From contig JBFMFK010000003.1 in assembly GCA_040752125.1 (NCBI GenBank), positions 19,034 to 83,033 of the forward strand: a stretch of DNA of 64,000 nucleotides. The letters are read 5' to 3'. Every line of letters starts with the position of its first letter. Positions within the stretch are counted from its first letter, which is position 1. Shown piece after piece: positions 1 through 64,000 of the stretch. Under the pieces are notes generated by a model. That model did not search any database, was not told where the DNA came from, and saw only the letters and a program-made list of their open reading frames with translations. Both the position numbers and the translations under genes were made by a program. The DNA is from Patescibacteria group bacterium (GTDB lineage: Bacteria; Patescibacteriota; Minisyncoccia; UBA9983).

Positions 1-2
1 TT

Positions 3-1016
3 TTGAAAAATAGGGGGTATGAAACATCCGGCATATTTTTAAATTTAGGGCAGATCAACTATAAAAATGCCCTTAATGCTGCAAAAAAAGTGGCAAAAAA
101 AATCGGCATACCTCAAAAAACTATTGATTTAAGAAAGAAATTTAAAAAAGAAGTCATTGATTATTTTTTAAAAGGATATAGTTGCGGCATTACACCGAAT
201 CCCTGCATCATTTGCAATAAAAAAATCAAATTTAGAGTGGTTTTTGATTTAATGAAAAAATGGAAATATGATTATTTATCTACCGGGCATTATGTAAAAA
301 AAATAAAAGGTATTTCAGGTTTCGAGCTTCGAGTTGCGCGCGACAAAAATAAAGACCAGTCTTATTTTTTGTATAATTTAACCCAAAAACAATTGGCTAA
401 ATTATTATTTCCGCTGGGGAATTACACAAAAGATGAAGTAAAAAAAATGGCGAAAAAATGGAGGCTGAAAACTTTAAAGAGAGAAAGCCACGACATTTGT
501 TTTTTGGCAGGTGAGCATGGAAAATTTTTGCGCCGGCATTTAAAAAAAATAAAAAGAGGTGAAGTTATGGATATAAACGGAAATCTGATAGGGTTTCATG
601 ATGGTTTGCCATTTTATACAATCGGCCAGAGAATCGGCTTGGGCGGAGGGAAGATAGTGCCTTATTATGTTGTAGAAAAAGACGCAAAAAGGAATATTTT
701 AATCATTGCAAGCAAGGCAGAGGAAAAAAAGTTTTATAAAAAAGAAGTAGTTATTAAAAATATTAATTGGATAAGCGGTAAATCTCCGGATTTGAAAAAA
801 GTTTATAAAGCACGAATAAGATATAGGCAGCCGTTGCAAACTTGCAGAATTATATTGCTAAAAACCAAAAACAAAAAAGTTGCCACTTGGAAGCGATCGC
901 ATTTATCTGGTAACATTTTAGCGAAATTTGCAAAACCTCAAAGAGCAGTGACTCCCGGCCAATCCTTGGTTTTATATGATGGACAGAAACTTCTTGGGGG
1001 TGGTATCATAAAATAA
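3..1016 (+). CDS. mnmA: tRNA-specific 2-thiouridylase MnmA, C-terminal part (5' end lies outside the window)
   Basis: The ORF runs from the window edge and the PP-loop N-terminus is missing. The conserved MnmA motifs GITPNPCIICNKKIKF and DQSYFL are present, and it lies next to alaS. Confidence 0.8.
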   Translation: MKNRGYETSGIFLNLGQINYKNALNAAKKVAKKIGIPQKTIDLRKKFKKEVIDYFLKGYSCGITPNPCIICNKKIKFRVVFDLMKKWKYDYLSTGHYVKKIKGISGFELRVARDKNKDQSYFLYNLTQKQLAKLLFPLGNYTKDEVKKMAKKWRLKTLKRESHDICFLAGEHGKFLRRHLKKIKRGEVMDINGNLIGFHDGLPFYTIGQRIGLGGGKIVPYYVVEKDAKRNILIIASKAEEKKFYKKEVVIKNINWISGKSPDLKKVYKARIRYRQPLQTCRIILLKTKNKKVATWKRSHLSGNILAKFAKPQRAVTPGQSLVLYDGQKLLGGGIIK

Positions 1017-1018
1017 TA

Positions 1019-2719
1019 ATGACATCCAGAGAAATCAGAAAAAAATTTTTGGAATTTTTTAAAGAGAAAGGACATACGATTATTCCATCAGCTTCATTGA
1101 TTCCGAATGAAACAGATCCTACTGTTCTTTTTACTACTGCTGGCATGCATCCTTTAGTGCCTTATCTTTTAGGAGCAGACCATCCCGGTGGAAAGCGAGT
1201 GGCAAATATCCAGAAATGCATCCGGACTGTTGATATAGATAAAGTGGGAGACAACAGTCATTTGACTTTTTTTGAAATGCTGGGCAACTGGTCTTTTGGT
1301 GATTATTTTAAGCGCGAGGCGATTGAATGGAGTTTGGAATTTTTAACTGATAAAAAATGGCTAGGAATTAATAAAAATAGAATTAGTGTGACAGTTTTTG
1401 CCGGTGATAAAGATGCGCCGCGAGACGAGGAATCAGCCAAAATCTGGCAATCACTCGGTATTCCTCAAAAAAGAATTTTTTACAAAGGCAAAGAGGATAA
1501 TTGGTGGGAACCAGCAGGAGCTACTGGGCCGTGTGGGCCAGATACAGAAATGTTTATTAACCTGCCTGACGGCAAGGCGGGTGGCACGGAAATCTGGAAT
1601 GATGTTTTTATGGAATACAACAAGAGAGCGGACGGGAAATATGAGATATTAAAACAAAAAAATGTTGATACTGGAATGGGATTGGAAAGAATTGCCATGA
1701 TAATGCAAGGGAAAGATAATGTTTATGAAACAGATTTGTTTGCGCCCGTAATAGAAAAAATTAAAGCAATATCTCTTACAAGTTACAAGTTACAAGTTAC
1801 AAGTTACAGAATTATCGCTGACCATATCAAGGCCGCCACTTTTATTATTGCTGATGGAGTGGAGCCATCAAATTTAGGCAGAGGATATGTGTTAAGAAGA
1901 TTGATTCGCAGAGCAATAAGGCATGGCCGGTTGTTAGGTATAGAAAAAAATTTTACAAAAGAAATTGCAGAAGTTGTCATGGATATTTATAAAGAACAAT
2001 ATCCAGAATTATTAAACAATAAATTAAAAATTATGAATGAACTAAAAAATGAAGAACAAAGATTTAAAAAAACACTAGAAAAAGGATTGAAAGAGTTTGA
2101 AAAAGGAACTGAGCCATTTATTCTTTTTACTACTTACGGTTTCCCTATAGAGTTAACGCAGGAATTAGCAAAAGAAAAAGGAATTGAAATAGATATAAAA
2201 AAATTTAATGAGCAATTAAAAGCACATCAGGAACTTTCGCGGACTGCTTCTGCAGGAATGTTTAAGGGCGGATTAGCAGATGACAGCGAACAAACAACAA
2301 AATATCATACTGCCACACATTTACTTTTGGCCGCATTGAGAAAAATATTGGGTGAGCATGTGATACAAAAAGGAAGCAATATTACAGAAAAAAGACTTAG
2401 GTTTGATTTTAATCATCCTCAAAAACTTACACACGAGCAGATTCAGACAATAGAAGATTTAGTGAATAAGAAAATTGAAGAAAAAATTCCTGTGCAAATG
2501 ACTGAAATGCATAAAGACGAAGCTTTAAAAACAACAAAGATTTCTTTTGATCCGTCAAAATATGGCGAAATAGTGAAAGTTTATCAAATAGGAGATTTTA
2601 GTATTGAACTTTGCGGCGGTCCTCATGTAAAATCAACCAGCGAATTAGGCCATTTTAAAATCATTAAAGAAGATGCCAGTTCAGCTGGTGTCCGCCGGAT
2701 AAGGGCGGTTTTGGAATAA
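1019..2719 (+). CDS. alaS: alanyl-tRNA synthetase, compact form (catalytic + tRNA-recognition + editing HxxxH/CxxxH, no C-Ala domain)
   Basis: It carries the class II AlaRS signature FTTAGMHPLVPYLLG plus RIIADHIKA and GRGYVLRRLIRRA. The editing-site motifs HTATHLLLAAL and CGGPHV are present. Length is 566 aa. Confidence 0.85.
   Translation: MTSREIRKKFLEFFKEKGHTIIPSASLIPNETDPTVLFTTAGMHPLVPYLLGADHPGGKRVANIQKCIRTVDIDKVGDNSHLTFFEMLGNWSFGDYFKREAIEWSLEFLTDKKWLGINKNRISVTVFAGDKDAPRDEESAKIWQSLGIPQKRIFYKGKEDNWWEPAGATGPCGPDTEMFINLPDGKAGGTEIWNDVFMEYNKRADGKYEILKQKNVDTGMGLERIAMIMQGKDNVYETDLFAPVIEKIKAISLTSYKLQVTSYRIIADHIKAATFIIADGVEPSNLGRGYVLRRLIRRAIRHGRLLGIEKNFTKEIAEVVMDIYKEQYPELLNNKLKIMNELKNEEQRFKKTLEKGLKEFEKGTEPFILFTTYGFPIELTQELAKEKGIEIDIKKFNEQLKAHQELSRTASAGMFKGGLADDSEQTTKYHTATHLLLAALRKILGEHVIQKGSNITEKRLRFDFNHPQKLTHEQIQTIEDLVNKKIEEKIPVQMTEMHKDEALKTTKISFDPSKYGEIVKVYQIGDFSIELCGGPHVKSTSELGHFKIIKEDASSAGVRRIRAVLE
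1777..1809. repeat. heptanucleotide tandem repeat (ACAAGTT)x4 inside the alaS coding sequence
   Basis: Direct read: cttACAAGTTACAAGTTACAAGTTACAAGTTACAGaatt, which encodes TSYKLQVTSYR in frame. Confidence 0.9.
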
Positions 2720-2746
2720 AGAAATAAATTTATTATAATATAATTA

Positions 2747-3937
2747 ATGGGTCTTTTTAGGAAAAACAAAAGTAAAAAGGAGCTTATCGCAATTATTGAT
2801 ATCTCCAGTGCCTCGGTGGGGGGAATGTTGTTGGAGAAAAGCCAGGGATCAAGAGAGATTATCTCTTCGGCGAGATATCCGATAAATTTCCTATTTGATA
2901 TAGATTTTCAGGCACATTGGAGATCTACAACAACTTCTATTAATAGGGTTTTAAGTGAGTTAACAAAGAATTATCAAAAAAGACCCGATAAGATTCTCTG
3001 CGTCTTTTCTCTTTTATGGGGTGTGAGCCAGACGAGGATAATTAAAGTGAGGAAAGAGCAATCATTTAAAGTAAAGAAAAATTTCTTGGACAAATTGATA
3101 AATGATGAAGTTAAAATTTTCAAAAGCCAATGGCAAAATAAGACGCCATCTCTCAAGGAAAGTTCTGAACTTATAGAAAGCGAAGCGATGAAAGTTGCCT
3201 TGAACGGATATTTTTTGCAGGATCCCGATGATAAACACGCGAAGACAATAGATATGTACGTTTATATGAGCTTGATTTTAAAAGAAGTGAGAGACAAAAC
3301 AAGAGAATTATTATCAAGATACCTTGGCGAAACTACGGTTTATTTTCACACTCTTCCCTATGTCATTTTTATTTTTTTAAGGGATGAATTAAATATCTCT
3401 GACAGGTTTATGTTTTTGGAAATAGGCGGTGAGACATCAGAATTATCCACAATAAAAGATGGCATTCTGGAAGAAACCATTTCCTTTCCCAAAGGGAGAA
3501 ATTTCTTGATAAGGAAAATAGCTACTGAATTAAAAACTTTTATAGATGATGCAGAATCGAATTTAAAAAGTTTCAGAGAAAAACATATCTCCAATCATCT
3601 CAGTGCAGGGATTGAAAAAATAATTGATGATAATAAAAAAAATTGGTATGAATATTTTTACAGAATATTCAGTGATCTTTCTCAAGATTGCCCCTTGCCT
3701 CGAGACATATTTGTTCTTGGTGATAAAACGATTACTCCAGAGATAATAGATTTTTTGAAAGATGATTCTTTTTCAAAATTTACCACCCTGGGAAAGCCCC
3801 TAGAAGTCAAGGAGATATCAGCGGAGGACTTAAGTCATTATTTCAAATTTAGAGGAAGTTTCGATAAAGATAAAGATTTGTTTTTGATGATTGAAAGTTT
3901 TTTTGCAGACAGATTTTTAAATTACAATATAAAATAA
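2747..3937 (+). CDS. hypothetical protein, possibly actin-like (ASKHA) ATPase fold (FtsA/PilM-like)
   Basis: The N-terminal IAIIDISSASVGG and the later FLEIGGETSELSTI resemble the phosphate-1 and phosphate-2 motifs of the actin/FtsA/PilM family. The match is weak. Confidence 0.35.
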   Translation: MGLFRKNKSKKELIAIIDISSASVGGMLLEKSQGSREIISSARYPINFLFDIDFQAHWRSTTTSINRVLSELTKNYQKRPDKILCVFSLLWGVSQTRIIKVRKEQSFKVKKNFLDKLINDEVKIFKSQWQNKTPSLKESSELIESEAMKVALNGYFLQDPDDKHAKTIDMYVYMSLILKEVRDKTRELLSRYLGETTVYFHTLPYVIFIFLRDELNISDRFMFLEIGGETSELSTIKDGILEETISFPKGRNFLIRKIATELKTFIDDAESNLKSFREKHISNHLSAGIEKIIDDNKKNWYEYFYRIFSDLSQDCPLPRDIFVLGDKTITPEIIDFLKDDSFSKFTTLGKPLEVKEISAEDLSHYFKFRGSFDKDKDLFLMIESFFADRFLNYNIK

Positions 3938-3947
3938 ATTTTTTATT

Positions 3948-5186
3948 ATGTCCCCTAAAATCCTAGAAGACGTTATAAGAAAAAAGAAGATTGAGATTAT
4001 TCCGCAGGCGCCAGCGATTACAAAGACGTGCCGTGGAAAAACTAAAAGAAAATTCTCTTTGAAGATTCTTTTTTGGGTTTTTATTTCTCTTGCCGTTATT
4101 TTCTTTTTGATTATCCTAATAAGTTTTTTTGTTTCAGCCACAGTTAAATATACCCCCAAACAAGAGCTGTTTTCAGCAGATTTAAATATGAAGGCATTTA
4201 GGGGGAATGTTAAAAATAATTCTCTGTTATTTGAAATTATCCAAATGAGCTATGAAGCTTCTCAGTCTTTAGCCGCAACCGAAGTCAAAAATGTTGAGTC
4301 AAGGGCAAATGGCATTATTATCATTTATAATAATTTCAGTTCCAATTCCCAAGTTTTAATTAAAAACACTCGTTTTGAGACGCCTGACGGGAAGATTTAT
4401 AGAATAAATGAAACTATCACTGTTCCCGGGATACAAAAGAGAGATAGCGGTAATATCCCCGGATCACTGGAAGTGAAAGTCTACGCAGATAAGCCAGGCG
4501 ATAAATATAATATCGGCTTGACTGATTTTACAATACCCGGCTTTAAGGGCGACCCGCGTTATGAAAAAATTTACGGCCGATCCAAAACAAATATGTCAGG
4601 AGGATTCATTGGTAAGGCAGCTGTTTTAAGCCAGACAGATATTGATAAAATCAATTTGGTCCTCAGCGATAAAATCAAAAAACATCTGGAAGAAGAAATA
4701 ACAAGCAAAAAACCAAATGGCTTTATTCTTTTCAATAAAGCTCTGATGATTAATCTTGAAGATGCGGTTGAAAATCCTAAGGTCGGAGATGTCGGAGATA
4801 AATTTATTTTTAAAAAGAAGGGGGTGGCAACAGGATTTCTCTTGCCTGAAGAATCTTTTACAAGTCAGATATTGAAAAATTATTTGAGCGAAAATGAAGT
4901 GGCAGAGGTTCGCCTTTTAGATGCTGAGAAACTTGATTTTACTCTTATCAGCAGCAATCAGGATAATACAGAGATTGTCTTTAAAGTAAAAGGAAATGTG
5001 CGCGCTGTTTGGAAAGTTGATGAAGATTCTTTAAGTAATGATCTTTTGAATATCAAAGACAAGAACTATGCTGCTGTGTTTAAAAATTATCCTGCGGTTG
5101 AAAGGGCGGAAATATCTTTCAAGCCATCATGGTGGCAGAATATGCCCAGAAAAAAGTCAAAGATTAAATTTGAAGAGGTCTTGTAA
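3948..5186 (+). CDS. hypothetical membrane-anchored protein (single N-terminal TM helix, large extracytoplasmic domain)
   Basis: The ORF is 412 aa with a hydrophobic segment FWVFISLAVIFFLIILISFFV near the N-terminus. No recognisable catalytic motif. Confidence 0.4.
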   Translation: MSPKILEDVIRKKKIEIIPQAPAITKTCRGKTKRKFSLKILFWVFISLAVIFFLIILISFFVSATVKYTPKQELFSADLNMKAFRGNVKNNSLLFEIIQMSYEASQSLAATEVKNVESRANGIIIIYNNFSSNSQVLIKNTRFETPDGKIYRINETITVPGIQKRDSGNIPGSLEVKVYADKPGDKYNIGLTDFTIPGFKGDPRYEKIYGRSKTNMSGGFIGKAAVLSQTDIDKINLVLSDKIKKHLEEEITSKKPNGFILFNKALMINLEDAVENPKVGDVGDKFIFKKKGVATGFLLPEESFTSQILKNYLSENEVAEVRLLDAEKLDFTLISSNQDNTEIVFKVKGNVRAVWKVDEDSLSNDLLNIKDKNYAAVFKNYPAVERAEISFKPSWWQNMPRKKSKIKFEEVL

Positions 5187-5248
5187 AAATATTTTCAATC
5201 CGGTATCATTTAATCAAAGATAAAATTCCTTATATTAAAGGAGGTTGA

Positions 5249-5686
5249 ATGAAAAAAATCTTAATTTTGGTTTTTGTCTTTGCATTTTTTTTCACCAGCA
5301 ACTGTCTGTTTCTTGAAAAGATGCAAGGTAAAATCTGGGATTTTTTCTTTAAGAAGAAAAATGAATACTATGAAGCGATTGCTTCTTGGTATGGTCCGGG
5401 GTTCTGGGGCAAGTGCCGCGCTGACGGAAAAATCTATCATTTAGATGACAACAAAATTTTTGTTGCTCATAAAGATTATCCTCTTGGAACAAGATTAAAA
5501 ATAACAAACCTGAATAATGGAAAAACCATCGTGGCGAAAGTTCTTGATAGAGGCCCTTATATTTATGGTCGGGAGATAGATCTCTCGTATGGAGCGGCAA
5601 AAATTTTAGGCGCCATAGAACCCGGTTTAATACCGGTAAGAATTGAAAAAATTGAACATTTTTCTTCAAATAGGCGATACCGCTAA
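5249..5686 (+). CDS. rlpA: RlpA-like double-psi beta-barrel lipoprotein (septal ring lytic transglycosylase RlpA family)
   Basis: It has a signal peptide and the core ASWYGPGFWGK...GKTIVAKVLDRGPY characteristic of the RlpA DPBB domain. A strong RBS aaaGGAGGttgaATG precedes it. Confidence 0.75.
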   Translation: MKKILILVFVFAFFFTSNCLFLEKMQGKIWDFFFKKKNEYYEAIASWYGPGFWGKCRADGKIYHLDDNKIFVAHKDYPLGTRLKITNLNNGKTIVAKVLDRGPYIYGREIDLSYGAAKILGAIEPGLIPVRIEKIEHFSSNRRYR

Positions 5687-5708
5687 AGAGGCGGTATCGC
5701 CATTTTTC
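5673..5708 (+). terminator. rho-independent terminator (GGCGATACCGC-taaagag-GCGGTATCGCC + T-run)
   Basis: A perfect 11-bp stem is followed by attttt immediately after the rlpA-like stop. Confidence 0.8.
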
Positions 5709-5754
5709 CACACTTAACAAAAAATAGAAATATGAGATAATAATATAACTCATA

Positions 5755-6009
5755 ATGTCTTTAGGAAAAAGATTAGATTCAAAATTTGGTTTTATAGTGT
5801 TTTTCGGTTTTATCTTGATAGATAGTGTTTTTTTGATTTCAATTTTCAATCGGATGACAGAAGAAGAGGTTAAAAATTTTGATGAATGTGTGCAGAAGGG
5901 CTATCCGGTTTTAAATTCTTCACCAAATAGGGAATGTTCAACTTTAGAAGGACAAGTTTTTATAGAAGAGAGAAGATCTGAGATGAATGTGAACAAAAAC
6001 AAAAAATAA
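5755..6009 (+). CDS. hypothetical small membrane protein
   Basis: ORF only; it has a hydrophobic N-terminal segment and no known motif. Confidence 0.25.
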   Translation: MSLGKRLDSKFGFIVFFGFILIDSVFLISIFNRMTEEEVKNFDECVQKGYPVLNSSPNRECSTLEGQVFIEERRSEMNVNKNKK

Positions 6010-6049
6010 TCTCTCTATCAAAAAATCCTTTATTTTTCATTTTTTCAAT

Positions 6050-6075
6050 TGTATAATATTATATACCATATAATA
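6050..6075 (+). promoter_or_regulatory. extended -10 (TGTATAAT) followed by 8-3-8 AT-rich palindrome TATTATAT-acc-ATATAATA upstream of znuC-like gene; candidate Zur/Fur-family operator
   Basis: Direct sequence read. The operator-overlapping-promoter geometry resembles Zur boxes. Confidence 0.3.
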
Positions 6076-6079
6076 CGCC

Positions 6080-6781
6080 GTGAACAGCAGTATGAATAAT
6101 ATTTTAGAAGTAAACAATCTTTCTGTTAAATTCAGGAATGAAAAGATAATTGACAATCTTTCTTTTAATTTAAAGGAAAAAGATAATCTTGTGATCCTTG
6201 GTCCCAATGGTGCGGGTAAAAGTGTCCTCTTAAAAACTCTTCTGGGGCTTTTGCCGTTTGAGGGAGAGATTAAATGGAAAAAGGAGGTAAGAATCAGCTA
6301 TGTGCCCCAGAAATTTTTCCCTTCCGGCGAGATTCCTCTCAGCGTTGAGGAATTTTTTAAATTAAAGAAAATAGAAAAAAACGAAATTGAAAAATCTTTA
6401 AGATCAGTGGGATTGACTGATTTGGAGATTATGAAGAAAAAGATCGGCGTTATCTCAACAGGAGAGTTTCAAAGAGCGATGATCGCCTGGAGTCTGGCAG
6501 ACAATCCTGATGTTCTGCTTTTTGATGAGCCGACTGCGGGTATTGATATTGGCGGCGAGGAAACTATTTATAATCTTTTGATGCAAATAGAAAAAGAATT
6601 GAATCTGACCATGGTTATTGTTACTCATGAGCTTAATATCATTTATAAATTTGCCAATAGTGTTCTCTGCCTGAATAAAAAAGCAGTTTGCTATGGCACC
6701 CCTGAAGAAGCTCTTACGCCAGAAAGCATTGGTCAATTATACGGAGGGAAGATAAAATTTTATCAGCATCAACATGATTGA
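6080..6781 (+). CDS. znuC: metal (Zn/Mn) ABC transporter ATP-binding protein
   Basis: Walker A GPNGAGKS is present together with the ABC signature, a Walker B LLFDEP, and an H-loop. The gene overlaps the downstream ABC-3 permease. The start may be the ATG at 6092. Confidence 0.8.
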   Translation: MNSSMNNILEVNNLSVKFRNEKIIDNLSFNLKEKDNLVILGPNGAGKSVLLKTLLGLLPFEGEIKWKKEVRISYVPQKFFPSGEIPLSVEEFFKLKKIEKNEIEKSLRSVGLTDLEIMKKKIGVISTGEFQRAMIAWSLADNPDVLLFDEPTAGIDIGGEETIYNLLMQIEKELNLTMVIVTHELNIIYKFANSVLCLNKKAVCYGTPEEALTPESIGQLYGGKIKFYQHQHD

Positions 6782-7544
6782 AGAACAAATTTTTTACAGC
6801 CTGATCGCCGCAATCTTTGTGGGAGGTTCAACAGGGTATCTTGGTTCTTTGATGGTAACAAGGCGGATGGCTTTAGTGGGAGATGCCTTGGGTCATGTGG
6901 CCTTGCCAGGTATAGCTATGGCTCTTTTATATAATTTTAATGTTATCTTGGGTGCGCTCGCCTCTCTTTTTTTTGGAATTTTACTTATCTGGTTTTTACA
7001 TTTCAAAACAGAATTGCATACCGAGGTATTGACAGGAATAATTTTCGCTGTCAGTCTTGCTTTTGCATTTCTCATCCTTCCATCGGAGGATTTAGAGACG
7101 GCATTGATTGGAGATATTGCCAAAATCAATACTCTTGAATTTATCATCACTGTTTTTCTTTCTTCAATCATTTTTCTCATTGTCAGATATATTTATTCCA
7201 AAATTGTTTTAATGACTTTATCAGAAGATTTAGCCAAATCCAAAAAGATAAATGTTAATCTGAACAATCTCATTTATTTGTTGAGCGTTGGAATTATCAT
7301 TGCCCTAGGAATAAAAATAGTCGGCTCGCTTTTAATAGGAGGGCTTGTTATCATTCCTGCGGCAGCCTCAAGAAATTTAAGCAAAAACCTGTCCCAATAT
7401 GTCTTTGGAGCAGTATTTATTGGAATCTTCAGTGCTCTTTCAGGAGTTTTATTATATAGGGCAACCGGCTTTTCTGCCGGTCCAATTATCATTCTTATTG
7501 CCGCCATGGTCTTTTTAATATCATTTTTATTCAAGCAAAAATAA
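6774..7544 (+). CDS. znuB: ABC-3 family metal permease (ZnuB/MntB-like)
   Basis: It is a polytopic membrane protein. The N-terminus GGSTGYLGSLMVTRRMALVGDALGHVALPG is typical of ZnuB-type permeases. Confidence 0.8.
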   Translation: MIEEQIFYSLIAAIFVGGSTGYLGSLMVTRRMALVGDALGHVALPGIAMALLYNFNVILGALASLFFGILLIWFLHFKTELHTEVLTGIIFAVSLAFAFLILPSEDLETALIGDIAKINTLEFIITVFLSSIIFLIVRYIYSKIVLMTLSEDLAKSKKINVNLNNLIYLLSVGIIIALGIKIVGSLLIGGLVIIPAAASRNLSKNLSQYVFGAVFIGIFSALSGVLLYRATGFSAGPIIILIAAMVFLISFLFKQK

Positions 7545-7561
7545 AAAATACGATACAAATA

Positions 7562-8239
7562 ATGCCTAAACATATTGCCATAATAATGGACGGTAATCGA
7601 AGATGGGCGGAAAAAAGAGGATTGCCATCAATTGTCGGCCATAAAAAAGGATATTTGAATTTTAAAAAAATCGCAGAGGCTTGCGATAAACTGGGGATAA
7701 AAATCCTGACAGTTTATGCTTTTTCCACAGAGAATTGGCAGAGAAGCAAAACCGAAGTTTCTTATTTGATGAAGTTATTTGAAGAGAACATAAAAAAAGA
7801 AAGGAAATTTTTTAACAAAAACAATATCCGTTTTAATGTCATTGGTCAGATAGAGAAGTTGCCGGAAAAACTCAGAAAAATAGTTTGTGAGGTGATGGAA
7901 AAGACAAAGGAAAACAAAAAAAGAATTATTAATGTGGCGATCAGTTATGGGGGAAGGGCAGAGATAATCAACGTCATAAAAAAGATTTTAGAGAGAAAGG
8001 TTCCTTCTGATAAAATTGATGAAAAGATTTTTGAGGAATATCTCTACACTGCTGGCCAAAAGAATCCTGATTTGATAATAAGAACAGGTGGCGAAAAGAG
8101 ACTTTCCGGATTTTTAACATGGCAATCTGTATATTCAGAGCTTTATTTTTCTGACAAGCTCTGGCCGGATTTTAATGAAAGAGACTTGAAAGAGGCAATT
8201 CAAGAATTTCAAAAGCGTCAAAGGAGATTTGGCAGATAG
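7562..8239 (+). CDS. uppS: undecaprenyl pyrophosphate synthase (isoprenyl transferase)
   Basis: It carries HIAIIMDGNRRWA and YAFSTENWQRS motifs. The C-terminus RTGGEKRLSGFL is also characteristic. Confidence 0.9.
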   Translation: MPKHIAIIMDGNRRWAEKRGLPSIVGHKKGYLNFKKIAEACDKLGIKILTVYAFSTENWQRSKTEVSYLMKLFEENIKKERKFFNKNNIRFNVIGQIEKLPEKLRKIVCEVMEKTKENKKRIINVAISYGGRAEIINVIKKILERKVPSDKIDEKIFEEYLYTAGQKNPDLIIRTGGEKRLSGFLTWQSVYSELYFSDKLWPDFNERDLKEAIQEFQKRQRRFGR

Positions 8240-8317
8240 TGAAAATACTTGACTCTGTTTTTTCTTTAGTGTAAATTTTAATGTAGAAAAGAAATCTTTT
8301 AAACAGAGGAGGTATGA

Positions 8318-8614
8318 ATGGATTTTAGAATCATCAGTATTAATGGAGTGAAAAAATTTAAGCTTGATCCATGGCAACCGGACAAATTATATCCAGTCCC
8401 GGAAGGCACCCATTACGTTCATGTCAGAGCAGGTAAGTTATGTTTTGGTCAAACTAATAACAATCCCAATCTTAAGTCCAAAACCAGAATCAAGACCAAT
8501 CGGGGAACATTCTTTCTAAATCCCTTAGGTAATAGGTGCAGATTCATTAGTTTTTACTCTTATTTTTACAATTCTAGTGGCCATCATTATGGCGAACCTC
8601 AATGGCACGAGTAA
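8318..8614 (+). CDS. hypothetical protein
   Basis: A strong RBS (gaGGAGGtatgaATG) precedes it and a clear terminator follows. No recognisable motif. Confidence 0.4.
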   Translation: MDFRIISINGVKKFKLDPWQPDKLYPVPEGTHYVHVRAGKLCFGQTNNNPNLKSKTRIKTNRGTFFLNPLGNRCRFISFYSYFYNSSGHHYGEPQWHE

Positions 8615-8628
8615 TGAATTCTAAACAA

Positions 8629-8660
8629 GGGGGAGGTTTTAATCCCCCTTTTTATTTATT
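8629..8660 (+). terminator. rho-independent terminator (GGGGGA-ggttttaa-TCCCCC + TTTTTATTTATTTT)
   Basis: Direct read after the stop of the 8318 ORF. Confidence 0.8.
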
Positions 8661-8676
8661 TTATTTTACTACAAAA

Positions 8677-8701
8677 TGTTCAACTTCCGATATCGAACAT
8701 T
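8677..8701. promoter_or_regulatory. 25-nt palindromic motif TGTTCAACTTCCGATATCGAACATT upstream of ddl; near-identical copy upstream of proS (22893..22917)
   Basis: 22 of 25 nt are identical between the two copies. The second copy is a perfect 11-1-11 palindrome. Confidence 0.5.
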
Positions 8702-8744
8702 TTGAACATTTTGAAAATAAAGACTATGTGGTATTATATCAATA

Positions 8745-9731
8745 ATGGCAATCAAGGTAGGCATTCTTAGGGGCGGTCCATCTAATGAACATGAAGTTTC
8801 CCTAAAAACAGGGGAAAACGTAATTAAATATCTGCCCCAAAAATATTCTGTCTACGATATTATTCTAGGAAAAAGCGGAAATTGGTTTTTCAATAAAAAA
8901 ATTTCTCTTCCTGATAAAATTCTCCGGTCTATAGATGTTGTTTTCAATGCTTTACACGGAGAATTCGGCGAAGATGGAAAGGTTCAGCAAATTCTGGAAA
9001 CCTTTGGCGTTCCCTATACAGGTTCTGGCATCCTCTCCTCGGCATTGGGAATGAATAAAATTTTTTCCAGCGCTATCTTCGCAAAGGTCGGGCTGAAGAT
9101 ACCTGAAGGTATTATCATTGATAAAGAAAAATCACTCCTGGAAACAGCAAAAGATATTTTCAAACTGAAATCTCCTCCTTGGGTGGTAAAGCCAATTTCC
9201 TGCGGCTCGTCAGTCGGGGTTTGCGTGGCAGATACTTTTGACGATCTTGTAAGGGGTATAAAAGATGCCTTTTTATACAGCAATAGAATAATTATTGAGG
9301 AATATATCAAAGGAAGGGAAATGACCTGCGGGGTTATTGACAGTTTCAGAGGAGAAAGATATTACGCTCTGCCGGTGACAGAAATTATCCTTCCGCCATT
9401 TTGTAAATTTTTTGATTATAATGCAAAATATAAATATGAGACGCAGGAAATCTGTCCTGCTAATATTGATTTGAATATCAAAAAATCAATAGAAGAGATG
9501 GCAAAGACAGCGCATAGATCATTGGGCTGTAGAGATTACTCAAGATCTGATTTTATGGTTGCGTATAAAAAGAGGAAACCGGAAATATATATTCTTGAGA
9601 TTAATACTTTGCCCGGCTTGACACCAGCCTCTCTTTTGCCAAAGGCATTGAGTGCTGTTGGTTCAACCTATACAGAATTTTTAGATCACATCATTGGATT
9701 GGCATTAAACAGAAAAAATAATAAAAAATAA
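8745..9731 (+). CDS. ddl: D-alanine--D-alanine ligase
   Basis: The N-terminus reads IKVGILRGGPSNEHEVSLKTG. An ATP-grasp body is present, and the C-terminus ILEINTLPGLTPASLLPKA matches Ddl. Confidence 0.85.
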   Translation: MAIKVGILRGGPSNEHEVSLKTGENVIKYLPQKYSVYDIILGKSGNWFFNKKISLPDKILRSIDVVFNALHGEFGEDGKVQQILETFGVPYTGSGILSSALGMNKIFSSAIFAKVGLKIPEGIIIDKEKSLLETAKDIFKLKSPPWVVKPISCGSSVGVCVADTFDDLVRGIKDAFLYSNRIIIEEYIKGREMTCGVIDSFRGERYYALPVTEIILPPFCKFFDYNAKYKYETQEICPANIDLNIKKSIEEMAKTAHRSLGCRDYSRSDFMVAYKKRKPEIYILEINTLPGLTPASLLPKALSAVGSTYTEFLDHIIGLALNRKNNKK

Positions 9732-9733
9732 TT

Positions 9734-11053
9734 ATGGAAGAAAGAAATGTCGTAATAAAACTAGAGAATGTAGATTTTTACTACGATAAAGGCAAACCCA
9801 CTGAGGTGAGGGCGCTTAAAGAAATTGATCTTGACATTAAGACTGGTGATTATGTTAGTTTTTTCGGTCCGTCCGGTTGCGGCAAATCTACCATACTTTA
9901 CGTTATTGCTGGCGTGGAAAAGCCGGAATCAGGAAGGGTATTGGTCAATAATCAGGATCTGATGACTTTTTCTCCCAGAGAATTGGCAATTTACAGGCAG
10001 GTTGCCATTGGAATAATTTTTCAGAATTTTAATCTTATACCATCTGTCAGAAATATAGATAATGTTACCTTACCGATGGCCTTTTTGGGAATTTCTCCTG
10101 AAAGAAGAAGGCGCAGAGCAATGGAGATTCTTGGCCGTCTGGACATAGATGATTTAGCAGATCGTTTTCCGCATGAATTGTCCGGAGGCCAGCAGCAGAG
10201 AGTGGCCATTGCTCGAGCAATGGCCAATGACCCACCGATTATTTTAGCTGACGAACCTCTTGGCAATCTTGACACTGCCAATGCCACCAATGTTCTTGAC
10301 CTTTTAAGAAAATTCAAGGAAAGAGACGGTAAAACTATTGTTATGGTTACTCACGAGGCCTGGAGCTTGCGCGATGTGGATCGAGTCTTTTATATGCGCG
10401 ACGGAGCCATTATTAGAATAGAAGAGAGGAAAAAGAAAGAATCTGAATTGAAAAAAGTCGGCACATCATTTTATTACAAAAAGCTCTTTCCCGAATTGGC
10501 AGATGTTGAGAGCAGGGCCAAGGCAGTGGCATCTTTGATGCTTAGAGGCCATTCAAAAGAAGAAGTGAAAAGATTGGAATTTTTTCTCGTGCAGCTGATG
10601 AGGAAAAATATTGAAAAAGATTTATTCAAAAGGTGTCTGGATAGGCCATTTAAAAATGGCGGGGTCGGTCTTTGGAGACAGAAGGCTAATAAGATCGCTG
10701 ATTATGTTGAAGAGATCATCCAAGCACAGTCAGATCTTTCTGTGCTTTATAAAAAATTGGAGAAATTCCCTGATGCTCCATTATATGAAGAAATCAGCAA
10801 TTTGAGAAAGTGGCTGATTGAAGGATATGATTTGCGGTTAACACCGCTTCAAATGGGCCGCCTCAATGAAATTATTGGCGAGAGAATCAGAAATATAATC
10901 TCTGCTGAAGATTTTAAGAAAATTCTTGACCTTTCCAAAGATAAAGGAGGGGTGGGGCTGAAAATCCAGACCAGTTTAAAAATGGCTGAAAAATTGGAAA
11001 CCTTTTTGGGCAAACAAAAGACAGAAGAAATAAATAAAGAAGTAATCGTGTAG
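9734..11053 (+). CDS. ABC transporter ATP-binding protein (MacB/LolD/FtsE-type) with ~220-aa C-terminal extension containing an internal duplication
   Basis: Walker A GPSGCGKST, signature LSGGQQQRVAIARA and Walker B ILADEP are present. The C-terminal tail carries two KxGGVGL repeats (FKNGGVGLWRQK... and SKDKGGVGLKIQ...). Confidence 0.8.
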   Translation: MEERNVVIKLENVDFYYDKGKPTEVRALKEIDLDIKTGDYVSFFGPSGCGKSTILYVIAGVEKPESGRVLVNNQDLMTFSPRELAIYRQVAIGIIFQNFNLIPSVRNIDNVTLPMAFLGISPERRRRRAMEILGRLDIDDLADRFPHELSGGQQQRVAIARAMANDPPIILADEPLGNLDTANATNVLDLLRKFKERDGKTIVMVTHEAWSLRDVDRVFYMRDGAIIRIEERKKKESELKKVGTSFYYKKLFPELADVESRAKAVASLMLRGHSKEEVKRLEFFLVQLMRKNIEKDLFKRCLDRPFKNGGVGLWRQKANKIADYVEEIIQAQSDLSVLYKKLEKFPDAPLYEEISNLRKWLIEGYDLRLTPLQMGRLNEIIGERIRNIISAEDFKKILDLSKDKGGVGLKIQTSLKMAEKLETFLGKQKTEEINKEVIV

Positions 11054-11064
11054 CGAATATTTTT

Positions 11065-12336
11065 ATGGATACTCAAAAATTTCAAGAAAAAGAATTTAAG
11101 ATACAAAGAGAACAGAACATGGTGTTAAAAGCTGATTCCCACCATCTTCGGTTTGGAGATCTTTTTAAATTGTCTTTGCGAGTTTTCAGGGTGAGACCGG
11201 CAAGAACTCTGCTGACGATTTTGGGAATTTCCATAGGCATTGGCACGGTTTTGTTTTTGGTTTCTTTGGGCTATGGCCTGCAGTATATTTTAATAGGAAA
11301 ACTGGCAGCCACAGAGGATTCTTTGGTAACATTGGATGCTTATTATCCTACGGAAAGCAATCTTAACATTATGCAAAAAGACATTGATGAGATTCTTGTT
11401 ATGGAGGGAGCCCAGGAAATAAGTCCGGTGGCAGAATTCACCGGAGAAACAAAGCTAGACACTCTTTCAGGATTTGTAATGGTGAAGATAGTGCGTCCGA
11501 ATTATTTCCGCTTGTCTGGAACGGCCGCAGACAAGGGTTCTGTATTTACTGAAGGCGAGAAATCAGCAATAATTTCCAATAATGCCCTGCAGCTTTTTGA
11601 TTTGGATCCTGATAATGCTCTTGGCAAAAAGGTTTCTGTAAAGGTTTTTTTCCTGCTCAATCAAGAATCAGAAGTTAAGACTGTGGATATTACTTCGGAA
11701 TTCAACATCAAAGGCATTATCAATGACGACACCCAACAGCCTTTTATTATGATTCCTTTTGATTCAGTTCCAGAGGCACCCCCTTCTTATCAGAGGATTT
11801 TGGTCAAAGCAAAGAGCATAGATGAAGTAGAGCCATTAAGAGATAAATTGATTGCCCAAGGATTTTTAATTTCCGCGAGAATTGATTTGGTAAATCAGGC
11901 AAAAAAAATCATGACCATCATCACTATTATCTTAGGTGTATTCGGCGTAACCGCCCTAGTTGTTTCTGCTATCGGAATGTTCAATACTATGATTATCGGA
12001 TTTATGGAAAGAATTTTTGAAGTCGGAATTATGAAATCAATCGGCGCTTCAATACAGGATATCAGAAATCTTTTTCTGATGGAATCTTTCATAATGGGAA
12101 TCTTAGGCGGCATTGGCGGAATTTTGATAGGGATCTTGAGCGGAGAAATATTCAATCTTGTTTTGAATCTCATTGCCAAGAACTTGGGCGGAAAGTCTGT
12201 TCAGTTGTTTATTTATCCTTGGCAATTTTTGATTTTTATTTTTATAATCTCAGCATTAGTTGGCATCAGCTCTGGATTCTGGCCTGCGCGCAAGGCATCA
12301 AAACTGTCGCCAAAACAAGCCTTCATACAGAAGTAA
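11065..12336 (+). CDS. ABC transporter permease, FtsX/MacB-like (N-terminal TM, large extracytoplasmic domain, three C-terminal TM helices)
   Basis: The N-terminus LRVFRVRPARTLLTILGISIGIGTVLFLVSLG and the C-terminal TM bundle are typical of the MacB_PCD/FtsX family. Confidence 0.75.
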   Translation: MDTQKFQEKEFKIQREQNMVLKADSHHLRFGDLFKLSLRVFRVRPARTLLTILGISIGIGTVLFLVSLGYGLQYILIGKLAATEDSLVTLDAYYPTESNLNIMQKDIDEILVMEGAQEISPVAEFTGETKLDTLSGFVMVKIVRPNYFRLSGTAADKGSVFTEGEKSAIISNNALQLFDLDPDNALGKKVSVKVFFLLNQESEVKTVDITSEFNIKGIINDDTQQPFIMIPFDSVPEAPPSYQRILVKAKSIDEVEPLRDKLIAQGFLISARIDLVNQAKKIMTIITIILGVFGVTALVVSAIGMFNTMIIGFMERIFEVGIMKSIGASIQDIRNLFLMESFIMGILGGIGGILIGILSGEIFNLVLNLIAKNLGGKSVQLFIYPWQFLIFIFIISALVGISSGFWPARKASKLSPKQAFIQK

Positions 12337-12406
12337 TCGCGGATTAACGAATTTGTGCGAATATGACTAATACAAAAGAAAATAAATACTTATTTAAAAC
12401 CAAAAT

Positions 12407-12820
12407 ATGAATGGTCCAATAAAAATTCTGGCGATTGAGGATGATGAATTTATAAGAATCTTGTTAATGGATATTTTCTGGATTCATGGTGTCAAAGACA
12501 ATCTTCAGCTTCTTCTGGCTAGCAACATCAGCGAGGCAAGAGATATTTTAAATAGAGAGAAACCAGCATTGATTATTTTGGATATGATGCTGCCTGAAAA
12601 AGAAGAAGAGCCGTTGAATAAGCTTGCTGGTTGCAAATTTTTGGAAGAATTAAAGAAAAACTCGCGAACACGAGATATTAAAATACTTGTATTTTCTGGT
12701 TTTGACGATAAAGAGCTAAAGGAAAAAGCAATGAAATTAGGAGCAGATAAATTTTTAGTCAAAGGAGAGCATATGCCAAAAGAGCTTTTAGATTCAATAA
12801 AAGAGCTAATCAACATATAA
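12407..12820 (+). CDS. stand-alone response-regulator receiver domain (CheY-like)
   Basis: IKILAIEDDEFIRILL, ALIILDMMLP and a conserved K (KILVFSG) are present. There is no output domain, and no histidine kinase is visible in the window. Confidence 0.75.
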   Translation: MNGPIKILAIEDDEFIRILLMDIFWIHGVKDNLQLLLASNISEARDILNREKPALIILDMMLPEKEEEPLNKLAGCKFLEELKKNSRTRDIKILVFSGFDDKELKEKAMKLGADKFLVKGEHMPKELLDSIKELINI

Positions 12821-12859
12821 TTTTGCTTTGTTTCTCGCGAAAGCAAGAAGAATTTCTCT

Positions 12860-12890
12860 ATCTCGCATCCACGAGATTTTTATTTTTTCA
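12860..12890 (+). terminator. rho-independent terminator (ATCTCG-catcca-CGAGAT + TTTTATTTTTT)
   Basis: Direct read downstream of the receiver gene. Confidence 0.65.
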
Positions 12891-12978
12891 GAAATTGAAA
12901 AAATTTTTTATCATCAGGAGATAAACGAATTTTTATTTATCCACAAGAAAAACAATAAAAAACATATCAAAAAAAACA

Positions 12979-13020
12979 ATAATGCAATATAATTAATGCA
13001 ATATAATTAACATTAATAAT
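12979..13020. repeat. tandem ~14-nt direct repeat (TAATGCAATATAAT x2 + degenerate third copy) upstream of the MNT gene
   Basis: Direct read. Confidence 0.7.
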
Positions 13021-13030
13021 GTATTAGCAA

Positions 13031-13363
13031 TGTATTAAGGGAAGGCATATCGAAAAACCAATCAAAAAATTTTCAATAAATAAAAAAGAAGCAGAGCAGA
13101 TTAAAAATATAATCAAAAGACATATTAATCTGAGAGATTATAAAATTTTTATTTTCGGATCGCGAGCAAAGGGCAGAGCTCGAAAATTTTCTGATTATGA
13201 TGTAGGAATTATAGGTAAGAAAGAAGTGCCTAGCGAGAAAATGATTTTGATTGAAGAAGAATTTGAAAATTCAGATTTGCCATATAGTGTTGAAGTAATA
13301 GATTTTGCTATGGTGAGTGATGATTTTAAAAAAATTGCTTTAAAGAAAATTAAAAAACTATGA
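13031..13363 (+). pseudogene. minimal nucleotidyltransferase (MNT, HI0073-like) with an in-frame TAA at codon 3 after the only ATG (otherwise intact 107-codon reading frame; may use a non-AUG start)
   Basis: The frame carries GSRAKGRARKFSDYDVGI (GSx9-11SDxD NTase motif), followed by EVIDFAM. It reads ATG TAT TAA GGG AAG..., and there is no ATG, GTG or TTG between the TAA and the NTase motif. The ORF is absent from the supplied ORF track for that reason. Confidence 0.55.
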
Positions 13364-13374
13364 GCTAAAACCAA

Positions 13375-13755
13375 ATGAAGAAAGAGAGAAAAGACACACT
13401 AATTGAAAAGTTTGAAGAAGCCTTTCAGAGATTGGAAGAAGCAATTAAAGAACGGCCGACTCAAATGAACAAAGATGCAACTATCCAACGTTTTGAATTT
13501 ACTTTTGAATTAAGTTGGAAAGCGGCGCAAGCATTTTTGAAAGATCAAGGCATTGTTTGTAAAAGTCCGCGAGATTGTTTCAGAAAGTCTGCTGATTATG
13601 GTCTGATTAAAAGTCCAACACCCTGGTTTGATTTTTTAAAAGCAAGAAATAATATTGCGCATACCTATAACCAAAAGATGGCAGATAGGATTTATAAAAA
13701 AGCAATTAAATTTCCAAATTTCGCTGAAAAACTTTTAAAAAATTTAAAAGAATAA
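13375..13755 (+). CDS. HEPN-domain nucleotidyltransferase substrate-binding protein (HI0074 family), partner of the upstream MNT
   Basis: IQRFEFTFELSWKA and the R-x4-H motif ARNNIAHTY are present. It follows the MNT gene after 11 nt. Confidence 0.7.
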   Translation: MKKERKDTLIEKFEEAFQRLEEAIKERPTQMNKDATIQRFEFTFELSWKAAQAFLKDQGIVCKSPRDCFRKSADYGLIKSPTPWFDFLKARNNIAHTYNQKMADRIYKKAIKFPNFAEKLLKNLKE

Positions 13756-13765
13756 CTTAACAAAC

Positions 13766-13860
13766 ATAAAAAAGTTTTTCAAAAATATTATAATAAATAA
13801 AAAATCCGAAATCCGAAATCCTAAACAAATTTCAATGAATCAAATCCCAAATTCAAATTA
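13766..13860. repeat. ~95-nt leader repeat R1 (AAAAAGTTTTTCAAAAATATTATAATAAA...AAATCCGAAATCCGAAATCCTAAACAAATTTCAATGAATCAAATCC), duplicated at 14521..14611
   Basis: The two copies are about 90% identical, each placed directly upstream of an operon start. Each contains a TATAAT and a triple AAATCCN direct repeat. Confidence 0.85.
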
Positions 13861-13867
13861 AAAACAT

Positions 13868-14098
13868 ATGATAACAAAAATCCCATTGAAATCTTATAAA
13901 AAACAAATCTCTTTGAAACGTTTCTCGGGGAAATGGGTAGCTTTTATTAATGATAAAGTTATTGCCTGGGCAGATAACCTTCAAGATTTAGAGAGAAAGA
14001 TAAAAAAGATAAGACCCAAAAAGGAACCAGTTTATTTTTTGGTACCAAGAAAAGATGAAGGGCCCTATATTTTGTTTCCCATACATTTTCCACAATAA
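13868..14098 (+). CDS. small hypothetical protein, DUF5678-like (GKWVAF..DKVIAWADNLQDLERKIKK)
   Basis: The ORF is 76 aa. Its pattern resembles the DUF5678 family that I recall from archaea and thermophiles. The assignment is from memory, not from a search. Confidence 0.4.
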   Translation: MITKIPLKSYKKQISLKRFSGKWVAFINDKVIAWADNLQDLERKIKKIRPKKEPVYFLVPRKDEGPYILFPIHFPQ

Positions 14099-14114
14099 TT
14101 CAATATGAAAAAAC

Positions 14115-14504
14115 ATGGAAAAAGAATTTAATTATTCACAAAAAGATAATAAATGGTATCCAACTATTGATGTAATTCTTCAAGGTCATGTGCGAGGGCG
14201 AGCCTTTAGGGCTTTAGTTGATTCTGGGGCTTCTATTTCAATATTTCGAGGAGAAGTTGCTGATTATTTAGGAATTCTTTTAGAAAAAGGAAAGCCGACG
14301 TATTTAACCGGAGTTGGTGGAAGAATTTTAGGTTACTTACATAAAATTCCTGTAGAAATTGAAAATAAAAAATTTAATTGTAAAATCATTTTTTCACGAG
14401 AATATACAGTTTCTTTTAATATTTTAGGTCGTGATAACTTTTTCTTGCCGTTTTTAATCACTTTTAACGAGAAGATGAGAAAATTAAAAATTATTGATTA
14501 TTAA
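14115..14504 (+). CDS. retropepsin-like aspartic protease (clan AA, single-domain, presumably homodimeric)
   Basis: The canonical active-site motif is present as ALVDSGASISIF (hydrophobic-hydrophobic-D-S/T-G-A), followed by a GVGG flap-like segment. Length is 129 aa. Confidence 0.6.
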   Translation: MEKEFNYSQKDNKWYPTIDVILQGHVRGRAFRALVDSGASISIFRGEVADYLGILLEKGKPTYLTGVGGRILGYLHKIPVEIENKKFNCKIIFSREYTVSFNILGRDNFFLPFLITFNEKMRKLKIIDY

Positions 14505-14520
14505 TTATGAGATGAGAAAA

Positions 14521-14611
14521 TATAAAAAAGTTTTTCAAAAATATTATAATAAAAAATCCTAAATCCTAAATCCTAAACAAATTTCAATGAATCAAATCCT
14601 AAAATCCAAAC
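14521..14611. repeat. leader repeat R2 (copy of R1)
   Basis: See R1. Confidence 0.85.
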
Positions 14612-14614
14612 AAT

Positions 14615-14740
14615 ATGAGAATTAAAATTTGCAAAAAATATTTGGCAATAATTACAATCGTTGTTCTTCTTTTGGGAATGATGCCGGCAAAAGAAGTTGA
14701 GGCGGCCACTTTTAGCAGGATGTTAATTAAAAATTTTTAA
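14615..14740 (+). CDS. 41-aa signal-peptide-like mini-ORF duplicating the N-terminus of the giant surface protein (…KEVEAATFS…), translationally coupled (TAATG) to the MNT gene
   Basis: MRIKICKKYLAIITIVVLLLGMMPAKEVEAATFSRMLIKNF can be compared with MRKFEKFLKKTLSIILLVILVSSALFANPQTVEAATFNW of the 15443 gene. At nucleotide level, gttgaggcggcCacttttaG aligns with gttgaggcggcGacttttaA. Confidence 0.3.
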   Translation: MRIKICKKYLAIITIVVLLLGMMPAKEVEAATFSRMLIKNF

Positions 14741-15087
14741 TGAATTATTCCATGGGTACCAAAATTGAAATTAAAAATTTACCAAAAGAGTTGAGGAAGA
14801 AAAGAATAGAAGAAAAATTAGCAGAAATTTGTGAACGCGAGGCCATAATCCTTATGTCTGTCTTTGGTTCTTTTGTTAAGGGACAGCAAAGAAAAAAAAG
14901 CGACATTGATATGGCAATTGAGTTTGCTAAAAATAGTGGAAAAAGCCTTTTGGATTTAGTTCGGATAGAAAATGAATTGACAAAAATATTTAAAAGAAAA
15001 GTAGACCTCGGGATTTTCAGCAGCCTAAATCCTTACATAATTCAAGATGTAAAAAAAGAAATGCAAACAATTTATGAAAAAAGATAA
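14740..15087 (+). CDS. minimal nucleotidyltransferase MntA-like (antitoxin of HepT/MntA type VII TA pair)
   Basis: The NTase motif FGSFVKGQQRKKSDIDMAI is present. The gene overlaps the downstream HepT by 14 nt. Confidence 0.75.
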   Translation: MNYSMGTKIEIKNLPKELRKKRIEEKLAEICEREAIILMSVFGSFVKGQQRKKSDIDMAIEFAKNSGKSLLDLVRIENELTKIFKRKVDLGIFSSLNPYIIQDVKKEMQTIYEKR

Positions 15088-15412
15088 GGCCTATTTAAAG
15101 CATATTTTAGATGCAATAGCCGATATAAAGAAATTTACAGAAGATATCTCAGAAGAAAAGTTTTATGAAGATAAAGAAAAACAGTATGCTGCCTTGAGGG
15201 GGCTTGAGATAATTGGCGAGGCAACAAAGAATCTTAGTAGGGAGTTAAGAGCAAAGAATCCTGAGATTCCCTGGAAAGATATTGCAGGTATGAGAGATAA
15301 GTTAATTCATGAATATTTTGGTGTCAATCTGGAATTAGTTTGGGAAACTATTAAAGATAGACTTCCTAAACTTAAAAAACAAATTTCTGAAATATTAAGT
15401 AACCTTAAATAA
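15074..15412 (+). CDS. HepT-like HEPN toxin (DUF86)
   Basis: It carries the R-x4-HxY motif MRDKLIHEYFGV and has the typical size of 112 aa. Confidence 0.75.
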   Translation: MKKDKAYLKHILDAIADIKKFTEDISEEKFYEDKEKQYAALRGLEIIGEATKNLSRELRAKNPEIPWKDIAGMRDKLIHEYFGVNLELVWETIKDRLPKLKKQISEILSNLK

Positions 15413-15442
15413 AATTTAGTAAAAAAGTAAAAAGAAAAAAAT

Positions 15443-18400
15443 ATGAGAAAATTTGAAAAATTTTTAAAGAAAACTTTATCAATAATCCTTTTGGTTATTT
15501 TGGTTAGTAGTGCTCTTTTTGCAAATCCCCAAACTGTTGAGGCGGCGACTTTTAATTGGACGCAGAGTAATTGGTCTGGCGGGGCTTCTGCCAACACTGC
15601 TTCTCATCCTACCAATCAAACCGGCTGGAGTTATTATGCTTCAAAAGATGCTAATTTATCCGCTGGAGCGAGCAGCTTAACTCTCTCCACTATTGCTTCT
15701 TCCACCACCCAAACCACGAATGCTGATTTTAATTCGGGAGCAACTTCAACAACGCAGGTGAGTAATAATAGTGTGGTGTTGGCAGTAGAAACGCCGGGAG
15801 CTTCTTGTGAAAGTAGCATTACTGTTAACCACACTGCCGGCGCAATATCGCCAATTACCACAAGTATTACTTATGGAACGGTAATTACTAATCTTACAGG
15901 ATCTAATAAATGCTGGATAACCCAAAACCTTGGTGCTTCCCAACAGGCAAGTTCAGCTACTGATAATACCGATGCCTCTGCTGGCTGGTATTGGCAATTT
16001 AACCGCAAGCAGGGGTATGCAGTTGGGCCAACACCTGCCTGGACAATTACATCCATTGATGAATCTAGCGACTGGACTTCAGCTAATGACCCCTGCACCA
16101 TAGAGCTGGGCACCGGTTGGCGCTTGCCTACTTATACTGAATGGGCTAATGCTGATGGAGGATGGGCTAACTATAACGATACATACGCTTCTGTGTTAAA
16201 ACTCCATGCTGCTGGCGGCCTCTTCGCCAGCAGTGGCGGCCTGTACGGCAGAGGCGCGACCGGCCTCTACTGGAGCAGTACTCAGTACATTAGCACCCTC
16301 GGCTACTACCTGATCTTCGACAGCAGCAGCAGCAACATGGGCAGCGACAACAATAAGGCGTCTGGGTTTTCGGTGCGCTGCCTTACAGATAATATTTTAG
16401 GCTACTACTCCTCTGGCACTTTTACTTCTAATGTGATTAATCTTGGAACAAATGTAAATTGGGGCAATCTTTCCTGGACTGAAACAGGAACAGGCACGAT
16501 AACTATGAAAGCTCGGTCTTGTGATGACAGCGCTTGTTCTGGTGAAGCAGCTTTCACAAGTTGTTCTAATATCACTAATGGCGCGGCTTTATCAACTGGT
16601 AATTGTGTAACTAATGGTCATCAATATATTCAATATCAAACTGCGCTCTCAACTTCAGATATCTCATTTACACCTTCTTTAGATGACGTGACTATTGGAT
16701 ATAATTATTATCCTTCTTCTCAAAATCTAACTTCATCTAAATACGATTCCTCATCTGACGGCAATGTTATTGGCGGCCTGGCTTGGGATGAGGATGCGAC
16801 TCTTACTTCTGGAACGAGTGTAACCCTGTCACTTCGCACTGCTTCAAGCACAGTTAATCTTGATTCTGCCTCTTGGAGCGATTTTACCAATGCCACAGCA
16901 AATTGTTCTAAAGCAGGGACAAGAGTAACTTGCACCTCTTCAGCCATTCCTTCTTCTATGAAAGACGGCTCTGGCGACCAGTGGCAGCAATATAAAGTTA
17001 CTCTGACTTCTACTGGTGCTAACAAACCCACTGTAACATCTGTCATTCTCACTTATGTGGTTAATGCTCGGCCGGAGTTTGATGTGCCTAATACCACTGC
17101 TTCCCAAATCTCTGATTCCGGCAGTGCTAACTGGGGCAAGGTGCAGATAACTTATCCTATTAAAGACATTGATACTACTTCTGGTTCTATTACTCCCGGA
17201 TATGTCACTCCTTCTTTTGAATATAATACTGGCTCTGGCTGGACAACCATTACCTCTGGTTATTTGAATTCCGGAGCTTTAGACAATAAAGCGGTGCAGG
17301 AAGGAAGCTATACATCGCACACTGCTTATTGGGACGCCAAAACGCAGATCCCTAGCACTTATACAACGACCGGCCAGATACGTATCACTATAAATGATAA
17401 TGAGGGCGCCAATAATTCCACCAGCACTACCATTTCCAATATTACCATTGACACTACGAATCCAACTTTATCAGCTTTTACCCTTGACTCGTCCGCGGAT
17501 ACTTTAACGATTTCTGCTTCTGATAATTCTAATCTCCAATATCTAATTTCTAATAACCAAGACGGCTCGGCTGATGGCTCTAATGCTATTTCCAGCTCTT
17601 GGCAAACAGTAGGAGGAACTTCTACCAGTACTACCCGCGCCTGGGCATATTCTCCGGACTCCACTGGTTATGAATCAGTTACTATTGCCTACAGAGATAT
17701 TTACGGAAACACTGCCACTACCACAGATATAGCGCCTTATCAGCCCAAGAACTTTTACTATAAAGATATCTGCAATACTGCTATCAATGACTGGAGAGAA
17801 TTTCTTTCTTGGGGAGTGTATACTGCCACCACCACTTCTTCTTGGGCTAATTACAAAGTTTATCGGTCCACAGATGGAACGACTTATTCTTTGCTTGGCA
17901 CTTTAAGCAGTGACGTTAATACCAATTACTATATTGATTCTTCTGTAGCTTCAACTACTACTTATTATTATAAAGTTTTAATCACTGATTCTGACGGAGA
18001 TATTTCATCTTTCACAGACCCGGTGTCCGATCTGCCCAATGGCCAGGGCGGTTCTGACTCTACCGCTCCCTTAATCACTTCCGGCCCTACTGTGACAGAA
18101 ACCAAATCAACCTGGGCAAGCATTGTCTGGACAACAGACGAGATTTCCAATTCAGTGGTGGAATACGGCTTGACAACTAGCTACGGCTTAACCAGCACGG
18201 TAAACACTATGGTTACTTCTCATTCTGTAACTTTAACCGGGCTCACTCCCAACACCACTTATTATTTTCGGGTTAAATCAACAGATATTGCCTCTAACAC
18301 GGTCACATCAAGCGGCTCGTCATTTGTCACCACTCAAGGACCGATTATCTCTTCTGTCACAGCAGAGAGCGTGACTGACAATACCGCTTCTATTGTCTGG

Positions 18401-20335
18401 AACACTACCACTGATTCTTCTTCTTGGGTCTATTATTCCACCAGCGCCTCGTTTACCAGTTCTTCTACAGAAGGCACTAATACTTTGGTTGGCACCTCAA
18501 CTGCCGGCTATTACCAGCACCGCGTAACCCTGACTGGACTGACAAAGAACACAACCTACTATTATTATGTTAAGTCAACTGACGCTAATTCTGACACTGC
18601 CACAGACACCAATGGCGGCAATTATTATACTTTTACCACTACTTATGACAATCAGCCGCCAGTGATTTCAGACATTACAGTTCCGGTCCGGGCATATAAC
18701 GCTTTGGTTGTTACCTGGAACACTGATGAAAACGCCAATACACGGCTGTATTATGATACTGTAAGTCATGTTGATTGTTCTGGATATTCTAATAGTTCAA
18801 CTTTAGACACCAACCTGACTATTTCCCATGCTGCGGCAATAACTTCCCTTATTGGAGAAACCGCTTATTATTACAGGGTTATTTCAGCTGACGCTAATGG
18901 CAACACCACTTGCTCTAGCGAGCAGGAGACCTCCACTGTGGCTGAGAATGAAATTATTACTGTTTATGTCGGCGGTGGAGGGCCTTCTACGCCTGTTGTT
19001 GTTGATACCACAGCCCCGGCTATTTCCAATATTAATGTCAGCGATATCTCGGCTTTTGGAGCAACAGTGAATTTTAGCATCAGCGAGCCAGCAGCAGGAT
19101 TTGTTCATTACGGCAAGGACACTAATTACGGATTTATTGCCGGTTCTGACACCTTGGCCTCCAGCCACAGCGTAAAATTAGCCGGCTTGCGCCTGGGCAC
19201 AGAATATCATTATAAAGTAACGGCTATGGACAAAGCCGGTAATGTGGGCCAGTCTTCAGACCAGACCTTTTCCACTCTTTTTGCTGCAGAGGCTCTGGAA
19301 GAATTAACGACTTTGGAAAATGCAGAGCAGTTCCAGGAGCAACTAGAAGGAATAATTGAGTCAGTTATGCCTTCCTTGGTTCCTCCTTTTGTGAGCAATG
19401 TCATAGTTGACAATATCACAGAAACTTCTGCTACGGTCAAATGGAAAACCAATATTCCTGCTTTCGGTTCTGTTTCCTATGCAAGTGATTCTGAATATAA
19501 TCAAGACAAGGAAAAACCATATGTGGTGGAAATTGTTGAGAGTACAAAAGAAAAAATTAAAGAACATACTCTAGAGCTGCGCGACCTCTCTCCCGCAACC
19601 AAATATCATCTTCAGGCAAAGTCTTATGTTTTTCCGGATGTGATAGGCAAATCCAAAGATTCTGAATTTTATACATTATCATCAAAGATAAAGCCGGAGA
19701 TCACAAGAGTGGGCAATACTGATGCTGAAGTGAGATGGGTGACTGCTAAAGAAACATCTTCTTTTGCCGAATACCGAAATCTTGCGACAAATAAATTAGG
19801 AAGGATGGGAGATGATAGAAGAGTTCAAAGTCACTTCTTAAAGATAGAAAATCTTGCTCCGGGAACAAATTATGAAATCAAGGTCTTTGGCTATGACCAA
19901 GACAATAATATTATTGAAGCTGATTCCATTACCATCAGGACCAAACAAGATATATCTCCGCCTGTTATTTCTTCCATCAGGATTGATAATGCCATGGTTC
20001 CCGGCAAAAGGGATAAACTTCAGACAGTGATCTCCTGGAAAACAGACGAATCATCCAATTCCCGAGTTTATTTTGAAGAAGGAATTGGAATTTCAGATAA
20101 GCTTACCAATAAGACTGGTCAAGAGAATGAATATACCACAGACCACATTGTCATCATTACCTCAATGAAGCCAGCCACAGTTTATAGAATCAAAGTTTCT
20201 TCCAGGGATGAGGCCGGCAATACAGCTGATTCTCCAATGAGGACCTTTTTGACTCCGCGCTCTGCAGAATCTGTTTTAGATGTCATTGTCCGCAATTTTG
20301 AGGAAAGCTTTGGATTCCTCAAGCGCCTGCGCTAA
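15443..20335 (+). CDS. 1630-aa secreted/surface protein: signal peptide, FISUMP/DUF1566-like domain (…CWITQNLGA…GWRLPTYTEW…GFSVRCL), Ser/Thr-rich linker regions and ~7 fibronectin-III/PAP-N-like repeats
   Basis: The N-terminus has a hydrophobic core followed by VEAATF. The FISUMP hallmarks KCW..QNL, GWRLPT..EW and G.SVRC are present. The repeated FN3-type units each end in ...Y.Y.V.S.D..GN. There is no C-terminal anchor. Confidence 0.85.
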   Translation: MRKFEKFLKKTLSIILLVILVSSALFANPQTVEAATFNWTQSNWSGGASANTASHPTNQTGWSYYASKDANLSAGASSLTLSTIASSTTQTTNADFNSGATSTTQVSNNSVVLAVETPGASCESSITVNHTAGAISPITTSITYGTVITNLTGSNKCWITQNLGASQQASSATDNTDASAGWYWQFNRKQGYAVGPTPAWTITSIDESSDWTSANDPCTIELGTGWRLPTYTEWANADGGWANYNDTYASVLKLHAAGGLFASSGGLYGRGATGLYWSSTQYISTLGYYLIFDSSSSNMGSDNNKASGFSVRCLTDNILGYYSSGTFTSNVINLGTNVNWGNLSWTETGTGTITMKARSCDDSACSGEAAFTSCSNITNGAALSTGNCVTNGHQYIQYQTALSTSDISFTPSLDDVTIGYNYYPSSQNLTSSKYDSSSDGNVIGGLAWDEDATLTSGTSVTLSLRTASSTVNLDSASWSDFTNATANCSKAGTRVTCTSSAIPSSMKDGSGDQWQQYKVTLTSTGANKPTVTSVILTYVVNARPEFDVPNTTASQISDSGSANWGKVQITYPIKDIDTTSGSITPGYVTPSFEYNTGSGWTTITSGYLNSGALDNKAVQEGSYTSHTAYWDAKTQIPSTYTTTGQIRITINDNEGANNSTSTTISNITIDTTNPTLSAFTLDSSADTLTISASDNSNLQYLISNNQDGSADGSNAISSSWQTVGGTSTSTTRAWAYSPDSTGYESVTIAYRDIYGNTATTTDIAPYQPKNFYYKDICNTAINDWREFLSWGVYTATTTSSWANYKVYRSTDGTTYSLLGTLSSDVNTNYYIDSSVASTTTYYYKVLITDSDGDISSFTDPVSDLPNGQGGSDSTAPLITSGPTVTETKSTWASIVWTTDEISNSVVEYGLTTSYGLTSTVNTMVTSHSVTLTGLTPNTTYYFRVKSTDIASNTVTSSGSSFVTTQGPIISSVTAESVTDNTASIVWNTTTDSSSWVYYSTSASFTSSSTEGTNTLVGTSTAGYYQHRVTLTGLTKNTTYYYYVKSTDANSDTATDTNGGNYYTFTTTYDNQPPVISDITVPVRAYNALVVTWNTDENANTRLYYDTVSHVDCSGYSNSSTLDTNLTISHAAAITSLIGETAYYYRVISADANGNTTCSSEQETSTVAENEIITVYVGGGGPSTPVVVDTTAPAISNINVSDISAFGATVNFSISEPAAGFVHYGKDTNYGFIAGSDTLASSHSVKLAGLRLGTEYHYKVTAMDKAGNVGQSSDQTFSTLFAAEALEELTTLENAEQFQEQLEGIIESVMPSLVPPFVSNVIVDNITETSATVKWKTNIPAFGSVSYASDSEYNQDKEKPYVVEIVESTKEKIKEHTLELRDLSPATKYHLQAKSYVFPDVIGKSKDSEFYTLSSKIKPEITRVGNTDAEVRWVTAKETSSFAEYRNLATNKLGRMGDDRRVQSHFLKIENLAPGTNYEIKVFGYDQDNNIIEADSITIRTKQDISPPVISSIRIDNAMVPGKRDKLQTVISWKTDESSNSRVYFEEGIGISDKLTNKTGQENEYTTDHIVIITSMKPATVYRIKVSSRDEAGNTADSPMRTFLTPRSAESVLDVIVRNFEESFGFLKRLR

Positions 20336-20411
20336 CGTTAAAATCAGAAATTAAAAATCAAAACTCTTTGTAATTTGTTAAAAATATGTTATATTATATT
20401 TTTGACATTAT

Positions 20412-20482
20412 GGGCCTATAGTTTAGTGGCAGAACACCGCTTTTGCACAGCGGAAATGGCAGTTCGATTCTGCCTAGGTCCA
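20412..20482 (+). tRNA. tRNA-Ala (anticodon UGC)
   Basis: The cloverleaf can be drawn by hand. The acceptor stem GGGCCTA/TAGGTCC includes the G3:U70 wobble that is the Ala identity element. The anticodon stem is CCGCT/AGCGG with loop TTTGCAC, the T-loop is TTCGATT, and there is no encoded CCA. Confidence 0.85.
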
Positions 20483-20483
20483 A

Positions 20484-21185
20484 ATGCATCCTCTTTTTGA
20501 AGCGCACCTAGAGAGAAAGACATTTGATCATGGATACTTAATGTTGGGTGATTTTTCAGTTTCTCTTTCATATGTTATGGAAGCTGCAAAAGTTATTCTT
20601 GATCCTCCGGCTGGCAGATTAGACATTCATCCTGATTTTTTTCATTTTAGATTTGGCTCTTTCGGCATTGACAACAGCAGGGAAATAATTTATAAAGCCT
20701 CGCAGAAACCGCTTTTGGGAAGGGCAAAAGTTTTTATCATTGAAACAAACTCTTTCACAATAGAATCAGCCAATGCGCTTTTAAAAATAATGGAAGAACC
20801 AACCAAAAATACCTTTTTTTTCATCATTGCTTCAGCCAGAGAAAATATTATTCCTACGCTTTGTTCACGATTGACAATCATAAATAATTTTATATCTGAC
20901 ATAAAAATTGGTGGAGAAGAGAGGAAAATTTATGAAAAATTTTTTTCTGATCTGCCGACAAAAAGGATAAATTTAATAAAATCTTTTGAAAAAGACAGAC
21001 AAAGAGCCATAAAATTTCTTAACGGCCTAGAGATTTTTTTATCAGAAGAGTTAATTAGAAAGAAGAATATCTCTATCTCCGAAGCCTTAAAAGAGATAGC
21101 GAGGACACGCGGATTGATTTTGAGCAGAGCCGCCTCTGTCAAGATGATAATGGAACATCTTGCCTTAAGTTTACCGCAAATGTAA
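20484..21185 (+). CDS. holB: DNA polymerase III delta-prime (HolB)-like clamp-loader subunit, degenerate P-loop
   Basis: SANALLKIMEEP and PTLCSRL are present (delta-prime sensor-1/SRC region). The start directly abuts the tRNA, so the true start may be downstream. Confidence 0.5.
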   Translation: MHPLFEAHLERKTFDHGYLMLGDFSVSLSYVMEAAKVILDPPAGRLDIHPDFFHFRFGSFGIDNSREIIYKASQKPLLGRAKVFIIETNSFTIESANALLKIMEEPTKNTFFFIIASARENIIPTLCSRLTIINNFISDIKIGGEERKIYEKFFSDLPTKRINLIKSFEKDRQRAIKFLNGLEIFLSEELIRKKNISISEALKEIARTRGLILSRAASVKMIMEHLALSLPQM

Positions 21186-21210
21186 AATAGGAATAATCAT
21201 CAAAAAGTTT

Positions 21211-21759
21211 ATGTATGATTTGTCAGCAATCAATAAAAAGGGTGCGGAAATGAAAGACTGGTTCAAAAAGGAAATAGGCTCATTGCGCACCGGCCGGGCC
21301 ACCCCAGCCTTAATGGAAAATATTTTTGTTGATGTCTATGGCAGTAAAAGCCTCGTCAAACAAGTCGCTTCAATTACTGTTGAAGATGCAAAGACTCTGC
21401 GCATTACGCCATGGGATGTTTCCTTGCTAAAAAATATTGAGAATGCACTGATGAACGCGAATTTCGGGAGCAATCCGATCGTTGATAAACAATCTGTCAG
21501 CATATCATTGCCTCAACTGACTGAAGAAAGGAGGAAGGCATTAGTAAAAATTGTCAATGAAAAGCTGGAGCAGGCAAAAATCTCTTTGAAGGTGGAGCGC
21601 GATGAATTATGGAGAGACATCCAAGAAAAAGAAAGGAAAGGCATCATTACCGAAGATGAAAAATTCAGATTAAAGGATAAATTACAGAAGGAACTTGCAA
21701 AAATTAATGATGAGCTCACAGAAATTGCTGTACGCAAAGAAGAAGAAATAATGAGTTAA
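21211..21759 (+). CDS. frr: ribosome recycling factor
   Basis: LRTGRATPALMENIFVDVYGS is present, with the coiled-coil C-terminal half typical of RRF. Confidence 0.85.
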   Translation: MYDLSAINKKGAEMKDWFKKEIGSLRTGRATPALMENIFVDVYGSKSLVKQVASITVEDAKTLRITPWDVSLLKNIENALMNANFGSNPIVDKQSVSISLPQLTEERRKALVKIVNEKLEQAKISLKVERDELWRDIQEKERKGIITEDEKFRLKDKLQKELAKINDELTEIAVRKEEEIMS

Positions 21760-21765
21760 AAATTT

Positions 21766-22818
21766 ATGTCTATTATCTTATTTGTTTTTATTTTGGCTCT
21801 TTTAATTTTGTCCCACGAATTTGGACATTTTATTATTGCCAAGAAAAGCGGAGTGCGGGTAGATGAATTCGGTTTTGGATTTCCGCCCAGACTTTTAAAA
21901 TTCAAAAAGGGTGAGACAATTTACAGCATCAATCTTATTCCCTTTGGCGGATTTGTAAAGATATATGGAGAAGAAGGAGCGGAGAAGCAAGACCCAAGGA
22001 GTTTTGCTTCCAAACCAATTAGCATCAGGGCTTTGGTGATAGCAGCAGGCGTTATTTTCAATATTTTTCTTGGCTGGATTTTGATTTCCAGCGGATATAT
22101 GGTGGGCCTGCCCACCAGCGTCAGTTCTGCGCCAGCAGGTGCGGAAATAAGCGAGAGAAGCATTATTATTTTGGAAGTCAGGAACGGAACGCCAGCTGAA
22201 ATCGCTGATTTAAAAGCAGGCGACAAAATTCTTGGTTTTAATTCCATTGAAGAATTCCAAAGTTTTGTTGCAGAAAATAAGGGCAGGGAAGTGAAATTAA
22301 ATTACCAAAGAGGCGAAGAGAATTTTTCGGCAAAAATTACACCAAGAGCAGATCCTCCTCAAGGTCAAGGGTCTTTGGGGATTAGTTTGGATGAAATTGG
22401 GATTGTGAAAATTCCTTGGTATCGGGCGGTGTGGGAAGGGGCAAAGGTAACTTACAATTTGCTTATTACAATCGCTGTTTCCATTTATATGTTTGTTGCC
22501 AATGCCATCAAAGGTCTGGCGGGATTTGAGCAGGTCTTGGGGCCGGTGGGAATTGTTACCGTAACCGGCACTGTGGCAAAAATGGGGTTTGCTTATATTT
22601 TGAATTTTGTCGCTTTGCTTTCTATCAATTTAGCTATCATTAATATCCTGCCTTTTCCGTCATTGGACGGCGGCCGGCTGTTGTTTCTGGCAATAGAGAA
22701 AATAAAGGGATCGCCAGTTAATCCGAAAATCAGCGGCATTATCCATAGCATCGGCCTGGCATTGCTTTTAATTCTTATGCTCGCCATAACCTACCATGAT
22801 ATCATGAGGTTGATATAG
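21766..22818 (+). CDS. rseP: RIP metalloprotease RseP (site-2 protease, M50) with PDZ domain
   Basis: HExxH is present as LSHEFGHFIIAK. A PDZ-like segment lies between the TM helices, and the C-terminal motif LPFPSLDGGRLL is present. Confidence 0.85.
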   Translation: MSIILFVFILALLILSHEFGHFIIAKKSGVRVDEFGFGFPPRLLKFKKGETIYSINLIPFGGFVKIYGEEGAEKQDPRSFASKPISIRALVIAAGVIFNIFLGWILISSGYMVGLPTSVSSAPAGAEISERSIIILEVRNGTPAEIADLKAGDKILGFNSIEEFQSFVAENKGREVKLNYQRGEENFSAKITPRADPPQGQGSLGISLDEIGIVKIPWYRAVWEGAKVTYNLLITIAVSIYMFVANAIKGLAGFEQVLGPVGIVTVTGTVAKMGFAYILNFVALLSINLAIINILPFPSLDGGRLLFLAIEKIKGSPVNPKISGIIHSIGLALLLILMLAITYHDIMRLI

Positions 22819-22944
22819 TCAACGACTCGTCGATGACTCGACAACGGTTGTCGAGTTTGTAATAAAGGGTGCAACTACGATGCGATCGCATTTGTTCGAC
22901 TTCCGAAGTCGAACATTAGTCGATAATCTTAATGGTTTTGACTA
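22819..22944. promoter_or_regulatory. GC-richer structured intergenic region with 7 GTCGA/TCGAC occurrences, a 7-bp/3-nt hairpin (TCGACAA-cgg-TTGTCGA, 22838..22854) and the perfect palindrome GTTCGACTTC-c-GAAGTCGAAC (22894..22914)
   Basis: Direct read. The composition contrasts with the flanking AT-rich DNA. Confidence 0.5.
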
Positions 22945-24231
22945 TTGGATTTTTTTAATGTAAAATTTAAAACAATGAGACAATCAAAGCTATTCCCAAA
23001 AACATTGAGAGAAGATCCAAAGGATGAAGTTTCCATCAATGCCAAGCTCCTGATAAGGGGCGGCTTTATAGATAAATTAATGGGAGGAGTTTACAGTTTT
23101 CTTCCCTTAGGATTTTGTGTCCTTAAAAAAATAGAGAATATTATAAGAGAAGAAATGGAAGCCGCAGGAGGACAGGAGATACTGATGCCGGTTATTCAAC
23201 CAAAAGAGAATTGGCTAATAACTAAAAGATGGGACACTTATGATACCTTATTTAAGTTTGCGAGTTTTTATTCAAAAACAGAATTTGCTCTCGGTCCCAC
23301 CCATGAAGAAATTATTTCTCCTTTGGTAGGCAAATTCTCTTTATCTTATAAAAATCTTCCACTTTATCTTTTTCAAATTCAAACTAAATTAAGAGATGAG
23401 AAAAGAGTTAAGGCCGGCATTCTGCGCGGCAGAGAATTTATAATGAAAGATCTCTATTCTTTTCATACTGATGAGAAAGACCTTGATAGATATTATGAAA
23501 AAATGAAAAAACATTATATGAATATATTCAAGAAATGCGGGGTAGGTGACAAAACTTTTATCACATTTGCTTCAGGAGGAACTTTTTCAAAATATTCCCA
23601 TGAATTTCAGACTGTCACAGAGGCAGGAGAAGATAAAATTTTTATTTGCGATAGCCATGCGGGGAAGCAAAATTCCAACAAAGGTTGCCAGACTGCAATC
23701 AATAAAGAAATATTTGACGAACAAAACTTTTGTCCGGTTTGCAAGGGTAAGAAATTCAAAGAAAAAAAAGCCATAGAAATAGGCAATATTTTCAAGTTAA
23801 AAACCAAATACTCTTCCCCTTTTGGTTTAAAATTCACAGATAAAGATGGAAATAATAAAGATGTTATCATGGGATGCTATGGCATAGGTTTAGGTCGGCT
23901 TTTGGGAGCAATCGTAGAAGTGCATCATGATTCAAAAGGTATCATCTGGCCGGAATCGGTTTCTCCCTTTAAGATTCATCTTTTGGAGCTTGATAGGAGT
24001 GTTAGAGACCTTTATGCGTATTTAAACAAAAACGGCATAGAGGTATTATATGATGACAGAAAAGATGTTACTGCAGGAGAAAAATTCAATGACGCGGATT
24101 TGCTGGGAATACCATATAGAGTAATAGTCAGTAAAAAAACTTTAAAGGCCGGGAAAATAGAAGTAAAAAAAAGAGGATCAGAAAAACCAAAATTGATTTT
24201 AAAAAAAGATTTGTTGAGATATGTTAAATAA
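22945..24231 (+). CDS. proS: prolyl-tRNA synthetase, short bacterial-type without editing insertion; carries a Cys/His-rich insert (CDSHAG…C…CPVC)
   Basis: Class II motifs are present. The N-terminus MRQSKLFPKTLRE and the anticodon-binding C-terminus match ProRS. The probable true start is MRQSK at 22975. Confidence 0.85.
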   Translation: MDFFNVKFKTMRQSKLFPKTLREDPKDEVSINAKLLIRGGFIDKLMGGVYSFLPLGFCVLKKIENIIREEMEAAGGQEILMPVIQPKENWLITKRWDTYDTLFKFASFYSKTEFALGPTHEEIISPLVGKFSLSYKNLPLYLFQIQTKLRDEKRVKAGILRGREFIMKDLYSFHTDEKDLDRYYEKMKKHYMNIFKKCGVGDKTFITFASGGTFSKYSHEFQTVTEAGEDKIFICDSHAGKQNSNKGCQTAINKEIFDEQNFCPVCKGKKFKEKKAIEIGNIFKLKTKYSSPFGLKFTDKDGNNKDVIMGCYGIGLGRLLGAIVEVHHDSKGIIWPESVSPFKIHLLELDRSVRDLYAYLNKNGIEVLYDDRKDVTAGEKFNDADLLGIPYRVIVSKKTLKAGKIEVKKRGSEKPKLILKKDLLRYVK

Positions 24232-25273
24232 ATTTTATGAACTTTTTTCAAGCGACATTGGTATTGATTTAGGTACGGCTAATACCTTGGTTTATGTCAA
24301 GGGGCGGGGAATTATAATCAATGAACCTTCCATTGTTGCCATCAATAAAAAAACAGATCAGGTGGTGGCCATAGGCAATGATGCCAAAAAAATGTTGGGA
24401 AGAACACCAGCACATATTGAAGTGATTAGGCCGTTGGTAGAAGGAGTTATCTCTGATTTTGAAATTACCGAAGAAATGCTGAGATATTTTATTAAAAAAA
24501 TCCATCAAGGCAGTTCTAAGATTTTTGCCCGGCCGCAGATAGTTATCGGTGTTCCTTCAGGAATCACTAATGTAGAAATCAGGGCGGTGCGCGATGCTGC
24601 TACAAATGCCGGAGCCCGCACTGTTCATATTGTGGAAGAACCAATAGCAGCTGCCATCGGAGTGAGATTGCCAATTTATGATCCTATCGGCAATATAGTG
24701 ATAGATATCGGAGGCGGAACAACAGACATCGCTATTATCTCATTGGGGGGCATTGTCATTTCAAAAAATATGAGGATTGCCGGAGATAGATTTAATGAAG
24801 ATATAATCAATTATATGAGAGATGAATTTAAGATGTTGATTGGTGAAAGAACTGCTGAAGATATCAAGATAGCCACCGGTTCTGTTGCCAAATCCAGCGA
24901 GGGGATAGAGACAATAGTTAGAGGAAGAGACCTTGTGAGCGGCTTGCCAAGAGAGGTTATCATTACAGATTCAGATATCAGAGAGGCCATCATAAAATCT
25001 GTAAAACTTCTAATAAAGGCAACCAAAGAAGTAATAGAAGAAACACCGCCTGAACTTATTTCAGATATAATGCACAGAGGAATTGTTATGGTCGGAGGAG
25101 GGTCGTTTTTGCGGGGCCTGGCTAAAACCTTTGAATCAGAAATTAAAATCCCTGTATTTATCCCTGAAGATCCTCTAACAGCAGTGGTTAGGGGCACAGG
25201 GATTATCCTTGAAGATTTAAATAGATTTAAAGATATCCTTATTCAGCATGAAGACGATTTACCACCGCACTAA
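24221..25273 (+). CDS. mreB: rod shape-determining protein MreB
   Basis: DIGIDLGTANTLVYV and DIGGGTTDIAIISLGG actin-fold motifs are present. Confidence 0.9.
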   Translation: MLNKFYELFSSDIGIDLGTANTLVYVKGRGIIINEPSIVAINKKTDQVVAIGNDAKKMLGRTPAHIEVIRPLVEGVISDFEITEEMLRYFIKKIHQGSSKIFARPQIVIGVPSGITNVEIRAVRDAATNAGARTVHIVEEPIAAAIGVRLPIYDPIGNIVIDIGGGTTDIAIISLGGIVISKNMRIAGDRFNEDIINYMRDEFKMLIGERTAEDIKIATGSVAKSSEGIETIVRGRDLVSGLPREVIITDSDIREAIIKSVKLLIKATKEVIEETPPELISDIMHRGIVMVGGGSFLRGLAKTFESEIKIPVFIPEDPLTAVVRGTGIILEDLNRFKDILIQHEDDLPPH

Positions 25274-26054
25274 GATTAAGGGCATCAAGAAGCTTATTGT
25301 CATAGCCTTAATCTTAATTTTTATTTTTTTCATTTCCCAATCAGATTATCTCAAATCAAAATTTTCAAATTTTTTTCTGACAGCAGCAAAGCCGTTCTGG
25401 AAAATCAGCCTTGTCTCTAAAGATTGGCTTAACAAAAATTTGTCTGGATTTAAAGAAAAAGCATTGCTTGCAGAGCAGAATGAAAGATTAAAAAGCAAGA
25501 TTCAGGAATTGGAAGCAAAATTTATCAATTACAGTATTTTAGAAAAAGAGAATCAAGATCTTAAAGAGGCTCTTTCGCGCTTTCAAGAGAAAAATCAAAA
25601 ATATATTTTGGCCAATATACTGGCGAGACCGCCGCAGACCGGCTTTGATGTTTTGATTATAGATGTTGGTTCATTGAACGGAATCCAACAGGGTATGAGA
25701 GTGATAGCCTACGATGATATTTTGTTTGGATATATTAATGAAGTCTTTTCAAAAACCAGCAAAGTAACATTGATTTCTTCTCCTTCAAAAGAGAATGATG
25801 TATTTATACAAACAGACCGCCAGGATCAAATTTTTACTATTGCCAAGGGGAGAGGAGGTGGAAATCTTGAAATCAAACTGCCTGTTTCCATTGACATCAA
25901 GGAAGGAAATCCAATTTTGTCTGTAGGTACTTTTCCTTTGGTAATTGGCGTTGTCTCTAAAATAGAAAAAAACCAAGCTGATCCTTTTCAGAAAATTTTT
26001 TTCCGCCTCCCAATTAACATTCAACAGTTGCGCTATGTCTTTATAGAGAAATAA
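25248..26054 (+). CDS. mreC: rod shape-determining protein MreC
   Basis: It has an N-terminal TM, a coiled coil (LLAEQNERLKSKIQELEAK) and a beta-rich C-terminal domain. It sits directly after mreB. Confidence 0.7.
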   Translation: MKTIYHRTKIKGIKKLIVIALILIFIFFISQSDYLKSKFSNFFLTAAKPFWKISLVSKDWLNKNLSGFKEKALLAEQNERLKSKIQELEAKFINYSILEKENQDLKEALSRFQEKNQKYILANILARPPQTGFDVLIIDVGSLNGIQQGMRVIAYDDILFGYINEVFSKTSKVTLISSPSKENDVFIQTDRQDQIFTIAKGRGGGNLEIKLPVSIDIKEGNPILSVGTFPLVIGVVSKIEKNQADPFQKIFFRLPINIQQLRYVFIEK

Positions 26055-26055
26055 C

Positions 26056-26298
26056 ATGATTAAAAGGATAATCAGTGATATCATTCTATTCTTTAGCATT
26101 TTTTGGCTAGCCTGGTATTGGACGGTTTTGATTATTCTTATCTTTATGATTTTTTTTGAAGACTACTGGGAAGGTGTGGCCGCAACATTTTTTATGGATA
26201 TTCTTTTTTCCAAAAGCTTTGGCATTTTCACCGTTCTCTCTCTTATTTTCTTCTTTTTTATTGGTAAAATGAGAACAAACATCAGATATGGTCTTTAA
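26056..26298 (+). CDS. mreD: MreD-like small polytopic membrane protein
   Basis: The call rests on position between mreC and pbp2. The protein is 80 aa and very hydrophobic. Confidence 0.4.
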   Translation: MIKRIISDIILFFSIFWLAWYWTVLIILIFMIFFEDYWEGVAATFFMDILFSKSFGIFTVLSLIFFFFIGKMRTNIRYGL

Positions 26299-27970
26299 TT
26301 TTAGAAAAAAGAAACAAAAACCCATAGAAATTTATCCTGACGAGATCTTTCTTGATTCAAAAAATATTCCGCAATTTGACGTTTACCAGTTTGAAGGGAG
26401 GATTGAAAAACCCATTGGCAAAAGAACTTTTATCACTATGACCGTATTTTTTATTATGGTTGGTATTTTTTTTGTCGGCGAGCTTTTTTCTATACAAATT
26501 CTAGAAGGAAAAACTCTTAGGGAAAGAAGTGAGAAAAATAGTCTTAGAATAGATTATATTTTGGCAAATAGAGGCATTATTTTTGACAGAAACGGAGAAA
26601 CTTTGGCGTGGAACGAACCTGATGCCAGATTATATATAGATTGGAACGGCCTCAGTCATGTGTTGGGATATGTCGGCCTGCCCTCGGAAGAAGATTTGCA
26701 AAAGATTGATAATCTTCCACTGAAGCAGATTTTAGGCAAAGATGGAATAGAAAAAAGATACAATGATATTCTAGGAGGAAAACCGGGAATGAAAATAGTT
26801 GAGACAGATGTAGAAAATAATATTATATCAGAAAGCATACAGAATCATCCGGAAGAAGGAAAAAATATAAAATTAACCATTGATGCCAAATTGCAATCGC
26901 AATTTTTTAATATCATGGAATCTGTTATGAAAGACAGAGGATTCCATGGCGGGAGCGGAATCATTATCAATGTTAATAACGGCGAGATCTTATCGCTTGT
27001 GAGCTGTCCGGAATATGACTCTGAAATTCTTTCAAAAGGTGAACCCGAAGAAAAGATAATGGAATTTTTAAATGATGCCAATAAGCCTTTTCTTAATCGC
27101 GTCATAGCTGGTCTTTACGCTCCAGGATCAATCATTAAGCCATTGATTGCCATTGCCGCTCTTAATGAAAATATAATTTCTTCACAAAAACAAATTTTTA
27201 GCGCGGGATATATCTCTATTCCTAATCCTTTTTTCCCTGACAAGCAAAGTATATTCAAAGATTGGAAGACGCACGGCTGGATTGATATGAGAAAGGCGAT
27301 CGCTGTCTCTTCAGATGTATATTTTTACGAAATTGGAGGAGGATTTGAAGAGCAAAGAGGTCTTGGTATTAAAAAAATTGAAGATTACACAAAATTATTT
27401 GGGCTTGATTCGTTAACAGGAGTAGATCTCTATGGCGAAGAAATCGGTATCGTGCCCAATCCTGATCTAAAAGAAAAATTTGAACCTAATGACCCTATTT
27501 GGAGAATAGGAGATACTTATAATGCCAGCATCGGCCAAGGATATTTCCAGGTAACACCTGTAGAGATGGCAATTTATGCATCAGCTATTGCCAACAAAGG
27601 AAAGATTATCAAACCTCATCTTATTCTTGAAGATAACATTCAAGACTACACACTGCGAAGTTTAAATATATCAGAAGATTATTTTAATATTATCCATGAG
27701 GGTATGCGATTGTCAGTCAAAGAGGGGACCGCCAGTGCATTGAATGTTTTTGGTGCAGAGATTGCTGCTAAAACCGGTACAGCTGAGATAGGAGCTGGTA
27801 AAAAATATGTTAATTCTTGGGTGATAGGATTTTTCCCTTATGATCATCCACAGTATGCTTTTGCAGTTGTTATGGAAAAAGGACCTTCTGCCAATCTTGT
27901 AGGCTCGCCCTATGTAATCCGTCAGTTAATTGATTGGATGACTATCTATACCCCTCAATATTTGAAGTAG
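26288..27970 (+). CDS. mrdA: penicillin-binding protein 2 (elongasome transpeptidase)
   Basis: SxxK (GSIIKP), SxN (SSD) and KTG (KTGTAE) motifs are present, with an N-terminal TM and dimerisation domain. It follows mreBCD. Confidence 0.8.
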   Translation: MVFNFRKKKQKPIEIYPDEIFLDSKNIPQFDVYQFEGRIEKPIGKRTFITMTVFFIMVGIFFVGELFSIQILEGKTLRERSEKNSLRIDYILANRGIIFDRNGETLAWNEPDARLYIDWNGLSHVLGYVGLPSEEDLQKIDNLPLKQILGKDGIEKRYNDILGGKPGMKIVETDVENNIISESIQNHPEEGKNIKLTIDAKLQSQFFNIMESVMKDRGFHGGSGIIINVNNGEILSLVSCPEYDSEILSKGEPEEKIMEFLNDANKPFLNRVIAGLYAPGSIIKPLIAIAALNENIISSQKQIFSAGYISIPNPFFPDKQSIFKDWKTHGWIDMRKAIAVSSDVYFYEIGGGFEEQRGLGIKKIEDYTKLFGLDSLTGVDLYGEEIGIVPNPDLKEKFEPNDPIWRIGDTYNASIGQGYFQVTPVEMAIYASAIANKGKIIKPHLILEDNIQDYTLRSLNISEDYFNIIHEGMRLSVKEGTASALNVFGAEIAAKTGTAEIGAGKKYVNSWVIGFFPYDHPQYAFAVVMEKGPSANLVGSPYVIRQLIDWMTIYTPQYLK

Positions 27971-27998
27971 TTATTTGAATAAATTATAATCTATAAAT

Positions 27999-29465
27999 AT
28001 GAGTTCGTTTGAGGAATTACGGAAAGGGAGATTGGAAAAATTAAATCTTCTCAGAGAAAAAGGCGTGGACCCTTTTCCTATATCCATTCGGAGAGATTTT
28101 TCTATTATTGAGGCATTAAAAGATTTTCCCAAATTATCCAAAAAGAAAAAACAATCTTTTGTCTGCGGAAGGGTAATGGCGATACGCGAGCACGGGGGCT
28201 CTATTTTTTTTGACATTAGTGACGGTGACGCAATAATGCAGGCCTATATCAAAAAAGATGAAATAGGAAAGGAACAATTTTCTCTTTTTCAAGAAACCAT
28301 TGATATCGGTGATTTTGTAGAGCTTAAAGGATTATTTTTTAAGACAAAGAAAAAGGAAAAAACAATAAAAGTTTCTCAATGGAGGATTATCGCAAAATCC
28401 TTAAGACCTTTGCCGGACAAATGGCACGGCTTGCAGGATGTTGAAGAAAGATTCAGAAAAAGATATCTGGATTTATTGATGAACAAAGAAATAAAAGGAA
28501 GATTTTTGCTGCGTTCTAAAATTATCTCAGAGATGAGAAACTATCTTGATAAAGAAGGTTTTCTGGAAGTGGAAACGCCGGTTTTGCAGCATTTGGCAGG
28601 CGGAGCATTGGCCGAGCCTTTTAAAACCCATCATAATGCTTTGGATATAGATTTATATCTCCGCATTGCGCCTGAACTTTATTTAAAAAAATTATTGATT
28701 GGAGAATTTACAAAAATTTATGAAATAGGAAGAAATTTCAGAAATGAGGGGATTGATGTTACTCATAATCCTGAATTTACCATGCTTGAATTGTACGAAG
28801 CATATAGAGACGCGGAATATTTAAGAAAATTTTCAGAAAAAATGATAAAAACTATAGTCAAGAAGATTTTGGGTAAAAAAGAATTTGAATTTAGAGCAGA
28901 GAAGATATCTTTTAGAAAAAAATTCAATATTGTTTCCTATTTAGATATTCTTAAGTATTATACTTTAATAATTGAACCAGAAAAAATGTCGCGCGAAGAT
29001 TTTGTGCTGAAATCTAAGCAATTTGGAATCAAGACAGAAGATTTTGAGACTAAAGAAAAAATAATGGACAATATTTTTAAAAAAATATGCCGGCCAAAAA
29101 TAATCCAGCCGACATTTGTTATTGACTACCCAACAGGATCATCGCCTTTAGCCAAAAGAAAGGAAAAAGATAAAAACTTAATTGACAGATTTCAATTGAT
29201 AATAGGCGGCTTGGAAATTATTAATGGCTTTTCTGAACTTAATGACCCTCTTGAACAAAAAGAAAGATTTAAAGAACAGGATAAAGCCAAAGAAAAAGGA
29301 GAAAAAGAAGTTTCTCCCAGTGATGAGGATTATCTTGAAGCAATAGAATACGGACTGCCGCCAGCTGCCGGTCTTGGTGTCGGCATAGACCGTCTGGTTA
29401 TGCTTCTTGCCAATACTCACAACATTCGCGAAGTCATTCTTTTCCCGACCTTAAGACCAAAATAA
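27999..29465 (+). CDS. lysS: lysyl-tRNA synthetase, class II
   Basis: An OB-fold N-terminus is followed by FLEVETPVLQ, and the C-terminus ends in GLGVGIDRLVMLL. Confidence 0.9.
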   Translation: MSSFEELRKGRLEKLNLLREKGVDPFPISIRRDFSIIEALKDFPKLSKKKKQSFVCGRVMAIREHGGSIFFDISDGDAIMQAYIKKDEIGKEQFSLFQETIDIGDFVELKGLFFKTKKKEKTIKVSQWRIIAKSLRPLPDKWHGLQDVEERFRKRYLDLLMNKEIKGRFLLRSKIISEMRNYLDKEGFLEVETPVLQHLAGGALAEPFKTHHNALDIDLYLRIAPELYLKKLLIGEFTKIYEIGRNFRNEGIDVTHNPEFTMLELYEAYRDAEYLRKFSEKMIKTIVKKILGKKEFEFRAEKISFRKKFNIVSYLDILKYYTLIIEPEKMSREDFVLKSKQFGIKTEDFETKEKIMDNIFKKICRPKIIQPTFVIDYPTGSSPLAKRKEKDKNLIDRFQLIIGGLEIINGFSELNDPLEQKERFKEQDKAKEKGEKEVSPSDEDYLEAIEYGLPPAAGLGVGIDRLVMLLANTHNIREVILFPTLRPK

Positions 29466-29596
29466 TCTATTTAGCATCCGCATCCGATTTTCGATTTTCG
29501 ATGTTTAATCGAACTTATATTTGCTATAGCAGATATAAGTACATTTAAATATAAATACATTACAAATGTTACCTTTTTTTATTCACTAAATTCCTT

Positions 29597-29699
29597 TGTG
29601 GAAGTTATCCACAATCTTTTATTTGGAAAATAAAGAAAAGTGGAGTATAGTGTTAATAAAGTGGTAGATTGTGGATAATTGTGTGGATAATGTGGATAA
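29597..29699. promoter_or_regulatory. DnaA-box cluster: TTATCCACA (29605..29613) and three TGTGGATAA (29670..29678, 29682..29690, 29691..29699) plus a 2-mismatch box at 29597; adjacent AT-rich tract 29536..29590
   Basis: Four perfect 9-mers matching the E. coli/B. subtilis DnaA-box consensus fall within 95 bp, immediately upstream of mraZ. Confidence 0.6.
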
Positions 29700-29723
29700 C
29701 TCTCATTTATACGGAAAAATATT

Positions 29724-30158
29724 ATGCTTATTGGTGAATACAAACATAGTCTTGACCCTAAGAAAAGGGTAGCCATCCCTGCAAAATTTAGAAAGGAAAT
29801 AGGAAAAAAAGCAGTAATCACTCGAGGATTAGATCAGTGTCTTTTCATATATCCAATGAATGAATGGGGAAAGGTGGCCGAAAAACTTAGCGAGCTACCG
29901 ACCGGCTCATCTGATACAAGAAATTTCGTCCGCCTTTTCCTGTCAGGTGCAAGTGATGTAGAAATTGATGCTTTAGGAAGAGTCTTGATTCCGGATTATC
30001 TTAAAAAATTTGCCGGCCTGAAGGAAAAAGCAGTTATTGTAGGTATGCATAAGCGATTAGAAATATGGAGCGAGGAGAACTGGGAGAATTATAAACAGCG
30101 CATAGAAAAACAGACAGACATTCTGGCAGAAAAATTAGGAGAATTAGGAGTATATTAA
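29724..30158 (+). CDS. mraZ: transcriptional regulator MraZ
   Basis: The N-terminus reads GEYKHSLDPKKRVAIPAKFR and the duplicated MraZ fold is present. It is the first gene of the dcw cluster. Confidence 0.9.
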   Translation: MLIGEYKHSLDPKKRVAIPAKFRKEIGKKAVITRGLDQCLFIYPMNEWGKVAEKLSELPTGSSDTRNFVRLFLSGASDVEIDALGRVLIPDYLKKFAGLKEKAVIVGMHKRLEIWSEENWENYKQRIEKQTDILAEKLGELGVY

Positions 30159-30161
30159 TTT

Positions 30162-31067
30162 ATGCTTCATAAGCCTGTTCTTTTAAAAGAAGTAGTAGGA
30201 TATCTGAATCTTAAGCTAGGCGATACTGTTTTGGATGCAACAATAAATGGAGGTGGACATGCAGAAAAAATTGTAGAAAGAATCGGCAATGATGGAACAT
30301 TAATTGGTATAGATCAAGATGCGGTGATATTAGAAAAACTTAAATTAAAAATTAAAAATTTAAAATTTAAAGATAATGTAGTTTTAATAAATGGAAATTT
30401 TAGAGATTTAGATAAACTTTTAGAACTTTTAAAGATAAAAAAAATAAACGGAGCGTTATTTGATCTAGGAATGAGCTCAATCCAATTGGAAGACTCAGGC
30501 CGAGGATTCACATTTATGAAAGATGAACCTCTATTAATGACTTACAAATCAGAGATCGCCAGCAGTGATTTAACAGCAAGAGATATATTAAATCAATGGA
30601 GCGAAGAGGATCTAACACAAATCCTATTCAAATATGGCGAAGAAAGATATGCCAGAAAAATAGCGAGAGCGATTATTAAAAAGAGAAAGAAAAAGAAAAT
30701 AGAAACTACTACAGAATTAAAAGAGATAATAGAAAAAAATGTTCCGCCATCTTATCGCCATAAAAAAGGTATAAGCCCTGTCACAAAAACATTTCAGGCA
30801 TTAAGGATCACAGTCAATGATGAACTAAATGCACTAAAAGAGGGAGTCGGAAAAGTTTGGAAGATTATGAAACCCGGTTCAAGATTGGTAGTAATATCAT
30901 TTCATTCACTTGAAGATAGAATAATTAAGAATTTTTTTAAAGATAAAAAAAATAATGGAGGGGGAATCATTCTAACAAAAAAACCAATAGTGCCGTCAAG
31001 CGAAGAAATAAAGATAAATCCAAAATCACGTAGTGCAAAATTAAGAGCTATAGAAAAAATAAAATGA
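30162..31067 (+). CDS. rsmH: 16S rRNA (cytosine1402-N4)-methyltransferase RsmH
   Basis: The N-terminus reads HKPVLLKEVV. DATINGGGHA and FHSLEDR motifs are present. Confidence 0.9.
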   Translation: MLHKPVLLKEVVGYLNLKLGDTVLDATINGGGHAEKIVERIGNDGTLIGIDQDAVILEKLKLKIKNLKFKDNVVLINGNFRDLDKLLELLKIKKINGALFDLGMSSIQLEDSGRGFTFMKDEPLLMTYKSEIASSDLTARDILNQWSEEDLTQILFKYGEERYARKIARAIIKKRKKKKIETTTELKEIIEKNVPPSYRHKKGISPVTKTFQALRITVNDELNALKEGVGKVWKIMKPGSRLVVISFHSLEDRIIKNFFKDKKNNGGGIILTKKPIVPSSEEIKINPKSRSAKLRAIEKIK

Positions 31068-31387
31068 CAACCTTAATCAAAACAATTCCATATCAGATCT
31101 TAGATGAAGATAAAAGAAAAATCTTGTCTCGTTTATTTTTGGTAATTATTGCATTCTCGTCCATATTTTATGTCTATTTCGCAGGATTGACCATTAAGCA
31201 AATGCTGGAAAAAAACAAAAATGAAGAACATTTTAAACTGATCAATAGAGAATATCAACAAAATGAGGAGAAATATTTCAGAATTCTTGCTCAATTAGAC
31301 CTAGAACAAGCCCGTTTATTAGGATTCATTGACCCAAAGAAGGGAGAATTTATAGTCTATCAATCTGCCGCTGTTGCTCGCAGATAA
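31064..31387 (+). CDS. ftsL: FtsL-like small bitopic division protein
   Basis: It sits between rsmH and ftsI and has one TM plus a coiled coil. Confidence 0.5.
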   Translation: MTTLIKTIPYQILDEDKRKILSRLFLVIIAFSSIFYVYFAGLTIKQMLEKNKNEEHFKLINREYQQNEEKYFRILAQLDLEQARLLGFIDPKKGEFIVYQSAAVARR

Positions 31388-33104
31388 CATGAGGCGAGAC
31401 AGTATTGTTCGTCGTATTAGAATAACGTATTTTTTTCTTTTTATTATCGGCGCCTTTTTTATCGCGCGTCTTTTTTTTATTCAGGTGATCCACGGACAAT
31501 CCTATAGGGAGATGGCCAATCAACAATATATTTCACCGTCTAGTCATTATTTTGATAGGGGTATTATCCATTTTAAAAAAAAAGATGGGCAATTAATTTC
31601 TGCTGCAACAATCAAAACAGGCTACCTTTTGGCTATTAATCCGAAGCTGATAGAAAATGCCGAAGATATCTATGAAAAGATTTCAATAATCACCGCGATA
31701 GATAAAGAATTATTTTTAAAATCAGTATCAAAAAAGGATGATCCTTACGAAGAAATTAAACATCGTCTTAATGAAGATGAGGCAAAGAGAATCCAAAAAC
31801 TGGGAATAAATGGAGTCGGCATCCATTCTGAAACATGGAGGTATTATCCTGCACAAAATCTCGCCTCAAGTGTTCTGGGTTTCGTCGGATATAATGGAGA
31901 CAAATTGGAAGGAAGATATGGTCTTGAAAAATACTATGAATCAATTTTAAAAAGAGGGGGGGGCGGAAATCTTAAAATAAATTCATTTGCTGAGACAATA
32001 ATTGATATCAAAAATTTGGTAGGGAATAATTCTCAAGAAGGCGATATTATCCTGACTATTGATCCTGAAGTCCAGACCTTTTTGGAAAATAATCTTAACG
32101 AACTCCTGAAAAAATATGATGCTCAACTAGCCGGGGGTATTATTATTGAACCAAAAACAGGGAAAATACTGGCAATGGCTGCAAAGCCTGATTTTGACCC
32201 AAATAATTATGCTGAAATTAAAAATCTCTCTTTCTTTCTCAATCCTAATGTACAGAACACCTTTGAAATGGGATCAATAATGAAAGCGCTGACGCTTGCT
32301 GCCGGTTTAGATTTAAATAAGATTACTCCCCAGAGTACTTATAGAGATGAAGGCTTTGTGATCTTGAATAATAAGCGCATAGAAAATTATGACAGCAAGG
32401 GGCGCGGCCTAGTTGATATGCAAACAGTGTTAAATAAATCTTTAAATACGGGAGCGGTATTCGTGATGCAACAGATAGGGAAAGAAAATTTTTATAATTA
32501 CATCCTTAATTATGGTCTAGGAGAAAAAACCGGCATTGATCTGCCAGACGAAGTATCTGGTTTGATTTCTAATCTTAAAAGTGACAGAGAGGTGGAATAT
32601 GCCACTGCCTCTTTTGGTCAGGGTATTGCTGTCACGCCAATTGAAATGGCCTGCGCCCTGTCTGCCTTGGCCAATGGCGGATTGCTAATGAAACCGTATA
32701 TTATTGATGAAATCAGAAGCGAGGATGGAGTCTCTAGAAAAAAAATAGAGCCAATAGAAAAAAGAAGAGTTTTAAAACAGGAAACTTCTGAAGAAATAAG
32801 CAGGATGCTGGTTAAAGTAACAGATGAGGCGCTTGTTAATGGCGCCTACAAAATGGATCATTATACCATTGCTGCGAAAACAGGCACGGCCCAGATGCAC
32901 AAAGAAGATCAAAAAGGTTATTACGAAAATGAATATATACATTCATTCTTTGGATATGCGCCAGCCTTTGATGCAAGATTTTTAATCCTGCTCTATCTGG
33001 TAAAACCTCAAGGCGTTGCCTATGCCTCTCATTCATTGACAGAGCCTTTTATCAATATTTTGAAATTTTTACTGAATTATTATCAGGTTCCGCCAGACAG
33101 ATGA
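31374..33104 (+). CDS. ftsI: penicillin-binding protein FtsI (PBP3, divisome transpeptidase)
   Basis: SxxK (GSIMKAL), SxN (SLNTG) and KTG (KTGTAQ) motifs are present. It occupies the dcw position. Confidence 0.8.
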   Translation: MLADNMRRDSIVRRIRITYFFLFIIGAFFIARLFFIQVIHGQSYREMANQQYISPSSHYFDRGIIHFKKKDGQLISAATIKTGYLLAINPKLIENAEDIYEKISIITAIDKELFLKSVSKKDDPYEEIKHRLNEDEAKRIQKLGINGVGIHSETWRYYPAQNLASSVLGFVGYNGDKLEGRYGLEKYYESILKRGGGGNLKINSFAETIIDIKNLVGNNSQEGDIILTIDPEVQTFLENNLNELLKKYDAQLAGGIIIEPKTGKILAMAAKPDFDPNNYAEIKNLSFFLNPNVQNTFEMGSIMKALTLAAGLDLNKITPQSTYRDEGFVILNNKRIENYDSKGRGLVDMQTVLNKSLNTGAVFVMQQIGKENFYNYILNYGLGEKTGIDLPDEVSGLISNLKSDREVEYATASFGQGIAVTPIEMACALSALANGGLLMKPYIIDEIRSEDGVSRKKIEPIEKRRVLKQETSEEISRMLVKVTDEALVNGAYKMDHYTIAAKTGTAQMHKEDQKGYYENEYIHSFFGYAPAFDARFLILLYLVKPQGVAYASHSLTEPFINILKFLLNYYQVPPDR

Positions 33105-34195
33105 TAAAAAAAGAATACGATAAATTTTTATTGATCATTGTAGGTATTTTTATAATATCCGGAGTTTTTATCTTGACGTCTGCTTCAACTGGACTTTTAA
33201 GCAGAAATGGAAACGTCAGTTTATCAAACATTTTATTTCGACAGTTTGTCCTCGGACTTGGTGAAGGGATAATTCTTTTTTTAATCACGAGTCGCATCCA
33301 TTATAAAAAATGGAAAAAATTTGCATTAATAATCTTTCTCATCTCTTTTTTACTGACTGTCCTGGTCTTTGAGTCACATATCGGTTTTGGCCATGGAGGG
33401 GCAAGGAGGTGGCTTAATATAGGACAGTTTTTCTTTCAACCATCTGAATTGCTCAAGCTTGCCTTCATTATATATCTGGCTTCCTGGCTGAGCACCAGAC
33501 AAGAACATGTACAATCTTTTAAATTTGGTCTTGTTCCCTTTTTGATCATCGTCGGATTGGTGGGTCTTGTTTTAATCAAGCAGCCTGATATAGGCACATT
33601 GGGTGTCGTTGCTATAACCAGTCTGACTATGTTTTTTATTGGCGGAGGCCGGCTGAGCCAGATTGCCTTTACAATTTTCTTGGGAGTAATTTTAGTTTAT
33701 ATTCTCACTCTCACTTATCCTCACGTTGCTAACAGATTGGTCGTTTTTTTAAATCCTTCAGCAGATCCTCAAGGAATAGGATATCAGATGAAACAGTCGC
33801 TTATTGCCATTGGTTCAGGCGGTCTTCTGGGAAGAGGTTTTGGCATGAGTGTGCAAAAATTTTATTATCTTCCCGAGCCAATAGGAGATTCTATCTTTGC
33901 TGTTTTTGCAGAGGAATTTGGTTTTATGGGAAGTTTGTTTTTAATAGGCCTTTTTATGTTCTTTCTTTACAGAGGTTTTTCTATTGTTTTGAAAGTACCT
34001 GATCAATTTGCTAGACTCTTAGGCTCAGGAATTGTTATACTAATAGTAGCCCAGAGCTTGATTAATATTGGATCAATGACGGGCATTATACCATTAACTG
34101 GTCTGCCCTTGGTTTTTATTAGCCAAGGGGGTTCATCCTTGGCAATGGCAATGGCAGAAGTCGGAATTTTATTCAATATTTCCCGATATGTATAA
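33101..34195 (+). CDS. ftsW: SEDS glycosyltransferase FtsW
   Basis: It is a polytopic protein with the conserved SEDS C-terminal region. It sits directly upstream of murG. Confidence 0.85.
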   Translation: MIKKEYDKFLLIIVGIFIISGVFILTSASTGLLSRNGNVSLSNILFRQFVLGLGEGIILFLITSRIHYKKWKKFALIIFLISFLLTVLVFESHIGFGHGGARRWLNIGQFFFQPSELLKLAFIIYLASWLSTRQEHVQSFKFGLVPFLIIVGLVGLVLIKQPDIGTLGVVAITSLTMFFIGGGRLSQIAFTIFLGVILVYILTLTYPHVANRLVVFLNPSADPQGIGYQMKQSLIAIGSGGLLGRGFGMSVQKFYYLPEPIGDSIFAVFAEEFGFMGSLFLIGLFMFFLYRGFSIVLKVPDQFARLLGSGIVILIVAQSLINIGSMTGIIPLTGLPLVFISQGGSSLAMAMAEVGILFNISRYV

Positions 34196-34201
34196 GCTAC
34201 T

Positions 34202-35329
34202 ATGAAAATAATCCTTACGGGCGGAGGCACAGGAGGACATTTTTATCCTATTCTCGCTGTTATAGATGCAATAAATATGCTTGCGGAGCAAAAGAAAATG
34301 TTGCCTCCGGAGATAGTTTTTATGTCTGATTCTCCTTATGATTCTGCTGAATTGGTAAAACGCGGGGTACGTTTCAAGAGAATCTATGCCGGAAAGATCA
34401 GACGTTATTTTTCTTTAAGAAATTTCCCTGACATTCTTAAAACTTTAGCAGGAATCATAAAGGCGGTTGTGATTGTTTACCTAGATTTTCCTGATATCAT
34501 CTTCAGCAAGGGCGGCTATGTCAGCTTCCCAGTTATCTTTGCAGCAAAAATTTTTGGTATGCCTCTGGTTATCCATGAATCAGATGCAGTACCTGGGAAA
34601 GTAAACCAATGGGCAGGAAAATTCGCCAGAGGAATAGCTATTTCTTTCCCGCAGACAATCAAATATTTCCCCAAAGAAAAAACCGCCTATACAGGCAATC
34701 CAATTAGAAAAGGATTTTCTGTTCCCCTAAAAACGGGTTCAAGGGAAATATTAAAACTGGAGGAAAATCTCCCGGTTATTCTCGTCCTCGGCGGATCACA
34801 AGGGGCAAGGGCGATCAATGATCTCATTCTTGATGTACTGCCTGAATTGATTCAAAAATACCAGATTATCCATCAATGCGGAGAAAATAATTTTGAGGAT
34901 GTCAAAAAAAGAATATCTATTATTTTAGATAAATCTTCATTAAGCCATAGATATCATCTTTTTAAATATCTCAAAGAAGATTTATTGAGGATGGCTTATG
35001 GCAGTGCCAATTTAGTCATTTCTAGGGCGGGTTCGGGTTCAATTTTTGAGATTGCTACTTCTGGTTTGCCCAGCATTCTTATTCCACTTCCTCATGCAGC
35101 CCAGGATCATCAAAGAGAAAATGCACAGGCATATGCAGAGACCGGAGCCACAGAGATTATTGAACAGAATAATCTTACGCCTCATATTCTGCTTTCTGAA
35201 ATAGAAAAAATAATATCTAATAAAAAATTAATGGAAGATATGTCTAAGACAGCAAAAAATTTCTCCAAGCCAGATGCTGCAGAAAAAATAGCCAAAGAAA
35301 TTTTAGTTATTACTTTGGAACATTCTTAA
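34202..35329 (+). CDS. murG: MurG (UDP-GlcNAc:lipid I GlcNAc transferase)
   Basis: GGGTGGHFYP N-terminal glycine-rich loop; GT28 fold. Confidence 0.9.
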   Translation: MKIILTGGGTGGHFYPILAVIDAINMLAEQKKMLPPEIVFMSDSPYDSAELVKRGVRFKRIYAGKIRRYFSLRNFPDILKTLAGIIKAVVIVYLDFPDIIFSKGGYVSFPVIFAAKIFGMPLVIHESDAVPGKVNQWAGKFARGIAISFPQTIKYFPKEKTAYTGNPIRKGFSVPLKTGSREILKLEENLPVILVLGGSQGARAINDLILDVLPELIQKYQIIHQCGENNFEDVKKRISIILDKSSLSHRYHLFKYLKEDLLRMAYGSANLVISRAGSGSIFEIATSGLPSILIPLPHAAQDHQRENAQAYAETGATEIIEQNNLTPHILLSEIEKIISNKKLMEDMSKTAKNFSKPDAAEKIAKEILVITLEHS

Positions 35330-35331
35330 AA

Positions 35332-36729
35332 ATGGAAAGATCTTCAATCAAAGATTTAAAAAATAAAATAGGAAAGAGTGTGAAAATTTCCGGCTGGGTA
35401 GATGCACGAAGAGACCATGGTAAATTGATTTTTCTTGACCTGCGCGATGCGGGTGAAAAAGTGCAAACAGTAATCCTGCCTGAGAAAAAAGAAGTCCATC
35501 ATTTAGGAGAAAAAATTAGGCCCGAATGGATTTTAGAAATGATAGGGGAAGTCAAAAAACGCCCTGAGAAAATGGTCAATCCAGAGCTGTTGCTCGGAGA
35601 TATAGAAATTGAAATTGATAAGATAATAATTCTAAATCAATCAAAAACGCCCCCATTTGATTTAAGCACTAGTGGCTATGAAGTTGATGAGGAAATCCGT
35701 CTTCTATACCGTTATCTGGATCTGCGGCGGCAGAGACTCCAGAAAAATTTAAAAATTCGCCATGAAATAATAAAATTTATCCGCGATGAACTTTCAGAAA
35801 GGGGCTTTATAGAAATAGAAACTCCGCTTTTAACTAAATCTACACCAGAAGGAGCGCGCGATTATGTAGTGCCTTCACGCCTTCACCCAGGAAAATTTTA
35901 TGCTCTTCCGCAATCGCCCCAGCAATACAAACAGCTTTTAATGGTCGCCGGGATAGAAAAATATTTTCAAATCGCCAAGTGTCTGCGCGATGAAGATACC
36001 AGAGGAGACAGACAGCCGGAATTTACACAGTTGGATCTGGAGATGAGTTTTATTGATGAAAATGAAGTAATGAATTTAATTGAAGAAATGATGATCAAAA
36101 TTATTGAGAAATTTTTTCCAAACAATAGAATTTTAAAAAGGCCCTTCCCAAGAGAAAAATACGGCGATGTCATTAAGAATCATCAAACTGACGCTCCAGA
36201 TATTAGAAACAATAAAAGCAATAATGCTGAATTGGCATTTTTGTGGGTGACAGATTTTCCTCTTTTTGAATATTCTGACAAAGAAAAAAGATTAGTTTCA
36301 GTTCATCATCCTTTTACCAGTCCGCATTTGGATGAAATTGAAATGTTGGATAAATTTCCCAAACAAATAAGAGCAAGAGCATATGATTTGGTTTTGAATG
36401 GTTTTGAGATAGGCGGCGGATCAATCAGAATATACCAAAGAGATTTGCAGGAAAAGATTTTTAAAATTTTGGGCATTAAGCCAAAGGTTTATAATACACA
36501 ATTCGGGCATTTACTTGAGGCATTTGAATTCGGCGTTCCACCACACGGCGGAATCGCTTTGGGTTTAGACAGATTGATCGCTATTCTTCAAGATGAACCC
36601 AATATCCGCGAAGTTATTGCTTTTCCAAAAACCGGCGACGGAAGAGACCTAATGATGAATGCGCCAACAGAAATTGACAAAGAACAACTCAAAGAACTGG
36701 ACATTGAAATCAAAAAAAAGAAATATTAA
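35332..36729 (+). CDS. aspS: aspartyl-tRNA synthetase, short archaeal/type-2 form
   Basis: An OB-fold N-terminus is followed by QSPQQYKQLL and FRDEDTR-like CLRDEDTRGDRQPEFTQLD. The C-terminus ends in GLDRLIAIL. Confidence 0.9.
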   Translation: MERSSIKDLKNKIGKSVKISGWVDARRDHGKLIFLDLRDAGEKVQTVILPEKKEVHHLGEKIRPEWILEMIGEVKKRPEKMVNPELLLGDIEIEIDKIIILNQSKTPPFDLSTSGYEVDEEIRLLYRYLDLRRQRLQKNLKIRHEIIKFIRDELSERGFIEIETPLLTKSTPEGARDYVVPSRLHPGKFYALPQSPQQYKQLLMVAGIEKYFQIAKCLRDEDTRGDRQPEFTQLDLEMSFIDENEVMNLIEEMMIKIIEKFFPNNRILKRPFPREKYGDVIKNHQTDAPDIRNNKSNNAELAFLWVTDFPLFEYSDKEKRLVSVHHPFTSPHLDEIEMLDKFPKQIRARAYDLVLNGFEIGGGSIRIYQRDLQEKIFKILGIKPKVYNTQFGHLLEAFEFGVPPHGGIALGLDRLIAILQDEPNIREVIAFPKTGDGRDLMMNAPTEIDKEQLKELDIEIKKKKY

Positions 36730-37078
36730 TGACCTAATGACCTAAACCTTGTTTAGGTCAAGACAAAAATTGAGATTGAAGTTTGGGGATATCTTGCATC
36801 CAACACCACCCCTAATTGCACGTTGGTTATTTGGTATGAATGCGCAAGTTTGTTGCCAAGACCACTTTTACGTCCAGGCTCTGATATTAGCGATGCCAAA
36901 TGGGTGACAAAAAGAGAAGTAAAAAAATTTTGCGATTCTGACGTCATTTCTCTATGGCCAAAAGAAATTAAAAAATATTTCGGAGTTAAAATAAGGTAGC
37001 CTAAAGCTACCTTTTTTATTTATTATTTAGAAAACTCAGCCCATGCCCCAAACTTAGTTTAGGTCAAATTTAGGTCAA
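36729..37078. mobile_element. ~350-bp element bounded by inverted TGACCTAA repeats (left TGACCTAATGACCTAAAC-cttg-TTTAGGTCA; right GTTTAGGTCAAATTTAGGTCAA) enclosing an 88-codon start-less gene remnant and its terminator; MITE-like or decayed cassette
   Basis: Direct read of the repeats. The internal frame (…VWGYLASNTTPNCTLVIWYEC…AKWVTKREVKKFCDSDVISLWPKEIKKYFGVKIR*) has no ATG, GTG or TTG. Confidence 0.3.
36994..37020 (+). terminator. rho-independent terminator (AGGTAGC-ctaaa-GCTACCT + TTTTTATTTATT)
   Basis: Direct read at the end of the enclosed gene remnant. Confidence 0.7.
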
Positions 37079-37114
37079 TTGAAAAAAACAGAAAAAATGT
37101 TAAAATAATTAGGT

Positions 37115-37825
37115 ATGTATGCAGTAAAAGTAGGGCAGTTTGAGGGACCGTTGGATCTGCTTTTAGAACTTATAGAAAGACACAAATTGTCAATCAATGA
37201 TATCTCCCTGGCGCAAATCACTGACCAATATTTAGAGCATCTTAAGCAATTAGATGGTTTTCCCATAGAAGAAGTGGCGCTTTTTATCACCATCGCCTCA
37301 ACATTAATACTGATTAAATCACACTCTTTAATACCTTCAATGGAATTAACCCCTGAAGAAGAAGAGAATATTGAAGAACTTGAGGAACGATTGAGGATAT
37401 ACAGACAGATTAAGACACTTTCCATCCATATAAAACAGATATTTTACAAAAACCCAGTTTTTGCAAGAGAGGGTTTTAAAAATATAACAATAGGCTTTAT
37501 AGAGCCGAAGGGCATATCTGTGGATAACTTATATGTCATATTTAAGAATGTAATAGATAGATTGCCTAAAGAAAACTGCCTTCCTGAAGTGAAAGTAAAA
37601 AAGATTATCAGTTTAGAGGAAAAAATAAAAGAATTGGCCGGCAGGATACAAGGTCAATTGGAACTCTCTTTCAGAGAGTTCGCAACTTCGAGAGCTGATA
37701 TGAAAGATAAAAAAATTGAAATGATAATAAGTTTTCTGGCGATGCTGGAAATGATCAAAAGAGAAATAATCATTGTGAATCAAATAGAATTATTCGGCGA
37801 AATCAATATTTGCAGATATGAATGA
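37115..37825 (+). CDS. scpA: segregation and condensation protein A
   Basis: The N-terminus GPLDLLLELIERHKLSINDISLAQITDQYL matches ScpA. Confidence 0.85.
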   Translation: MYAVKVGQFEGPLDLLLELIERHKLSINDISLAQITDQYLEHLKQLDGFPIEEVALFITIASTLILIKSHSLIPSMELTPEEEENIEELEERLRIYRQIKTLSIHIKQIFYKNPVFAREGFKNITIGFIEPKGISVDNLYVIFKNVIDRLPKENCLPEVKVKKIISLEEKIKELAGRIQGQLELSFREFATSRADMKDKKIEMIISFLAMLEMIKREIIIVNQIELFGEINICRYE

Positions 37826-38384
37826 TCTTGATAAACACATTGAAGCCCTGTTATTTTTAAAAGGTGAGTCAATGACCGTGAGAGAATTGGCGAAATTATT
37901 GAATGTAAAAGAGAAAGAGATAAAAGATACACTTGATATACTTGAGGAAAAATTTTCAGAAAGGGGAGTAAGACTGGTGAAAAAGGACGAATCAGTCATG
38001 ATGGTTACAGCATCCGAATCTTCGAAATTTACAAAGAAACTTGTGGATGAAGAATTTAATTCAGAATTGACAAGAGCCAGCCTAGAAGTATTAACCATCG
38101 TCCTATATCGCAACTCTGTCACCAGAGCAGAGATAGATTACATCAGAGGAGTAAATTCTTCATTTATAATACGCAATCTTCTAATCAGAGGATTAGTAGA
38201 AAGAATCCTCAACCCAAGAGATAGCAGAAGCTATCTTTATAAGCCAACCTTTCAGCTTCTCAATTATCTTGGCGTCAAAGATATCGATGAATTGCCTGAC
38301 AGAGATATCTTAAATAAATCTGTAGATAAAATAAAAAAAGAGAATGAATATAAGAACGAGAACAGCAATAATACTAATTTTTAG
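37818..38384 (+). CDS. scpB: segregation and condensation protein B
   Basis: Tandem wHTH domains are present, with HIEALLFLKGESMTVRELAK. It overlaps scpA. Confidence 0.85.
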   Translation: MNDLDKHIEALLFLKGESMTVRELAKLLNVKEKEIKDTLDILEEKFSERGVRLVKKDESVMMVTASESSKFTKKLVDEEFNSELTRASLEVLTIVLYRNSVTRAEIDYIRGVNSSFIIRNLLIRGLVERILNPRDSRSYLYKPTFQLLNYLGVKDIDELPDRDILNKSVDKIKKENEYKNENSNNTNF

Positions 38385-39213
38385 CTTGGTTTTTTTATTT
38401 TCCTACCAGATTCAGATTAATCAAAGACAAGAAGATGAATTTATTAAAACAACAGAGAGAAAAAAGATTTTTTTCTCTGATTTGAATTTGAAAGCCAAAG
38501 CCGTTTATGTTTTTGATATTAATAAAGACGAAGAGATTTTTGAGTATAATGCTGACAGTCAGCTTCCTCTAGCCAGTCTGACAAAAATTATGACTGCATT
38601 AATAGCTTTGGAAAATATACCCGCGGATCAGTATATAGAAATTTTACAGAAGGCGATTCTAGAAGAAGGCGATAATGGTTTTTCAGTTGGTGAAAAATTT
38701 AAAGCCTTAGATTTAATTGATGCTATGCTCATTTCTTCCTCCAATGACGCTGCGGCAGCCATTGCTCTTTCTTTTAAAGACAATAAATTTCTCTCCCTGA
38801 TGAACGAAAAATCAAAGAAAATCGGGCTAAATCAGACCATTTTTTTGAATCCAACTGGTTTAGATATGTCTAAGGATATTGCCGGCGCTTATGGATCGGC
38901 AAAAGATGTCGCCCAGCTTTTAAAATATACTCTGGAAAATCATCCCAAACTTCTCAAGAGAACCTCAGACCCTGAGCTAATAATCAATTCTCATACTTTT
39001 AGGAATACTGATAGACTTGTTGAGAATATTCCCGGCATTATAGCAAGCAAGACTGGTTTTAGTGATTTGGCTGGCGGTAATCTCGTTGTTGTCGCTGATA
39101 TTAGTCTTGGACATACTCTCATTTTTGTTGTTTTAGGGTCTACAGAAGAGGGCAGATTCGAGGATATGGAGAAACTTTATAAACAGACTTTATCTTATTT
39201 TAATGCAGAATAA
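38344..39213 (+). CDS. dacA: D-alanyl-D-alanine carboxypeptidase (S11, PBP5/6-like)
   Basis: It has a signal peptide, SxxK (ASLTK), SxN (SSSND) and KTG (KTGFSD). Confidence 0.75.
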   Translation: MNIRTRTAIILIFSLVFLFSYQIQINQRQEDEFIKTTERKKIFFSDLNLKAKAVYVFDINKDEEIFEYNADSQLPLASLTKIMTALIALENIPADQYIEILQKAILEEGDNGFSVGEKFKALDLIDAMLISSSNDAAAAIALSFKDNKFLSLMNEKSKKIGLNQTIFLNPTGLDMSKDIAGAYGSAKDVAQLLKYTLENHPKLLKRTSDPELIINSHTFRNTDRLVENIPGIIASKTGFSDLAGGNLVVVADISLGHTLIFVVLGSTEEGRFEDMEKLYKQTLSYFNAE

Positions 39214-39231
39214 TATGTTATCATAACAATT

Positions 39232-40284
39232 ATGGTAGTTGTATTAAAAGTTTTTGGATTATCTATCTTCGCATTCTTTCTGGCTGTTTTGTTGACTCCG
39301 GCTCTCACTAATTATCTCTACAGAAATAAAATGTGGAAGAAAAAAGTACGGACCGAAGCACTGACAGGCGGCGAAGCGAAGATTTTTTCTCAACTTCACA
39401 AAGATAAAGAAGTAGGCACGCCCAGAATGGGTGGCATTCTCATCTGGTTGACCACTTTTATCATTATTATTTTGTTCTGGCTGTTGGCATATTTTTTACC
39501 TTCATCTTTAATCCAACGGATTAATTTTTTGAGCAGAAACCAAACCTGGCTGCCTTTTTTTACGCTAATGATGGCTTCTCTGATCGGCCTAACAGATGAT
39601 ATCTTGCAGATTCGCGGTCAAGGCAAATATATGGCCGGCGGAATAAGCCTGACAAAGAGAATTGTCTTGGTTTCAATACTGGGTCTTATCGGTGGTTATT
39701 GGTTTTACTTTAAATTAGGAATGAGTTCAATCCTCATTCCTTTTGTAGGTGATGTAAATCTTGGTATCTTTTTAATACCTTTATTTATTATAGTTATGCT
39801 GGCAATGTTTTCGGGCGGAGTGATAGATGGGATTGACGGTTTGGCTGGAGGAATTTTTGCAGCAATCTTTTCGGCCTATGGAGGCATTGCCTTTTTCCAA
39901 AACCAGATTGATCTTGCAGCATTCTGCGGAGTGATTGTCGGCGGTATATTGGCTTTTTTATGGTTCAATATTCCTCCAGCAAGATTTTATATGGGAGAGA
40001 CAGGCATTTTGGGTTTAACGACAACTCTCACTGTTGTAGCATTTTTAACAAAGTCAGTGGTAGTACTTTTGATCATTGCCTTCCCTCTACTGGCGGCTTC
40101 AGGTTCAGTAATATTACAATTGCTTTCAAAAAAAATTTTCCATAAAAAATTATTTAAAGTGGCACCGATTCATCACCATTTTGAAGCATTGAGCTGGCCT
40201 TCCTACAAAGTAACGATGCGTTTCTGGGTAATCAGCGTTGTTTTAGCTGTCATAGGTATGGTCTTTGCATTAATAGGAAAATAA
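39232..40284 (+). CDS. mraY: phospho-N-acetylmuramoyl-pentapeptide transferase MraY
   Basis: LIGLTDDILQI, VIDGIDGLAGG and HHHFE motifs are present in a polytopic protein. Confidence 0.9.
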   Translation: MVVVLKVFGLSIFAFFLAVLLTPALTNYLYRNKMWKKKVRTEALTGGEAKIFSQLHKDKEVGTPRMGGILIWLTTFIIIILFWLLAYFLPSSLIQRINFLSRNQTWLPFFTLMMASLIGLTDDILQIRGQGKYMAGGISLTKRIVLVSILGLIGGYWFYFKLGMSSILIPFVGDVNLGIFLIPLFIIVMLAMFSGGVIDGIDGLAGGIFAAIFSAYGGIAFFQNQIDLAAFCGVIVGGILAFLWFNIPPARFYMGETGILGLTTTLTVVAFLTKSVVVLLIIAFPLLAASGSVILQLLSKKIFHKKLFKVAPIHHHFEALSWPSYKVTMRFWVISVVLAVIGMVFALIGK

Positions 40285-40297
40285 AAATAAAAAAATA

Positions 40298-41845
40298 TTG
40301 TATAATATAAAATCAATGGCAAAATATAATATAATAATTAAAAATGGAACTGTCTTTGACGGCAAGAGCAATAGTCCTCAGAAAATTGACATCGGAATTA
40401 CAAAAGATGAAATTAAAAAAATAGGGAACTTAGAGAAAGAAACCGCGGAGAAAATTATTGATGCGCAAGGCAGATATGTTTCTCCAGGCTTTATTGACCT
40501 TACTAACCATTCAGACATTCGATGGACAATTTTTACTAATCCTGTACTGGAAAGTCTGCTCAGACAGGGCATAACCACAATTTTGGGGGGAAATTGCGGA
40601 CTTTCCATTGCACCCCTGGTAAGGGGAATAGGAATCTCTGGAGTCAATGTTAATTGGCAGAGCGTAAGCGAGATGCTTGCTGAACTAGATAACCGCCAAC
40701 TCTCTCTTAATTTTGGAACACTGGTTGGCTTTAAAACTCTAGAAGAAAATTCAACAGATTTTAATCAGATGAAGATGCTACTGGAAAGTTCCCTTAAAGA
40801 GGGTGCTTTTGGTTTATCCACTAGTCTGGGCCTTGGACCTACACGTCTTTCAGAAGATGAAATTGAAGAATTATTAAAATCATTAAAAAAATTTGGAGGA
40901 TTTACAAAACATCATCTTGAAGATGAAGGCAAGGAGATCCTGCCAGCACTCTCTAATATCATAGGATTTGCCAGAAAAACAGAAACGCAAACTCATATTT
41001 CTCATTTTAAAATTTTAGGCAAAGGTGCTTGGCCATTATTTGATAGCACCTTAGAAATGATGCGAAACGCCCGTGCAGAGGGTATAAGACTCACTTTTGA
41101 TTTTTTCCCATATCAAAGAACTGGCTCAAATCTTTTTATGCTTCTACCGTCATGGCTAAGGAAGATGGGCAGGGATCAAATAATAGACGTTTTAAAATCA
41201 AAAGAAAGCAAATTAAGGGAAGAAACAATAAAATCTCTGGAAAATCTGACACTCCATTATGATAAAATCACTGTGACCTCATCATTAAAAGAAATTGCCA
41301 ATACAGGTAAAACGATTCTTGAAATAAGCAGAATAACCGATCTTTCACCAGAAGAAACAATTTTAGATCTTTTGGCGTCAAATAATCTTTTTGTTTCTAT
41401 TTTTAGTGAAGTGATTAATAAATTCCATATATTAAAATTAAGCCAAGAAGATTACGGCGCCATCGCTACTGACGGCATAGGATATGACGCATCTATTTTT
41501 ACAACAGCAACGGATTTGCCACATCCAAGATCTTTTGGCACCTTTCCCAAGGCATTCAGGATTTTTGTCAAAGAGGAGAATCTTCTTGATTGGCAGAAAA
41601 CCATTTATAAATCAACAGGTCTTCCTGCAGCCATCTTAGGATTAAAAGATCGTGGTACTATTGAAAAAGGAAAAAAATCTGATATTATCGTATTTAATCC
41701 TAATGAACTGAGTGAGCATTCAACATACGAAAATCCTTTTCAGTTTTCCGGAGGCATTGAATATGTCATCGTTAACGGCATTATAGAATTAGATAAAAAT
41801 CAATTGACCGGCAAATCAGCCGGCAGAGTATTGAAGAAAACATGA
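40298..41845 (+). CDS. N-acyl-D-amino-acid deacylase (D-aminoacylase) family amidohydrolase
   Basis: GRYVSPGFIDLTNHSD…GITTILGGNCGLSIAP is the typical D-aminoacylase N-terminal signature. Confidence 0.7.
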   Translation: MYNIKSMAKYNIIIKNGTVFDGKSNSPQKIDIGITKDEIKKIGNLEKETAEKIIDAQGRYVSPGFIDLTNHSDIRWTIFTNPVLESLLRQGITTILGGNCGLSIAPLVRGIGISGVNVNWQSVSEMLAELDNRQLSLNFGTLVGFKTLEENSTDFNQMKMLLESSLKEGAFGLSTSLGLGPTRLSEDEIEELLKSLKKFGGFTKHHLEDEGKEILPALSNIIGFARKTETQTHISHFKILGKGAWPLFDSTLEMMRNARAEGIRLTFDFFPYQRTGSNLFMLLPSWLRKMGRDQIIDVLKSKESKLREETIKSLENLTLHYDKITVTSSLKEIANTGKTILEISRITDLSPEETILDLLASNNLFVSIFSEVINKFHILKLSQEDYGAIATDGIGYDASIFTTATDLPHPRSFGTFPKAFRIFVKEENLLDWQKTIYKSTGLPAAILGLKDRGTIEKGKKSDIIVFNPNELSEHSTYENPFQFSGGIEYVIVNGIIELDKNQLTGKSAGRVLKKT

Positions 41846-42210
41846 GTCATATAGCCAGTCCTATTGGCAATGAAATTACCTGCGTAATGTATGACATCGA
41901 TGATGCTGTCTTAAATGATGTAGAAAAATTGGAACAAGCCTTACTAGAGGCGGCGAGTAAGGAAAATTTAACAGTCCTAAAACAGATGTCTCATAAGTTT
42001 GAGCCGTACGGCTTTACGGCAATGCTGATGATACAAGAATCGCACATAGCTATCCACACCTATCCAGAATATCATTGTTTAGTTTTTAATCTTTACAGTT
42101 GCCGTGGTCCTAATGATGGGAAGATCACAATGGAATCTTTTAAAAATGCAGTAAAACCAAAAGAAATTGATCTGAAGGAAAGAAAGATAAAAATAGATTC
42201 AAAAGAATAA
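41842..42210 (+). CDS. speH: S-adenosylmethionine decarboxylase proenzyme (small SpeH/SpeD class, pyruvoyl enzyme)
   Basis: The self-cleavage motif ESHIAIHTYPE is present (E-S↓H). Size is 122 aa. Confidence 0.75.
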   Translation: MSHIASPIGNEITCVMYDIDDAVLNDVEKLEQALLEAASKENLTVLKQMSHKFEPYGFTAMLMIQESHIAIHTYPEYHCLVFNLYSCRGPNDGKITMESFKNAVKPKEIDLKERKIKIDSKE

Positions 42211-42215
42211 ACTAA

Positions 42216-43520
42216 ATGATAAAGAAAATAATCAAAAAGATAATCATCTTCCTGCTTCAGTTTGAAGCTAGGCTCATTCTCAAAAAATACAAACCAAAAA
42301 TAATTGCCATCAGTGGAACGGTAGGCAAAACCTCTGCCAAAGACGCAATCTATCGCGTTCTTTCTTCTAAATTAAAAGTGAGGAAGAGTGAAAAAAGCTA
42401 TAATAACGAAATAGGCGTACCGCTTACTATCATAGGATCAAAAAGCGGATGGAATAATGTTTTTGCCTGGATTTTTAATTTAATTAAAGGCTTGAAAGTT
42501 ATTTTTTCAAAAAATCATTATCCCTCTTGGTTGATCTTGGAGACCGGTGTTGACAGACCCGGGGATATGGGGAAGATGCTGAAATTAATCAGGCCGGACA
42601 TTGGAGTTATCACTGCCCTTGGTGAAATTCCAGTTCATATAGAATATTTTAAAGAAATAGAAGATCTTATCAGAGAAAAAGCTAAAATCTTACAGGCACT
42701 CAAGAAAGATAATTTTGCGATACTGAATTGTGATGATAAAGGTATTTTAGAATTAAAATCAAAAATTGACGCCAGTATAATTACTTATGGGTTCTCGGAA
42801 GAGGCGGATTTCAAGGCGTCAAATTATCGGATAATTTTCAGAAAAGAAGGTGATAGAGAAATCCCGGAAGGCATTTCCTTTAAAGTTGATTATCAGGGCA
42901 ATATCATCCCGGTTCGCCTCTATGGTTCTTTTGGTAGACAAATCGTCTATGCTGCCTTAGCTTCTATGGCAGTTGGAAGTATTTTAAATTTTAATCTGGT
43001 GGAAATGGCAGAGCTGTTATCAAATTATGAATCTCCTCCAGGGAGACTAAGGCTCCTTGAGGGCATAAAACATAGTTCTATTTTGGACGACACCTATAAC
43101 TCTTCACCCATAGCAGTAAGAACTGCCTTAGAATTATTAAAGGAAATCCCTGCAAAAAGGAAGATTTCTGTCTTGGGAGATATGTTGGAGCTTGGGAAAT
43201 ATACCATTGAGGAGCACAGAAGAATGGGAAGGATGGCAAAAGAATCGGCAGATATTCTTTTCTTCATCGGACCACGTTCAAAGTTTGCAGCTGAAGAGGC
43301 TGAGATAGAAGGAGTTAAAAAAGAAAATATTTTTGAATTTTCCACTTCTGAAGAAGTAAAGATGACCGTTCAAGAGAAGATAAAAGAAGGTGACCTGATT
43401 CTTATCAAGGGATCGCAAAGCATGAGGATGGAAAAAATTACAGAAGAAATAATGCTCCATCCAGAGAAAAAAGAAGAACTTCTTGTCAGACAGGAGAAAG
43501 AATGGTTGAATAGATCATAA
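42216..43520 (+). CDS. murF: UDP-MurNAc-tripeptide--D-Ala-D-Ala ligase MurF (compact, lacks N-terminal domain)
   Basis: A Mur ligase P-loop ISGTVGKTS is present. The MurF-type DDTYNSSP motif is seen (compare DDSYNANP). Position is next to mraY. Confidence 0.75.
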   Translation: MIKKIIKKIIIFLLQFEARLILKKYKPKIIAISGTVGKTSAKDAIYRVLSSKLKVRKSEKSYNNEIGVPLTIIGSKSGWNNVFAWIFNLIKGLKVIFSKNHYPSWLILETGVDRPGDMGKMLKLIRPDIGVITALGEIPVHIEYFKEIEDLIREKAKILQALKKDNFAILNCDDKGILELKSKIDASIITYGFSEEADFKASNYRIIFRKEGDREIPEGISFKVDYQGNIIPVRLYGSFGRQIVYAALASMAVGSILNFNLVEMAELLSNYESPPGRLRLLEGIKHSSILDDTYNSSPIAVRTALELLKEIPAKRKISVLGDMLELGKYTIEEHRRMGRMAKESADILFFIGPRSKFAAEEAEIEGVKKENIFEFSTSEEVKMTVQEKIKEGDLILIKGSQSMRMEKITEEIMLHPEKKEELLVRQEKEWLNRS

Positions 43521-43550
43521 GGCTTGCCCTGCGAAGCTTCAGCGAAGTGG

Positions 43551-43622
43551 GACCTCTTCGTCTAGTGGTTAGGACACATGGTTCTCAGCCATGCAACACG
43601 GGTTCGACTCCCGTAGAGGTCA
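43551..43622 (+). tRNA. tRNA-Glu (anticodon CUC)
   Basis: Cloverleaf drawn by hand. The acceptor stem is GACCTCT/AGAGGTC. The anticodon stem is CATGG/CCATG with loop TTCTCAG, and the T-arm is ACGGG-TTCGACT-CCCGT. Confidence 0.85.
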
Positions 43623-43639
43623 ATGCTATAATAAGACCA

Positions 43640-46306
43640 ATGTTAAGACAGGCAATTGCTTGGCATAGTTTGGATTTAAAAGAAATAAAAAAACAATTGG
43701 CGACTGATTTTAGCAATGGTTTAAGTGAAAAAGAAGCGCAAAAGCGGCAGAAACATTACGGCAAAAATCTTTTTGAGAAAAAAAAGAAATTTTATTATCT
43801 TAAACTTTTATGGAAGCAAATAAAAAGCCCCCTTATTTTTATCTTAATCATCGCCGGCCTTATCACTCTCATTTTAAAAGAATATGCTAACACTACTGTT
43901 ATTTTCATCGCTGTTTTTATAAATACTTTAATGGGCATCTTTCAGGAAGGTCGGAGTTCGCGGGCTTTTGAAAAATTGCAAGCATCACAGAAAAAATACG
44001 CCACCCTTGTCAGGGAGGGTAGAAAAAAAATAATAGAATCTTCCGAACTTGTTCCCGGCGATATTATTGAAATCCAAATGGGGAATCAGGTGCCAGCGGA
44101 TGCCCGCATCATAGAATCAAAGAGGTTGGAAGCCAATGAAGCAGTTTTAACAGGGGAATGGCTGCCAGTCAAAAAAGACAATCAAAAATCTCTGCCTGAG
44201 AAAACACATATCACTGACAGGAGCAATATGTTGTGGATGGGGAGTTTGGTGACAGAGGGGTGGGGAAGAGGCGTTGTTGCAGATACGGGTTTCAACAGCC
44301 AAGTCGGCCGCATCGCTGAATTTATAAGCGGAGAAGATACGGTTGTTACGCCGCTTCAAAAAAATACAAAAAAATTGGCTAAGTTTCTGAGTTTTATCGT
44401 TGTTTTGTCGCTGTTGGTTTTGATCATCCTGGGTTTGTGGCGGGGCCAGAACTTTTTTGGCATATTTTTAACTGCTGTAGCTCTGGCAGTGTCAGCTATT
44501 CCCGAGGGCCTGCCAGTGGCAGTGACAGTGGTTTTAGCAATAGGAATGCAGAAAATTTTTTCCAAAAACGGCCTGCTGAAAAATTTAGATTCAGCAGAAA
44601 CCCTTGGTTCCACTTCTCTCATTCTCACTGACAAAACCGGCACCCTTACAAAGGCAGAGATGAATGTGGAAAAAATCATTACTTTGCTTTCCGAAGAAAA
44701 CAAATTAAAGCCAAAAGAACACAAAGACAGATTGGCTGTTTTAGAGATGGCTTTGCTAGCCACTGAAGCATTTATAGAAAATCCTCAAGATAATCTCGGA
44801 GAATGGATTATTAGAGGAAATCCAATGGGGAGGGCAATTTTTCTGGCTTCCTTGGAATCAGATATCCAGCCTTTGGTCTTGCAAAAAGAGCATAAGCGCA
44901 TTGATTTTATACCTTTTGACGCGGGCAGAAGATATGCCGCTTCCTTATATAAAAAAAATAATCAGGAATCTTATATTTTTGTCATTGGCGCGCCAGAAGT
45001 TATTCTTCAGTTTTGCAACAAAATTTACAAAAAAGAAAAGGAAATTGCTCTTAGCGAACCAATACTCAAATTATTAAACAAGGCCTCTTTGGAAGAAACC
45101 TCAAAAGGCGCGAGAATTTTAGCTGTGGCTTACAGAAAGGCAGATTGGGATTCTTTTCCCAGAGAGCAAGAGAAGAAACATAAGGAAATTTTTTCAAAGA
45201 TGACCTTGGGAGGATTTATTGCCTTTCATGACCCCTTAAGAGAGAATGCCAAGCAGTATTTGCAAGAGTCAAAGGAAGCATCTATAAGAACTGTGCTGGT
45301 AACCGGCGACCATGTGGAAACCGCTAAAAAAATCGGAGAGGAAGTCGGAATTTTACGCAAAAACGGACTTGTTTTAACAGGAGATGAGTTAGAAAAAATG
45401 AGCGACAAAGAACTCGAGGAGATAATCGGAAAAGTAGATATTTTTGCTCGAGTCCTGCCCCAGCAAAAAATGAGAATTTCAAATTTCTGGCAGCAAAGAG
45501 GGGAAATAGTGGCTATGACCGGCGACGGAGTTAATGACGCGCCTGCCTTAAAGCACGCTGATATCGGAATTGCTCTTGGTTCAGGCACCGAGGTGGCAAA
45601 AGAAGCGTCAGATTTAATTCTTTTAAATGATAGTTTTAATACTATTGTGGAGGCAGTTAAGGAAGGAAGAAGAATCATGGATAATTTAAGAAAAATTATT
45701 ACCTATCTTTTGTCAACGTCTTTCAGTGAAATCGTCTTAGTGGCGAGCTCCATTCTGGTTGGCGCGCCATTGCCAATTCTGCCTGCGCAAATTCTCTGGG
45801 TCAATATCATAGAGGAAGGTTTTATGAATTTTGCCTTTGCTTTTGAGCAGGCTGAAGAGAATATTTTAAAAAGAGACCCCAAAAAAGAATGCAGCAGGGC
45901 AATTTTGACAACACGAATAAAAAAAATGATTTTGATAATAGTGGCAATAACCAGTCTTTTGCTTATCTCTGTATTTTTTTTCTTAGATTATAAAAATTAT
46001 CCCCTGGAAAAAGTAAGAACGGTTATGTTTGGGGCTATGGCCATAGATGCAATATTTTTCAGTTTTTCCCTCAAGAATCTGCGAAAGCCGGTTTGGAAAA
46101 TCAATATCTTTTCCAACATTTATCTTCTTTTCTCGCTATCAGTCAGTATTTTTCTTTTGCTGAGTGTTTTATTTATTCCTTTTCTGCAAAAATTGCTTTC
46201 TGTTGTTTCGCTTAGTTTTTTAGAATTAATGATTATTTTTATTATCGGCTTTTTGAATCTTTTGACCATAGAAACAGTAAAATATTTCGTCTTTAGAAAA
46301 CAATAA
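43640..46306 (+). CDS. P-type Ca2+-transporting ATPase (P2-type)
   Basis: DKTGTLT, TGDGVNDAPALK and the PEGLP TM4 motif are present. The supplied ORF (from 43547) reads through tRNA-Glu, so the start is taken at ATG 43640 (MLRQAIAWHSLDLKEIKK…). Confidence 0.85.
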   Translation: MLRQAIAWHSLDLKEIKKQLATDFSNGLSEKEAQKRQKHYGKNLFEKKKKFYYLKLLWKQIKSPLIFILIIAGLITLILKEYANTTVIFIAVFINTLMGIFQEGRSSRAFEKLQASQKKYATLVREGRKKIIESSELVPGDIIEIQMGNQVPADARIIESKRLEANEAVLTGEWLPVKKDNQKSLPEKTHITDRSNMLWMGSLVTEGWGRGVVADTGFNSQVGRIAEFISGEDTVVTPLQKNTKKLAKFLSFIVVLSLLVLIILGLWRGQNFFGIFLTAVALAVSAIPEGLPVAVTVVLAIGMQKIFSKNGLLKNLDSAETLGSTSLILTDKTGTLTKAEMNVEKIITLLSEENKLKPKEHKDRLAVLEMALLATEAFIENPQDNLGEWIIRGNPMGRAIFLASLESDIQPLVLQKEHKRIDFIPFDAGRRYAASLYKKNNQESYIFVIGAPEVILQFCNKIYKKEKEIALSEPILKLLNKASLEETSKGARILAVAYRKADWDSFPREQEKKHKEIFSKMTLGGFIAFHDPLRENAKQYLQESKEASIRTVLVTGDHVETAKKIGEEVGILRKNGLVLTGDELEKMSDKELEEIIGKVDIFARVLPQQKMRISNFWQQRGEIVAMTGDGVNDAPALKHADIGIALGSGTEVAKEASDLILLNDSFNTIVEAVKEGRRIMDNLRKIITYLLSTSFSEIVLVASSILVGAPLPILPAQILWVNIIEEGFMNFAFAFEQAEENILKRDPKKECSRAILTTRIKKMILIIVAITSLLLISVFFFLDYKNYPLEKVRTVMFGAMAIDAIFFSFSLKNLRKPVWKINIFSNIYLLFSLSVSIFLLLSVLFIPFLQKLLSVVSLSFLELMIIFIIGFLNLLTIETVKYFVFRKQ

Positions 46307-46318
46307 TTTTGAAGCATT

Positions 46319-47275
46319 ATGTTTTTATACATCCTGATATTTGTCATAAGTTTTATTTTTCTAATAAAGGCCGGTGCCACACTTGTCAGGTCGCTTACCA
46401 AATTAGCCCGATTTTTTCAGGTTTCCGAATATGTTATTGCGTTTTTTTTGATGAGTTTTGCCACGTCCATACCAGAACTTTTTGTCGGCTTGTCCTCGGC
46501 ACTGGAAGACATTCCTCGGCTTTCGTTAGGGAATATTATAGGTGCCAATTTTATCAACGTCACTCTTATTATGGGTGTAATCGTGTTATTAAACAGAGGT
46601 ATAAAAATTGAAAGTAAAATCTCTCAGGAAAATTTTTGGCTGATTTTTTTCTTGGTTCTTTTTCCTATATTTTTGTCATTAGATGGAATGATTTCCCGAA
46701 GCGATGGTGTTATTTTACTTCTAGCTTTTATTCTTTACTTAGCCAGTTTAATCAAAGAGAAGGAATATTTCACTAAAACTATTAAATCGATTGAGTTTAA
46801 TCACGAAATCAGCGTCGGAGTCTTTAAATGGCTAGGAAGATTTTTATTAGGTATTATAATTCTTCTTTTAAGTTCCTTTGCACTTGTTTGGGCCGGCAAA
46901 CAGCTAATATTTGGGTTGGGTATAAGCGCTTTATTTTTTGGAATAATTTTTGTGGCTTTGGCTACCACCGTGCCAGAACTTGTTTTTGGAATCAGGGCAT
47001 CACTGCTTAAACATACGCAAATGAGCATCGGCAATACAATGGGAAGTGTGGCATTTAATTCGGCTTTCATTATTGCCTTGGTAAGCATCGTAAATCCTAT
47101 CCAGATTGATAATAATATAAACTTTTTCTTTGCAATAATTTTCTTGATTGCTGCCATGCTTTTATTAAATATTTTTGTTTACACCCGCTCCAACATTTCC
47201 TCTCGTGAAGGCATAATTTTAATAGGGCTTTATATCTTTTTCCTCGTCATCCAATATCTTTTTTATACAATTTAG
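46319..47275 (+). CDS. Na+/Ca2+ exchanger family (CaCA/YrbG-like) membrane protein
   Basis: Two alpha-repeat motifs are present: GNIIGANFINVTL and GNTMGSVAFNSAFII. Confidence 0.8.
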   Translation: MFLYILIFVISFIFLIKAGATLVRSLTKLARFFQVSEYVIAFFLMSFATSIPELFVGLSSALEDIPRLSLGNIIGANFINVTLIMGVIVLLNRGIKIESKISQENFWLIFFLVLFPIFLSLDGMISRSDGVILLLAFILYLASLIKEKEYFTKTIKSIEFNHEISVGVFKWLGRFLLGIIILLLSSFALVWAGKQLIFGLGISALFFGIIFVALATTVPELVFGIRASLLKHTQMSIGNTMGSVAFNSAFIIALVSIVNPIQIDNNINFFFAIIFLIAAMLLLNIFVYTRSNISSREGIILIGLYIFFLVIQYLFYTI

Positions 47276-47319
47276 AATTTTATAAGATTATTCATTATAT
47301 TTATAAAATTAAGATTATT

Positions 47320-47347
47320 AAGTATTTCTACGATCGTAACTATACTT
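47320..47347. promoter_or_regulatory. 28-bp palindrome AAGTAT-ttc-TACGATCGTA-act-ATACTT overlapping the -35 region of the PaaX-like gene promoter (extended -10 TGTATAAT at 47362..47369, start codon 6 nt later)
   Basis: Direct read. A related copy, AAGTATTCTTACGATCGTAGCGATATTT, lies downstream of the gene at 47955..47982. Confidence 0.5.
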
Positions 47348-47375
47348 AATAGTTGTATTTTTGTATAATTGAGCT

Positions 47376-47927
47376 ATGGCAAGATATAGTCCCTATAGAA
47401 AAAAGATTCTTTTAATGCTTTTGGCTGGTGTGGCTTTAGGATTGACTTATTCTCCGAGAGGTCAAAAAAAGATTCTGAAAGCATTTATAAAAGATTGGAA
47501 AAATATAGAACGCGACAGATTATATTATCTACTGAATGAGTTTAAATATGAACGGCTGATAGATTATCAAGAATCAAGTAATGGAACAATCAAGGTTATA
47601 TTAACTGAAAATGGTAAGAAAAAAGCGCTTCAGTATGACTTTGATGAAATAAAAATTAAAAAACCAAGTCAATGGGATGGTAAATGGAGATTGGTTATAT
47701 TTGACATTCCGGAGCGAATTAGAAAAGGGAGGGATGCTTTAAGAGATAAATTAAAAGACCTTGATTTTTATGAATTGCAAAAAAGTGTCTGGGTTCATCC
47801 GTATCCTTGCGAAGATGAGATTAATTTTATAACCGAAGTTTTTGACTTAAGATCTTATATTAGATTTGCTGAAATAATAAAAATTACAAATGAAGCAAAA
47901 TTAAAATTGCATTTTAAATTATATTAA
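47376..47927 (+). CDS. PaaX-like small transcriptional regulator (N-terminal winged helix + WDGKW…VIFDIPE C-terminal domain), paralog 1
   Basis: WDGKWRLVIFDIPE matches the PaaX middle-domain hallmark WDGKW. It is 45% identical to the minus-strand paralog at 63205..63759. Confidence 0.6.
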   Translation: MARYSPYRKKILLMLLAGVALGLTYSPRGQKKILKAFIKDWKNIERDRLYYLLNEFKYERLIDYQESSNGTIKVILTENGKKKALQYDFDEIKIKKPSQWDGKWRLVIFDIPERIRKGRDALRDKLKDLDFYELQKSVWVHPYPCEDEINFITEVFDLRSYIRFAEIIKITNEAKLKLHFKLY

Positions 47928-48042
47928 ATTGTGCATCGCGCATAAGTATTAAGTATTCTTACGATCGTAGCGATATTTCATAGTTTAGCTGGCTAGCTGG
48001 TTAGTTGATTAAATTAGATTTAAATGGAAAATGGAAAACAAA

Positions 48043-48075
48043 AAAGCCGAAAAGGATTAAATCCCGATCGGCTTT
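48043..48075. terminator. bidirectional hairpin (AAAGCCGAAAAGGATT-a-AATCCCGATCGGCTTT) between convergent genes
   Basis: Direct read. There is an A-run on the left and a T-containing flank on the right. Confidence 0.6.
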
Positions 48076-48094
48076 AAAGATTTAAGAGCAAGAT

Positions 48095-48394
48095 TTAATG
48101 AAACTGAAGAATCAATGATTCGTTATCTTGACATATAACTTCAATACGTAAGCCAAAAATGTCACTAATCATAAGAGCAATACTACGTGCAGTATGTGGA
48201 TCTCCATAGAAAAACCACTTATCATCTCCATCGTCACAGATTAAAGGTGTATAATCTCTTTTGAAACCTATTGTCATACATCTTTTTGTTAAAAAAGAAC
48301 ATACCATTATATCACCAGATTGAATTGTAGTTTCTGGACCTTGAGATCCTATTCTTAGTTTTCTTATTTTTTTAGAAACAATCCTTTCTTCCAT
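48095..48394 (-). CDS. hypothetical protein (99 aa)
   Basis: A strong RBS lies on the minus strand (AAGGAGGattggCATG). No recognisable motif. Confidence 0.4.
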   Translation of the reverse strand: MEERIVSKKIRKLRIGSQGPETTIQSGDIMVCSFLTKRCMTIGFKRDYTPLICDDGDDKWFFYGDPHTARSIALMISDIFGLRIEVICQDNESLILQFH

Positions 48395-48439
48395 GCCAAT
48401 CCTCCTTCTTATTCAAAAAATATGCTAAAATAATACTTA

Positions 48440-49801
48440 ATGAGCAAGGCTCAATCTGAAAAGAAGAATAGCATAGATAAAGATATAAGTCAAGATGTGG
48501 TGACGAGGTTTGCGCCGAGTCCAACAGGAGTTTTGCATATAGGCGGTGCGAGAACTGCGCTTTTTAATTATTTATTTGCCAGACAAAATAATGGCAGGTT
48601 TATCTTGCGCCTTGAAGATACTGATAAAGAGCGATCTAAAAAAGAATGTGAAGAAGATATTATTCGTAGTTTAAAATGGCTGGGTTTAGATTGGGATAAA
48701 TCTTACAAGCAAAGTGAACGCAAGGAAATCTATAAAAAATATATTAATCATCTGATAAAAAAAAGGAGGGCTTATATTTCAAAAGAAGTGACGGGCAACA
48801 GGGCAACAGTGATAAGATTTAAAAATCCCTGCACAAAAATCAGCTTTCAGGATTTAATTAGAGGTCAAATAGAATTTGATACCACAGAATTGGGTGATTT
48901 TGTAATTGCCAAAGATGAAAATACGCCCCTTTTCCATCTAACCGGCGCCATAGATGATTACGAAATGAAAATTTCTCATATTATACGCGGAGAAGATCAT
49001 ATTTCCAACACTCCTCGGCAAATTCTTATTCAGCAGGCTCTTGATTTCTCTAGCCCAATTTATTCCCATATTCCATTAATCTTGGGTCCTGACCGTTCAA
49101 AACTTTCCAAGCGCCACGGTGCTGTTTCTTTAAAAGAATACAAAGATATCGGTTATTTGTCAGAAGCACTGATAAATTTTTTGGCTTTTTTGGGATGGAA
49201 TCCTGGGACGGAAAAAGAAATTTTCAGTTTGGAAGAATTGATAAAAGAATTTTCTTTAAAGCAAGTCCAGAAAAGCGGAGCAATTTTTAATATTGAAAAA
49301 TTAAACTGGATAAATAAGCAATATATTATGAAAAAGAATTTAGAAGAATTGGCCGTTGAATTGATATATTTTCTTCCAGAAAAATGGCGAGAAAAAGCAG
49401 AAAATGAAAAAAAATTCTGGAGAAAAATAGCGGGACTAGAAAGAGAAAGAATCAGTACCTTGTCAGAAATAGGGGAGAGTATAAATTATTTTTTTGAAGA
49501 GCCTAATTATGAAAAAGAAAAATTATTATGGAAAAATGAAAAAAGTTTAAATAATGTGGAGGTTTACCTTAAAAAAATTATAGAGATGCTAAGCAAATTA
49601 AGTGAAAAAGAATTTACGTCGCACAATATCAAAGAGTTGATTTGGGATTATGCTGAAAAACAAGGAAGAGGCAATGTTTTATGGCCTCTTAGGGTGTCCT
49701 TAACAGGCTTGGAAAAATCTCCGGAACCTTTTATAATTTCAGAAATACTAGGCCAAACAGAGACAATAAGAAGAATTCAAAATGCAATCAATAAATTATA
49801 A
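48440..49801 (+). CDS. gltX: glutamyl-tRNA synthetase
   Basis: The HIGH motif reads PSPTGVLHIGGART, and the KMSKS-type motif is KLSKR. Confidence 0.9.
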   Translation: MSKAQSEKKNSIDKDISQDVVTRFAPSPTGVLHIGGARTALFNYLFARQNNGRFILRLEDTDKERSKKECEEDIIRSLKWLGLDWDKSYKQSERKEIYKKYINHLIKKRRAYISKEVTGNRATVIRFKNPCTKISFQDLIRGQIEFDTTELGDFVIAKDENTPLFHLTGAIDDYEMKISHIIRGEDHISNTPRQILIQQALDFSSPIYSHIPLILGPDRSKLSKRHGAVSLKEYKDIGYLSEALINFLAFLGWNPGTEKEIFSLEELIKEFSLKQVQKSGAIFNIEKLNWINKQYIMKKNLEELAVELIYFLPEKWREKAENEKKFWRKIAGLERERISTLSEIGESINYFFEEPNYEKEKLLWKNEKSLNNVEVYLKKIIEMLSKLSEKEFTSHNIKELIWDYAEKQGRGNVLWPLRVSLTGLEKSPEPFIISEILGQTETIRRIQNAINKL

Positions 49802-51089
49802 GAAAAATTTATTGCAGATTTTTATTTTTGTATTATTTTCTGGCTATTTTTTAATAATCTCTTTTTTAAATGTTTCAGATGTTTCTGCAGAAACAGTAGA
49901 GCAATTAAGGAAAAAAATACAAGAAAGAAACCAGCAAATTGAACAGATTCAGAAAGAGATTGAAAAATATCAAAAACAACTTGATCAGACGCTGGAGGAA
50001 AAGACTACTCTTAAAAATGAAATCAGCCGTTTAGAGATTACTCAAAAAAAATTAATCTCTGATATTAATCTAACTCAAAAACAAATAGAAAGCACTGGCT
50101 TTAATATTGAACGTTTAGAGATAGAGATTGCCGATAAACAAAACAGCATAACAGGCAAAAAAGGTGAGTTATCTGAAATAATCAGAAGCCTGAATGAAGC
50201 AGAATCTCAATCACTGGTAGAAATTACCCTGGCTAATGATACATTGTCAGATTTTTTCACTGATATTGAACGGATGGAAAATTTTCAAAAAGAGCTTAAC
50301 ATCAATCTTAAAGAATTAAAGGAATTGAAAAGTTTTTTAGAAGAAGAAAAAGCTGAGCGGGAAATTGAAAAACAAAATTTTGAAGATTTGAAAGGCAAGC
50401 TTGTTGACCAGAAAATCATTGTTGATTCCACAAAAAAACAAAAGAATCAGATTCTCACCCTAACAAAAAACAAAGAAGAAAATTACAAAAAAATCTTGGC
50501 TGATAGAGTTACTAAACAGAAAGCATTAGAAGATGAAATAAGATCAATTGAAGAACAAATAAGAGTGGTCATTGATCCTAGTTCATTGCCCCGGGCCGGT
50601 TCAGGTGTTTTGAAATGGCCACTAGATTCTATAATGATCACTCAATATTTTGGTAATACGCCCTTCGCAACCCAAAATCCACAGGTTTATAATGGTCAAG
50701 GTCATAATGGGATAGATCTTCGGGCAAGCATTGGAACTCCAGTTAAGGCTGCTGGTGATGGAACAATAACTGCCATTGGAGATACTGATCAAAGTTGTTA
50801 TGGAGTTTCTTTTGGCAAATGGATATTAATCAGTCATCCTAATAATCTCTCAACATTATACGCCCATCTTTCTTTAATCCGGGTTTCTATTGGCCAATCT
50901 GTAAAAGCTGGCAATATAATCGGCTATGCTGGCACAACCGGATACACTACAGGACCACATCTTCATTTTAGTGTCTATGCCACGCCAGGGGTGAAAATTG
51001 ATCAGATAAGAAGCAAAATATGCGGCACAATGATGACTTTACCGGTTGCTTCTTTCAATAGTTATTTAAATCCCTTGTCATATCTCTAA
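49782..51089 (+). CDS. coiled-coil + M23 (LytM) peptidase domain protein, EnvC-like
   Basis: It has an N-terminal TM/signal, a ~250-aa coiled coil, and the M23 motifs HNGIDLRA and HLHFSV. Confidence 0.8.
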   Translation: MQSINYKKNLLQIFIFVLFSGYFLIISFLNVSDVSAETVEQLRKKIQERNQQIEQIQKEIEKYQKQLDQTLEEKTTLKNEISRLEITQKKLISDINLTQKQIESTGFNIERLEIEIADKQNSITGKKGELSEIIRSLNEAESQSLVEITLANDTLSDFFTDIERMENFQKELNINLKELKELKSFLEEEKAEREIEKQNFEDLKGKLVDQKIIVDSTKKQKNQILTLTKNKEENYKKILADRVTKQKALEDEIRSIEEQIRVVIDPSSLPRAGSGVLKWPLDSIMITQYFGNTPFATQNPQVYNGQGHNGIDLRASIGTPVKAAGDGTITAIGDTDQSCYGVSFGKWILISHPNNLSTLYAHLSLIRVSIGQSVKAGNIIGYAGTTGYTTGPHLHFSVYATPGVKIDQIRSKICGTMMTLPVASFNSYLNPLSYL

Positions 51090-51112
51090 AATTCGTGTTA
51101 TTATATTGAATA

Positions 51113-51358
51113 ATGAAAAATCAAGGTTTTATAAAGCTTTTAATCACTATACTAATTATTATCACTATTTTCAGTCTTCTTGATATAAGTATAAGATCTT
51201 TGGCAGAAAAAATTTGGAACAATATAAAATACTGGTGGGGCAGATACTTAAAAGAGTCTGCAACACGTCTCTTCAGAGAGGTATTAATAAAAGGGCTTCT
51301 TAAACCGTCTATTGAATATATAGAAAGCCATTGGCTGAAAAATGATCTTGCAAAATAA
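51113..51358 (+). CDS. hypothetical small membrane protein
   Basis: ORF with one TM helix, followed by a hairpin at 51389..51422. Confidence 0.3.
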   Translation: MKNQGFIKLLITILIIITIFSLLDISIRSLAEKIWNNIKYWWGRYLKESATRLFREVLIKGLLKPSIEYIESHWLKNDLAK

Positions 51359-51443
51359 CTTGCAAAATAAATGGTATAGAGATAGAGTAAAGTGTCGCAA
51401 AAGGTATATTGTCCGACACTTTATATTTTAATCCCCTAAAATT

Positions 51444-52625
51444 ATGCGAATATCATATACTGCATTAGATACATATAAATCCTGTCCATTGAAATTTAAA
51501 TTTCAGGAAATTGACAAAATAAAAGTTCCTAAAAATATAGAATTGATTTTTGGCTCTGTTGTGCATTCTTCTTTGAAATATATGTTTGAAAGAAGTCCTC
51601 TCTACCCTACCATTGATCAAGTTATTGACTTCTTTCGTAATTTATGGGACGAAAAACTGCAGGCCTTTAATACTCCTGATTTTGAACAAAAGAAAAAAGT
51701 CTATTATGAAGAAGGTATTGATATGCTCAAAAGATTTTATAAACATAATCAGCCGTGGAATTTTAATGTTGTTGATTTGGAGTCACGTTTTGAAGCTGAT
51801 ATAACCGACAAAAAATCTGGAGAAAAACATACTTTAGTGGGAACAATAGACAGAATTGATAAAAATCATGACGAAAATTTCTATGAAATCATAGATTATA
51901 AAACTCAAAAGAGGATGCCCTCAAAAGATTCTATTGATCAAGATCTGCAGATATCAATTTATCAGTTGGGTTTGATTAAAAAGTGGCCGCATTTATCTCA
52001 CAATAATATCAAGTTAAGTTTTTATTTTTTAAAGCATGGAGAAAAAATTTCTACCAGTCGCACTGAAGAACAAATAGAAAAAACAAAACACACGATTATA
52101 AAAAACATCAACGAGGTCAAGACGCGCATAAATAACAATTTTGATTTTCCTGCCTATCCTTCTGTGCTTTGTGAATGGTGCGGATACAGATCTATGTGTC
52201 CGATGTGGAAGCATTTGTATGATCAGAAATACGCCAAACTGGATGACGGCCAGGCAAAAGAGATTGTGAAAGAATACTTTGATTTAAAATCGCAAAATGA
52301 ACAAAATAATGAACGCCTAGACGAATTGAAGGCCATTATTTTTGGCTTTATGGATGACCAGAAAATAGACAGGGTTTTCGGCAGCGAGGGTTATTTAACA
52401 AGAAAAACTCAGGAGAGATTTTCTTATGACCTGGAAAAAATAAAGGAGATTTTGACGCCGCTTGGCAAATGGGAGGAAATTTTGTCAGCAGATGAAAAGA
52501 AACTAGAAAAAATCCTCTCTTCCCTATCAGAGGAAGTTCAGGAAAAAATTCTCGCCTTGCGCACTAAAAAGCAAATCACAACTCTCACTGCCTCTAAAAA
52601 GAAAATCGAATCAGAGGAAAAATAA
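51444..52625 (+). CDS. PD-(D/E)XK nuclease, Cas4/AddB-like with 4-Cys cluster and ~130-aa coiled-coil C-terminal extension
   Basis: The N-terminus ISYTALDTYKSCPLKF matches the SxS..Y..CP motif. GTIDRID (D) and EIIDYKT (E.K) are present, followed by QLGLIKK and CEWCGYRSMCP (C-x2-C-x5-C). Confidence 0.7.
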   Translation: MRISYTALDTYKSCPLKFKFQEIDKIKVPKNIELIFGSVVHSSLKYMFERSPLYPTIDQVIDFFRNLWDEKLQAFNTPDFEQKKKVYYEEGIDMLKRFYKHNQPWNFNVVDLESRFEADITDKKSGEKHTLVGTIDRIDKNHDENFYEIIDYKTQKRMPSKDSIDQDLQISIYQLGLIKKWPHLSHNNIKLSFYFLKHGEKISTSRTEEQIEKTKHTIIKNINEVKTRINNNFDFPAYPSVLCEWCGYRSMCPMWKHLYDQKYAKLDDGQAKEIVKEYFDLKSQNEQNNERLDELKAIIFGFMDDQKIDRVFGSEGYLTRKTQERFSYDLEKIKEILTPLGKWEEILSADEKKLEKILSSLSEEVQEKILALRTKKQITTLTASKKKIESEEK

Positions 52626-52626
52626 A

Positions 52627-52660
52627 AAGGCGATCTCTATTTCAATCGCCTTTTAGTTTT
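52627..52660. terminator. bidirectional terminator (AAGGCGAT-ctctatttca-ATCGCCTT + T-run) between convergent genes
   Basis: Direct read. Confidence 0.7.
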
Positions 52661-52686
52661 TTGGTTATAGTTTAATTTTTAATAGT

Positions 52687-53184
52687 TTAATTTTTACCTG
52701 TCAGTTCTTTCCAGTGAGTCTTTGGTCGTAGACGTTTAGATCCCTGTTTGCATAAAGCACATTCTTCTGGTGGCACTGCCCAGATTTCTTTTTCTATCAA
52801 AGCAACAATGAGTCTTTTACCATAATAATCAATTGGCAGTTTTGGCGGCCGATGGACAAGAATACCAACATAAGGAAGAAAATTAACTGGATTTGGGTTC
52901 CCTTCTCTTATTGCTCTCTCTACCTCATTAAGGGTATGAGCAGTAGTTGTAAGTTCCTCAATTTGTAAGACTGAATCTCCTTCTGGGATTGCCATTCTTT
53001 TCCATATCATTTTTTTACCTTTTGGATCAGTTGGGTCTTTTTCTACGCACATATTGATAGGTGCACTAATGGCTCTAGCCACATCGTGGGCAAAAGTAAT
53101 TCCAGCCATAGGAGAACCTATTACCCAATCAACTCTGGTGTCAATTTTGCTGTAAGCAATAATCTTACGGATTTTTTCCCCCAA
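52687..53184 (-). CDS. type I phosphoribosyltransferase-fold protein (PRPP-binding-like motif VLQIEELTTTAHTL), TTG start
   Basis: The supplied ORF starts at a TTG. There is no ATG in the in-frame upstream stretch up to the stop at 53281. VIGSPMAGITFAHDVA and LQIEELTTTAHT resemble PRTase loops. Confidence 0.45.
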   Translation of the reverse strand: MGEKIRKIIAYSKIDTRVDWVIGSPMAGITFAHDVARAISAPINMCVEKDPTDPKGKKMIWKRMAIPEGDSVLQIEELTTTAHTLNEVERAIREGNPNPVNFLPYVGILVHRPPKLPIDYYGKRLIVALIEKEIWAVPPEECALCKQGSKRLRPKTHWKELTGKN

Positions 53185-53350
53185 CTGGTCTGCTAGGATA
53201 TCAGAAAGATTAATATATTTGAGAACTCGTAAGCAATCGAAGAACCCAATAATATTCCTAACATTTTGAAGTAAATTTTGTCAACTATCCCCTATTCCAT
53301 GCCATAGTAATGAATAGATGACAATATGTCGCAAAATAAAGTGAACATTT

Positions 53351-53371
53351 ATCTGCGATAGCAAGTATATG
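53351..53371. promoter_or_regulatory. 21-nt core ATCTGCGATAGCAAGTATATG (copy a), identical to 63154..63174 and related to 63809..63829
   Basis: Exact 21/21 match with the copy upstream of rplU. It lies about 170 nt upstream of the minus-strand PRTase gene. Confidence 0.6.
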
Positions 53372-53437
53372 TACATTATCTCAAAAAATCTCAAAAGAAA
53401 AATTAAAAATAAAAAAGCAGCATCTTTCAACCACCTT

Positions 53438-53821
53438 TTATTTCAACCCTTTGCAGTTGGAAGCAGGGACATAGCCGGCCTTGCGTGCCTCTTCTATGGA
53501 AGAAAACCAAATTTTATTTTCTTCTTTTATTTGCTGAGCACCGCCACACCAAGGATAGTGGTATTTAGTGCCGTTTTTAGAAGCCACAACACTTCCGTGC
53601 GAATCGAAACCGGGTTTCGATTCTATCATAAGGTTGGCACTCAAATTTTCTATGGTTATAGGTACTCTATTTTCCCTTATTTTTGATAATCTGCCCAAGC
53701 CAAAACTAATCAAGGCAACAAGAATAATAACCATTACTAAAAGAATATCTTTTTCATAAGATTGAATTTTGGATTTGCATTTTTTTACGGTTTCTGTTAA
53801 CATATAAGGAATATGGCTCAT
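53438..53821 (-). CDS. membrane-anchored hypothetical protein with C-terminal KYHYPWC…[12 protein letters not shown]…C domain
   Basis: It has one TM helix. The C-terminal motif resembles a small Cys-containing domain seen at the ends of many Firmicutes/CPR membrane proteins. It is preferred over the implausible overlapping plus-strand ORF 53369..53686. Confidence 0.4.
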
Positions 53822-54091
53822 CGTAAAGCTGGTGGTACAGCTAAAAACTTAAGAGATTCACAGCCGAAATTTTTAGGCGTAAAACTTTATGGCGGTCATT
53901 CTGCAAAGCCTGGGTCTATTTTGGTTCGCCAGCGCGGTACGCAGATACTTCCCGGAAATAATGTCAAAATGGGGAAAGATCATACTTTATATGCTGTTAA
54001 TGCTGGCATTGTGAAATTCACAGAAAAAAGAAAAACAAGATTTGACAGAAAAATTCGGAGATATAAAATTGTTAATGTTATCCCCTCTTAG
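53813..54091 (+). CDS. rpmA: 50S ribosomal protein L27
   Basis: The N-terminus reads [17 protein letters not shown]. Confidence 0.9.
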
Positions 54092-55712
54092 ATTTTGTTA
54101 TTATCTTCACAAACTCTTTAAACAAAGGGTGGGGATTTAAGGGGCGCGATTTAAATTCTGGATGGAATTGTACGCCAACAAAAAATGGGTGTTTCTTCCG
54201 TGATAATTCTGCTATTTCCATTAATTTTTTATCAGGGGATTGGCCGGAAAAAATTAATCCCTTCTTTTCTAAAATCTTAATGTAATCAGGATTCACTTCC
54301 CAACGATGCCGATGTCTTTCCGAGATCAAATGTTCTTTATAGGCGTTGAAGGCAATGGTATTTTTCTTTAAGATAGCTGGATAAGCGCCCAATCTCATCG
54401 TGGCTCCATAATTTTTATCTTCCAGATTTTTCTTTTGGTCAGGTAAAATATCAATCACAGGATATCTTGTCTTTCTGTCTACTTCTGTGGTATTTGCCTT
54501 TTTCAAGCCGCAAACATTTCTTGCAAATTCTACAACCATCAGCTGCATGCCATAACAAAGACCAAAAAAAGGAATTTTATTTTCACGACAGAATTGTATT
54601 GCCTTTATTTTTCCTTCGATTCCCCTACTCCCAAACCCCCCGGGCACAATGATGCCCTGATAATTTTTTAAATCTTTCAGGGCCTTAGGATCTTTTTCAA
54701 ATTTTTCAGCATCAATCCAGTTAATCGCTGGCCTTCTTTTATAAAAACAAAGAGCATGCTTAACAGATTCTATTACAGAAATATAAGAATCTGATAAGAG
54801 GAAATCACCGGTTCCGAAATATTTTCCAACTACGCCGATCTTCAACGGTATTTTTGAGGCCCTTAGATATCTTACCATCCGCTGCCACCTCTTCAGGTTT
54901 CTTTTTTTAGGCTTAAGCTTCAACTTTTTCAAGATAATATCGCTAAGTCTTTCTTTTTCAAAATTGATCGGCGCCTCATAAATACTTTCTATATCTGGAG
55001 CAGAAATTGTCTCCTCTTCCTGCATGCTGCAGTTTACTGCAATTTTTGCCTTGCGTTTTTTATCAAGGGGCATTCTTGATCGCGCAATGATGATGTCGGG
55101 CTGTATGCCCGCTGAATTTAATGTGCGTACAGCATACTGAGTTGGCTTTGTTTTCATCTCCCCGATTTTGCTTGGTATAGGAAGATAGCTTACCAGAATA
55201 AAAAGAACATCGTTTGGTTTCCTCAGTTTTAATATCCTTGCGGCTTCCAAAAATAGGATATTCTGGTATTCTCCAACTGTCCCGCCAATCTCTATAATGA
55301 TAAAATCTGCCCTTGCCTTTTGGCCGGCCTTTTTGATTCTTTCAATTACCTCTAGGGGAATATGGGGCACAACTTCAACACATTTGCCACCATAACCTAA
55401 GTTTCTTTCTCTATTTATCACGGAAAGATAAATACTTCCTGTTGTCATATAATTAATCGCCGGCAGGTTTATATCTAAAAACCTTTCGTAATTTCCCATA
55501 TCTTGGTCGGTTTCTGTTCCCTCTTCCAAAACAAAAACTTCTCCATGTTCAGTCGGATTCATTGTACCTGCATCTACATTTACATAGGGATCAATTTTAA
55601 TGGCAGTAACATTAAATCCTCTAGATTGCAGAATCTTACCAATGGCAGCAGAGGCAACACCTTTCCCTACCCCAGAAATTACACCGCCAACTACAAAAAT
55701 ATATTTGGTCAT
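54078..55712 (-). CDS. pyrG: CTP synthase
   Basis: The N-terminus reads [17 protein letters not shown] GATase C-terminal half with the GLCYGMQ motif is present. Confidence 0.9.
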
Positions 55713-56134
55713 GTTACGATAGTGATAAATTGTTTATCTCTCACCTTTATCCTATATTCTCCTATTGATTTTATCGGGTGCTCTAATTCTATAATCTCTG
55801 AAGGGATATCAATATGATGCTGTTCTTTCAAAATTTTGCTTATTTGTTCCGGCTGAATAGCGGCGAATAAATGTCCCTTTTCATTGGCCTTTGTTTTATA
55901 AGTTATTTTAATCCCGTCCAAACTCTCAATGTTTTTCGTCAAAATATCTTCCTGTATCGCCCGCTCTTCAGCTATCTGTTTCTTCTTTTTTTCTATTGCT
56001 TGAACATTAGCTGTTGTGGCAATTACAACGAGTTTTTTAGGAATCAAAAAGTTACGCGCATAACCATCGTTGACATTTTTTACTTCATATTTCCTGCCTA
56101 CCCTCGGCACATCTTGGAGAAGAATAACTTTCAT
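55709..56134 (-). CDS. rplI: 50S ribosomal protein L9
   Basis: The N-terminus reads MKVILLQDVPRVGRKYEVKNV. Confidence 0.85.
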   Translation of the reverse strand: MKVILLQDVPRVGRKYEVKNVNDGYARNFLIPKKLVVIATTANVQAIEKKKKQIAEERAIQEDILTKNIESLDGIKITYKTKANEKGHLFAAIQPEQISKILKEQHHIDIPSEIIELEHPIKSIGEYRIKVRDKQFITIVT

Positions 56135-56202
56135 TGTTAAAATTATAATAGCATATCTGAATTAACTTGCAAAAACTTTGAAAATCAACGATAATTAAAA
56201 AT

Positions 56203-56598
56203 ATGAACGAAAATAAGCTGAGCAATCTTAAGAAGATTTTTAAATTTTATCCACAGATAAAACTTGTTTATCTTTTTGGTTCAAGGGCAAAAGGTAAAAC
56301 AGGTCCTCTCAGTGATTATGACTTCGCTTTTTATATAGATGAAAAAGACAAGAAAAAAGTTTTTGAACTGAAATTTAAATTAATGGATGAAATAACCAAT
56401 GAATTAAAAACAGACAAGGTTGACATAATAATGTTAGACACAACAGAAGGACCTGAAATAAAATATAATATCATTAAGGAAGGTAAATTAATCTATGGAA
56501 AAGAGCCATATAAGATTTTAATTGAACCAAAAATTTTCAATGAATATTTTGATTTTATTTCTATTCTTAAAAGACATAATCTTACAAAAGTATCATGA
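56203..56598 (+). CDS. minimal nucleotidyltransferase (MntA-like antitoxin)
   Basis: LFGSRAKGKTGPLSDYDFAF (GSx9-11SDxD NTase motif) is present. Confidence 0.75.
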   Translation: MNENKLSNLKKIFKFYPQIKLVYLFGSRAKGKTGPLSDYDFAFYIDEKDKKKVFELKFKLMDEITNELKTDKVDIIMLDTTEGPEIKYNIIKEGKLIYGKEPYKILIEPKIFNEYFDFISILKRHNLTKVS

Positions 56599-57011
56599 CT
56601 AATTTAAGTATAATTGAAAATAAAATAAGTGCCATCCAAAAGTATTTAAAGATTCTTGAAGGATACCAAAAATATTCCAGGAAAGAAATAGAAGAAAATA
56701 TTGACATCAGAGGAGCTGTAGAAAGATATCTCTATCTTGTTAGTCAAGCAGCCATTGATTTAGCAGGGGCGGTTATTTCTTTTAAAAACTTGCGCAAACC
56801 CAGCACTCTTAGTGAAAGCTTCCATATTCTTAATGAAGAAAATATTATCCCGAAGGAATTAGTTGAAAAAATGACAAGAATGACTGGGTTTAGAAATATC
56901 ATCGCTCATGATTATGAAAAAGTAAATTATGATATTGTCTATGACATTTTGCACAATAAGCTTAAAGATATTGAAGAGTTTACAAAGATTATCAAAATGC
57001 TAAAATCTTAA
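56595..57011 (+). CDS. HepT-like HEPN toxin (DUF86)
   Basis: GFRNIIAHDY (R-x4-HxY) is present. It overlaps the MNT by 4 nt. Confidence 0.75.
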   Translation: MTNLSIIENKISAIQKYLKILEGYQKYSRKEIEENIDIRGAVERYLYLVSQAAIDLAGAVISFKNLRKPSTLSESFHILNEENIIPKELVEKMTRMTGFRNIIAHDYEKVNYDIVYDILHNKLKDIEEFTKIIKMLKS

Positions 57012-58220
57012 AGTTGACATTAATATCTCTATTGCCTTATCCATTTGGGGATCACGATTGGATTCTTTATCTTTTTCTGTCATTTCCACTTTTATATTAG
57101 GTTCTAAACCGCCTTTGGAGATTGATTTACCATCAGGAGTCAACCATTGAGCAATGGTCAATTTAAGTGATGTATCCTTTGTCACTGGAATCAATTCCTG
57201 TACTGATCCCTTACCGAACGTCTTAACGCCAACTAACCTCGCTGTTTTGTATTCTTGAAGGGCGCCAGCGAGAATTTCAGAAGCAGAGGCACTGCCATTA
57301 TTGATCAAAATAACTATAGGTAAATTATTAAAAATATCATAACCTTTACTCCTATAAACATTCTCATCGCCAGTAGCAAAAGTTTCTTTTGTGATGATCT
57401 TCCCAGCAGGCAAAAACCAGCTGGCAATATCAACCGCCGCTTCTAAATAACCGCCGGGGTTATTTCTCAAGTCAAGAATCAGCTTGTCATTACCTGACAA
57501 AATAAATTCTCTAAGCGCCGCTCTGAAGGCGGTTGTCGATGTCCCTCCAAAATTATACAGTTTAATTATAAAAATTCCTCCGGGTTTAGATTCTGTATTC
57601 AAAACAGGAATATTGATAACATCTCTTACAATCTCTACTTCAAAAGGAATGTCTTTACTTTCCCTCACAATAAGTAATTTAACTTTTGTTCCCCTTGGTC
57701 CTCTGATCAATTGAGCAGCATCATCAGATGTCATATTGACAGTCATCTCGTCATTGATCTTAAGTATTTTATCTCCTGGTTTAAGACCGGCTTTTTCCGC
57801 AGGCGAATTTTTAAGAGGAGAAACAATGGTCAATGCTCCATCTTTGACAGTAATCTCCATACCAACTCCTTCAAAGTTTCCGCTGATGTCTTCTTCAAAC
57901 ATCTTGGATTTTCCAGGGGGGAAAAAAGTTGAATAAGGATCACCTAAAGAATTAACCATTCCTTCAATGGCGCCCCAGACCTTCTTTTGGTTATCAAGCC
58001 CATCTGATGATGCGAATTTTTCATCAATAATATTCCACGTTTTCCAAAATGGTTCAAAATCAATATTTGCTGGCTTTTCCTTATCTTTATTAATAACTCC
58101 AACTGCCTTTTCTATTTCGGGCCGCTGGGAATAACCAAAAAAAACGCCTCCTGTAAAGATCCCCAAAAGAAGCGCAAAGATTATGAAAATATAGATACCT
58201 TTTTTTATTGGCCGATTCAT
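57000..58220 (-). CDS. ctpA: carboxy-terminal processing protease (S41, Ctp) with PDZ domain
   Basis: DLRNNPGGYL is present. A PDZ segment GLKPGDKILKIND and an N-terminal TM are also present. Confidence 0.85.
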   Translation of the reverse strand: MNRPIKKGIYIFIIFALLLGIFTGGVFFGYSQRPEIEKAVGVINKDKEKPANIDFEPFWKTWNIIDEKFASSDGLDNQKKVWGAIEGMVNSLGDPYSTFFPPGKSKMFEEDISGNFEGVGMEITVKDGALTIVSPLKNSPAEKAGLKPGDKILKINDEMTVNMTSDDAAQLIRGPRGTKVKLLIVRESKDIPFEVEIVRDVINIPVLNTESKPGGIFIIKLYNFGGTSTTAFRAALREFILSGNDKLILDLRNNPGGYLEAAVDIASWFLPAGKIITKETFATGDENVYRSKGYDIFNNLPIVILINNGSASASEILAGALQEYKTARLVGVKTFGKGSVQELIPVTKDTSLKLTIAQWLTPDGKSISKGGLEPNIKVEMTEKDKESNRDPQMDKAIEILMSTLRF

Positions 58221-58261
58221 TTAATTTATTATCACAGATTTATATTCTTTTTTCAATGTTT

Positions 58262-58295
58262 GGAGGTTGAACCTCTGTTTAGAGGTTCAACCTCC
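58262..58295. promoter_or_regulatory. perfect 15-bp inverted repeat GGAGGTTGAACCTCT-gttt-AGAGGTTCAACCTCC in divergent ctpA / corA-like intergenic region
   Basis: Direct read. Each arm is also internally palindromic around GGTTGAACC. Confidence 0.5.
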
Positions 58296-58367
58296 TGCGC
58301 GTTTCCATCGCTTTTTTATATTGTCCTTTTATTTCAAAATTAGACATTATATAATAAATCCAATAAT

Positions 58368-59261
58368 ATGATTTCCACCTGTAAATATAATCATCTTACT
58401 TGGGTAGATCTAGAATGTCCCACCTCTGAAGAAATCAAATCAGTAATGACTAAATTTCTTATCCATCCCTTTGTGGCCGAAGAGCTTCTCAAACCTACTT
58501 TTCGTCCCAGGGTTGATGCCTATAAAGATACTCTTTACCTTATTCTGCATTTCCCTATTTACAATAATGTAAACAGAGAATATCGTTCCTGCGAGATAGA
58601 TTTTATTCTTGGAAAGAATTTTTTAATTACAACTCATTATACCACCATCACTCCTCTCTATGAAATTGCCAAAATCTTTGAGGCAAAGGGTATGATTAGG
58701 GAAAAAAATATCTCTAAGAATAGCGGCATCCTTTTCTTTTATATCATTAGACAACTTTATGACTTTTCAGAAACCCAATTAAACTTAATTGAATCCAAAA
58801 TAGACTTTATCGGAGAAAGAATGTTTGAGAAAAAATCCACTCTCTACGACCTTGTTAGAAAAATCTCGCATATAAAAAAAGAGATTCTTGATTTTAAAAG
58901 AATCATCCATTTTCACAAAGAAATTTTTTATTCACTTGAAGCAGTGGCGCCTAAATTTTTCGGTGAAGATTTCATTTATTATCTGAATAATATAAATGGC
59001 GAATATCAAAAACTCTGGAATGTAATGGAAAATCATATAGAAACCATTATTGCTCTTCAGAACACTCTTGATTCCCTTCTCATGCACCGCTCAAATGATG
59101 TTATGAAAATATTGACTATGATGGCTCTCTTTACCTTCCCCTTAACGGTCATCATTGGCTTGTTCGGTATAGACACAAAAATTTTACCTCTAGTTATCAT
59201 TATAATGGTTGTTGTGGCAACCGGAATGCTTTCATATTTCAAGTATAAAAAATGGATCTAG
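58368..59261 (+). CDS. CorA-family divalent cation transporter with non-canonical GID in place of GMN
   Basis: It has a CorA-type N-terminal domain and two C-terminal TM helices. The loop motif reads LFGIDT (59166..59174) where CorA normally has YGMNF. Confidence 0.7.
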   Translation: MISTCKYNHLTWVDLECPTSEEIKSVMTKFLIHPFVAEELLKPTFRPRVDAYKDTLYLILHFPIYNNVNREYRSCEIDFILGKNFLITTHYTTITPLYEIAKIFEAKGMIREKNISKNSGILFFYIIRQLYDFSETQLNLIESKIDFIGERMFEKKSTLYDLVRKISHIKKEILDFKRIIHFHKEIFYSLEAVAPKFFGEDFIYYLNNINGEYQKLWNVMENHIETIIALQNTLDSLLMHRSNDVMKILTMMALFTFPLTVIIGLFGIDTKILPLVIIIMVVVATGMLSYFKYKKWI

Positions 59262-60661
59262 ATATCAATTTGTATAATACTCTCTCTCTAAAAAAAGAAA
59301 AATTCAAGCCGATCAAAAATAAAAAGATAGGGCTGTATACCTGCGGACCAACTGTTTATAATTTCGTCCACATAGGCAATATAAGAACATTTATCTTTGA
59401 AGATATACTTAGAAGGACTTTTGAATATAATGGATTTAAGATAAAGCATATTATGAATATCACTGATGTCGGGCACCTTTCGTCTGATGCTGATGAAGGC
59501 GAAGACAAAATGACTCTGGCCTTAAAACGGGAGAATAAGCCATTAACCCTAAAGGCAATGAAAGAAGTGGCGGATTTTTATGCAGAAAGATTTAAGGAGG
59601 ATATAAAAAATTTAAATATTAAAATGCCTTCTTTAATGCCGAAAGCCAGTGAGCATATCAAGGAAGATATAGGCATTATTAAAAGATTAGAGAGAAAAGG
59701 TTTTATTTACAAAACAAGCGATGGGATCTATTTTGATGTTTCAAAATTTAAAAATTATGGAAAATTGGGCAGGCAAAAAAAAATAGCGAGCCAAAAATAC
59801 AGCAGAATCAATATCAATCCTGAAAAGAAAAATCCAGCTGATTTTGCGTTATGGAAATTTAACGATAAACTTGGATGGAAAAGCCCCTGGGGGGAAGGTT
59901 TTCCTGGCTGGCATATTGAATGTTCAGCTATGTCTACAAAATATCTTGGTCAACCTTTTGACGTCCATACTGGAGGCATAGACCATATACAGGTTCATCA
60001 CCAGAATGAAATTGCTCAATCTGAGGCGGCGTATGAAAATCCGCTGGCGCATTATTGGCTGCATGGAGCATTTTTGATCGTAGATCAAAAAAAGATGGCC
60101 AAATCAGATGGCACCTTTATTACTTTGAAAGATATAAAAGAAAAAGGATTCAATCCCATTGCCTTCCGCTATCTTACATTGGGGACGCATTACCGTAAGC
60201 CATTAAATTTTTCTTGGAAGAGTCTTGAATCAGCCCAGAAAAGCTTGGAACATTTGTATAATCAGCTTTTAACTATTAGTAACCAGCCAATAGACAAAAA
60301 TAAAATTGATAAAAAATTTAAGGAAAACTTTTTGAAAGCTATAAATGATGATTTAAATATTCCTCAAGCATTAGCATTAATCCAAAAATTATTAAAATCA
60401 AAACTGAAAACTGATGAATATAAGCTGTCTACTATTTTGGACTTTGACCGAGTTCTAGGATTAAAAATAAAAGAAAATATTGCTCCAATAAAAATTCCGC
60501 GAGAAGTGGAAGAATTGGCTAAAAGAAGAGAATCATTAAGAAAAGAGAAAAAATGGGAGGAAGCCGACCATTTGCGCAAGAAGATACTGGAGCTGGGATA
60601 CAAGATAGAAGATATAAAGAAAGGATATATCTTGAAACGAAGTGAGCATATGGTAAGATAA
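59252..60661 (+). CDS. cysS: cysteinyl-tRNA synthetase
   Basis: The HIGH motif reads [16 protein letters not shown], and KMSKS reads KMAKSDG. Zinc ligands C…C…H are present. Confidence 0.9.
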
Positions 60662-60668
60662 AATTGCT

Positions 60669-62027
60669 ATGGCTAGAGAAATTTCAAAGAGCACCGTAAG
60701 AATACCGCCACACAATATTGAAGCAGAAGCATCTGTTTTGGGCTCCCTGATGCTTGATTCTAATGCTATCAATATCGTCGCTGATATTTTAAAACCAGAA
60801 GATTTCTACGATCAAAAACATAATATTATCTACCAGACAATGATTGATCTGTATCTCAATAAAGAGCCAATTGATTTCCTTTCTCTTTCTACGAAACTGA
60901 AAGAAAAAAAATTACTAAAAGAAGCCAGTGGGAATGCCTATCTTACTGATCTTGTCAATATTGTTCCAACGGCTTCTAATGCGAAGTATTATGCAGAGAT
61001 AGTAAGGAAGAAAAAGATTTTAAGGGACCTTATAGAGATATCAAATTACATCTCCAATTTGGGATTCAATGAGTCTGAAGATGTTGAATATATTCTTGAT
61101 GAAGCAGAGAAAAAAATTTTTAATATCGCCAGATATTCTATTCGCCAGAAATTTCAAAGTATTAAGACAGCGCTTGAGGAGGCATGGGAAAGGATTGACA
61201 GATTGAATAAATCGCAAGGAGAGCTGCGGGGAATCCCGACTGGTTTTATAGAAATTGATAATATGCTTGCCGGTTTACAGAAATCAGATTTAATAATTTT
61301 AGCTGCCAGGCCTAGTATGGGTAAGACTGCCTTAGCATTAAATATTGCTAAAAATATTGCCTGCAAATCCAATATTCCGGTTGGTATTTTCAGCCTAGAG
61401 ATGTCCGCTCAGCAACTTGTGGATAGATTGATAGCTTCAGAGGCACATGTCAATTCTTGGAAATTAAGGACAGGCAGGATTTCTTCAGAAGATGAATTTC
61501 AGAGAATCAGTGATGCATTAGACACTCTTTCAAGAGCACCCCTCTTCATAGATGACGAACCATCCAATAATATTCTTCAGATGCGGGCCATGGCCAGAAG
61601 ATTGCAGACAGAACATGGTCTTGGTCTTTTAATTGTAGATTATATTCAGTTAATGGTGCCCAGACAGACAGTTGAAAGTATGGTGCAACAAATGACAGAA
61701 ATTTCCCGTTCGTTGAAGGGATTGGCAAGAGAATTAGATGTTCCTGTTCTGGCAATTTCACAACTTTCCAGAGCTGTTGAATCAAGACATGATAAAAGAC
61801 CCAAACTACATGACCTCCGCGATTCTGGAAGTATTGAACAGGATGCAGACGTTGTTATGTTTATCTATAGAGATGAAAGATATAATCCTGAATCTCAATC
61901 GCAGAATATTGCTGAAATACTCATAGAAAAGCATAGAAATGGCCCGATAGGAAGTGTCCAGCTTTATTTTGATCCTCAGAAGGTTAGTTTTTATAATATT
62001 GAAAAGGGTGATTTTGGCTCAATATAA
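60669..62027 (+). CDS. dnaB: replicative DNA helicase DnaB
   Basis: The N-terminus reads PPHNIEAEASVLGSLMLD. Walker A GARPSMGKTA and the RecA-like C-terminal domain are present. Confidence 0.9.
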   Translation: MAREISKSTVRIPPHNIEAEASVLGSLMLDSNAINIVADILKPEDFYDQKHNIIYQTMIDLYLNKEPIDFLSLSTKLKEKKLLKEASGNAYLTDLVNIVPTASNAKYYAEIVRKKKILRDLIEISNYISNLGFNESEDVEYILDEAEKKIFNIARYSIRQKFQSIKTALEEAWERIDRLNKSQGELRGIPTGFIEIDNMLAGLQKSDLIILAARPSMGKTALALNIAKNIACKSNIPVGIFSLEMSAQQLVDRLIASEAHVNSWKLRTGRISSEDEFQRISDALDTLSRAPLFIDDEPSNNILQMRAMARRLQTEHGLGLLIVDYIQLMVPRQTVESMVQQMTEISRSLKGLARELDVPVLAISQLSRAVESRHDKRPKLHDLRDSGSIEQDADVVMFIYRDERYNPESQSQNIAEILIEKHRNGPIGSVQLYFDPQKVSFYNIEKGDFGSI

Positions 62028-62031
62028 TCTT

Positions 62032-62090
62032 GAGTAGTCAGTAATCAGTAGTCAGATTTGTCTGACTGCTAAGATATTGGCTACTGACTA
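62032..62090. repeat. nested inverted repeats (AGTAGTCAGta…AGTAGTCAG / CTGACTGCT…tACTGACTACT) between dnaB and recR
   Basis: Direct read. There is no T-run, so it is not a canonical terminator. Confidence 0.5.
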
Positions 62091-62095
62091 CTAAT

Positions 62096-62710
62096 ATGTT
62101 TGATAAACTTATCGAAGCATTTCTCAAATTTCCAGGTATTGGCCCACGGCAGGCAAAACGTTTTGTTTATTTTTTGGCAGGCCAAGATGAAAAATTTCTA
62201 AAAAATTTGGCCGGACTTTTTTTAGAAATAAAAAAAGATATAAAACAATGCGACTCGTGCTTCAGGTTTTTTTCGAAACCCGGTTTCGACGCAAAGAAAC
62301 CAGCTTTCAGATGTGAGATATGCAGTGATATTAACCGCGAAAAAAATCTGCTTATGGTAGTTGAAAAAGATGTGGATCTAGAAAATATAGAAAAGTCCAG
62401 AGCTTATAATGGAAAATATTTTGTTCTCGGGGGTATGCTTTCATTGAATGGAAAAAACCGATTATCTAGTCCACGGTTCAAAGAATTATTCAACAAAACA
62501 GGAAAAGAAAGACCAAAAGAAATCATTATAGCCACAAGTGCCACCATTGAGGGAGAAAACACCGCTCGTTATGCAGAGAAAATCTTGGAGCCTTTGGCAA
62601 AAAAATTCCAATTAAAAGTCTCTCGTTTAGGACGAGGACTTTCAACAGGAACAGAACTTGAGTTTATTGACAGCGAAACAATGACCAATGCTTTAAGGAA
62701 TAGACAATAA
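62096..62710 (+). CDS. recR: recombination protein RecR
   Basis: An HhH motif (FPGIGPRQAKR) is present, followed by a C4 zinc finger (CDSC…CEIC) and a Toprim domain. Confidence 0.9.
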   Translation: MFDKLIEAFLKFPGIGPRQAKRFVYFLAGQDEKFLKNLAGLFLEIKKDIKQCDSCFRFFSKPGFDAKKPAFRCEICSDINREKNLLMVVEKDVDLENIEKSRAYNGKYFVLGGMLSLNGKNRLSSPRFKELFNKTGKERPKEIIIATSATIEGENTARYAEKILEPLAKKFQLKVSRLGRGLSTGTELEFIDSETMTNALRNRQ

Positions 62711-62717
62711 TTAGAAA

Positions 62718-63038
62718 TTAGGATTTGATATCCAAAATCTTGATTTTAATATATCTCTGTCTATGACCCCTTTTTACTCGGTAACGGGTTTTTGGTTTAT
62801 ATTTTAATATTATTACCTTTTTTGCCCTTCCTTCCTCTTCCACTTTTGCTTCTACTTTTGCTCCCTCTACAAAAGGAGTACCGATTCTTATATTTTCTCC
62901 ATTGACAACTAAAAGCACTTTATCAAAAACAATATCGCCGTTTTTTACGGCCTTTATTTTCTCTATTTTTATTTTATCTCCCTGCTTAACCAAATATTGC
63001 TTCCCTCCAGTTTGTATAACCGCAATTTCATTGTTCAT
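62718..63038 (-). CDS. rplU: 50S ribosomal protein L21
   Basis: The N-terminus reads IAVIQTGGKQYLVKQGDKI and the C-terminus GHRQRYIKIKI. Confidence 0.9.
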   Translation of the reverse strand: MNNEIAVIQTGGKQYLVKQGDKIKIEKIKAVKNGDIVFDKVLLVVNGENIRIGTPFVEGAKVEAKVEEEGRAKKVIILKYKPKTRYRVKRGHRQRYIKIKILDIKS

Positions 63039-63147
63039 ATAAGTATGATATTACATTAAATTTAAAATAAATACAAGCTTTTACCTAATTTTTACCTAAA
63101 ATGTTTAAAATCTATAGAAAATCAATTCAATAGGAACAACAATGGAT

Positions 63148-63181
63148 TTACCATATATCTGCGATAGCAAGTATATGGTAA
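63148..63181. promoter_or_regulatory. TTACCATATA-TCTGCGATAGCAAG-TATATGGTAA: perfect 10-bp inverted arms around the 14-nt core; copy b, upstream of rplU and downstream of PaaX-like paralog 2
   Basis: Direct read. Confidence 0.6.
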
Positions 63182-63204
63182 TCTATGTACTGCTCTATTT
63201 AAAT

Positions 63205-63759
63205 TTATAATAAATCAAAATGTTTTTTTAAATGCAATTCATTATCTATTGAATCAGCAATAATGAATCTTACAAATTTTCTTATATCATAAAATTCTAT
63301 AAGGTAATCTATTTCATTTTTACAATCGTAGGGGTGAACAAAAACACTCTTTTGAAATTCATAAAATGCCAATTGTTTCAAATAAAATCGTAAAGCTTCT
63401 CTTATCTTTTTTCTCTTTTCAGGAATATCAAAAAGCACTACTCGCCATTTTTTATCCCATTTTTGTGGCTTTTTAATTTTCATTTTATCCAGATCATAAG
63501 TGAGAGCTTTTTGTTTTCCTTTATCAGTGAGAATTATTGTTAAAGTCCCATCTAGATTTTGTCTTTCCGCAACCAGTTTTGATTCATATAAACTTTTTAT
63601 TGCTCTTCTAAGTGCCCGCACTTCAATCTCTTTCCATTCTTTACTCATGCCCTTAAGAATCTGAAAATATCTTTTTGGCGAGCCAGAAAGTCCTAAAGCT
63701 AAACCACCTAAAAGCAAAAGCAATATTTTTTGTTGTATTTCTCCCGGTCCTCTTGGCAT
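63205..63759 (-). CDS. PaaX-like small transcriptional regulator, paralog 2
   Basis: WDKKWRVVLFDIPE is present. The architecture matches the 47376 gene. Confidence 0.6.
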   Translation of the reverse strand: MPRGPGEIQQKILLLLLGGLALGLSGSPKRYFQILKGMSKEWKEIEVRALRRAIKSLYESKLVAERQNLDGTLTIILTDKGKQKALTYDLDKMKIKKPQKWDKKWRVVLFDIPEKRKKIREALRFYLKQLAFYEFQKSVFVHPYDCKNEIDYLIEFYDIRKFVRFIIADSIDNELHLKKHFDLL

Positions 63760-63799
63760 AATTCAATTTTATAATTATTTTATAATAATTATAGAACAA

Positions 63800-63832
63800 T
63801 TACCATATACCAGCGATAGCAAATATATGGCA
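63800..63832. promoter_or_regulatory. TTACCATATA-CCAGCGATAGCAAA-TATATGGCA: copy c of the palindrome, immediately upstream of PaaX-like paralog 2 (overlapping its probable -35/-10 region)
   Basis: Direct read. 28 of 33 nt are identical to copy b. Confidence 0.6.
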
Positions 63833-63857
63833 GATTGGATAATAAATTGATTCTTTA

Positions 63858-63892
63858 CGAATAAAAAAGGAGGCGTAAAATTTTAGCCTCCT
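63858..63892 (-). terminator. minus-strand rho-independent terminator (AAGGAGGC-gtaaaatttta-GCCTCCTT, T-run on minus strand) for a gene beyond the right window edge
   Basis: Direct read. On the minus strand the stem is followed by TTTTTTATTCG. Confidence 0.55.
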
Positions 63893-64000
63893 TGTTCTCG
63901 AGGAATACTTATCATTATTATTAGAGCCACTACTATATCCACTCTTCAGACCTCCTTTCAAAAATTTCTATTGTTTTCAAACTCTAAAATCAGGTTATCA

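Follow-up and report, generated by a model that had tools for sequence, protein, structure and literature searches.

We consider it very probable that the sharp island of C-ending codons at positions 16208..16385 (forward strand) of the window, by which we mean the whole 64-kb stretch of DNA analyzed here, is the variable region (VR) of a target domain of a diversity-generating retroelement (DGR), an established type of hypermutation cassette, and that a known mechanism rather than foreign high-GC DNA accounts for this striking compositional anomaly. The setting of the VR is unusual: it is internal in a 1630-aa protein composed of a leader, a head, and a stalk, the window contains no template repeat (TR), reverse transcriptase (RT), or Avd, and the conserved 3′ flank motif of the clade is missing.

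The patch at 16208–16385 has a GC3 of 0.84, compared with 0.36 in its flanks (0.35 upstream and 0.37 downstream), and the observed value was reached in 0 of 20,000 permutations of the codons of the giant gene. The top 57-codon segment reaches a GC3 of 0.842 in the giant gene versus 0.579 at best across 42 other ORFs, and a 174-nt segment (16209–16382) is the GC peak of the entire 64 kb (0.615, +4.5 SD). The effect is synonymous. GC1 and GC2 of the 58-codon segment 16208–16381, whose GC3 is 0.83, are 0.43 and 0.59, and are therefore unchanged relative to the whole giant gene at 15443..20335 (GC1/GC2/GC3 = 0.41/0.51/0.39). Moreover, the third-position excess is C-ending specifically: 37 C, 11 G, 8 T, and only 1 A occupy the third positions of 57 patch codons, and NNC codons account for 36 of 55 codons in the patch versus 356 of 1575 elsewhere in the gene (P = 4e-11). 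The C:T ratio in two-fold NNY codons is 20:4 in the patch, compared with 120:271 in the remaining gene (Fisher, P = 4e-7) and 816:2665 in other ORFs (P = 1e-9). The sharp GC3 patch that the earlier note had reported at 16211–16383 is thus real, as supported by sliding GC3 and the permutation test, and its natural ends lie within 3 nt of those proposed.

The nature of the patch becomes apparent from its relatives. The closest homologs, P0117 (locus L001) and P0116 (L002–L004), are 72–73% identical, and their genes are directly followed by a TR, bAvd, and a reverse transcriptase (RVT_1). Their VR/TR repeats span 179 nt in L001 and 164 nt in L002, with 18 of 18 and 22 of 23 mismatches, respectively, at TR adenines. 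The patch (codons 256–315) can be aligned in frame with the L001 and L002 VR/TR pairs, as well as with those of nine loci, its 5′ and 3′ ends coinciding with theirs. An nhmmer profile built from 10 TRs has its only match in the window at 16207–16415, with E = 1.9e-36. When compared with the consensus of nine clade TRs, which takes the place of a cognate TR in this test, the patch has mismatches in 18 of the 44 columns where A is conserved and in only 2 of the 73 with another conserved base (Fisher P = 1.7e-7). In the adenine-diversified core at 16217..16363 (+), codons for which the clade TRs have AAC, AAT, or TAC read GGC, TTC, GCC, TAC, GGC, ACC, CTC, ATC, and GAC, among others; their third base is retained. 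The run after ATG in this core is one NNC codon longer than in all nine aligned TRs, and indels beside AAC repeats are a known feature of DGRs (PMC5758913). The segment at 16352..16385 (+), AATAAGGCGTCTGGGTTTTCGGTGCGCTGCCTTA, which encodes NKASGFSVRCL, aligns with the constant 3′ ends of the VR/TR pairs and is, judging from this alignment, the probable equivalent of an IMH (initiation-of-mutagenic-homing element), a concept described in PMC5758913. The VR part of the family is also more variable than the upstream part, with an entropy of 2.26 bits versus 1.37. The patch keeps 34 of 36 G/C third positions of the family consensus; an attempt to date the last homing by third-position conservation gave no discrimination between the VR (34/36) and the upstream part (17/18).

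A survey of 142 copies of the domain places the patch among the VRs of confirmed DGR targets in composition. The 10 copies with a cis TR have NNC fractions of 0.49–0.70, third-position A no higher than 0.04, and a GC3 excess with a median of 0.37, while the corresponding medians of 131 TR-less copies are 0.40, 0.11, and 0.12. With 0.65, 0.02, and 0.48, the patch ranks second of the 142. Its codon design, i.e., variable codons derived from AAC/AAY, an invariant third position, and avoidance of third-position A, has values as in, or beyond, those of the 10 confirmed VRs. At confirmed DGR loci, the GC3 of the VR (0.63–0.82) does not track the GC content of the locus (0.36–0.48; r = −0.22), and the third positions of the TRs are 63–81% G/C and 0–4% A. 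Sharing of the patch among homologs, which the earlier note regarded as a potential sign of selection rather than transfer, holds for every homolog with a cis TR, at loci of 36–48% GC, but does not extend to homologs without a DGR, which mostly lack it.

Mutagenic retrohoming would generate this kind of segment. In this process, reverse transcription of the TR RNA inserts random bases opposite adenines, and the VR is replaced by the resulting cDNA. With clade TRs composed of AAC/NNC codons, scrambling would be limited to codon positions 1 and 2, and the third-position C (or G/T) would be copied faithfully from the template. Because of this faithful copying, the VR would carry the synonymous sites of the template, not those of the 35%-GC host, and the AAC codon design of the template would produce a sharp C-ending island with unchanged GC1 and GC2. 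We infer that the copy in the window stems from retrohoming, and from a recent event (decay of at most ∼0.09 substitutions per synonymous site). The argument of the earlier note that mutational drift would have ameliorated such a patch, which must then be recent or maintained, stays valid and, applied to a DGR, suggests recent or ongoing retrohoming. The reading also agrees with what is known of these systems: VRs overlapping DUF1566 or Fib_succ_major form the CLec2, or “category d,” class, which makes up 14% of DGRs, the typical template codon is AAC, and nonadjacent and remote targets exist (PMC5758913). In addition, Patescibacteria possess their own cellular DGR clade (PMC8144416).

The giant ORF (15443..20335, +), delineated from the ORF list, its translation, and Pfam fn3 and Pur_ac_phosph_N matches, is predicted to encode a surface protein of 1630 aa with a leader, a C-type-lectin head, and a stalk with Fn3/Pur_ac_phosph_N-like repeats. 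The leader module (aa 1 to ∼110; 15443..15772, +) was recognized by BLASTP, with 42% identity to P0246 over aa 1–107 and further matches in P0249, P0251, P0253, P0254, P0257, P0262, P0263, and P0267, and is common to other giant proteins of Patescibacteria that bear different head domains. The C-type-lectin-fold head (aa 118–314; 15794..16384, +) is of the Lcl_C/DUF1566, Fib_succ_major, or DUF8237 type and falls into CLec2 (category d), one of the classes of DGR target domains. The stalk and Fn3-repeat extension (aa 315–1630; 16385..20332, +), mapped by homolog search, HSP positions, and Pfam, is likewise common to Patescibacteria proteins with RCC1, LamG, beta-propeller, or other heads. At the junction (16386..16460, +), defined by flank comparison, the ORF reads on as TDNILGYYSSGTF... 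and runs for 1316 codons beyond the VR, and stalk homology in other proteins begins at aa 319–326. These patterns of homology show the head to be a module swapped into a mosaic protein. The VR forms the C-terminal, probably ligand-facing part of a lectin head that was inserted into a giant surface protein of Patescibacteria, with the leader before it and the Fn3 stalk after it.

The FISUMP label that the earlier note gave to the head holds only weakly, with curated cut-offs missed for TIGR02145 (30.0 bits versus 41.65), PF09603 (16.9 versus 33.9), and PF07603 (Lcl_C; 18.9 versus 34.9), while close homologs of the head bear precomputed matches to PF26707 (DUF8237), PF09603, or PF07603. A PDB search with the head by sequence alone was uninformative (best E = 0.25). 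The structure predicted from a 50-sequence alignment (a 14-sequence alignment gave an unusable pLDDT of 45.8) has a C-type-lectin fold that matches Lcl, TvpA, Mtd, and TaqVP, with the C-terminal domain of Lcl as the top match. In this model, the VR forms the C-terminal part of the C-type-lectin domain, as expected of a DGR target (C-type-lectin or Ig fold).

The machinery that would serve this VR is not in its neighborhood. No copy of a TR was found on either strand of the 64-kb window by blastn, by degenerate 30–60-mer TR models, or by the nhmmer TR profile with flanks; no frame of the window contains a YxDD motif of an RT, and no tblastn match to the clade RT or Avd was obtained at E ≤ 1e-5. 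The TR-associated RNA element of the clade is also absent from the window, so that the span devoid of all four components extends from −16.2 kb to +47.6 kb around the VR. In all 12 TR-bearing loci of the clade, the TR lies <1 kb downstream of the VR. Patterns of 78 and 57 nt derived from TR models, which hold third codon positions fixed and were validated on L001 and L002, gave 0 matches in the genome, metagenome (two scans), and viral contig collections, but the VR of the patch itself is absent from the same collections, meaning that the source genome is not among them. The 3′ flank differs as well. In DGR-linked relatives the VR is followed by K/R-D, a stop codon, and a conserved ATTTGA-repeat flank, which all 10 of the 10 cis-TR targets carry but the patch lacks; all 10 confirmed targets have a C-terminal VR, while that of the patch is internal. 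No GC-rich hairpin was found downstream of the VR, and the 90 nt that follow it have a DNA folding energy of −3.0 kcal/mol, the weakest of the set, compared with −5.3 to −21.4 in confirmed targets. Hairpins are, however, found in only 34% of DGRs, and a few VRs are known to be internal (Wu et al., PMC5758913).

Two situations compatible with the DGR origin can be considered. One is that the VR is now an orphan, a variant nested within the DGR origin and not additional to it, in which either the final codons of a target CDS became joined to the stalk of a giant gene native to the host, or the DGR disappeared, leaving a young fossil that is not rewritten anymore and decays toward host codon usage; we give this about an even chance. 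The lack of a TR, RT, Avd, and RNA element around the VR speaks for it, as does a fusion junction located exactly at the stop codon of the relatives, which would have removed the ATTTGA-repeat flank. In addition, P0097 (L125), which has the same domain-plus-stalk architecture as the giant protein, carries a decayed VR (GC3 0.44, NNC 0.30, third-position A 0.18), and of 53 internal copies at other loci, 8 show the signature although they have no TR, so that it can be inherited by duplication or fusion. On the other hand, the signature of the patch has hardly decayed even though the genome has 35% GC, as judged from its rank in the survey, its third positions, and the scarcity of its non-A mismatches, so only a very recent orphaning would fit, and decayed copies far outnumber pristine TR-less ones in the family. 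The other situation, which we regard as slightly less probable, is that a remote DGR elsewhere in the genome, >16 kb upstream or >47 kb downstream, still rewrites the VR in trans. Among the 142 domain copies at 82 loci, no trans VR/TR pairs were found, only cis pairs, and one partial cross-genome match connects the VR of L128 with a TR in L129.

Explanations without a retroelement fit the data far less well. The earlier note had attributed the patch to recent gene conversion or horizontal acquisition of ∼170 nt from a high-GC donor lineage, to which its sharp boundaries and its strong discordance with host composition indeed lend themselves; DGR cassettes are, moreover, horizontally mobile (PMC5758913), and the head domain is found in MAGs of many phyla. 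A high-GC donor, however, should not leave GC1 and GC2 unchanged or yield a C-specific third-position excess, homologous patches occur in hosts of 36–48% GC without correlation with host GC, the boundaries of the patch are those of the VR/TR repeats, its differences from the templates are adenine-specific, and no donor match was obtained in the genome, metagenome, and viral collections. We therefore regard such a donor as very unlikely and discard that part of the earlier proposal, while its idea of a mosaic or gene conversion survives in another form: the patch has had a history separate from that of its surroundings and bears a signature of one-way replacement, cDNA-mediated DGR retrohoming being a form of gene conversion, and the head that contains this discrete segment is a swapped-in module. 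Local selection on mRNA or translation, through codon accuracy, RNA structure, or an antisense gene, might be invoked because the patch encodes conserved scaffold residues (G..YWSSTQ and KA.GFSVRCL) and because third positions across the family are better conserved in the VR (42 of 57 columns) than upstream (45 of ∼140). Yet the folding energy of the patch is no better than that of shuffled sequences (z = 0.16), no antisense ORF of at least 30 aa spans it, it has no Rfam match, and most DGR-less members that share the scaffold, P0097 included, are unbiased, the bias tracking the presence of a TR. Selection of this kind thus seems extremely unlikely, and the DGR origin remains by far the better account of the patch.

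If the patch is a VR, a C-ending codon island with unchanged GC1/GC2 and almost no third-position A would constitute a usable sequence-only signature of DGR VRs, which matters because TR-anchored pipelines miss remote and orphan targets (PMC8144416). The finding would also mean that a giant surface protein carries a hypervariable lectin head of the DGR type in a member of the Patescibacteria (CPR), a lineage believed to rely on attaching to other cells. If a remote DGR still serves the VR, it would be a rare internal and remote CLec2 target with a bearing on the cis requirements of DGRs for target recognition, and rewriting in trans would mean that, in this clade, the 3′ constant segment of the VR is by itself sufficient for a target to be recognized. 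In that case, the hypervariable lectin head on its giant Fn3 stalk would amount to a programmable adhesin, and the organism carrying it is probably attached to host cells.

Among known systems, the closest class is that of the CLec2, or category d, targets, in which the VR overlaps DUF1566/Lcl_C, DUF823, or Fib_succ_major, as in Legionella pneumophila LdtA (Wu et al. 2018, PMC5758913). The giant protein shares with them the domain type, the weak Lcl_C and Fib_succ_major matches, the C-terminal domain of Lcl as the top fold, a VR that takes up the final ∼57 codons of the lectin domain, AAC-derived NNC codons, and a predicted location at the surface. It differs in that its VR is internal (aa 256–314 of 1630), which is listed for only one CLec2 DGR (Wu et al., PMC5758913), in the lack of an adjacent TR, Avd, and RT in the window, and in its host, a Patescibacteria MAG. 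The cassettes of L001 (a Hainich groundwater contig), L002–L004, and L126 (a Candidatus Omnitrophota MAG), arranged in the order target, structured RNA, TR, Avd, and RT, encode domain proteins 71–73% identical to the head with the same VR boundaries and scaffold codons, and their VR/TR DNA is homologous to the patch, with ∼80% identity at non-A template positions. MNT/HepT toxin–antitoxin genes lie upstream in L001, L002, and L003, and also in the window. Unlike the giant protein, however, the targets of these cassettes are proteins of 351–363 aa that end two codons past the VR, and they are followed by an ATTTGA-repeat 3′ flank and a TR 200–900 nt downstream, neither of which exists in the window. 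The Treponema denticola TvpA DGR, which has remote targets, and Mtd of Bordetella phage BPP-1 show no detectable sequence similarity. Every VR in these two systems has a demonstrated cognate TR, and BPP-1 requires both an IMH and a downstream GC hairpin, in contrast to the patch, after which no such hairpin was found.

The patch of C-ending codons at 16208-16385 lies in a giant ORF of 1630 aa (15443..20335, + strand) that encodes the predicted surface protein MEW5907667.1. In a sliding 58-codon scan, GC3 was 0.83 at 16208-16381 compared with 0.39 gene-wide, with 0.35 in the upstream and 0.37 in the downstream flank, and GC1 (0.43) and GC2 (0.59) were flat across the same segment. The GC3 island pointed out in the earlier note is real. 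The window has a G+C content of 35.8%, and its G+C peak is the 174 nt at 16209-16382 (0.615, +4.5 SD); the top 57-codon GC3 is 0.842 in the giant gene, a value matched by none of 20,000 codon permutations, versus 0.579 in the best of the 42 other ORFs. The bias is synonymous, with C:T ratios at two-fold NNY codons of 20:4 within the patch, 120:271 for the remainder of the gene, and 816:2665 across other ORFs, and it is specific to C, given that the third positions comprise 37 C, 11 G, 8 T, and 1 A.

The N-terminal 420 aa of the giant protein have many homologs, whose common core of ~140 aa (CWITQNLG..AGWYWQFNRKQGY..DPCTIELGTGWR.PT..EW) is highly conserved and is followed by a hypervariable tail of ~55 aa that ends in GFS[VL]RC[LI]; among 50 family members, the tail has a column entropy of 2.26 bits versus 1.37 upstream. 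The two closest single-domain homologs, which are 72-73% identical, are each encoded directly upstream of bAvd and an RVT_1 reverse transcriptase (RT). At their loci, L001 and L002, a direct repeat pairs the 3' end of the target gene with an intergenic copy, and the mismatches fall on adenines of the downstream copy (18/18 and 22/23, respectively), which is the defining relationship between the variable repeat (VR) and template repeat (TR) of a diversity-generating retroelement (DGR). The patch aligns in frame with both VR/TR pairs and matches them at both ends, starting at GCTGCTGGC (16208) and finishing at CGCTGCCTTA (16385). One genome per GTDB species was scanned and the best 79 loci were kept, which together with L001, L002, L125, and the window gave 142 copies of the domain. 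Ten of these are accompanied in cis by a TR whose mismatches are restricted to A; all ten loci contain an RT, and nine also have an Avd match.

The lectin domains of the surveyed loci L126-L204 are 54-71% identical to that of the window and come from MAGs labeled Bacteroidota, Omnitrophota, Planctomycetia, Alphaproteobacteria, Nanoarchaeota, Bathyarchaeia, and Methanosarcinales, and their TRs are ~75-80% identical at the DNA level; such similarity across many phyla suggests either that the cassette has spread horizontally over a wide range or that some MAGs are misbinned. L161 (2449-2772) and L188 (10575-10931) possess a TR and the upstream RNA element and keep the NNC signature, and their VR-like segments differ from the adjacent TR mostly at non-adenines (25/33 and 17/32 mismatches); they are either decaying DGRs or non-cognate neighbors. 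C-terminal copies with the full VR-like signature and an ATTTGA flank occur in L149 (10001-10597, with a GC hairpin as well), L138, L166, and L198, with no TR or RT within the 4.5 to 10 kb examined per side, and are candidate remote targets of the DGR clade.

The patch is very probably of DGR origin. In the 10 VRs with a cis TR, the fraction of NNC codons is 0.49-0.70, no more than 0.04 of third positions are A, and GC3 exceeds that of the upstream domain part by a median of 0.37; the corresponding medians of the 131 TR-less copies are 0.40, 0.11, and 0.12, and the window copy (0.65, 0.02, and 0.48) ranks second of 142. Compared with nine aligned TRs, the window differs in 18 of the 44 columns at which they share an A but in only 2 of the 73 at which the shared base is another (P = 1.7e-7). 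The AAC codons of the TRs read TTC, GCC, TAC, GGC, ACC, CTC, ATC, GAC, AGC, etc. in the window, with positions 1-2 scrambled and position 3 retained. The run after ATG is one NNC codon longer than in all nine aligned TRs, and indels beside AAC repeats are a described feature of DGRs (PMC5758913). A profile of ten TRs with flanks matches 16207-16415 with E = 1.9e-36. The segments ranking second and third in G+C over the 64 kb (0.53), 18014-18187 and 15955-16128, are also within the giant gene; GC3 is only moderately raised in the former (about 0.55), and neither matches the TR profile or resembles the patch.

The G/C-rich third positions can be understood in the same way. Confirmed DGR loci have G+C of 0.36-0.48, yet their VRs show GC3 of 0.63-0.82 (r = -0.22), and the TR sites matching third codon positions are 63-81% G/C and 0-4% A. 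Within the clade, conservation of third positions extends to 42 of the 57 VR columns versus 45 of ~140 upstream columns, and 34 of the 36 that are G/C in the VR are retained in the window. The synonymous sites of the template would be copied into the gene with each homing event, which would make the patch a template footprint. Because the third positions are TR-like regardless of locus G+C, no high-GC donor organism is needed; the donor proposed in the earlier note is not supported, GC1 and GC2 being flat, although that note was right to see in the patch a discrete and recent segment that was written separately. Among homologs, the cis-TR copies have the patch and P0097, a protein encoded at L125 with the same head-plus-stalk architecture, does not (GC3 0.44, third-position A 0.18), indicating that protein-level selection does not produce it. 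RNA structure and an antisense gene were rejected as causes, since the RNA fold is unremarkable (z = 0.16) and no antisense ORF of at least 30 aa spans the patch.

Other Patescibacteria proteins have both the leader (about aa 1-110) and the stalk (starting at aa 315-326) in common with the window's protein and differ in the heads between them (RCC1 repeats, LamG, beta-propellers, PF12810, and others; P0246-P0267), and the lectin head is found among these giant proteins only in that of the window and, partially, in P0097. This arrangement makes the lectin domain a swapped-in head of a modular surface protein. Its 3' junction is at the exact stop-codon site of free-standing targets. A conserved 3' flank, GAY-TGA-CAATTTGATTWTTTGA..., follows all 10 confirmed targets and accompanies the VR-like signature among C-terminal copies (22/29 versus 16/58, P = 2.6e-5); in the window VR the motif is absent and the downstream fold is the weakest of the set. 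The stop codon and tandem ATTTGA-like repeats (TGACAATTTGATTWTTTGAYAATTT) that end these targets are located at L001 11048-11090 and L002 6511-6550, and in L126, L128, L129, L142, L145, L179, L181, and L193, and the TR copy continues differently (GAGACTATAAA...CTGCCA). The flank looks like a putative target-side recognition element of the DGR clade.

The window extends for 16.2 kb on one side of the VR and for 47.6 kb on the other. It contains no TR on either strand, no RT, no Avd, and no copy of the structured RNA found ahead of the TR in DGR relatives, whereas the TR is <1 kb downstream of the VR in 12/12 TR-bearing loci of the clade. Scans of genome, metagenome, and viral collections with the TR model found none, but the window's own VR was not recovered there either. 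The structured RNA of the relatives (L001 11095-11240, L002 7077-7220, and 9 further loci) forms three hairpins with compensatory changes, 26 of 81 predicted pairs covarying; a long-range helix of TATAGTCT with AGACTATA encloses the entire TR, and the match to Rfam RT-7 (RF03028) is weak (37.8 bits against a gathering score of 116.8, E = 1.6e-7).

Given a DGR origin, there is about an even chance that the VR is a recent fossil, orphaned from its retroelement: no TR, RT, or Avd is nearby, the VR is internal and lacks the 3' flank, P0097 represents a decayed version of the same architecture, 8 of 53 internal copies elsewhere retain the signature at loci that lack a TR, and no trans VR/TR pair was found among the sampled loci. 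Continued diversification in trans by a DGR elsewhere is somewhat less probable. It would fit with a signature nearly undecayed in a 35%-GC genome, where no more than 2 of the 36 consensus G/C third positions have been lost and VR third positions have decayed by some 0.09 substitutions per site at most, and with the intact giant ORF. Non-adjacent targets are known in 45 of 372 DGRs, with targets >100 kb off in 10 DGRs (PMC5758913), and the cellular DGRs of Patescibacteria form a clade of their own (PMC8144416).

Immediately upstream of the giant gene is a toxin-antitoxin-type cluster (13375-15412) composed of an NTase-substrate-binding/HepT-like gene (13375-13755), a retropepsin-like aspartyl protease (14115-14504), and a Pol-beta-type nucleotidyltransferase (14740-15087) overlapping a HepT RNase (15074-15412). 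Likewise, nucleotidyltransferase (Polbeta/NTP_transf_2) genes precede the target in L001, L002, and L003, and those in L001 and L003 have HepT-like partners. Rfam detected only two tRNAs in the whole window, at 20412-20482 (67 bits), 77 nt past the giant-gene stop, and at 43551-43622 (62 bits); the latter overlaps the listed GTG start (43547) of a 919-aa P-type ATPase ORF, and therefore the true start is probably further downstream. The nearest named relatives of the source MAG are Portnoybacteria and other Parcubacteria.

In fold comparison, the domain scored highest with the Legionella Lcl C-terminal domain (7.4) and Treponema TvpA (7.3), followed by Mtd (5.6), the FGE paralogue SUMF2 (5.5), TaqVP (5.2), and then dozens of C-type lectin domains; Foldseek on its own was weak, and the matches to Lcl_C and Fib_succ_major (Pfam, NCBIfam) were under the cut-off. 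The fold matches and this likeness place the head domain in the CLec2 or "category d" class of Wu et al. (2018), in which the VR overlaps DUF1566, DUF823, or Fib_succ_major and which accounts for 14% of DGRs (PMC5758913). Internal VRs were reported there for one CLec2 DGR only (PMC5758913). The patch is a CLec2-type DGR variable region, a known kind of element in an uncommon context: an internal VR, without a cis DGR, carried by a giant surface protein of modular build in a CPR bacterium.

Follow-up and report, generated by a model that had tools for sequence, protein, structure and literature searches.

The spacer between lysS and mraZ in the window, by which we mean the whole 64-kb stretch of DNA that was analysed, contains four perfect DnaA boxes within 95 bp. 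On balance we favour the interpretation, drawn from the arrangement of its motifs, that this region is the promoter and operator of an mraZ-led division and cell-wall operon, and that the operator is a composite one, serving both MraZ and DnaA. The spacer is not a replication origin. The features on which the argument depends are as follows.

27999-29465: lysS, identified by Pfam, the upstream neighbour of the spacer
29466-29595: non-conserved part of the spacer, with tandem CATCCG/ATTTTCG duplications and an AT-rich tract, outside the functional core
29596-29624, + strand: inverted repeat TTGTGGA-AGTTA-TCCACAA, then TCTTTTATTT, a weak terminator-like hairpin after lysS
29605-29613, + strand: box U, a perfect TTATCCACA with flank GTTATCCACA, inverted relative to the tandem boxes
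29623-29628, + strand: predicted -35, TTGGAA, with a 17-bp spacer to TATAGT
29640-29643, + strand: GTGG box of MraZ type in the promoter spacer, 21 bp 5' of box A
29646-29651, + strand: predicted -10, TATAGT, giving a predicted transcription start near 29658
29650-29653, + strand: GTGT box over the -10
29661-29664, + strand: box A, AAAGTGGT, a plain MraZ-type box at about +3, lacking the DnaA-box extension
29670-29678, - strand: box B, TGTGGATAA, a perfect DnaA-box 9-mer with its MraZ GTGG core 10 bp past box A
29682-29690, - strand: box C, TGTGGATAA, 12 bp past box B; a GTGT at 29681 preserves the 10-bp step
29691-29700, - strand: box D, TGTGGATAAC, 9 bp past box C, at about +33 to +42
29724-30158, + strand: mraZ (Pfam MraZ, E 3e-36), first gene of the operon, with its ATG at 29724
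30162-35329, + strand: rsmH (mraW), a 107-aa ORF, ftsI, ftsW and murG, assigned by Pfam, the ORFs overlapping or tightly packed

There is a strong case, by homology, for taking the mraZ product to be the cognate repressor of its own operator. In an alignment with the MraZ structures of M. genitalium and M. pneumoniae, residues D11, K13, R15, D82 and R86 are all present in the window's protein; of these, K13, R15 and R86 make the contacts of MraZ with DNA, while D11 and D82 position the two arginines (PMC12957436). The 107-aa ORF after rsmH is likely, from its position, to be ftsL-like. Between ftsI and murG, the annotated genes do not include mraY or murC/D/E/F. Directly after murG comes a second gene for a class II aminoacyl-tRNA synthetase (Asp/Asn/Lys type; 35332-36729), and with lysS before mraZ the dcw stretch is therefore bracketed by two such genes.

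A previous sequence-only reading of this DNA had reported four perfect DnaA boxes, at 29605, 29670, 29682 and 29691, and all were present when we scanned the sequence again. One is TTATCCACA on the + strand (29605-29613), while the other three read TGTGGATAA, i.e. are boxes on the - strand (29670-78, 29682-90 and 29691-99). Matching used the near-universal consensus, TTWTNCACA or TTATCCACA, with which the consensus of the host lineage is assumed to agree. The contention that the cluster is beyond chance was borne out, with 8 perfect 9-mers in the window against 0.40 expected and 0 of 100 shuffles reaching 8. Within the window, the 258-bp lysS-mraZ spacer is the sole cluster with at least three consensus boxes (TTWTNCACA) in 300 bp. 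Two details of the earlier description have to be corrected: the additional box at 29597, given as having two mismatches (TGTGGAAGT), actually has three, and the tract at 29536-29590, described as almost pure A/T, is 83.6% A/T over its 55 nt, a content matched or exceeded by 1.6% of 55-nt windows (the maximum being 92.7%). The direct repeats reported near 29472-29500 were found, as two tandem copies each of CATCCG and ATTTTCG at about 29475-29501. We also observed a 13-nt perfect inverted repeat, TTATCCACAATCT and AGATTGTGGATAA (29605-29617 and 29666-29678), which flanks the core promoter; in L001, one of the related loci described below, a match past the 9-mer was not found.

Outside the spacer there are four single perfect boxes in the window, at 3443, 12937, 37519 and 56247, where Markov models of order 1-5 lead us to expect 0.6-1.1. 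We treat these as incidental. In L001 and L002, which of the related loci are closest to the window and which overlap the window in part only (the overlap including the scpA region with the 37519 box), no perfect 9-mer occurs except upstream of mraZ. The box at 12937 is intergenic and that at 56247 lies inside a predicted MNT (nucleotidyltransferase) ORF at 56203-56598. The window contains two MNT/HepT-type toxin-antitoxin modules, at 13375-13755 and 56203-57011. It also contains a 1630-aa ORF (15443-20335) with fn3 and PhoD_N/purple-acid-phosphatase N-terminal repeats, which lies in an island of GC content 0.42-0.44 and negative GC skew in a background of 0.33-0.36, and may encode a horizontally acquired surface protein. 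Two tRNA genes (20412-20482 and 43551-43622) are the sole Rfam matches in the window besides a chance miRNA; because the start of the ORF at 43547-46306 overlaps the second of these, the true start of that ORF is probably further downstream.

The sequence-only reading had also suggested that the DnaA boxes control a dcw promoter. This suggestion is compatible with our results and is partly strengthened by the conservation described below, but it overlooked the MraZ-binding repeat array in which the boxes lie. The tandem arrangement of the boxes and their site directly before mraZ are explained by this array, since the GTGG cores form MraZ-binding repeats with a period of 10 bp. On one strand, GTG(G/T) boxes occur at 29640, 29650, 29661, 29671, 29683 and 29692, the successive distances being 10, 11, 10, 12 and 9. 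This six-box chain is the sole chain of at least four in the 64 kb, on either strand, and the longest GTG(G/T) chain in 200 second-order Markov simulations was 3. The GTGG cores have offsets of 0, 10, 22 and 31 (mean 10.3 bp), i.e. they are in helical phase. The GTG(G/T) boxes begin in the promoter spacer and reach about +41, four of them at +3 to +41, and periodic GTGG arrays stand before mraZ in all 80 of the Patescibacteria loci that we compared.

Known MraZ sites comprise three or four boxes, GTG(G/T), spaced 6 nt apart 5' of mraZ, with the transcription start within the first box (PMC12957436). In E. coli Pmra, GTGG occurs at -44, -34 and -24 (sequence GTGGgaaattGTGGggcaaaGTGGgaataa). The array described here shares with E. 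coli Pmra, the B. subtilis MBRs and the M. genitalium four-box operator its direct GTG(G/T) repeats at ~10 bp just 5' of mraZ, its overlap with the promoter and start (both predicted here), and a cognate MraZ that has the two DXXXR motifs. The sequence of box A, GTGGTAGATT, which reads GTGGGGAATT in relatives, comes close to E. coli GTGGGAAATT and is akin to the Pmra boxes GTGGgaaatt, GTGGggcaaa and GTGGgaataa. The differences are that there are six boxes here rather than three or four, that the steps of 10, 11, 10, 12 and 9 replace a strict 10, that three of the boxes have a conserved 3' ATAA which makes them perfect DnaA boxes, and that there is an extra inverted copy upstream of the -35. 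Judged by its repeats, 29640-29692 is an MraZ-binding array and a clear member of this known kind of operator, and homology allows us to infer strongly that MraZ binds there. With respect to the predicted promoter, the spacer box, the -10 box and the four boxes at +3 to +41 are the classic autorepression layout.

In order to compare the region with its counterparts, we used 80 Patescibacteria loci (designated L001 and onwards) that had been fetched with MraZ as probe, at 57-90% MraZ identity, and for the clade comparison 19 genomes with a common 10-12(-9) box spacing. It should be borne in mind that the genomes compared are kin, so that the conservation counts do not represent so many independent events. 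In the 1.2 Mb of these 80 loci, 37 of the 45 perfect 9-mers lie within 450 bp 5' of mraZ, and the other 1.17 Mb contains 8, against 9.6 expected. Every cluster of at least three consensus boxes in the 80 loci is at mraZ, and the boxes track mraZ also where the upstream gene is not lysS. The stretch from 29596 to 29701 aligns well with L001, L003 and L007, while 29466-29595 is missing from all three.

Within the aligned stretch, we predict a sigma-70-type promoter of the mraZ-rsmH-ftsL-ftsI-ftsW-murG operon at 29623-29651. Relatives have TTGACA, TTGTTG or TTTGTA as the -35 at the same place, and among the 19 related genomes a -10 pattern TAnAAT is found at a fixed distance from box A (T in 19/19, A in 18/19 and the final T in 17/19). 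The GTGG of the promoter spacer is present in 17 of these 19. We also considered whether GATAAT, a -10-like motif in boxes B and C, could provide extra promoters; these were rejected because the tenth base is not conserved. The inverted repeat at 29596-29624 can form a hairpin with a 7-bp stem containing 3 GC pairs (dG -7.9 kcal/mol) followed by a T run, and this hairpin may terminate lysS. Its 3' arm is box U. The hairpin is formed in the window, L001 and L002, while in L004, L006, L009, L011 and L013 the partner of box U is gone and the 9-mer is kept.

The boxes of the array are conserved according to different rules. In the 19 kindred genomes, boxes B and C follow the pattern G(T/G)GG-A-T-A-(A/G), with A as the fifth base in 19/19, while the base after GTGG is G or T in box A and the spacer box, apart from a single genome with A in box A. 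Box A is GTGG in 19/19, with G/T as the fifth base in 18/19 and A in 1/19. In box B, the last three bases of GTGGATA are A in 19/19, T in 18/19 and A in 19/19, and the next base is A in 16/19 and G in 3/19. The GGATA(A/G) of box C persists even in the 6 of 19 genomes in which GTGG has become GGGG. Box D is TGTGGATAAC or CGGGGATAAC in relatives with the 10-12-9 spacing. The 9-mer extension is kept in about 19 related genomes and is limited to specific boxes. Such differing rules for neighbouring boxes would not be expected to be imposed by an MraZ homo-oligomer alone.

Box U lies 9 bp 5' of the -35, at about -54 to -46 from the predicted start. It is perfect and in the same promoter position in L001, 2, 4, 6, 7, 8, 9, 11, 13 and 51, has one mismatch in L003, 10 and 14, and takes the variant form TTATGCACA in L019, 36, 67 and 74; across at least 10 genomes it stays 6-9 bp upstream of the -35. 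The flank GTTATCCACA of boxes U and D is found also in E. coli R1 and R4. In the 44 more distant loci, a TGTGNATAA box is found at a fixed position 5' of the -35 in 31; the base at N, where the DnaA consensus TTWTNCACA is itself degenerate, is T in 24 of these 31, C in 6 and A in the remaining one. Head-box variants GTGC and GTGA, in distant loci, break the MraZ core and still match the DnaA consensus. The DnaA consensus also accommodates the substitutions seen at box positions 1 and 5 (T, C, A and G at the latter), while GGGGATAA (position 7) and GTGGACAA (position 3) fall outside both the strict DnaA consensus and the MraZ core.

Several further features of the related loci deserve mention. 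In L015-L080 (44 loci) there is a strongly conserved block ~48 bp upstream of a GTGGTGGGAGATAGTGG anchor, with the form TGTGTATAA-n-TGTGGTTGC-n-GGTGGG..AAAGTGGTATAnAATGTA..GTGGTGGGAGATAGTGGTATAC and up to 8 phased boxes. L006 has, about 90-45 bp 5' of mraZ, a long perfect inverted repeat that begins inside box D, GGATAACTTTTACTAATTG-cgaa-CAATTAGTAAAAGTTATCC, and sits in an extended leader between operator and mraZ. The leaders of L008 and L009 are also longer, by 60-130 bp.

Our conclusion from these comparisons, taken together, is that the pattern of conservation points to the full 9-mer, in both orientations, as a unit under selection, and that chance probably does not explain its identity with the DnaA box. 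The DnaA box is near-universal, and DnaA is for this reason the obvious candidate for a reader of the 9-mer. With moderate confidence, we infer from these matches that DnaA binds at U, B, C and D, four sites of the high-affinity type.

There are several other possible explanations for the array and its boxes. The first is that MraZ alone reads every box, the inverted one included, that the MraZ of this clade prefers a longer site, GTGGATAA, and that the match to the DnaA box is a coincidence which the common TGTGG core makes likely. The helical phase of the GTGG cores (0, 10, 22, 31; mean 10.3 bp) would be expected of such an operator, and in the distant clade the head box too is in 10-bp phase with the remaining boxes. 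The B. subtilis MraZ site, GTGG[A/T]G repeated three times, permits GTGGA (bioRxiv 10.1101/2022.02.09.479790). Moreover, in the clade with the ATAA extension MraZ residue 17 is changed from S to A and residue 83 from S to A/Q, both adjoining the DNA-reading motifs; given this contrast with clades that lack the extension, a longer, lineage-specific MraZ site is possible, the correlation of residues 17 and 83 with box type being confounded by phylogeny.

Other observations make us sceptical that MraZ is the only reader. The full extension never occurs in box A or the spacer box. In L004, a close relative, the MraZ reading segments are identical to those of the window (DAKKRVAIPAK and IDALGRV), yet the operator boxes are plain GTGG, and box U is retained. 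The inverted copy cannot join a head-to-tail array and is still conserved as a full 9-mer, while the head boxes GTGC and GTGA of distant loci violate the MraZ core and match the DnaA consensus. Finally, in the M. genitalium complex it is the flank 5' of the core (AAA) that is conserved, the first three bases of the 3' spacer being N3 (PMC12957436). We regard an MraZ-only operator as unlikely, though with enough in its favour to be kept in view.

A second explanation is that the boxes form a cluster mainly for replication control, titrating or inactivating DnaA in the manner of the B. subtilis clusters and E. coli datA, so that the position at mraZ would be secondary. Four perfect boxes in 95 bp would suit such a role, and the B. 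subtilis DBCs and E. coli datA likewise have at least three consensus boxes in about 100 bp, away from oriC and dnaA. In B. subtilis, DnaA-box clusters outside the origin are known to modulate initiation (PMC3245932; PMC2533591). Unlike those clusters, the one described here is locked to promoter architecture, its boxes keeping their place with respect to the -35, -10 and MraZ boxes regardless of the upstream gene; distant relatives retain a single box, which would allow little titration, and no IHF-type element or titration role is evident here. A main role in replication control thus seems to us improbable.

The third is that some other DNA-binding protein reads GGATAA(C), or that GUGGAUAA, present three times at +12 to +41, acts in the mRNA leader. 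Within boxes B and C, no part varies less than GGATAA, and a correct prediction of the start would place the boxes in the transcript. Against another reader, the universal DnaA box is matched at 9 of 9 positions, and E. coli R1 and R4 have the same G flank. Against a leader function, the intergenic region has no Rfam match, the fold of the leader is weak (-7.7 kcal/mol), and box U cannot act in the same RNA because it is upstream of the promoter and inverted. We rejected a leader-RNA function on account of the weak fold and of box U lying outside the transcript, and we hold this third explanation as a whole to be very improbable.

The remaining proposal, made in the sequence-only reading, was that the spacer is the chromosomal oriC of a reduced genome, sited at the head of the dcw cluster; it drew on the dense cluster of perfect DnaA boxes adjoining an AT-rich tract, and we give it next to no credence. 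The check on GC skew that it had recommended, when run on the window, revealed no switch point at the site, the skew being +0.10 to +0.18 on either side and the cumulative skew climbing from 1 to about 52 kb with no minimum. There is no change of gene orientation, with 37 consecutive + strand ORFs (of at least 150 aa) passing the site and covering 86% of 1-52.6 kb, and the skew 5' of mraZ is positive in 80/80 related loci. The AT tract (83.6% A/T), put forward as an unwinding element, is together with the direct repeats a window-specific insertion, missing from L001, L003 and L007; the spacer has no DnaA-trio-like repeats; and the conserved block is wholly accounted for by promoter and operator. 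The earlier remark that dnaA is absent nearby was correct, and can be extended, in that we found no DnaA homologue anywhere in the 64-kb window or in the 80 loci, using signature motifs and tblastn with an approximate E. coli DnaA sequence as query, and no dnaA within 10 kb of mraZ in the 80 relatives. The site has the same 10-mer, GTTATCCACA, as the high-affinity boxes of R1/R4 type in E. coli oriC, but comes without an unwinding element, a skew switch, a change of gene orientation or linkage to dnaA. Origin finders that count boxes will call the mraZ site as oriC in Patescibacteria, and annotators should beware of this. The near-complete Nomurabacteria contig L032 (JACKGF010000001.1, 997 kb) starts 310 bp upstream of mraZ, which may be chance, or may mean that the record was rotated to a predicted origin and is an example of a misled origin finder.

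Returning to the composite operator that we favour, its operation might be as follows. A sigma-70-type promoter would start transcription near 29658, and an MraZ oligomer on the phased GTGG array would mask the promoter together with the beginning of the transcribed region, thereby repressing its own operon. Sitting on U (about -54 to -46) to one side of the core promoter and on B, C and D (+12 to +42) to the other, DnaA would either block RNA polymerase or compete with MraZ. Division-gene transcription would then track free, active DnaA, with a high level giving lower dcw transcription if the analogy with B. subtilis holds; it is this analogy that weakly suggests repression as the direction of regulation.

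Goranov et al. reportedly described, in 2005, DnaA as a transcription factor at the B. subtilis yllB(mraZ)-ylxA-ftsL-pbpB promoter, which is the nearest precedent for the present site. In later papers that cite this work, DnaA binds the yllB(mraZ)/ftsL promoter and is believed to repress it, the operon being described as under negative control (PMC2533591; PMC8203912; bioRxiv 10.1101/2022.02.09.479790). As these papers describe it, the operon is the same as here and so is the proposed logic, namely that DnaA lowers ftsL when replication is perturbed. The differences are that the boxes here are perfect, are four in number and are merged with the MraZ repeats, that they are known from sequence alone, and that the host, unlike B. 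subtilis, is an uncultured member of the Patescibacteria.

In the literature that we searched, nothing specific was found on DnaA boxes at mraZ, or in CPR. As far as that literature shows, three aspects of the present site are new: the merging of perfect DnaA boxes with MraZ repeats, the inverted box conserved 5' of the -35, and the lone DnaA-type box that the wider group conserves. We would tentatively extend our interpretation to the Patescibacteria (Paceibacteria/Parcubacteria), while inclining slightly to doubt it at that breadth: DnaA and MraZ may share the dcw operator, the upstream box may be ancestral, and in one clade the MraZ repeats may have become DnaA boxes.

The coupling of replication initiation to division in bacteria is still poorly understood. 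If our interpretation is true, MraZ and DnaA, with sites that overlap, would either compete or act cooperatively, and the status of replication initiation would be directly coupled to the transcription of division genes in very small genomes. The group would also offer natural operator variants for comparison, in plain, single-box and four-box form. Lineage-wide and conserved in sequence, such sharing of the MraZ operator with DnaA boxes would provide a simple, testable wiring for the coupling of replication to division.

Follow-up and report, generated by a model that had tools for sequence, protein, structure and literature searches.

In a 64,000-nt stretch of a contig from a Patescibacteria group bacterium (hereafter the window), roughly 350 bp of repeat-rich DNA separate the genes for aspartyl-tRNA synthetase (aspS) and segregation and condensation protein A (scpA). 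This raises the question of whether the segment is an inserted mobile element, as a first-pass annotation of the sequence had proposed, or the remainder of a gene that once resided there. Repetitive extragenic palindromes (REPs) are non-autonomous palindromes served by a RAYT transposase. We consider it probable that two REP clusters of a Patescibacteria REP/RAYT family surround a truncated NUDIX gene at the aspS-scpA junction (Table 1). The proper annotation would be two REP clusters and a NUDIX pseudogene, neither an insertion element nor a small ORF.

Table 1 Features between aspS and scpA in the window. Names of repeats follow the REP assignment proposed in the text.
Feature	Position	Strand	Description
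aspS	35332..36729	+	Aspartyl-tRNA synthetase, 465 aa; ORF; TAA stop directly before the first repeat arm
Extra REP left arm	36730..36737	.	TGACCTAA; tandem partial duplicate of the adjoining arm
REP-L	36738..36760	.	Perfect 23-bp REP, TGACCTAAAC-CTT-GTTTAGGTCA; inverted-repeat analysis
NUDIX hydrolase pseudogene stump	36764..36999	+	About the last 78 codons plus TAG stop
Intrinsic terminator of the former NUDIX gene	36993..37022	+	Stem AAGGTAGC/GCTACCTT plus T-run
REP-R	37044..37066	.	TGCCCCAAAC-TTA-GTTTAGGTCA; direct and inverted repeat analysis
Extra REP right arm	37068..37078	.	ATTTAGGTCAA; 11 nt after the preceding arm
Promoter-like site for scpA	37079..37106	+	TTGAAA, 16 nt, TG-n-TAAAAT; consensus match, putative function
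scpA	37115..37825	+	Segregation and condensation protein A, 236 aa; P0002 100% identical, PF02616

Two palindromic clusters and a gene remnant

The left end of the segment (36730-36760) reads TGACCTAA TGACCTAAAC CTT GTTTAGGTCA and the right end (37057-37078) GTTTAGGTCAA ATTTAGGTCAA. The first-pass annotation had counted five copies of the 8-mer TTAGGTCA/TGACCTAA at 36729-37078, and the window indeed contains exactly five, all of them within 36730-37078. As shuffled sequences yield 1.86 copies across the whole 64 kb, their clustering in 350 bp is far above chance. The 8-mers correspond to the arms of a palindrome of 23 bp, TGACCYAAAC-NNN-GTTTRGGTCA, in which 10-bp arms enclose a 3-nt loop and stop codons are present in all three frames of both strands. 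Each end of the segment consists of its own palindrome (36738-36760 and 37044-37066) and one extra arm on the outward side. The two palindromes, 283 bp apart, align as a 25-nt direct repeat with 84% identity, and the ends only seem to be inverted because each unit is itself palindromic. The inverted repeats that had been described as bounding a 270-bp core are thus two independent self-palindromic clusters, and no further full palindrome with up to five mismatches is present in the window.

At 23 nt, the unit has the size and stem-loop form of a REP (an imperfect palindrome of 20-40 nt). A REPIN-type doublet was not found in the window, as the two units lie 283 bp apart around the gene remnant. 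Folded as single-stranded DNA, REP-L reaches −8.6 kcal/mol (z = −4.5), while REP-R folds weakly (−4.4 kcal/mol, minus strand). A 23-mer identical to REP-R is present in the different genomes of L005, L013, L017, L018, L028 and L030, and REP-R is a subtype of the REP that recurs, not a copy in decay. Extra arms like the left one, whose TGA is in frame with aspS, also adjoin REPs in L001, L011, L013, L027 and L028, and the layout of a REP followed by an extra right arm recurs in L028 and L013.

The open frame between the clusters comprises 80 codons (36757-36996); the 88 codons given previously cross a TAG at 36754-36756 that is part of the repeat. A TTG at 36823 would open a formal 58-aa ORF, ahead of which no Shine-Dalgarno-like sequence was seen. 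The earlier suggestion that the frame is the C-terminal part of a longer gene was borne out, and a protein-word search supplied the parent family that had been asked for: the stump is 78% identical (E 2.7e-34) to residues ~60-133 of a 137-aa NUDIX protein (P0001). The core retains the last 73-80 codons, or the 3′ ~55%, of a 137-codon NUDIX gene, which in the window has lost its promoter, start codon and Nudix box. P0001 matches PF00293 at 55 bits; the 80-aa frame gave no match in Pfam. Like MutT/NUDIX pseudogenes, the stump aligns to a PF00293 protein over that protein's C-terminal half, and it lacks the combination of the box GX5EX7REUXEEXGU and a ~130-aa fold that marks a full NUDIX hydrolase. 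In P0001 the box reads G-x5-E-x7-RGIWEEAGI, with RGIWEEAGI at residues ~53-61, and the stump starts after it. A catalytic function of the stump is impossible because the Nudix box is wholly missing.

A codon alignment of the stump with its counterpart in the related locus L001 covers 73 codons with 83% nucleotide identity and a dN/dS of 0.18. DNA homology to L001 begins at ~36764-36769, the left REP ends at 36760, and the truncation breakpoint lies within ~3-8 nt of the REP foot. Inspection by eye revealed no convincing microhomology at this deletion junction. The strong terminator previously placed at 36994..37020 is present as a stem at 36993-37013 followed by TTTTTATTT, and a terminator is likewise present at the homologous position of L001, its stem bearing compensatory changes (GGCGGTC/GACCGCC). 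An Rfam search of 36500-37300 with E-values up to 10 returned sub-threshold chance matches only, and this interval is therefore without a known RNA family. Downstream, the promoter-like site for scpA shows 10/12 matches with TG before the −10 and begins one base past the last repeat arm. Upstream, AspS of the window is 64-66% identical over its full length to the products of the tRNA-synt_2 genes of L004 and L025, which likewise lie upstream of scpA.

Distribution of the palindrome and its associated transposase

An exact-pattern scan of 185,579 species genomes with TGNYCYAAAYYTWGTTTAGGTCA returned 29 stretches, all 29 from Patescibacteria metagenome-assembled genomes. They fall in ~16 genomes, on up to five contigs per genome, and are mostly intergenic; by our estimate, about two matches are expected by chance (39 bits against 1.2e12 positions). 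A match inside tsaD in L020, where it encodes DLNKVWD, was treated as one of these. A scan of viral contigs gave 0 matches and thus no link of the palindrome to phages. The earlier observation that nothing comparable flanks neighbouring genes holds within the window, but the same 23-mer is dispersed in related genomes. About half of the sites overlap a stop codon or are no more than 17 nt away from one, as at aspS, and one site is located in a group I intron that interrupts a 16S rRNA gene. Copy numbers are low, with two full units and three extra arms per 64 kb in the window and at most five exact matches per related genome. Classical REP families comprise tens to hundreds of copies. The relatives' genomes were seen as 8-kb pieces and the genome of the window as 64 kb, in which the REPs form a single locus. 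In column counts over 30 distinct sites, neither GT[AG]G nor CGTC was conserved at the foot of the hairpin, and the sole tendency in the flanks is a T before and an A after the unit, which lengthens the palindrome. Taken as a sequence pattern, the palindrome appears to be a REP family common to many Parcubacteria-type Patescibacteria genomes.

In six relatives (L011, L021, L024, L028, L030 and L062) the palindrome occurs ahead of an ORF of 211-227 aa (~212 aa), within it and at its 3′ end; this ORF encodes an IS200-like HUH/Tyr (Y1) protein (Pfam Y1_Tnp, PF01797, 31.6 and 28.9 bits with a cut-off of 23). All of 31 sequences share H85, H87, Y145 and N149, the residues that make up the HUH and Y..N motifs. 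The best fold match in the PDB of an AlphaFold model of the protein (pLDDT 91) was 4ER8_A (Foldseek; E 2.6e-6, TM 0.69 normalised to the target), the structure of the E. coli RAYT in complex with a REP hairpin. The next matches were the TnpA proteins of IS608 and ISDra2 (2A6M and 2XM3; E ~5e-4 to 1e-3). As modelled, the fold is nearer to the monomeric RAYT than to IS200/IS605 TnpA. Sequence comparisons were less sensitive: the NCBIfam model REP_Tyr_transpos (NF047646) scored 29.5 bits, below its cut-off of 80, a single sequence found no match in the PDB, and a sequence profile weakly matched ISDra2 TnpA alone (E 0.011). By tblastn no homologue is encoded in the 64-kb window, and the REPs of the window may be orphans.

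The copy of the palindrome inside the ORF (codons ~55-61, before the HUH motif) encodes DLNLVWD in each of the six REP-flanked RAYTs examined, with the Leu codon as its loop; three synonymous variants of this codon were seen (CTT, TTA and CTG). In six of six genomes the loop of the flanking REPs equals that of the in-ORF copy or its reverse complement, and nine other REPs from four of these genomes also match. The upstream palindrome of every RAYT gene examined spans exactly the stretch from a −35 TTGACC to a −10 AATAAT. No locus seen in these genome fragments holds two close RAYT copies; L008 has two distant paralogues with 31-34% identity. L063 encodes a RAYT of only 36% identity, and the repeat on its flanks is a different one. 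Thus, in six related genomes a putative cognate RAYT is flanked by the same palindrome, the arrangement that distinguishes a REPtron. We conclude from sequence and structure model that the palindrome and the ~212-aa transposase constitute a REP/RAYT system, for which binding and cleavage of the REP by the enzyme are predicted.

REPs or REPINs together with their RAYT (TnpA_REP) have been described as a ‘REPtron’ in E. coli and Pseudomonas (PMC3116915, PMC3479197, PMC5581495, PMC6006769). The likeness extends to short hairpin palindromes dispersed extragenically, often just past stop codons, to an HUH/Tyr gene flanked by copies of its own palindrome, to the pairing of the more distant enzyme with a different repeat, to the fold match with the RAYT-REP complex 4ER8 and to inverted doublets that form a long hairpin. 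The latter is represented by two inverted, REPIN-like copies in L001 (2162-2204; 19-bp hairpin, −21.3 kcal/mol, z = −8). In contrast, the palindrome in Patescibacteria is without the GT[AG]G or CGTC tag at the hairpin foot that defines canonical REPs (PMC3733652, PMC6006769), and a handful of copies was seen per genome in very small host genomes, whereas genomes carrying tnpA_REP are larger on average (PMC6006769). Further differences are the recurrence of identical 23-mers across genomes that are only ~60-70% identical in ScpA and AspS, the length of the protein (~212 aa compared with 165 for the 4ER8 chain) together with its score under the NCBIfam RAYT cut-off, and the lack of a RAYT gene in the window itself.

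Compared by motif only with the subclasses of Quentin et al. 2018 (PMC6006769), the (N/T)HFH and Y(I/L)HLNP motifs fit the second motif set of TnpA_REP subclass 2.1 (NH[YF]H, Y[IV]HLNP), but the middle motif contains FE (GHLFE) instead of the listed FQ and this subclass is listed without an associated REP. An in-frame copy of the gene's own REP is a feature shared with subclass 2.4, although the internal REPs of that subclass are inserted between HUH and Tyr and not before HUH. With the IS200/IS605 elements IS608 and ISDra2, the relatives' protein shares the class of Y1 HUH transposases that recognise subterminal hairpins on single-stranded DNA, an activity that may be assumed here by analogy, as well as similar palindromes at both ends of its gene and the fold matches to 2A6M and 2XM3. 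It differs from them in that no tnpB gene accompanies the transposase, in that the palindromes also stand alone, far from transposase genes, and in that the stretch between the clusters in the window is the remnant of a host gene and not an IS body.

Origin of the aspS-scpA locus

The junction differs between relatives. L001 has the order aspS, REP, intact NUDIX gene, DHOD-like gene, REPs and scpA. In L003 and L004 aspS directly abuts scpA, the empty junction for which the first-pass annotation had suggested looking; L025 carries a lone REP 4 nt past the aspS stop, and L064 and L065 contain unrelated genes in the slot without any REP. The junction is therefore a variable accessory-gene slot in this lineage, and as the slots of L064 and L065 hold genes without REPs, REPs are unnecessary for its turnover. 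Since the NUDIX gene at this junction is intact in L001 and bordered there by the same repeats on either side, the core is a decaying resident gene; such a gene with the same flanks was what the first-pass annotation had named as speaking against an inserted element. A non-coding block of L001 (323-600) was also considered as a decayed form of the small ORF in L002, and only the terminators match (37/43 nt).

The following course of events would account for the locus. By analogy with the E. coli RAYT and IS608-type Y1 enzymes, a RAYT whose gene lies elsewhere in the genome or has since been lost may have placed the REPs in trans in the form of single-stranded hairpins, giving one cluster directly behind the aspS stop and another directly ahead of the scpA promoter. 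Between them, the 3′ ~55% of the NUDIX gene and its terminator remain, promoter, start codon and Nudix box having been deleted. This truncation may itself have been REP-associated, either through cleavage or slippage at the hairpin foot or through recombination between two REPs, a step that the same analogy suggests. Effects on present-day transcripts of aspS and scpAB are likely: the left REP would form a 3′ hairpin on the aspS mRNA, the orphan NUDIX terminator would end transcripts that read out of aspS, and scpAB would be transcribed from a promoter of its own that follows shortly after the right REP. The locus would then represent ordinary gene decay beside a repeat family that is apparently undescribed for Patescibacteria.

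Alternatively, the REPs could be the ends of a mobile cassette, REP-NUDIX(-DHOD-like)-REP, which moved between lineages into the slot by RAYT or by recombination at a resident REP and of which the window keeps the decayed remains. We regard this as unlikely, even though the insert has REPs on either side in the window as well as in L001 and the lone REP of L025 at the same junction could serve as a landing site. The junction of L003 is empty although its AspS C-terminus is closer to that of the window (80% versus 72% identity), and between the window and L001 pS is 0.41 in NUDIX (73 codons) but 0.67 in the aspS C-terminus (89 codons), a gap that we estimate at ~2.7 standard errors. With less than 100 codons per gene, differences in codon usage could explain this gap. 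Small ORFs bracketed by REPs also occur in L007 (117 aa), L032 (127 aa) and L013 (90 aa), but REPs may simply accumulate in any non-essential intergenic DNA, and L064 and L065 filled the slot with other genes and no REPs. NUDIX homologues are not generally flanked by REPs either, as the nearest others (L034-L036, 44-53% identity) have no REP, aspS or scpA nearby. Moreover, REPtrons are said not to move as a unit (PMC6006769). By eye, the 117-aa ORF of L007 resembles the toxin of a toxin-antitoxin system.

It seems still less probable that a dimeric transcription factor, perhaps the Y1 protein as a repressor, uses the palindromes as operators to control the NUDIX operon and scpAB. Their 10-3-10 geometry would suit such a role, as would their position across the −35 and −10 elements of every RAYT examined, the arrangement ahead of scpA in L001 (TTGACC, 17 nt, TAAAAT, 6 nt, ATG) and the end of the right cluster one base before the −35 of the promoter-like site in the window. 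However, reading of the sequence showed that neither cluster of the window makes a −35/−10 pair on either strand, about half of the sites lie at gene 3′ ends or between convergent genes, and one is situated in the group I intron of the 16S rRNA gene. Furthermore, the associated gene encodes an HUH/Tyr nuclease, and no transcription-factor gene is linked with the sites. Autoregulation of RAYT via its own REP would be compatible with the proposed REP clusters around a truncated gene and does not oppose them.

A single MITE or solo-IS remnant that takes up all ~350 bp and is bounded by terminal inverted repeats is very improbable. The mirror-symmetric appearance (arm, arm-arm ... arm-arm, arm) and the membership of the repeats in a transposase-associated family speak for it, and this part of the earlier reading stands, in that the repeats are of a mobile-element kind, namely REPs. 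The 350 bp are not one unit, however: L001 has an intact resident gene at this locus to which the core is homologous, either end forms a complete palindrome by itself and such units also occur singly elsewhere, and the flanking bases show no target-site duplication. A second copy of the core was not recovered either, as the protein-word search with the 80-aa frame led to P0001 only and a metagenome scan with P0001 to homologues of at most 53% identity.

Repeats are known places for assembly mis-joins, and the window stems from a metagenome-assembled genome, but a false truncated gene produced by reads mis-joined at a short repeat is hardly credible, because the 23-bp repeat is shorter than the usual final assembly k-mers, a second REP inside the intact NUDIX gene would be needed and none was seen in L001, and the aspS and scpA flanks are syntenic with all relatives examined. 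Judged by eye, integron attC sites, dif/Xer sites and DNA-uptake sequences were set aside, as no integrase was seen nearby and the GTTRRRY core is unmatched; the single locus in 64 kb and the association with a Y1 transposase also count against them. By the same judgement, the palindrome has no resemblance to LexA, HrcA or NrdR boxes.

REP/RAYT pairs in streamlined genomes

Most descriptions of REP/RAYT systems come from Proteobacteria, Cyanobacteria and a few further phyla, and from larger genomes. Our literature search found no paper that ties them to Patescibacteria. We put forward, as a tentative reading that we hold to be somewhat less than even in likelihood, that this is a first sighting of REP/RAYT in Patescibacteria (CPR) and that the system follows an unusual logic. 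The REP would at the same time be a coding segment of the transposase gene, DLNLVWD with its Leu-codon loop, and could serve to cap genes, to seed promoters and to bracket or delete accessory genes, the NUDIX gene among them, in genomes where spare DNA is scarce. As the loops of extragenic REPs match the in-gene copy genome by genome, that copy could act as the master template or could itself be kept matched to the genomic REPs.

A low-copy REP that is preserved base for base among streamlined genomes of deep divergence is relevant to whether a host function maintains REP/RAYT pairs, and the same family bears on how REP sequence and enzyme stay matched. For the latter, an in-gene REP whose synonymous-codon loop is shared by the genomic copies offers a testable handle. 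With regard to promoters, the 23-mer preceded by a T supplies a −35 box that is spaced exactly for a −10 at its far end.

A truncated NUDIX gene between two palindromes

The window is a metagenome-assembled contig of the Patescibacteria (CPR), whose ScpA has 100% identity to an NCBI protein of a "Patescibacteria group bacterium". The region between aspS and scpA is an ordinary pseudogene lying between REPs, 23-bp palindromes of a family apparently undescribed for the phylum. It had been described in the first-pass annotation as an inverted-repeat-bounded element with a gene stump, and this observation was largely confirmed: the quoted sequences are present between the two genes, and all five copies of TTAGGTCA/TGACCTAA in the 64 kb lie inside 36730-37078, against 1.86 copies expected from shuffles for the whole window. 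The repeats are not simple inverted ends, however, as a full palindrome stands at each side, with one additional arm on its outer flank. The left and right 23-bp units also form a direct 25-nt repeat with 84% identity. We rejected the right-hand unit as a decayed copy, since TGCCCCAAAC-TTA-GTTTAGGTCA is identical in six other loci of different genomes. Tandem extra arms as in the window also occur beside REPs of five loci from related genomes (L001, L011, L013, L027, L028).

The open frame reported with 88 codons exists but comprises 80, as the longer version reads through a repeat-derived TAG at 36754-36756. While the 80-aa frame had no match in Pfam, a protein-word search returned a single one, P0001 of the related locus L001 (78% identity, 95% of the query, E 2.7e-34), a 137-aa NUDIX hydrolase (PF00293) with the Nudix box ...GETIEPHESDISGLLRGIWEEAGI..., which identifies the parent gene family of the C-terminal remnant. 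The frame starts directly past this box, at IEIEVWGY, and the stump thus has no promoter, start codon or catalytic motif. Over 73 aligned codons the window and the P0001 gene share 83% nucleotide identity at a dN/dS of 0.18, with no frameshift or stop, which indicates from the alignment that the truncation is recent relative to the split of the two lineages. The terminator was confirmed at 36993-37013 plus a T-run; it is conserved with L001, and the stem changes are compensatory.

Features of the window, aspS-scpA junctions of related loci (with AspS or ScpA values) and RAYT genes
Locus	Feature	Coordinates	Details
Window	aspS	35332-36729	left neighbour of region
Window	left REP, complete 23-bp palindrome	36738-36760	TGACCTAAAC-CTT-GTTTAGGTCA
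Window	right REP, complete 23-bp palindrome	37044-37066	TGCCCCAAAC-TTA-GTTTAGGTCA
Window	promoter-like site, scpA	37079-37106	first base adjoins last REP arm
Window	scpA	37115-37825	right neighbour of region
L001	junction		AspS C-terminus ~70%; promoter, ~190 nt non-coding and terminator; palindrome; intact NUDIX; DHOD-like gene (280 aa); two to three palindromes
L002	junction		ScpA 73%; aspS end off contig; unrelated 89-aa ORF upstream of scpA
L003	junction		ScpA 69%; empty, 21-nt spacer
L004	junction		ScpA 63%; empty, 2-nt spacer
L025	junction		ScpA 62%; single palindrome 4 nt past aspS stop, then terminator
L064	junction		ScpA 64%; VTT/DedA-type gene, no palindrome
L065	junction		ScpA 63%; AdoMet_dc gene, no palindrome
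L011	RAYT gene	4925-5563	
L021	RAYT gene	1724-2371	
L024	RAYT gene	3220-3864	
L028	RAYT gene	3737-4372	
L030	RAYT gene	2515-3165	
L062	RAYT gene	1501-2160	

Because the contents differ between relatives (L001-L004, L025, L064, L065), the compared sequences indicate a slot of variable content at this junction within the lineage; aspS directly abuts scpA in L003 and L004. Given its intact counterpart at the L001 junction, the stump in the window is a resident accessory gene, NUDIX, in the course of decay. The proposal of a MITE is partly borne out for the repeats, which belong to a REP/RAYT family, and finds no support for the unit as a whole. That the window and L001 came to share the REP-bracketed block at a later date than their core genomes is improbable. 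A hint in its favour is the synonymous difference between the two, with pS 0.41 over the NUDIX segment against pS 0.67 over the adjoining aspS C-terminus, albeit in a small sample, and the junction is empty in L003 although its AspS is closer to the window; however, other NUDIX homologues are without flanking REPs and REP-free genes fill the slot in L064 and L065.

At the left boundary, the REP extends to 36760, and the L001 NUDIX gene becomes alignable from ~36764-36769 onwards, corresponding to codon ~58-60 of the intact gene. Promoter and N-terminus (~255 bp) could have been lost in a REP-associated event, a tentative reading that we consider somewhat less probable than its converse; as candidate routes, the foot of the hairpin could have been a site of cleavage or slippage, or two REPs could have recombined. 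In the present layout, the left REP would form a 3' hairpin on the aspS mRNA, the surviving NUDIX terminator would end this transcript, and the promoter-like site would drive scpAB.

In L001, the gene downstream of NUDIX (1285-2127; not in the window) encodes a divergent dihydroorotate-dehydrogenase-like protein, which scores 30.9 bits with Pfam DHO_dh, barely over the cut-off, and far under the NCBIfam cut-offs. Between aspS and NUDIX (375-597), a near-consensus promoter (TTGACA, 17 nt, TATAAT) precedes the ORF-free stretch and the terminator, the latter being 37/43 identical to that after the 89-aa ORF of L002 from the same sample. This segment may be a small RNA gene; it had no match in Rfam and a fold z-score of only -1.6.

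Distribution of the palindrome and its cognate transposase

A scan with TGNYCYAAAYYTWGTTTAGGTCA over 596 Gb, in which each of 185,579 species was represented by a single genome, returned 29 stretches, with an estimated ~2 chance matches. All 29 were in Patescibacteria MAGs (Giovannonibacteria, Terrybacteria, Tagabacteria, Parcubacteria and others), on at most five contigs per genome, and the viral collection contained none. About half of the sites overlap a stop codon or sit ≤17 nt from one. The unit carries TGA, TAA and TAG in three frames on both strands, a possible reason for the many gene ends that fall within it. L001 additionally contains an inverted doublet forming a 19-bp hairpin, the layout of a REPIN.

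In five of the genomes with such stretches, and in a sixth (L062) found via the protein, the palindrome surrounds an ORF of 211-227 aa that matches Pfam Y1_Tnp (IS200-like transposase) over the curated cut-off, with invariant HUH and Y-x-x-x-N residues. It has 171 homologues (E ≤ 1e-10); among those listed, all with a named organism belong to Patescibacteria, and one distant member is source-labelled RayT. The AlphaFold model, which is confident (pLDDT 91), matched best to 4ER8 (E 2.6e-6), the REP-associated tyrosine transposase of E. coli in complex with its REP hairpin; the transposases of IS608 and ISDra2 ranked next. A more distant RAYT (L063, with only 36% identity) has a different repeat at its flanks, as cognate pairing would predict. 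The 64-kb window itself contains no RAYT homologue. L008 holds two more distant Y1-transposase paralogues (112-528 and 2468-3142), which share 31-34% identity with the REP-flanked RAYTs and have a REP copy (3858-3880) at a distance of ≤1.5 kb.

Upstream of each RAYT gene, a T plus the REP exactly spans -35 TTGACC to -10 AATAAT, an arrangement also found ahead of scpA in L001. The start codon follows only 6-12 nt past the -10, and the sequence therefore suggests that the mRNA may be leaderless. The stop codon lies inside the downstream REP or an extra arm just ahead of it, except in L062, where it is just past the REP. A third copy within the ORF encodes DLNLVWD, its loop being a Leu codon (CTT, TTA or CTG). 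The loop of the flanking REPs equals the in-gene loop or its reverse complement in six of six genomes, and nine other REPs in four of these match likewise.

Relation to known REP/RAYT systems

A Y1 gene that has copies of its own dispersed palindrome at its flanks is what the literature defines as a REPtron (PMC6006769, PMC3733652). The element works like a REP/RAYT system and, by most tests, is one. It differs in that the canonical GT[AG]G or CGTC tag was not found, the ~212-aa enzyme of the relatives did not pass the NCBIfam RAYT model, and REP copies appear few in the sequence covered. By motif (NH[YF]H, Y[IV]HLNP) the enzyme resembles subclass 2.1, which is listed without REPs (PMC6006769). 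In-frame REPs inside the gene are known from tnpA_REP subclass 2.4, but in that subclass the REPs have inserted between the HUH and Tyr motifs and do not constitute a family-wide coding motif (PMC6006769). A full-text search of a limited literature collection found no link of RAYT, REPIN or REP to Patescibacteria or the candidate phyla radiation.

Further palindrome sites

In L020, the pattern matches within tsaD (1354-1376), encoding DLNKVWD, which resembles the RAYT motif; this is probably one of the chance matches. In a Giovannonibacteria MAG (L012), a copy at 2714-2736 lies within a group I intron that interrupts the 16S rRNA gene (2624-2824 within 1776-3964). A conserved module of ~115 nt, in two copies in genome CAZXFC01 and one in JACOXN01 (L009 1410-1525; L014 2445-2560, minus strand; L026 6997-7112), had no match in Rfam. 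It contains a central REP hairpin and two more helices with compensatory base changes, and looks like a novel structured RNA or single-stranded DNA element.

Follow-up and report, generated by a model that had tools for sequence, protein, structure and literature searches.

Within a 64,000-nucleotide stretch of DNA from a Patescibacteria group bacterium (the whole stretch is called the window below), a gene for a PaaX-like winged-helix protein lies between two copies of one palindrome. Why would a bacterial gene carry the same palindrome at its start and at its end? A preliminary description of this DNA had read the upstream copy as an operator suggestive of autorepression and the pair of copies as the ends of a repeat-flanked cassette. 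Patescibacteria, which are ultra-small bacteria, combine tiny genomes and few recognisable regulators with almost no experimental genetics, and we addressed the question by computation, at the locus itself and across its relatives.

Predicted architecture of the protein

The gene, which we call paralog 1 (47376..47927, plus strand; ATG at 47376), encodes a product of 183 aa containing WDGKWRLVIFDIPE. Its predicted layout comprises a winged helix (approximately residues 6–77), a linker helix (78–90) and a Cas2-like ferredoxin-fold domain of the PaaX_M type (98–183), the last being the better conserved half of the protein. PaaX_M (PF20803, ‘PaaX central Cas2-like domain’) was the sole Pfam match at E ≤ 1 (E = 6.9e-24; 84 bits against a cut-off of 24; residues 98–166). 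PaaX_C was not matched at this threshold, and the protein stops at residue 183, directly after the Cas2-like domain. Equivalog TIGR02277 scored 29.2 and 29.6 bits, far under its cut-off of 264.55, with only profile positions ~62–155 of 279 matched, and the Cas2 profile TIGR01573 scored 18.4 bits (183-aa product) and 23.9 bits, below its cut-off of 24.5. In an AF2 model (mean pLDDT 78, lower in the N-terminal domain), the N-terminal domain consists of three helices and a beta hairpin. Foldseek with this model returned E. coli PaaX first (8a39; E = 3.5e-4 over 173 columns), Rv0674 second (3kfw) and then many Cas2 structures, and weak sequence matches were found to the Cas2 protein 3exc and the VapD protein 3ui3. 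Paralog 1 is, on these predictions, a two-domain ‘mini-PaaX’ that joins a winged helix at the N terminus to a Cas2-like PaaX_M domain and is without PaaX_C. The PaaX-like winged helix and the Cas2/VapD-like C-terminal half that had been suggested at first sight are thus both borne out by profile and fold matches; the resemblance between PaaX and Cas2 is not itself new, because Pfam already records it.

Strand 104–109 of the Cas2-like domain is followed by an invariant aspartate, D110 (the FDIP Asp after strand 1), and R119 and a QKSV motif are also retained. The FDIP and QKSV motifs align with Cas2, and the PaaX-like protein Rv0674 is without both. Given that these Cas2 motifs are kept, the protein may have a catalytic role. 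Paralog 1 is identical to an NCBI protein from a Patescibacteria MAG and belongs to a family of 613 clusters at 50% identity (E ≤ 1e-30), in which every match that carries an organism name comes from Patescibacteria. Public annotation of the members is inconsistent, many being called ‘Cas2’ and others ‘PaaX family’ or hypothetical. Searches for kinship with immune or phage functions returned weak Cas2 matches only among PADLOC defence profiles and none among PHROGs phage families.

Two matching palindromes and a leaderless promoter at paralog 1

The upstream palindrome (47316..47351; palindromes are given here without strand assignment) spans 36 nt and reads TATTAAGTAT-ttc-TACGATCGTA-act-ATACTTAATA. 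Its 28-nt core, AAGTATttcTACGATCGTAactATACTT, lies at 47320..47347, exactly where it had first been placed, and is symmetric in 11 of its 14 pairs. The palindrome is centred 42.5 nt 5′ of the paralog 1 ATG, with its right arm over the −35 position. The downstream copy (47947..47985), TATTAAGTATTCTTACGATCGTAGCGATATTTCATAGTT, is centred 37 nt 3′ of the stop codon. Its existence had been recognised in the preliminary description, but at 47955..47982, which is 4 nt away from the true core at 47951..47978; in the right register the two cores share 23 of 28 nt, not the 19 originally counted, and at 47955..47982 they share 8 of 28. A repeat tool pairs the copies over 39 nt at 85% identity (47316–47354 and 47947–47985). 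Direct and inverted identity are equal, at 35/48 each, and the relative orientation of the copies is undecidable because the element is itself palindromic.

This pairing is not a chance repeat. TACGATCGTA occurs exactly in only these two places in 64 kb, in which ~0.63 matches would be expected even with one mismatch allowed, and the ungapped match between the upstream and downstream flanks scores 21, against a cross-locus null with a mean of 9, a 99th percentile of 13 and a maximum of 22 (400 trials). The counts of palindromes in intergenic regions, given below, likewise rule out chance.

An extended −10 element, TGTATAAT (47362..47369, plus strand), ends 6 nt before the start codon, implying that the paralog 1 mRNA is leaderless or nearly so. 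The −10 ends 6–8 nt 5′ of the ATG in four orthologs as well, and no Shine–Dalgarno motif is present at paralog 1 or these orthologs. The leaderless promoter proposed at the outset is therefore supported, yet it is the norm in this genome: among 60 genes of the window, 5 have a Shine–Dalgarno-like motif and 17 have a −10 hexamer ending 5–9 nt before the start.

The four orthologs (L081–L084; 82–85% identity) keep the centre and the arms of both palindrome copies while the linkers vary, giving the consensus AACTATTAAGTAT-n3-TACGATCGTA-n3-ATACTTAATAGTT. Neither loss of the downstream copy nor absence of the upstream palindrome, which the preliminary description had jointly named as what would speak against it, was seen among them. 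The upstream-type linker (left TTC) is common to W_P1, L081 and L082, and so are the downstream-type linkers (TCT..GCG). Because the linkers specific to each copy are each shared among at least some orthologs, the copies have separate lines of descent, and their match is not accounted for by gene conversion. Each copy is thus kept by selection. One ortholog, L081, has a different upstream neighbour, dnaB.

Self-bracketing is a rule of the family

We surveyed 80 loci from Patescibacteria genomes, 77 of which were usable for matching the two flanks; the 250 nt on either side of the gene were compared for their best direct match, which was judged against a cross-locus null. The match lay beyond the 99th percentile of the null in 57 of these 77 loci. 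Of the 146 intergenic regions that adjoin the gene, 120 (82%) contained a CGATCG-centred palindrome, versus 4 of 131 other intergenic regions of the same loci (3%; Fisher p = 2e-46), and the 471 kb that the 80 loci comprise had only six palindromes of this type at a distance of over 250 nt from the gene. These two counts rule out a generic, REP-like palindrome scattered over the genome. GATC, sought as a hint of methylation control, had an observed/expected ratio of 0.65, like other 4-bp palindromes. Self-bracketing, which the preliminary description had missed, is thus a family-wide rule that holds in ~80% of relatives, each with its own version of the palindrome.

The median position of the palindrome centres is −47.5 relative to the start for the upstream copy and +38 relative to the stop for the downstream copy, and the centre-to-centre distance has a median of 645 bp (interquartile range, 631–662). 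Helical phasing of this spacing, used as a test of looping, showed no signal and so gives looping no positive support. The palindrome is present whatever the orientation of the neighbour (18/24 divergent, 26/32 convergent and 38/46 co-directional), and the downstream copy lies a median of 38 nt from its own stop versus ~100 nt from the start of the next gene. The sites thus go with the regulator gene and not with its neighbours. We found no paper joining PaaX with Patescibacteria or CPR, and nothing on this architecture, in the literature searched; nor did that literature describe a whole family whose genes each stand between copies of a private palindrome built around a universal CGATCG core.

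A second bracketed paralog and two solitary palindromes

The window holds another bracket that had gone unnoticed, around a second paralog with a palindrome of its own. Paralog 2 (63205..63759, minus strand) encodes 184 aa, is 48% identical to paralog 1 and has the same two domains. Its upstream palindrome lies at 63800..63833 (minus-strand reading ctgCCATATAtttGCTATCGCtggTATATGGtaa) and its downstream palindrome at 63148..63181 (minus-strand reading TTACCATATActtGCTATCGCagaTATATGGTAA), ~120 nt upstream of rplU. Both are of the type CCATATA-N14-TATATGG, which differs from that of paralog 1, and are 90% identical to each other over 31 nt.

Palindromes of the paralog 2 type also occur singly. 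One (29513..29540), ACTTATATTTGCTATAGCAGATATAAGT, flanked by a class II aminoacyl-tRNA synthetase gene and by mraZ, is possibly a further binding site. A less perfect one (53342..53375; minus-strand reading TGTACATATACTTGCTATCGCAGATAAATGTTCA) is intergenic, ~160 nt upstream of a phosphoribosyltransferase gene. Together, these two candidate sites suggest that paralog 2 has targets besides itself. We also considered whether they might be scars of lost paralogs; a comparison of their neighbours with the neighbours at the 80 loci found none shared. Paralog 1-type sites are absent from the 64 kb beyond the gene's own two, and a metagenome scan with TAAGTATNNNTACGATCGTA for extra or empty sites of this type gave 28 matches, all attributable to chance: none belonged to a full palindrome or had a gene close by. 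If a regulator acts on nothing but itself, that calls for further explanation.

A universal centre within private arms

Each palindrome is built from a universal centre, CGA|TCG (as an 8-bp element, nCGA|TCGn), a loose 3-bp linker and arms of 10–13 bp that are private to the locus. Counted outwards from the centre, positions 1–3 (TCG) are universal across the family, position 4 is locus-specific (C or T), positions 5–7 are loosely conserved and often asymmetric, and positions 8–17 agree at ~0.8 between half-sites of one locus and at ~0.37 between loci; beyond ~20 the symmetry fades. Half-sites of one locus agree at 0.82 and those of different loci at 0.34. Similarity between loci rises above background only where identity of the N-terminal domains exceeds 55%, and paralogs of one genome have unrelated arms. 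Arms that are specific to a locus would need a sequence-specific reader encoded next door. Co-variation between arm and protein is highest in the N-terminal domain (0.21 in predicted helix 3 versus 0.11 in the Cas2-like domain), a difference that is suggestive only, because it was computed without phylogenetic correction. With its conserved centre, loose positions 5–7 and specific positions 8–17, the layout would suit reading by a protein over a simple hairpin.

A self-bracketing regulator as the favoured reading

We consider it moderately probable that these proteins are truncated PaaX-type DNA-binding proteins and that the two palindromes are a protein's own cognate sites, putative dimer operators. 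The family comparison, which ties a locus-specific palindrome to the gene in addition to its retention by the four orthologs, supports the operator-like reading in the preliminary description, and we regard the palindromes as well-supported candidate operators. Since the bracket is found in ~80% of relatives, each with its own version, self-control through two matched sites is likelier than a mobile cassette.

The nearest characterised precedent is E. coli PaaX, a repressor that binds inverted half-sites set far apart, TGATTC(N27)GAATCA, and has its own promoter as a target of repression (PMC9493321). By analogy with E. coli PaaX on that operator, a dimer of the proteins described here, joined through the Cas2-like domain, would cover all 36–44 bp of a site. 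Recognition of the private arms would fall to the variable winged helices, and that of the universal centre to a conserved part of the protein. With the upstream site lying on the promoter (centre at −42.5 in the paralog 1 group), its occupancy would control the protein's own synthesis; repression is the most likely sign of this autoregulation, and activation from the −42.5 position is also possible. The downstream site, ~38 nt past the stop, might serve as a second operator that cooperates with the first by looping out ~645 bp. Alternatively, the bound downstream site might form a roadblock and so shield the gene from transcription in its surroundings.

Hairpins, neighbouring genes and mobility as alternatives

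An unlikely explanation, albeit one that accommodates several properties of the palindromes, is that they act mainly as RNA or single-stranded DNA hairpins, terminator-, insulator- or stabiliser-like, at both ends of the transcription unit, and that the Cas2-like fold, as an RNA-binding or nuclease fold, recognises the stem-loop and not the duplex. Many palindromes are perfect over 40–48 nt, and the upstream and downstream copies differ by symmetric double differences in 69 cases (for example, at L050 and L069). Three related alaS-linked loci (L050, L051 and L056; 72–74% identical) all have CGAGC upstream and TGAGC downstream. Long perfect symmetry and copy-specific symmetric extensions fit a stem, and a homodimer alone does not require them; the symmetric changes could also arise by template-switch ‘correction’ of quasi-palindromes or reflect two operators tuned to different affinities. 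Arm mismatches, read on the sense strand, favour G.T over A.C (94:54; ~52% expected), and asymmetric centres (CTATCG and CGGTCG) are biased to the sense strand, mostly as CTATCG (14:2, at loci that are not phylogenetically independent). Both biases hint at a strand-specific role, in RNA or a single strand, although the excess of G.T is a modest one and comes from loci that are phylogenetically related. The predicted RNA stem-loops are stable (−7 to −16 kcal/mol), and the ‘asymmetric’ linker of paralog 2 forms G.U pairs in them. Approximately a quarter of the palindromes are flanked by A4/T4 runs, like bidirectional terminators, and the Cas2 and VapD relatives of these proteins have been described as ribonucleases in the literature.

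Against hairpins stands the distribution of conservation: the universal part would be the loop and its closing pairs, and positions 5–7 are poorly paired, the reverse of what a plain stem-loop needs. A T4 run stands at the 3′ edge of 16 of 66 downstream and 20 of 64 upstream palindromes, and we rejected plain intrinsic terminators as the main role, given T-runs in only 25–30% of cases and no canonical terminator at paralog 1, where no terminator-like site was found in 47100..48500. The upstream copy is kept beside divergent neighbours, where there is nothing to terminate. In the paralog 1 group it lies 5′ of the −10 element and therefore outside the gene's own transcript. A pure hairpin role would also leave the sharing of sequence between the two copies unexplained.

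Slimmer still is the chance that the downstream copy is the operator of the next gene, so that the protein would regulate a housekeeping neighbour (rplU, alaS or other aminoacyl-tRNA synthetase genes) in addition to itself and gene order would have produced the bracket incidentally. Neighbours across the 80 loci are housekeeping genes without a family-wide partner. Individual subfamilies do retain a co-directional downstream gene, rplU in the paralog 2 group and alaS in the RLGPNQQK group, and a small regulon is suggested by the two solitary sites of the paralog 2 type, each in another intergenic region. The downstream copy is nonetheless as frequent where the next gene is convergent as where it is co-directional, and paralog 1 is followed by a small convergent ORF. 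The downstream copy is also much closer to the regulator's stop than to the next start; at ~100 nt from that start, and with transcripts that are leaderless, it would be too far away for promoter occlusion.

Very improbable, finally, is that we are dealing with a minimal cassette, mobile or self-excising, or with the descendant of one, with the palindromes as lox-like recombination or cleavage sites around a CGATCG crossover core, the protein as a nuclease or recombinase and the solitary palindromes as empty sites or scars: two arm–core–arm sites do flank the gene, residues resembling the Cas2 active site are kept (invariant D110, R119 and QKSV), solitary palindromes exist and L081 differs in its upstream neighbour, but there are no multi-copy near-identical elements (paralogs are ~48% identical and have different sites), synteny with rplU or alaS is stable within subfamilies, upstream- and downstream-specific linkers are inherited separately, symmetry within a copy exceeds that across copies in 27 loci and the reverse holds in 13 (Wilcoxon p = 0.007; the opposite would be expected after insertion into the middle of a host palindrome), IMG/VR, phage and plasmid collections contain no relatives of the family, no recombinase, cas1 or other cas gene lies nearby and we know of no Cas2-fold recombinase. 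The repeat-flanked cassette of the preliminary description is, on this comparative evidence, unlikely. Equally improbable is the related proposal that these winged-helix–Cas2-like proteins are sequence-programmed nucleases or recombinases acting at the CGATCG core, with ‘floxed’ genes as domesticated relics of mobile elements; if true, it could bear on how Cas2 and repeat arrays first joined. A CRISPR-like array was also considered and ruled out, as no CRISPR array was found in the window; the genes of the window are housekeeping ones.

Implications

If two-site self-control by a truncated PaaX is correct, hundreds of natural protein–operator pairs could be read directly from genomes, each site being written twice beside its gene. 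Such pairs would provide a data set for the recognition code of winged helices and a source of orthogonal repressor/operator pairs. Isolation or looping of a gene by its own bracketing sites would be a mode of control hitherto undescribed for a whole family. Many ‘Cas2’ annotations in Patescibacteria would also be wrong, inflating the apparent CRISPR content of these bacteria.

Comparison with known systems

PaaX, which represses phenylacetate catabolism, is the closest relative in architecture: E. coli W PaaX (8a39) and Rv0674 (3kfw), the best structural matches, likewise have a winged helix followed by a Cas2-like middle domain, and PaaX uses a long palindromic operator with widely spaced half-sites at its own promoter, a counterpart of which is putative here, as judged from sequence. 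The differences are nevertheless substantial. PaaX has ~300 aa compared with 183 aa here, where the ligand-binding PaaX_C is missing; no paa genes lie near the loci; and FDIP and QKSV are kept, whereas Rv0674 has lost them. The putative operator described here, furthermore, has a universal CGATCG centre and stands on both sides of the gene, and a Patescibacteria genome holds several paralogs.

Cas2 and VapD share with these proteins the ferredoxin-like fold, an Asp after strand 1 and a Q-x-S-V-F-like motif, but the present family has an N-terminal DNA-binding domain, scores under the TIGR01573 cut-off and is accompanied by no cas1, CRISPR array or conserved neighbour. The ‘repeat-gene-repeat’ unit has two copies only, with the gene itself between them. 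Lrp/AsnC proteins combine a helix-turn-helix with a small ferredoxin-like domain for oligomerisation and ligand binding; one of them, 2ia0, was a weak fold match, no sequence relationship was detected, and their operators are of a different kind.

RAYT transposase genes, which encode HUH tyrosine transposases, are flanked by cognate REP palindromes, and REPs are dispersed in tens to hundreds of copies. There, as here, a single-copy, vertically inherited gene is flanked by lineage-specific palindromes. The enzyme is a different one, however, and the palindromes described here are not dispersed, as their scarcity in the other intergenic regions of the surveyed loci (4/131) shows.

Repressors that loop DNA between two operators include lambda CI (with OL and OR on either side of cI), LacI, GalR and DeoR. 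Their sites, like the bracketing palindromes, are hundreds of base pairs apart, and those of lambda flank the repressor gene itself, as the palindromes flank their gene here. The folds are unrelated, and in Patescibacteria the arrangement is the rule for a whole chromosomal family, with a spacing set by the length of the gene.

Locus of the paralog 1 ortholog

A comparison for paralog 1 comes from L081, a Patescibacteria locus that carries an ortholog with 85% identity (1867..2418 of that locus), which we compared with window positions 46319..47375. Synteny between L081 and the window breaks where the upstream palindrome has its left edge: the upstream neighbour at L081 is a divergent dnaB, whereas in the window it is a Na+/Ca2+ exchanger gene. 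The public gene call gives this ortholog 170 aa, with a start placed 13 codons too late. Downstream of the gene, a small ORF is kept. In the window this is a 99-aa ORF on the minus strand (48095..48394), convergent with paralog 1, and the 85-aa gene that occupies the matching position at L081 makes it likely that this small gene is real. It has a strong Shine–Dalgarno motif (aaggagg), a signal found at only five window genes, and is followed on its own strand by a hairpin (48043..48075) and a T-run; no match to it was found in Pfam, PADLOC or PHROG.

Palindromes beyond a single gene

Palindromes of the paralog 2 type also occur singly in the window, one at 29513..29540, with a class II aminoacyl-tRNA synthetase gene on one side and mraZ on the other, and another at 53342..53375, which precedes a phosphoribosyltransferase gene by approximately 160 nt. 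Both have in common with the paralog 2 sites the inner sequence ATAyTTGCTATmGCwGrTAT and differ slightly from them in their outer arms. The palindromes flanking the paralog 2 ortholog of another genome (L031) closely resemble the one at 53342..53375.

At L043, a locus of the subfamily that keeps alaS downstream, the upstream palindrome is of the L051 type and the downstream palindrome of the L044 type, L051 and L044 being two paralogs within one genome, other than that of L043; this mixture could reflect cross-regulation between paralogs. At L050, L051 and L056, of the same subfamily, CGAGC is always found in the upstream copy and TGAGC in the downstream copy, with each copy symmetric.

A further CGATCG-centred near-palindrome, GTTGCCActtggaaGCGATCGCatttatcTGGTAAC (876..913), lies within the 3′ part of a coding region (3..1016). 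It has 15 symmetric pairs out of 22, and its arms are similar to the weak family-wide consensus TTACCA...TGGTAA. It could be a site for a paralog whose gene lies beyond the window, or a chance occurrence.

Translation starts

In this organism, leaderless transcripts seem to be the rule, since Shine–Dalgarno-like motifs are rare (5/60 window genes) and 17 of the 60 have a −10-like hexamer ending 5–9 nt ahead of the start codon, including gltX, rplU and the genes for a P-type ATPase and a class II tRNA synthetase. For the P-type ATPase, the mechanically listed 919-aa ORF (43547..46306) has its GTG start inside tRNA-Glu (43551..43622); the real start is most likely the ATG at 43640, a few nucleotides ahead of which the −10-like hexamer TATAAT ends.

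Other features of the window

The 1,630-aa product of 15443..20335 contains repeats of the fibronectin type III and purple-acid-phosphatase N-terminal-like kinds and is probably exposed as a large surface protein. A tight group of four GTGGATAA-like repeats (29640..29700), immediately upstream of mraZ (29724..30158), resembles the MraZ-box array of other bacteria. At 56203..57011, a nucleotidyltransferase gene (Polbeta/NTP_transf_2) and a gene for a HepT-like ribonuclease lie side by side and overlap at their ends, which is the layout of an MNT–HEPN (MntA–HepT) toxin–antitoxin pair.
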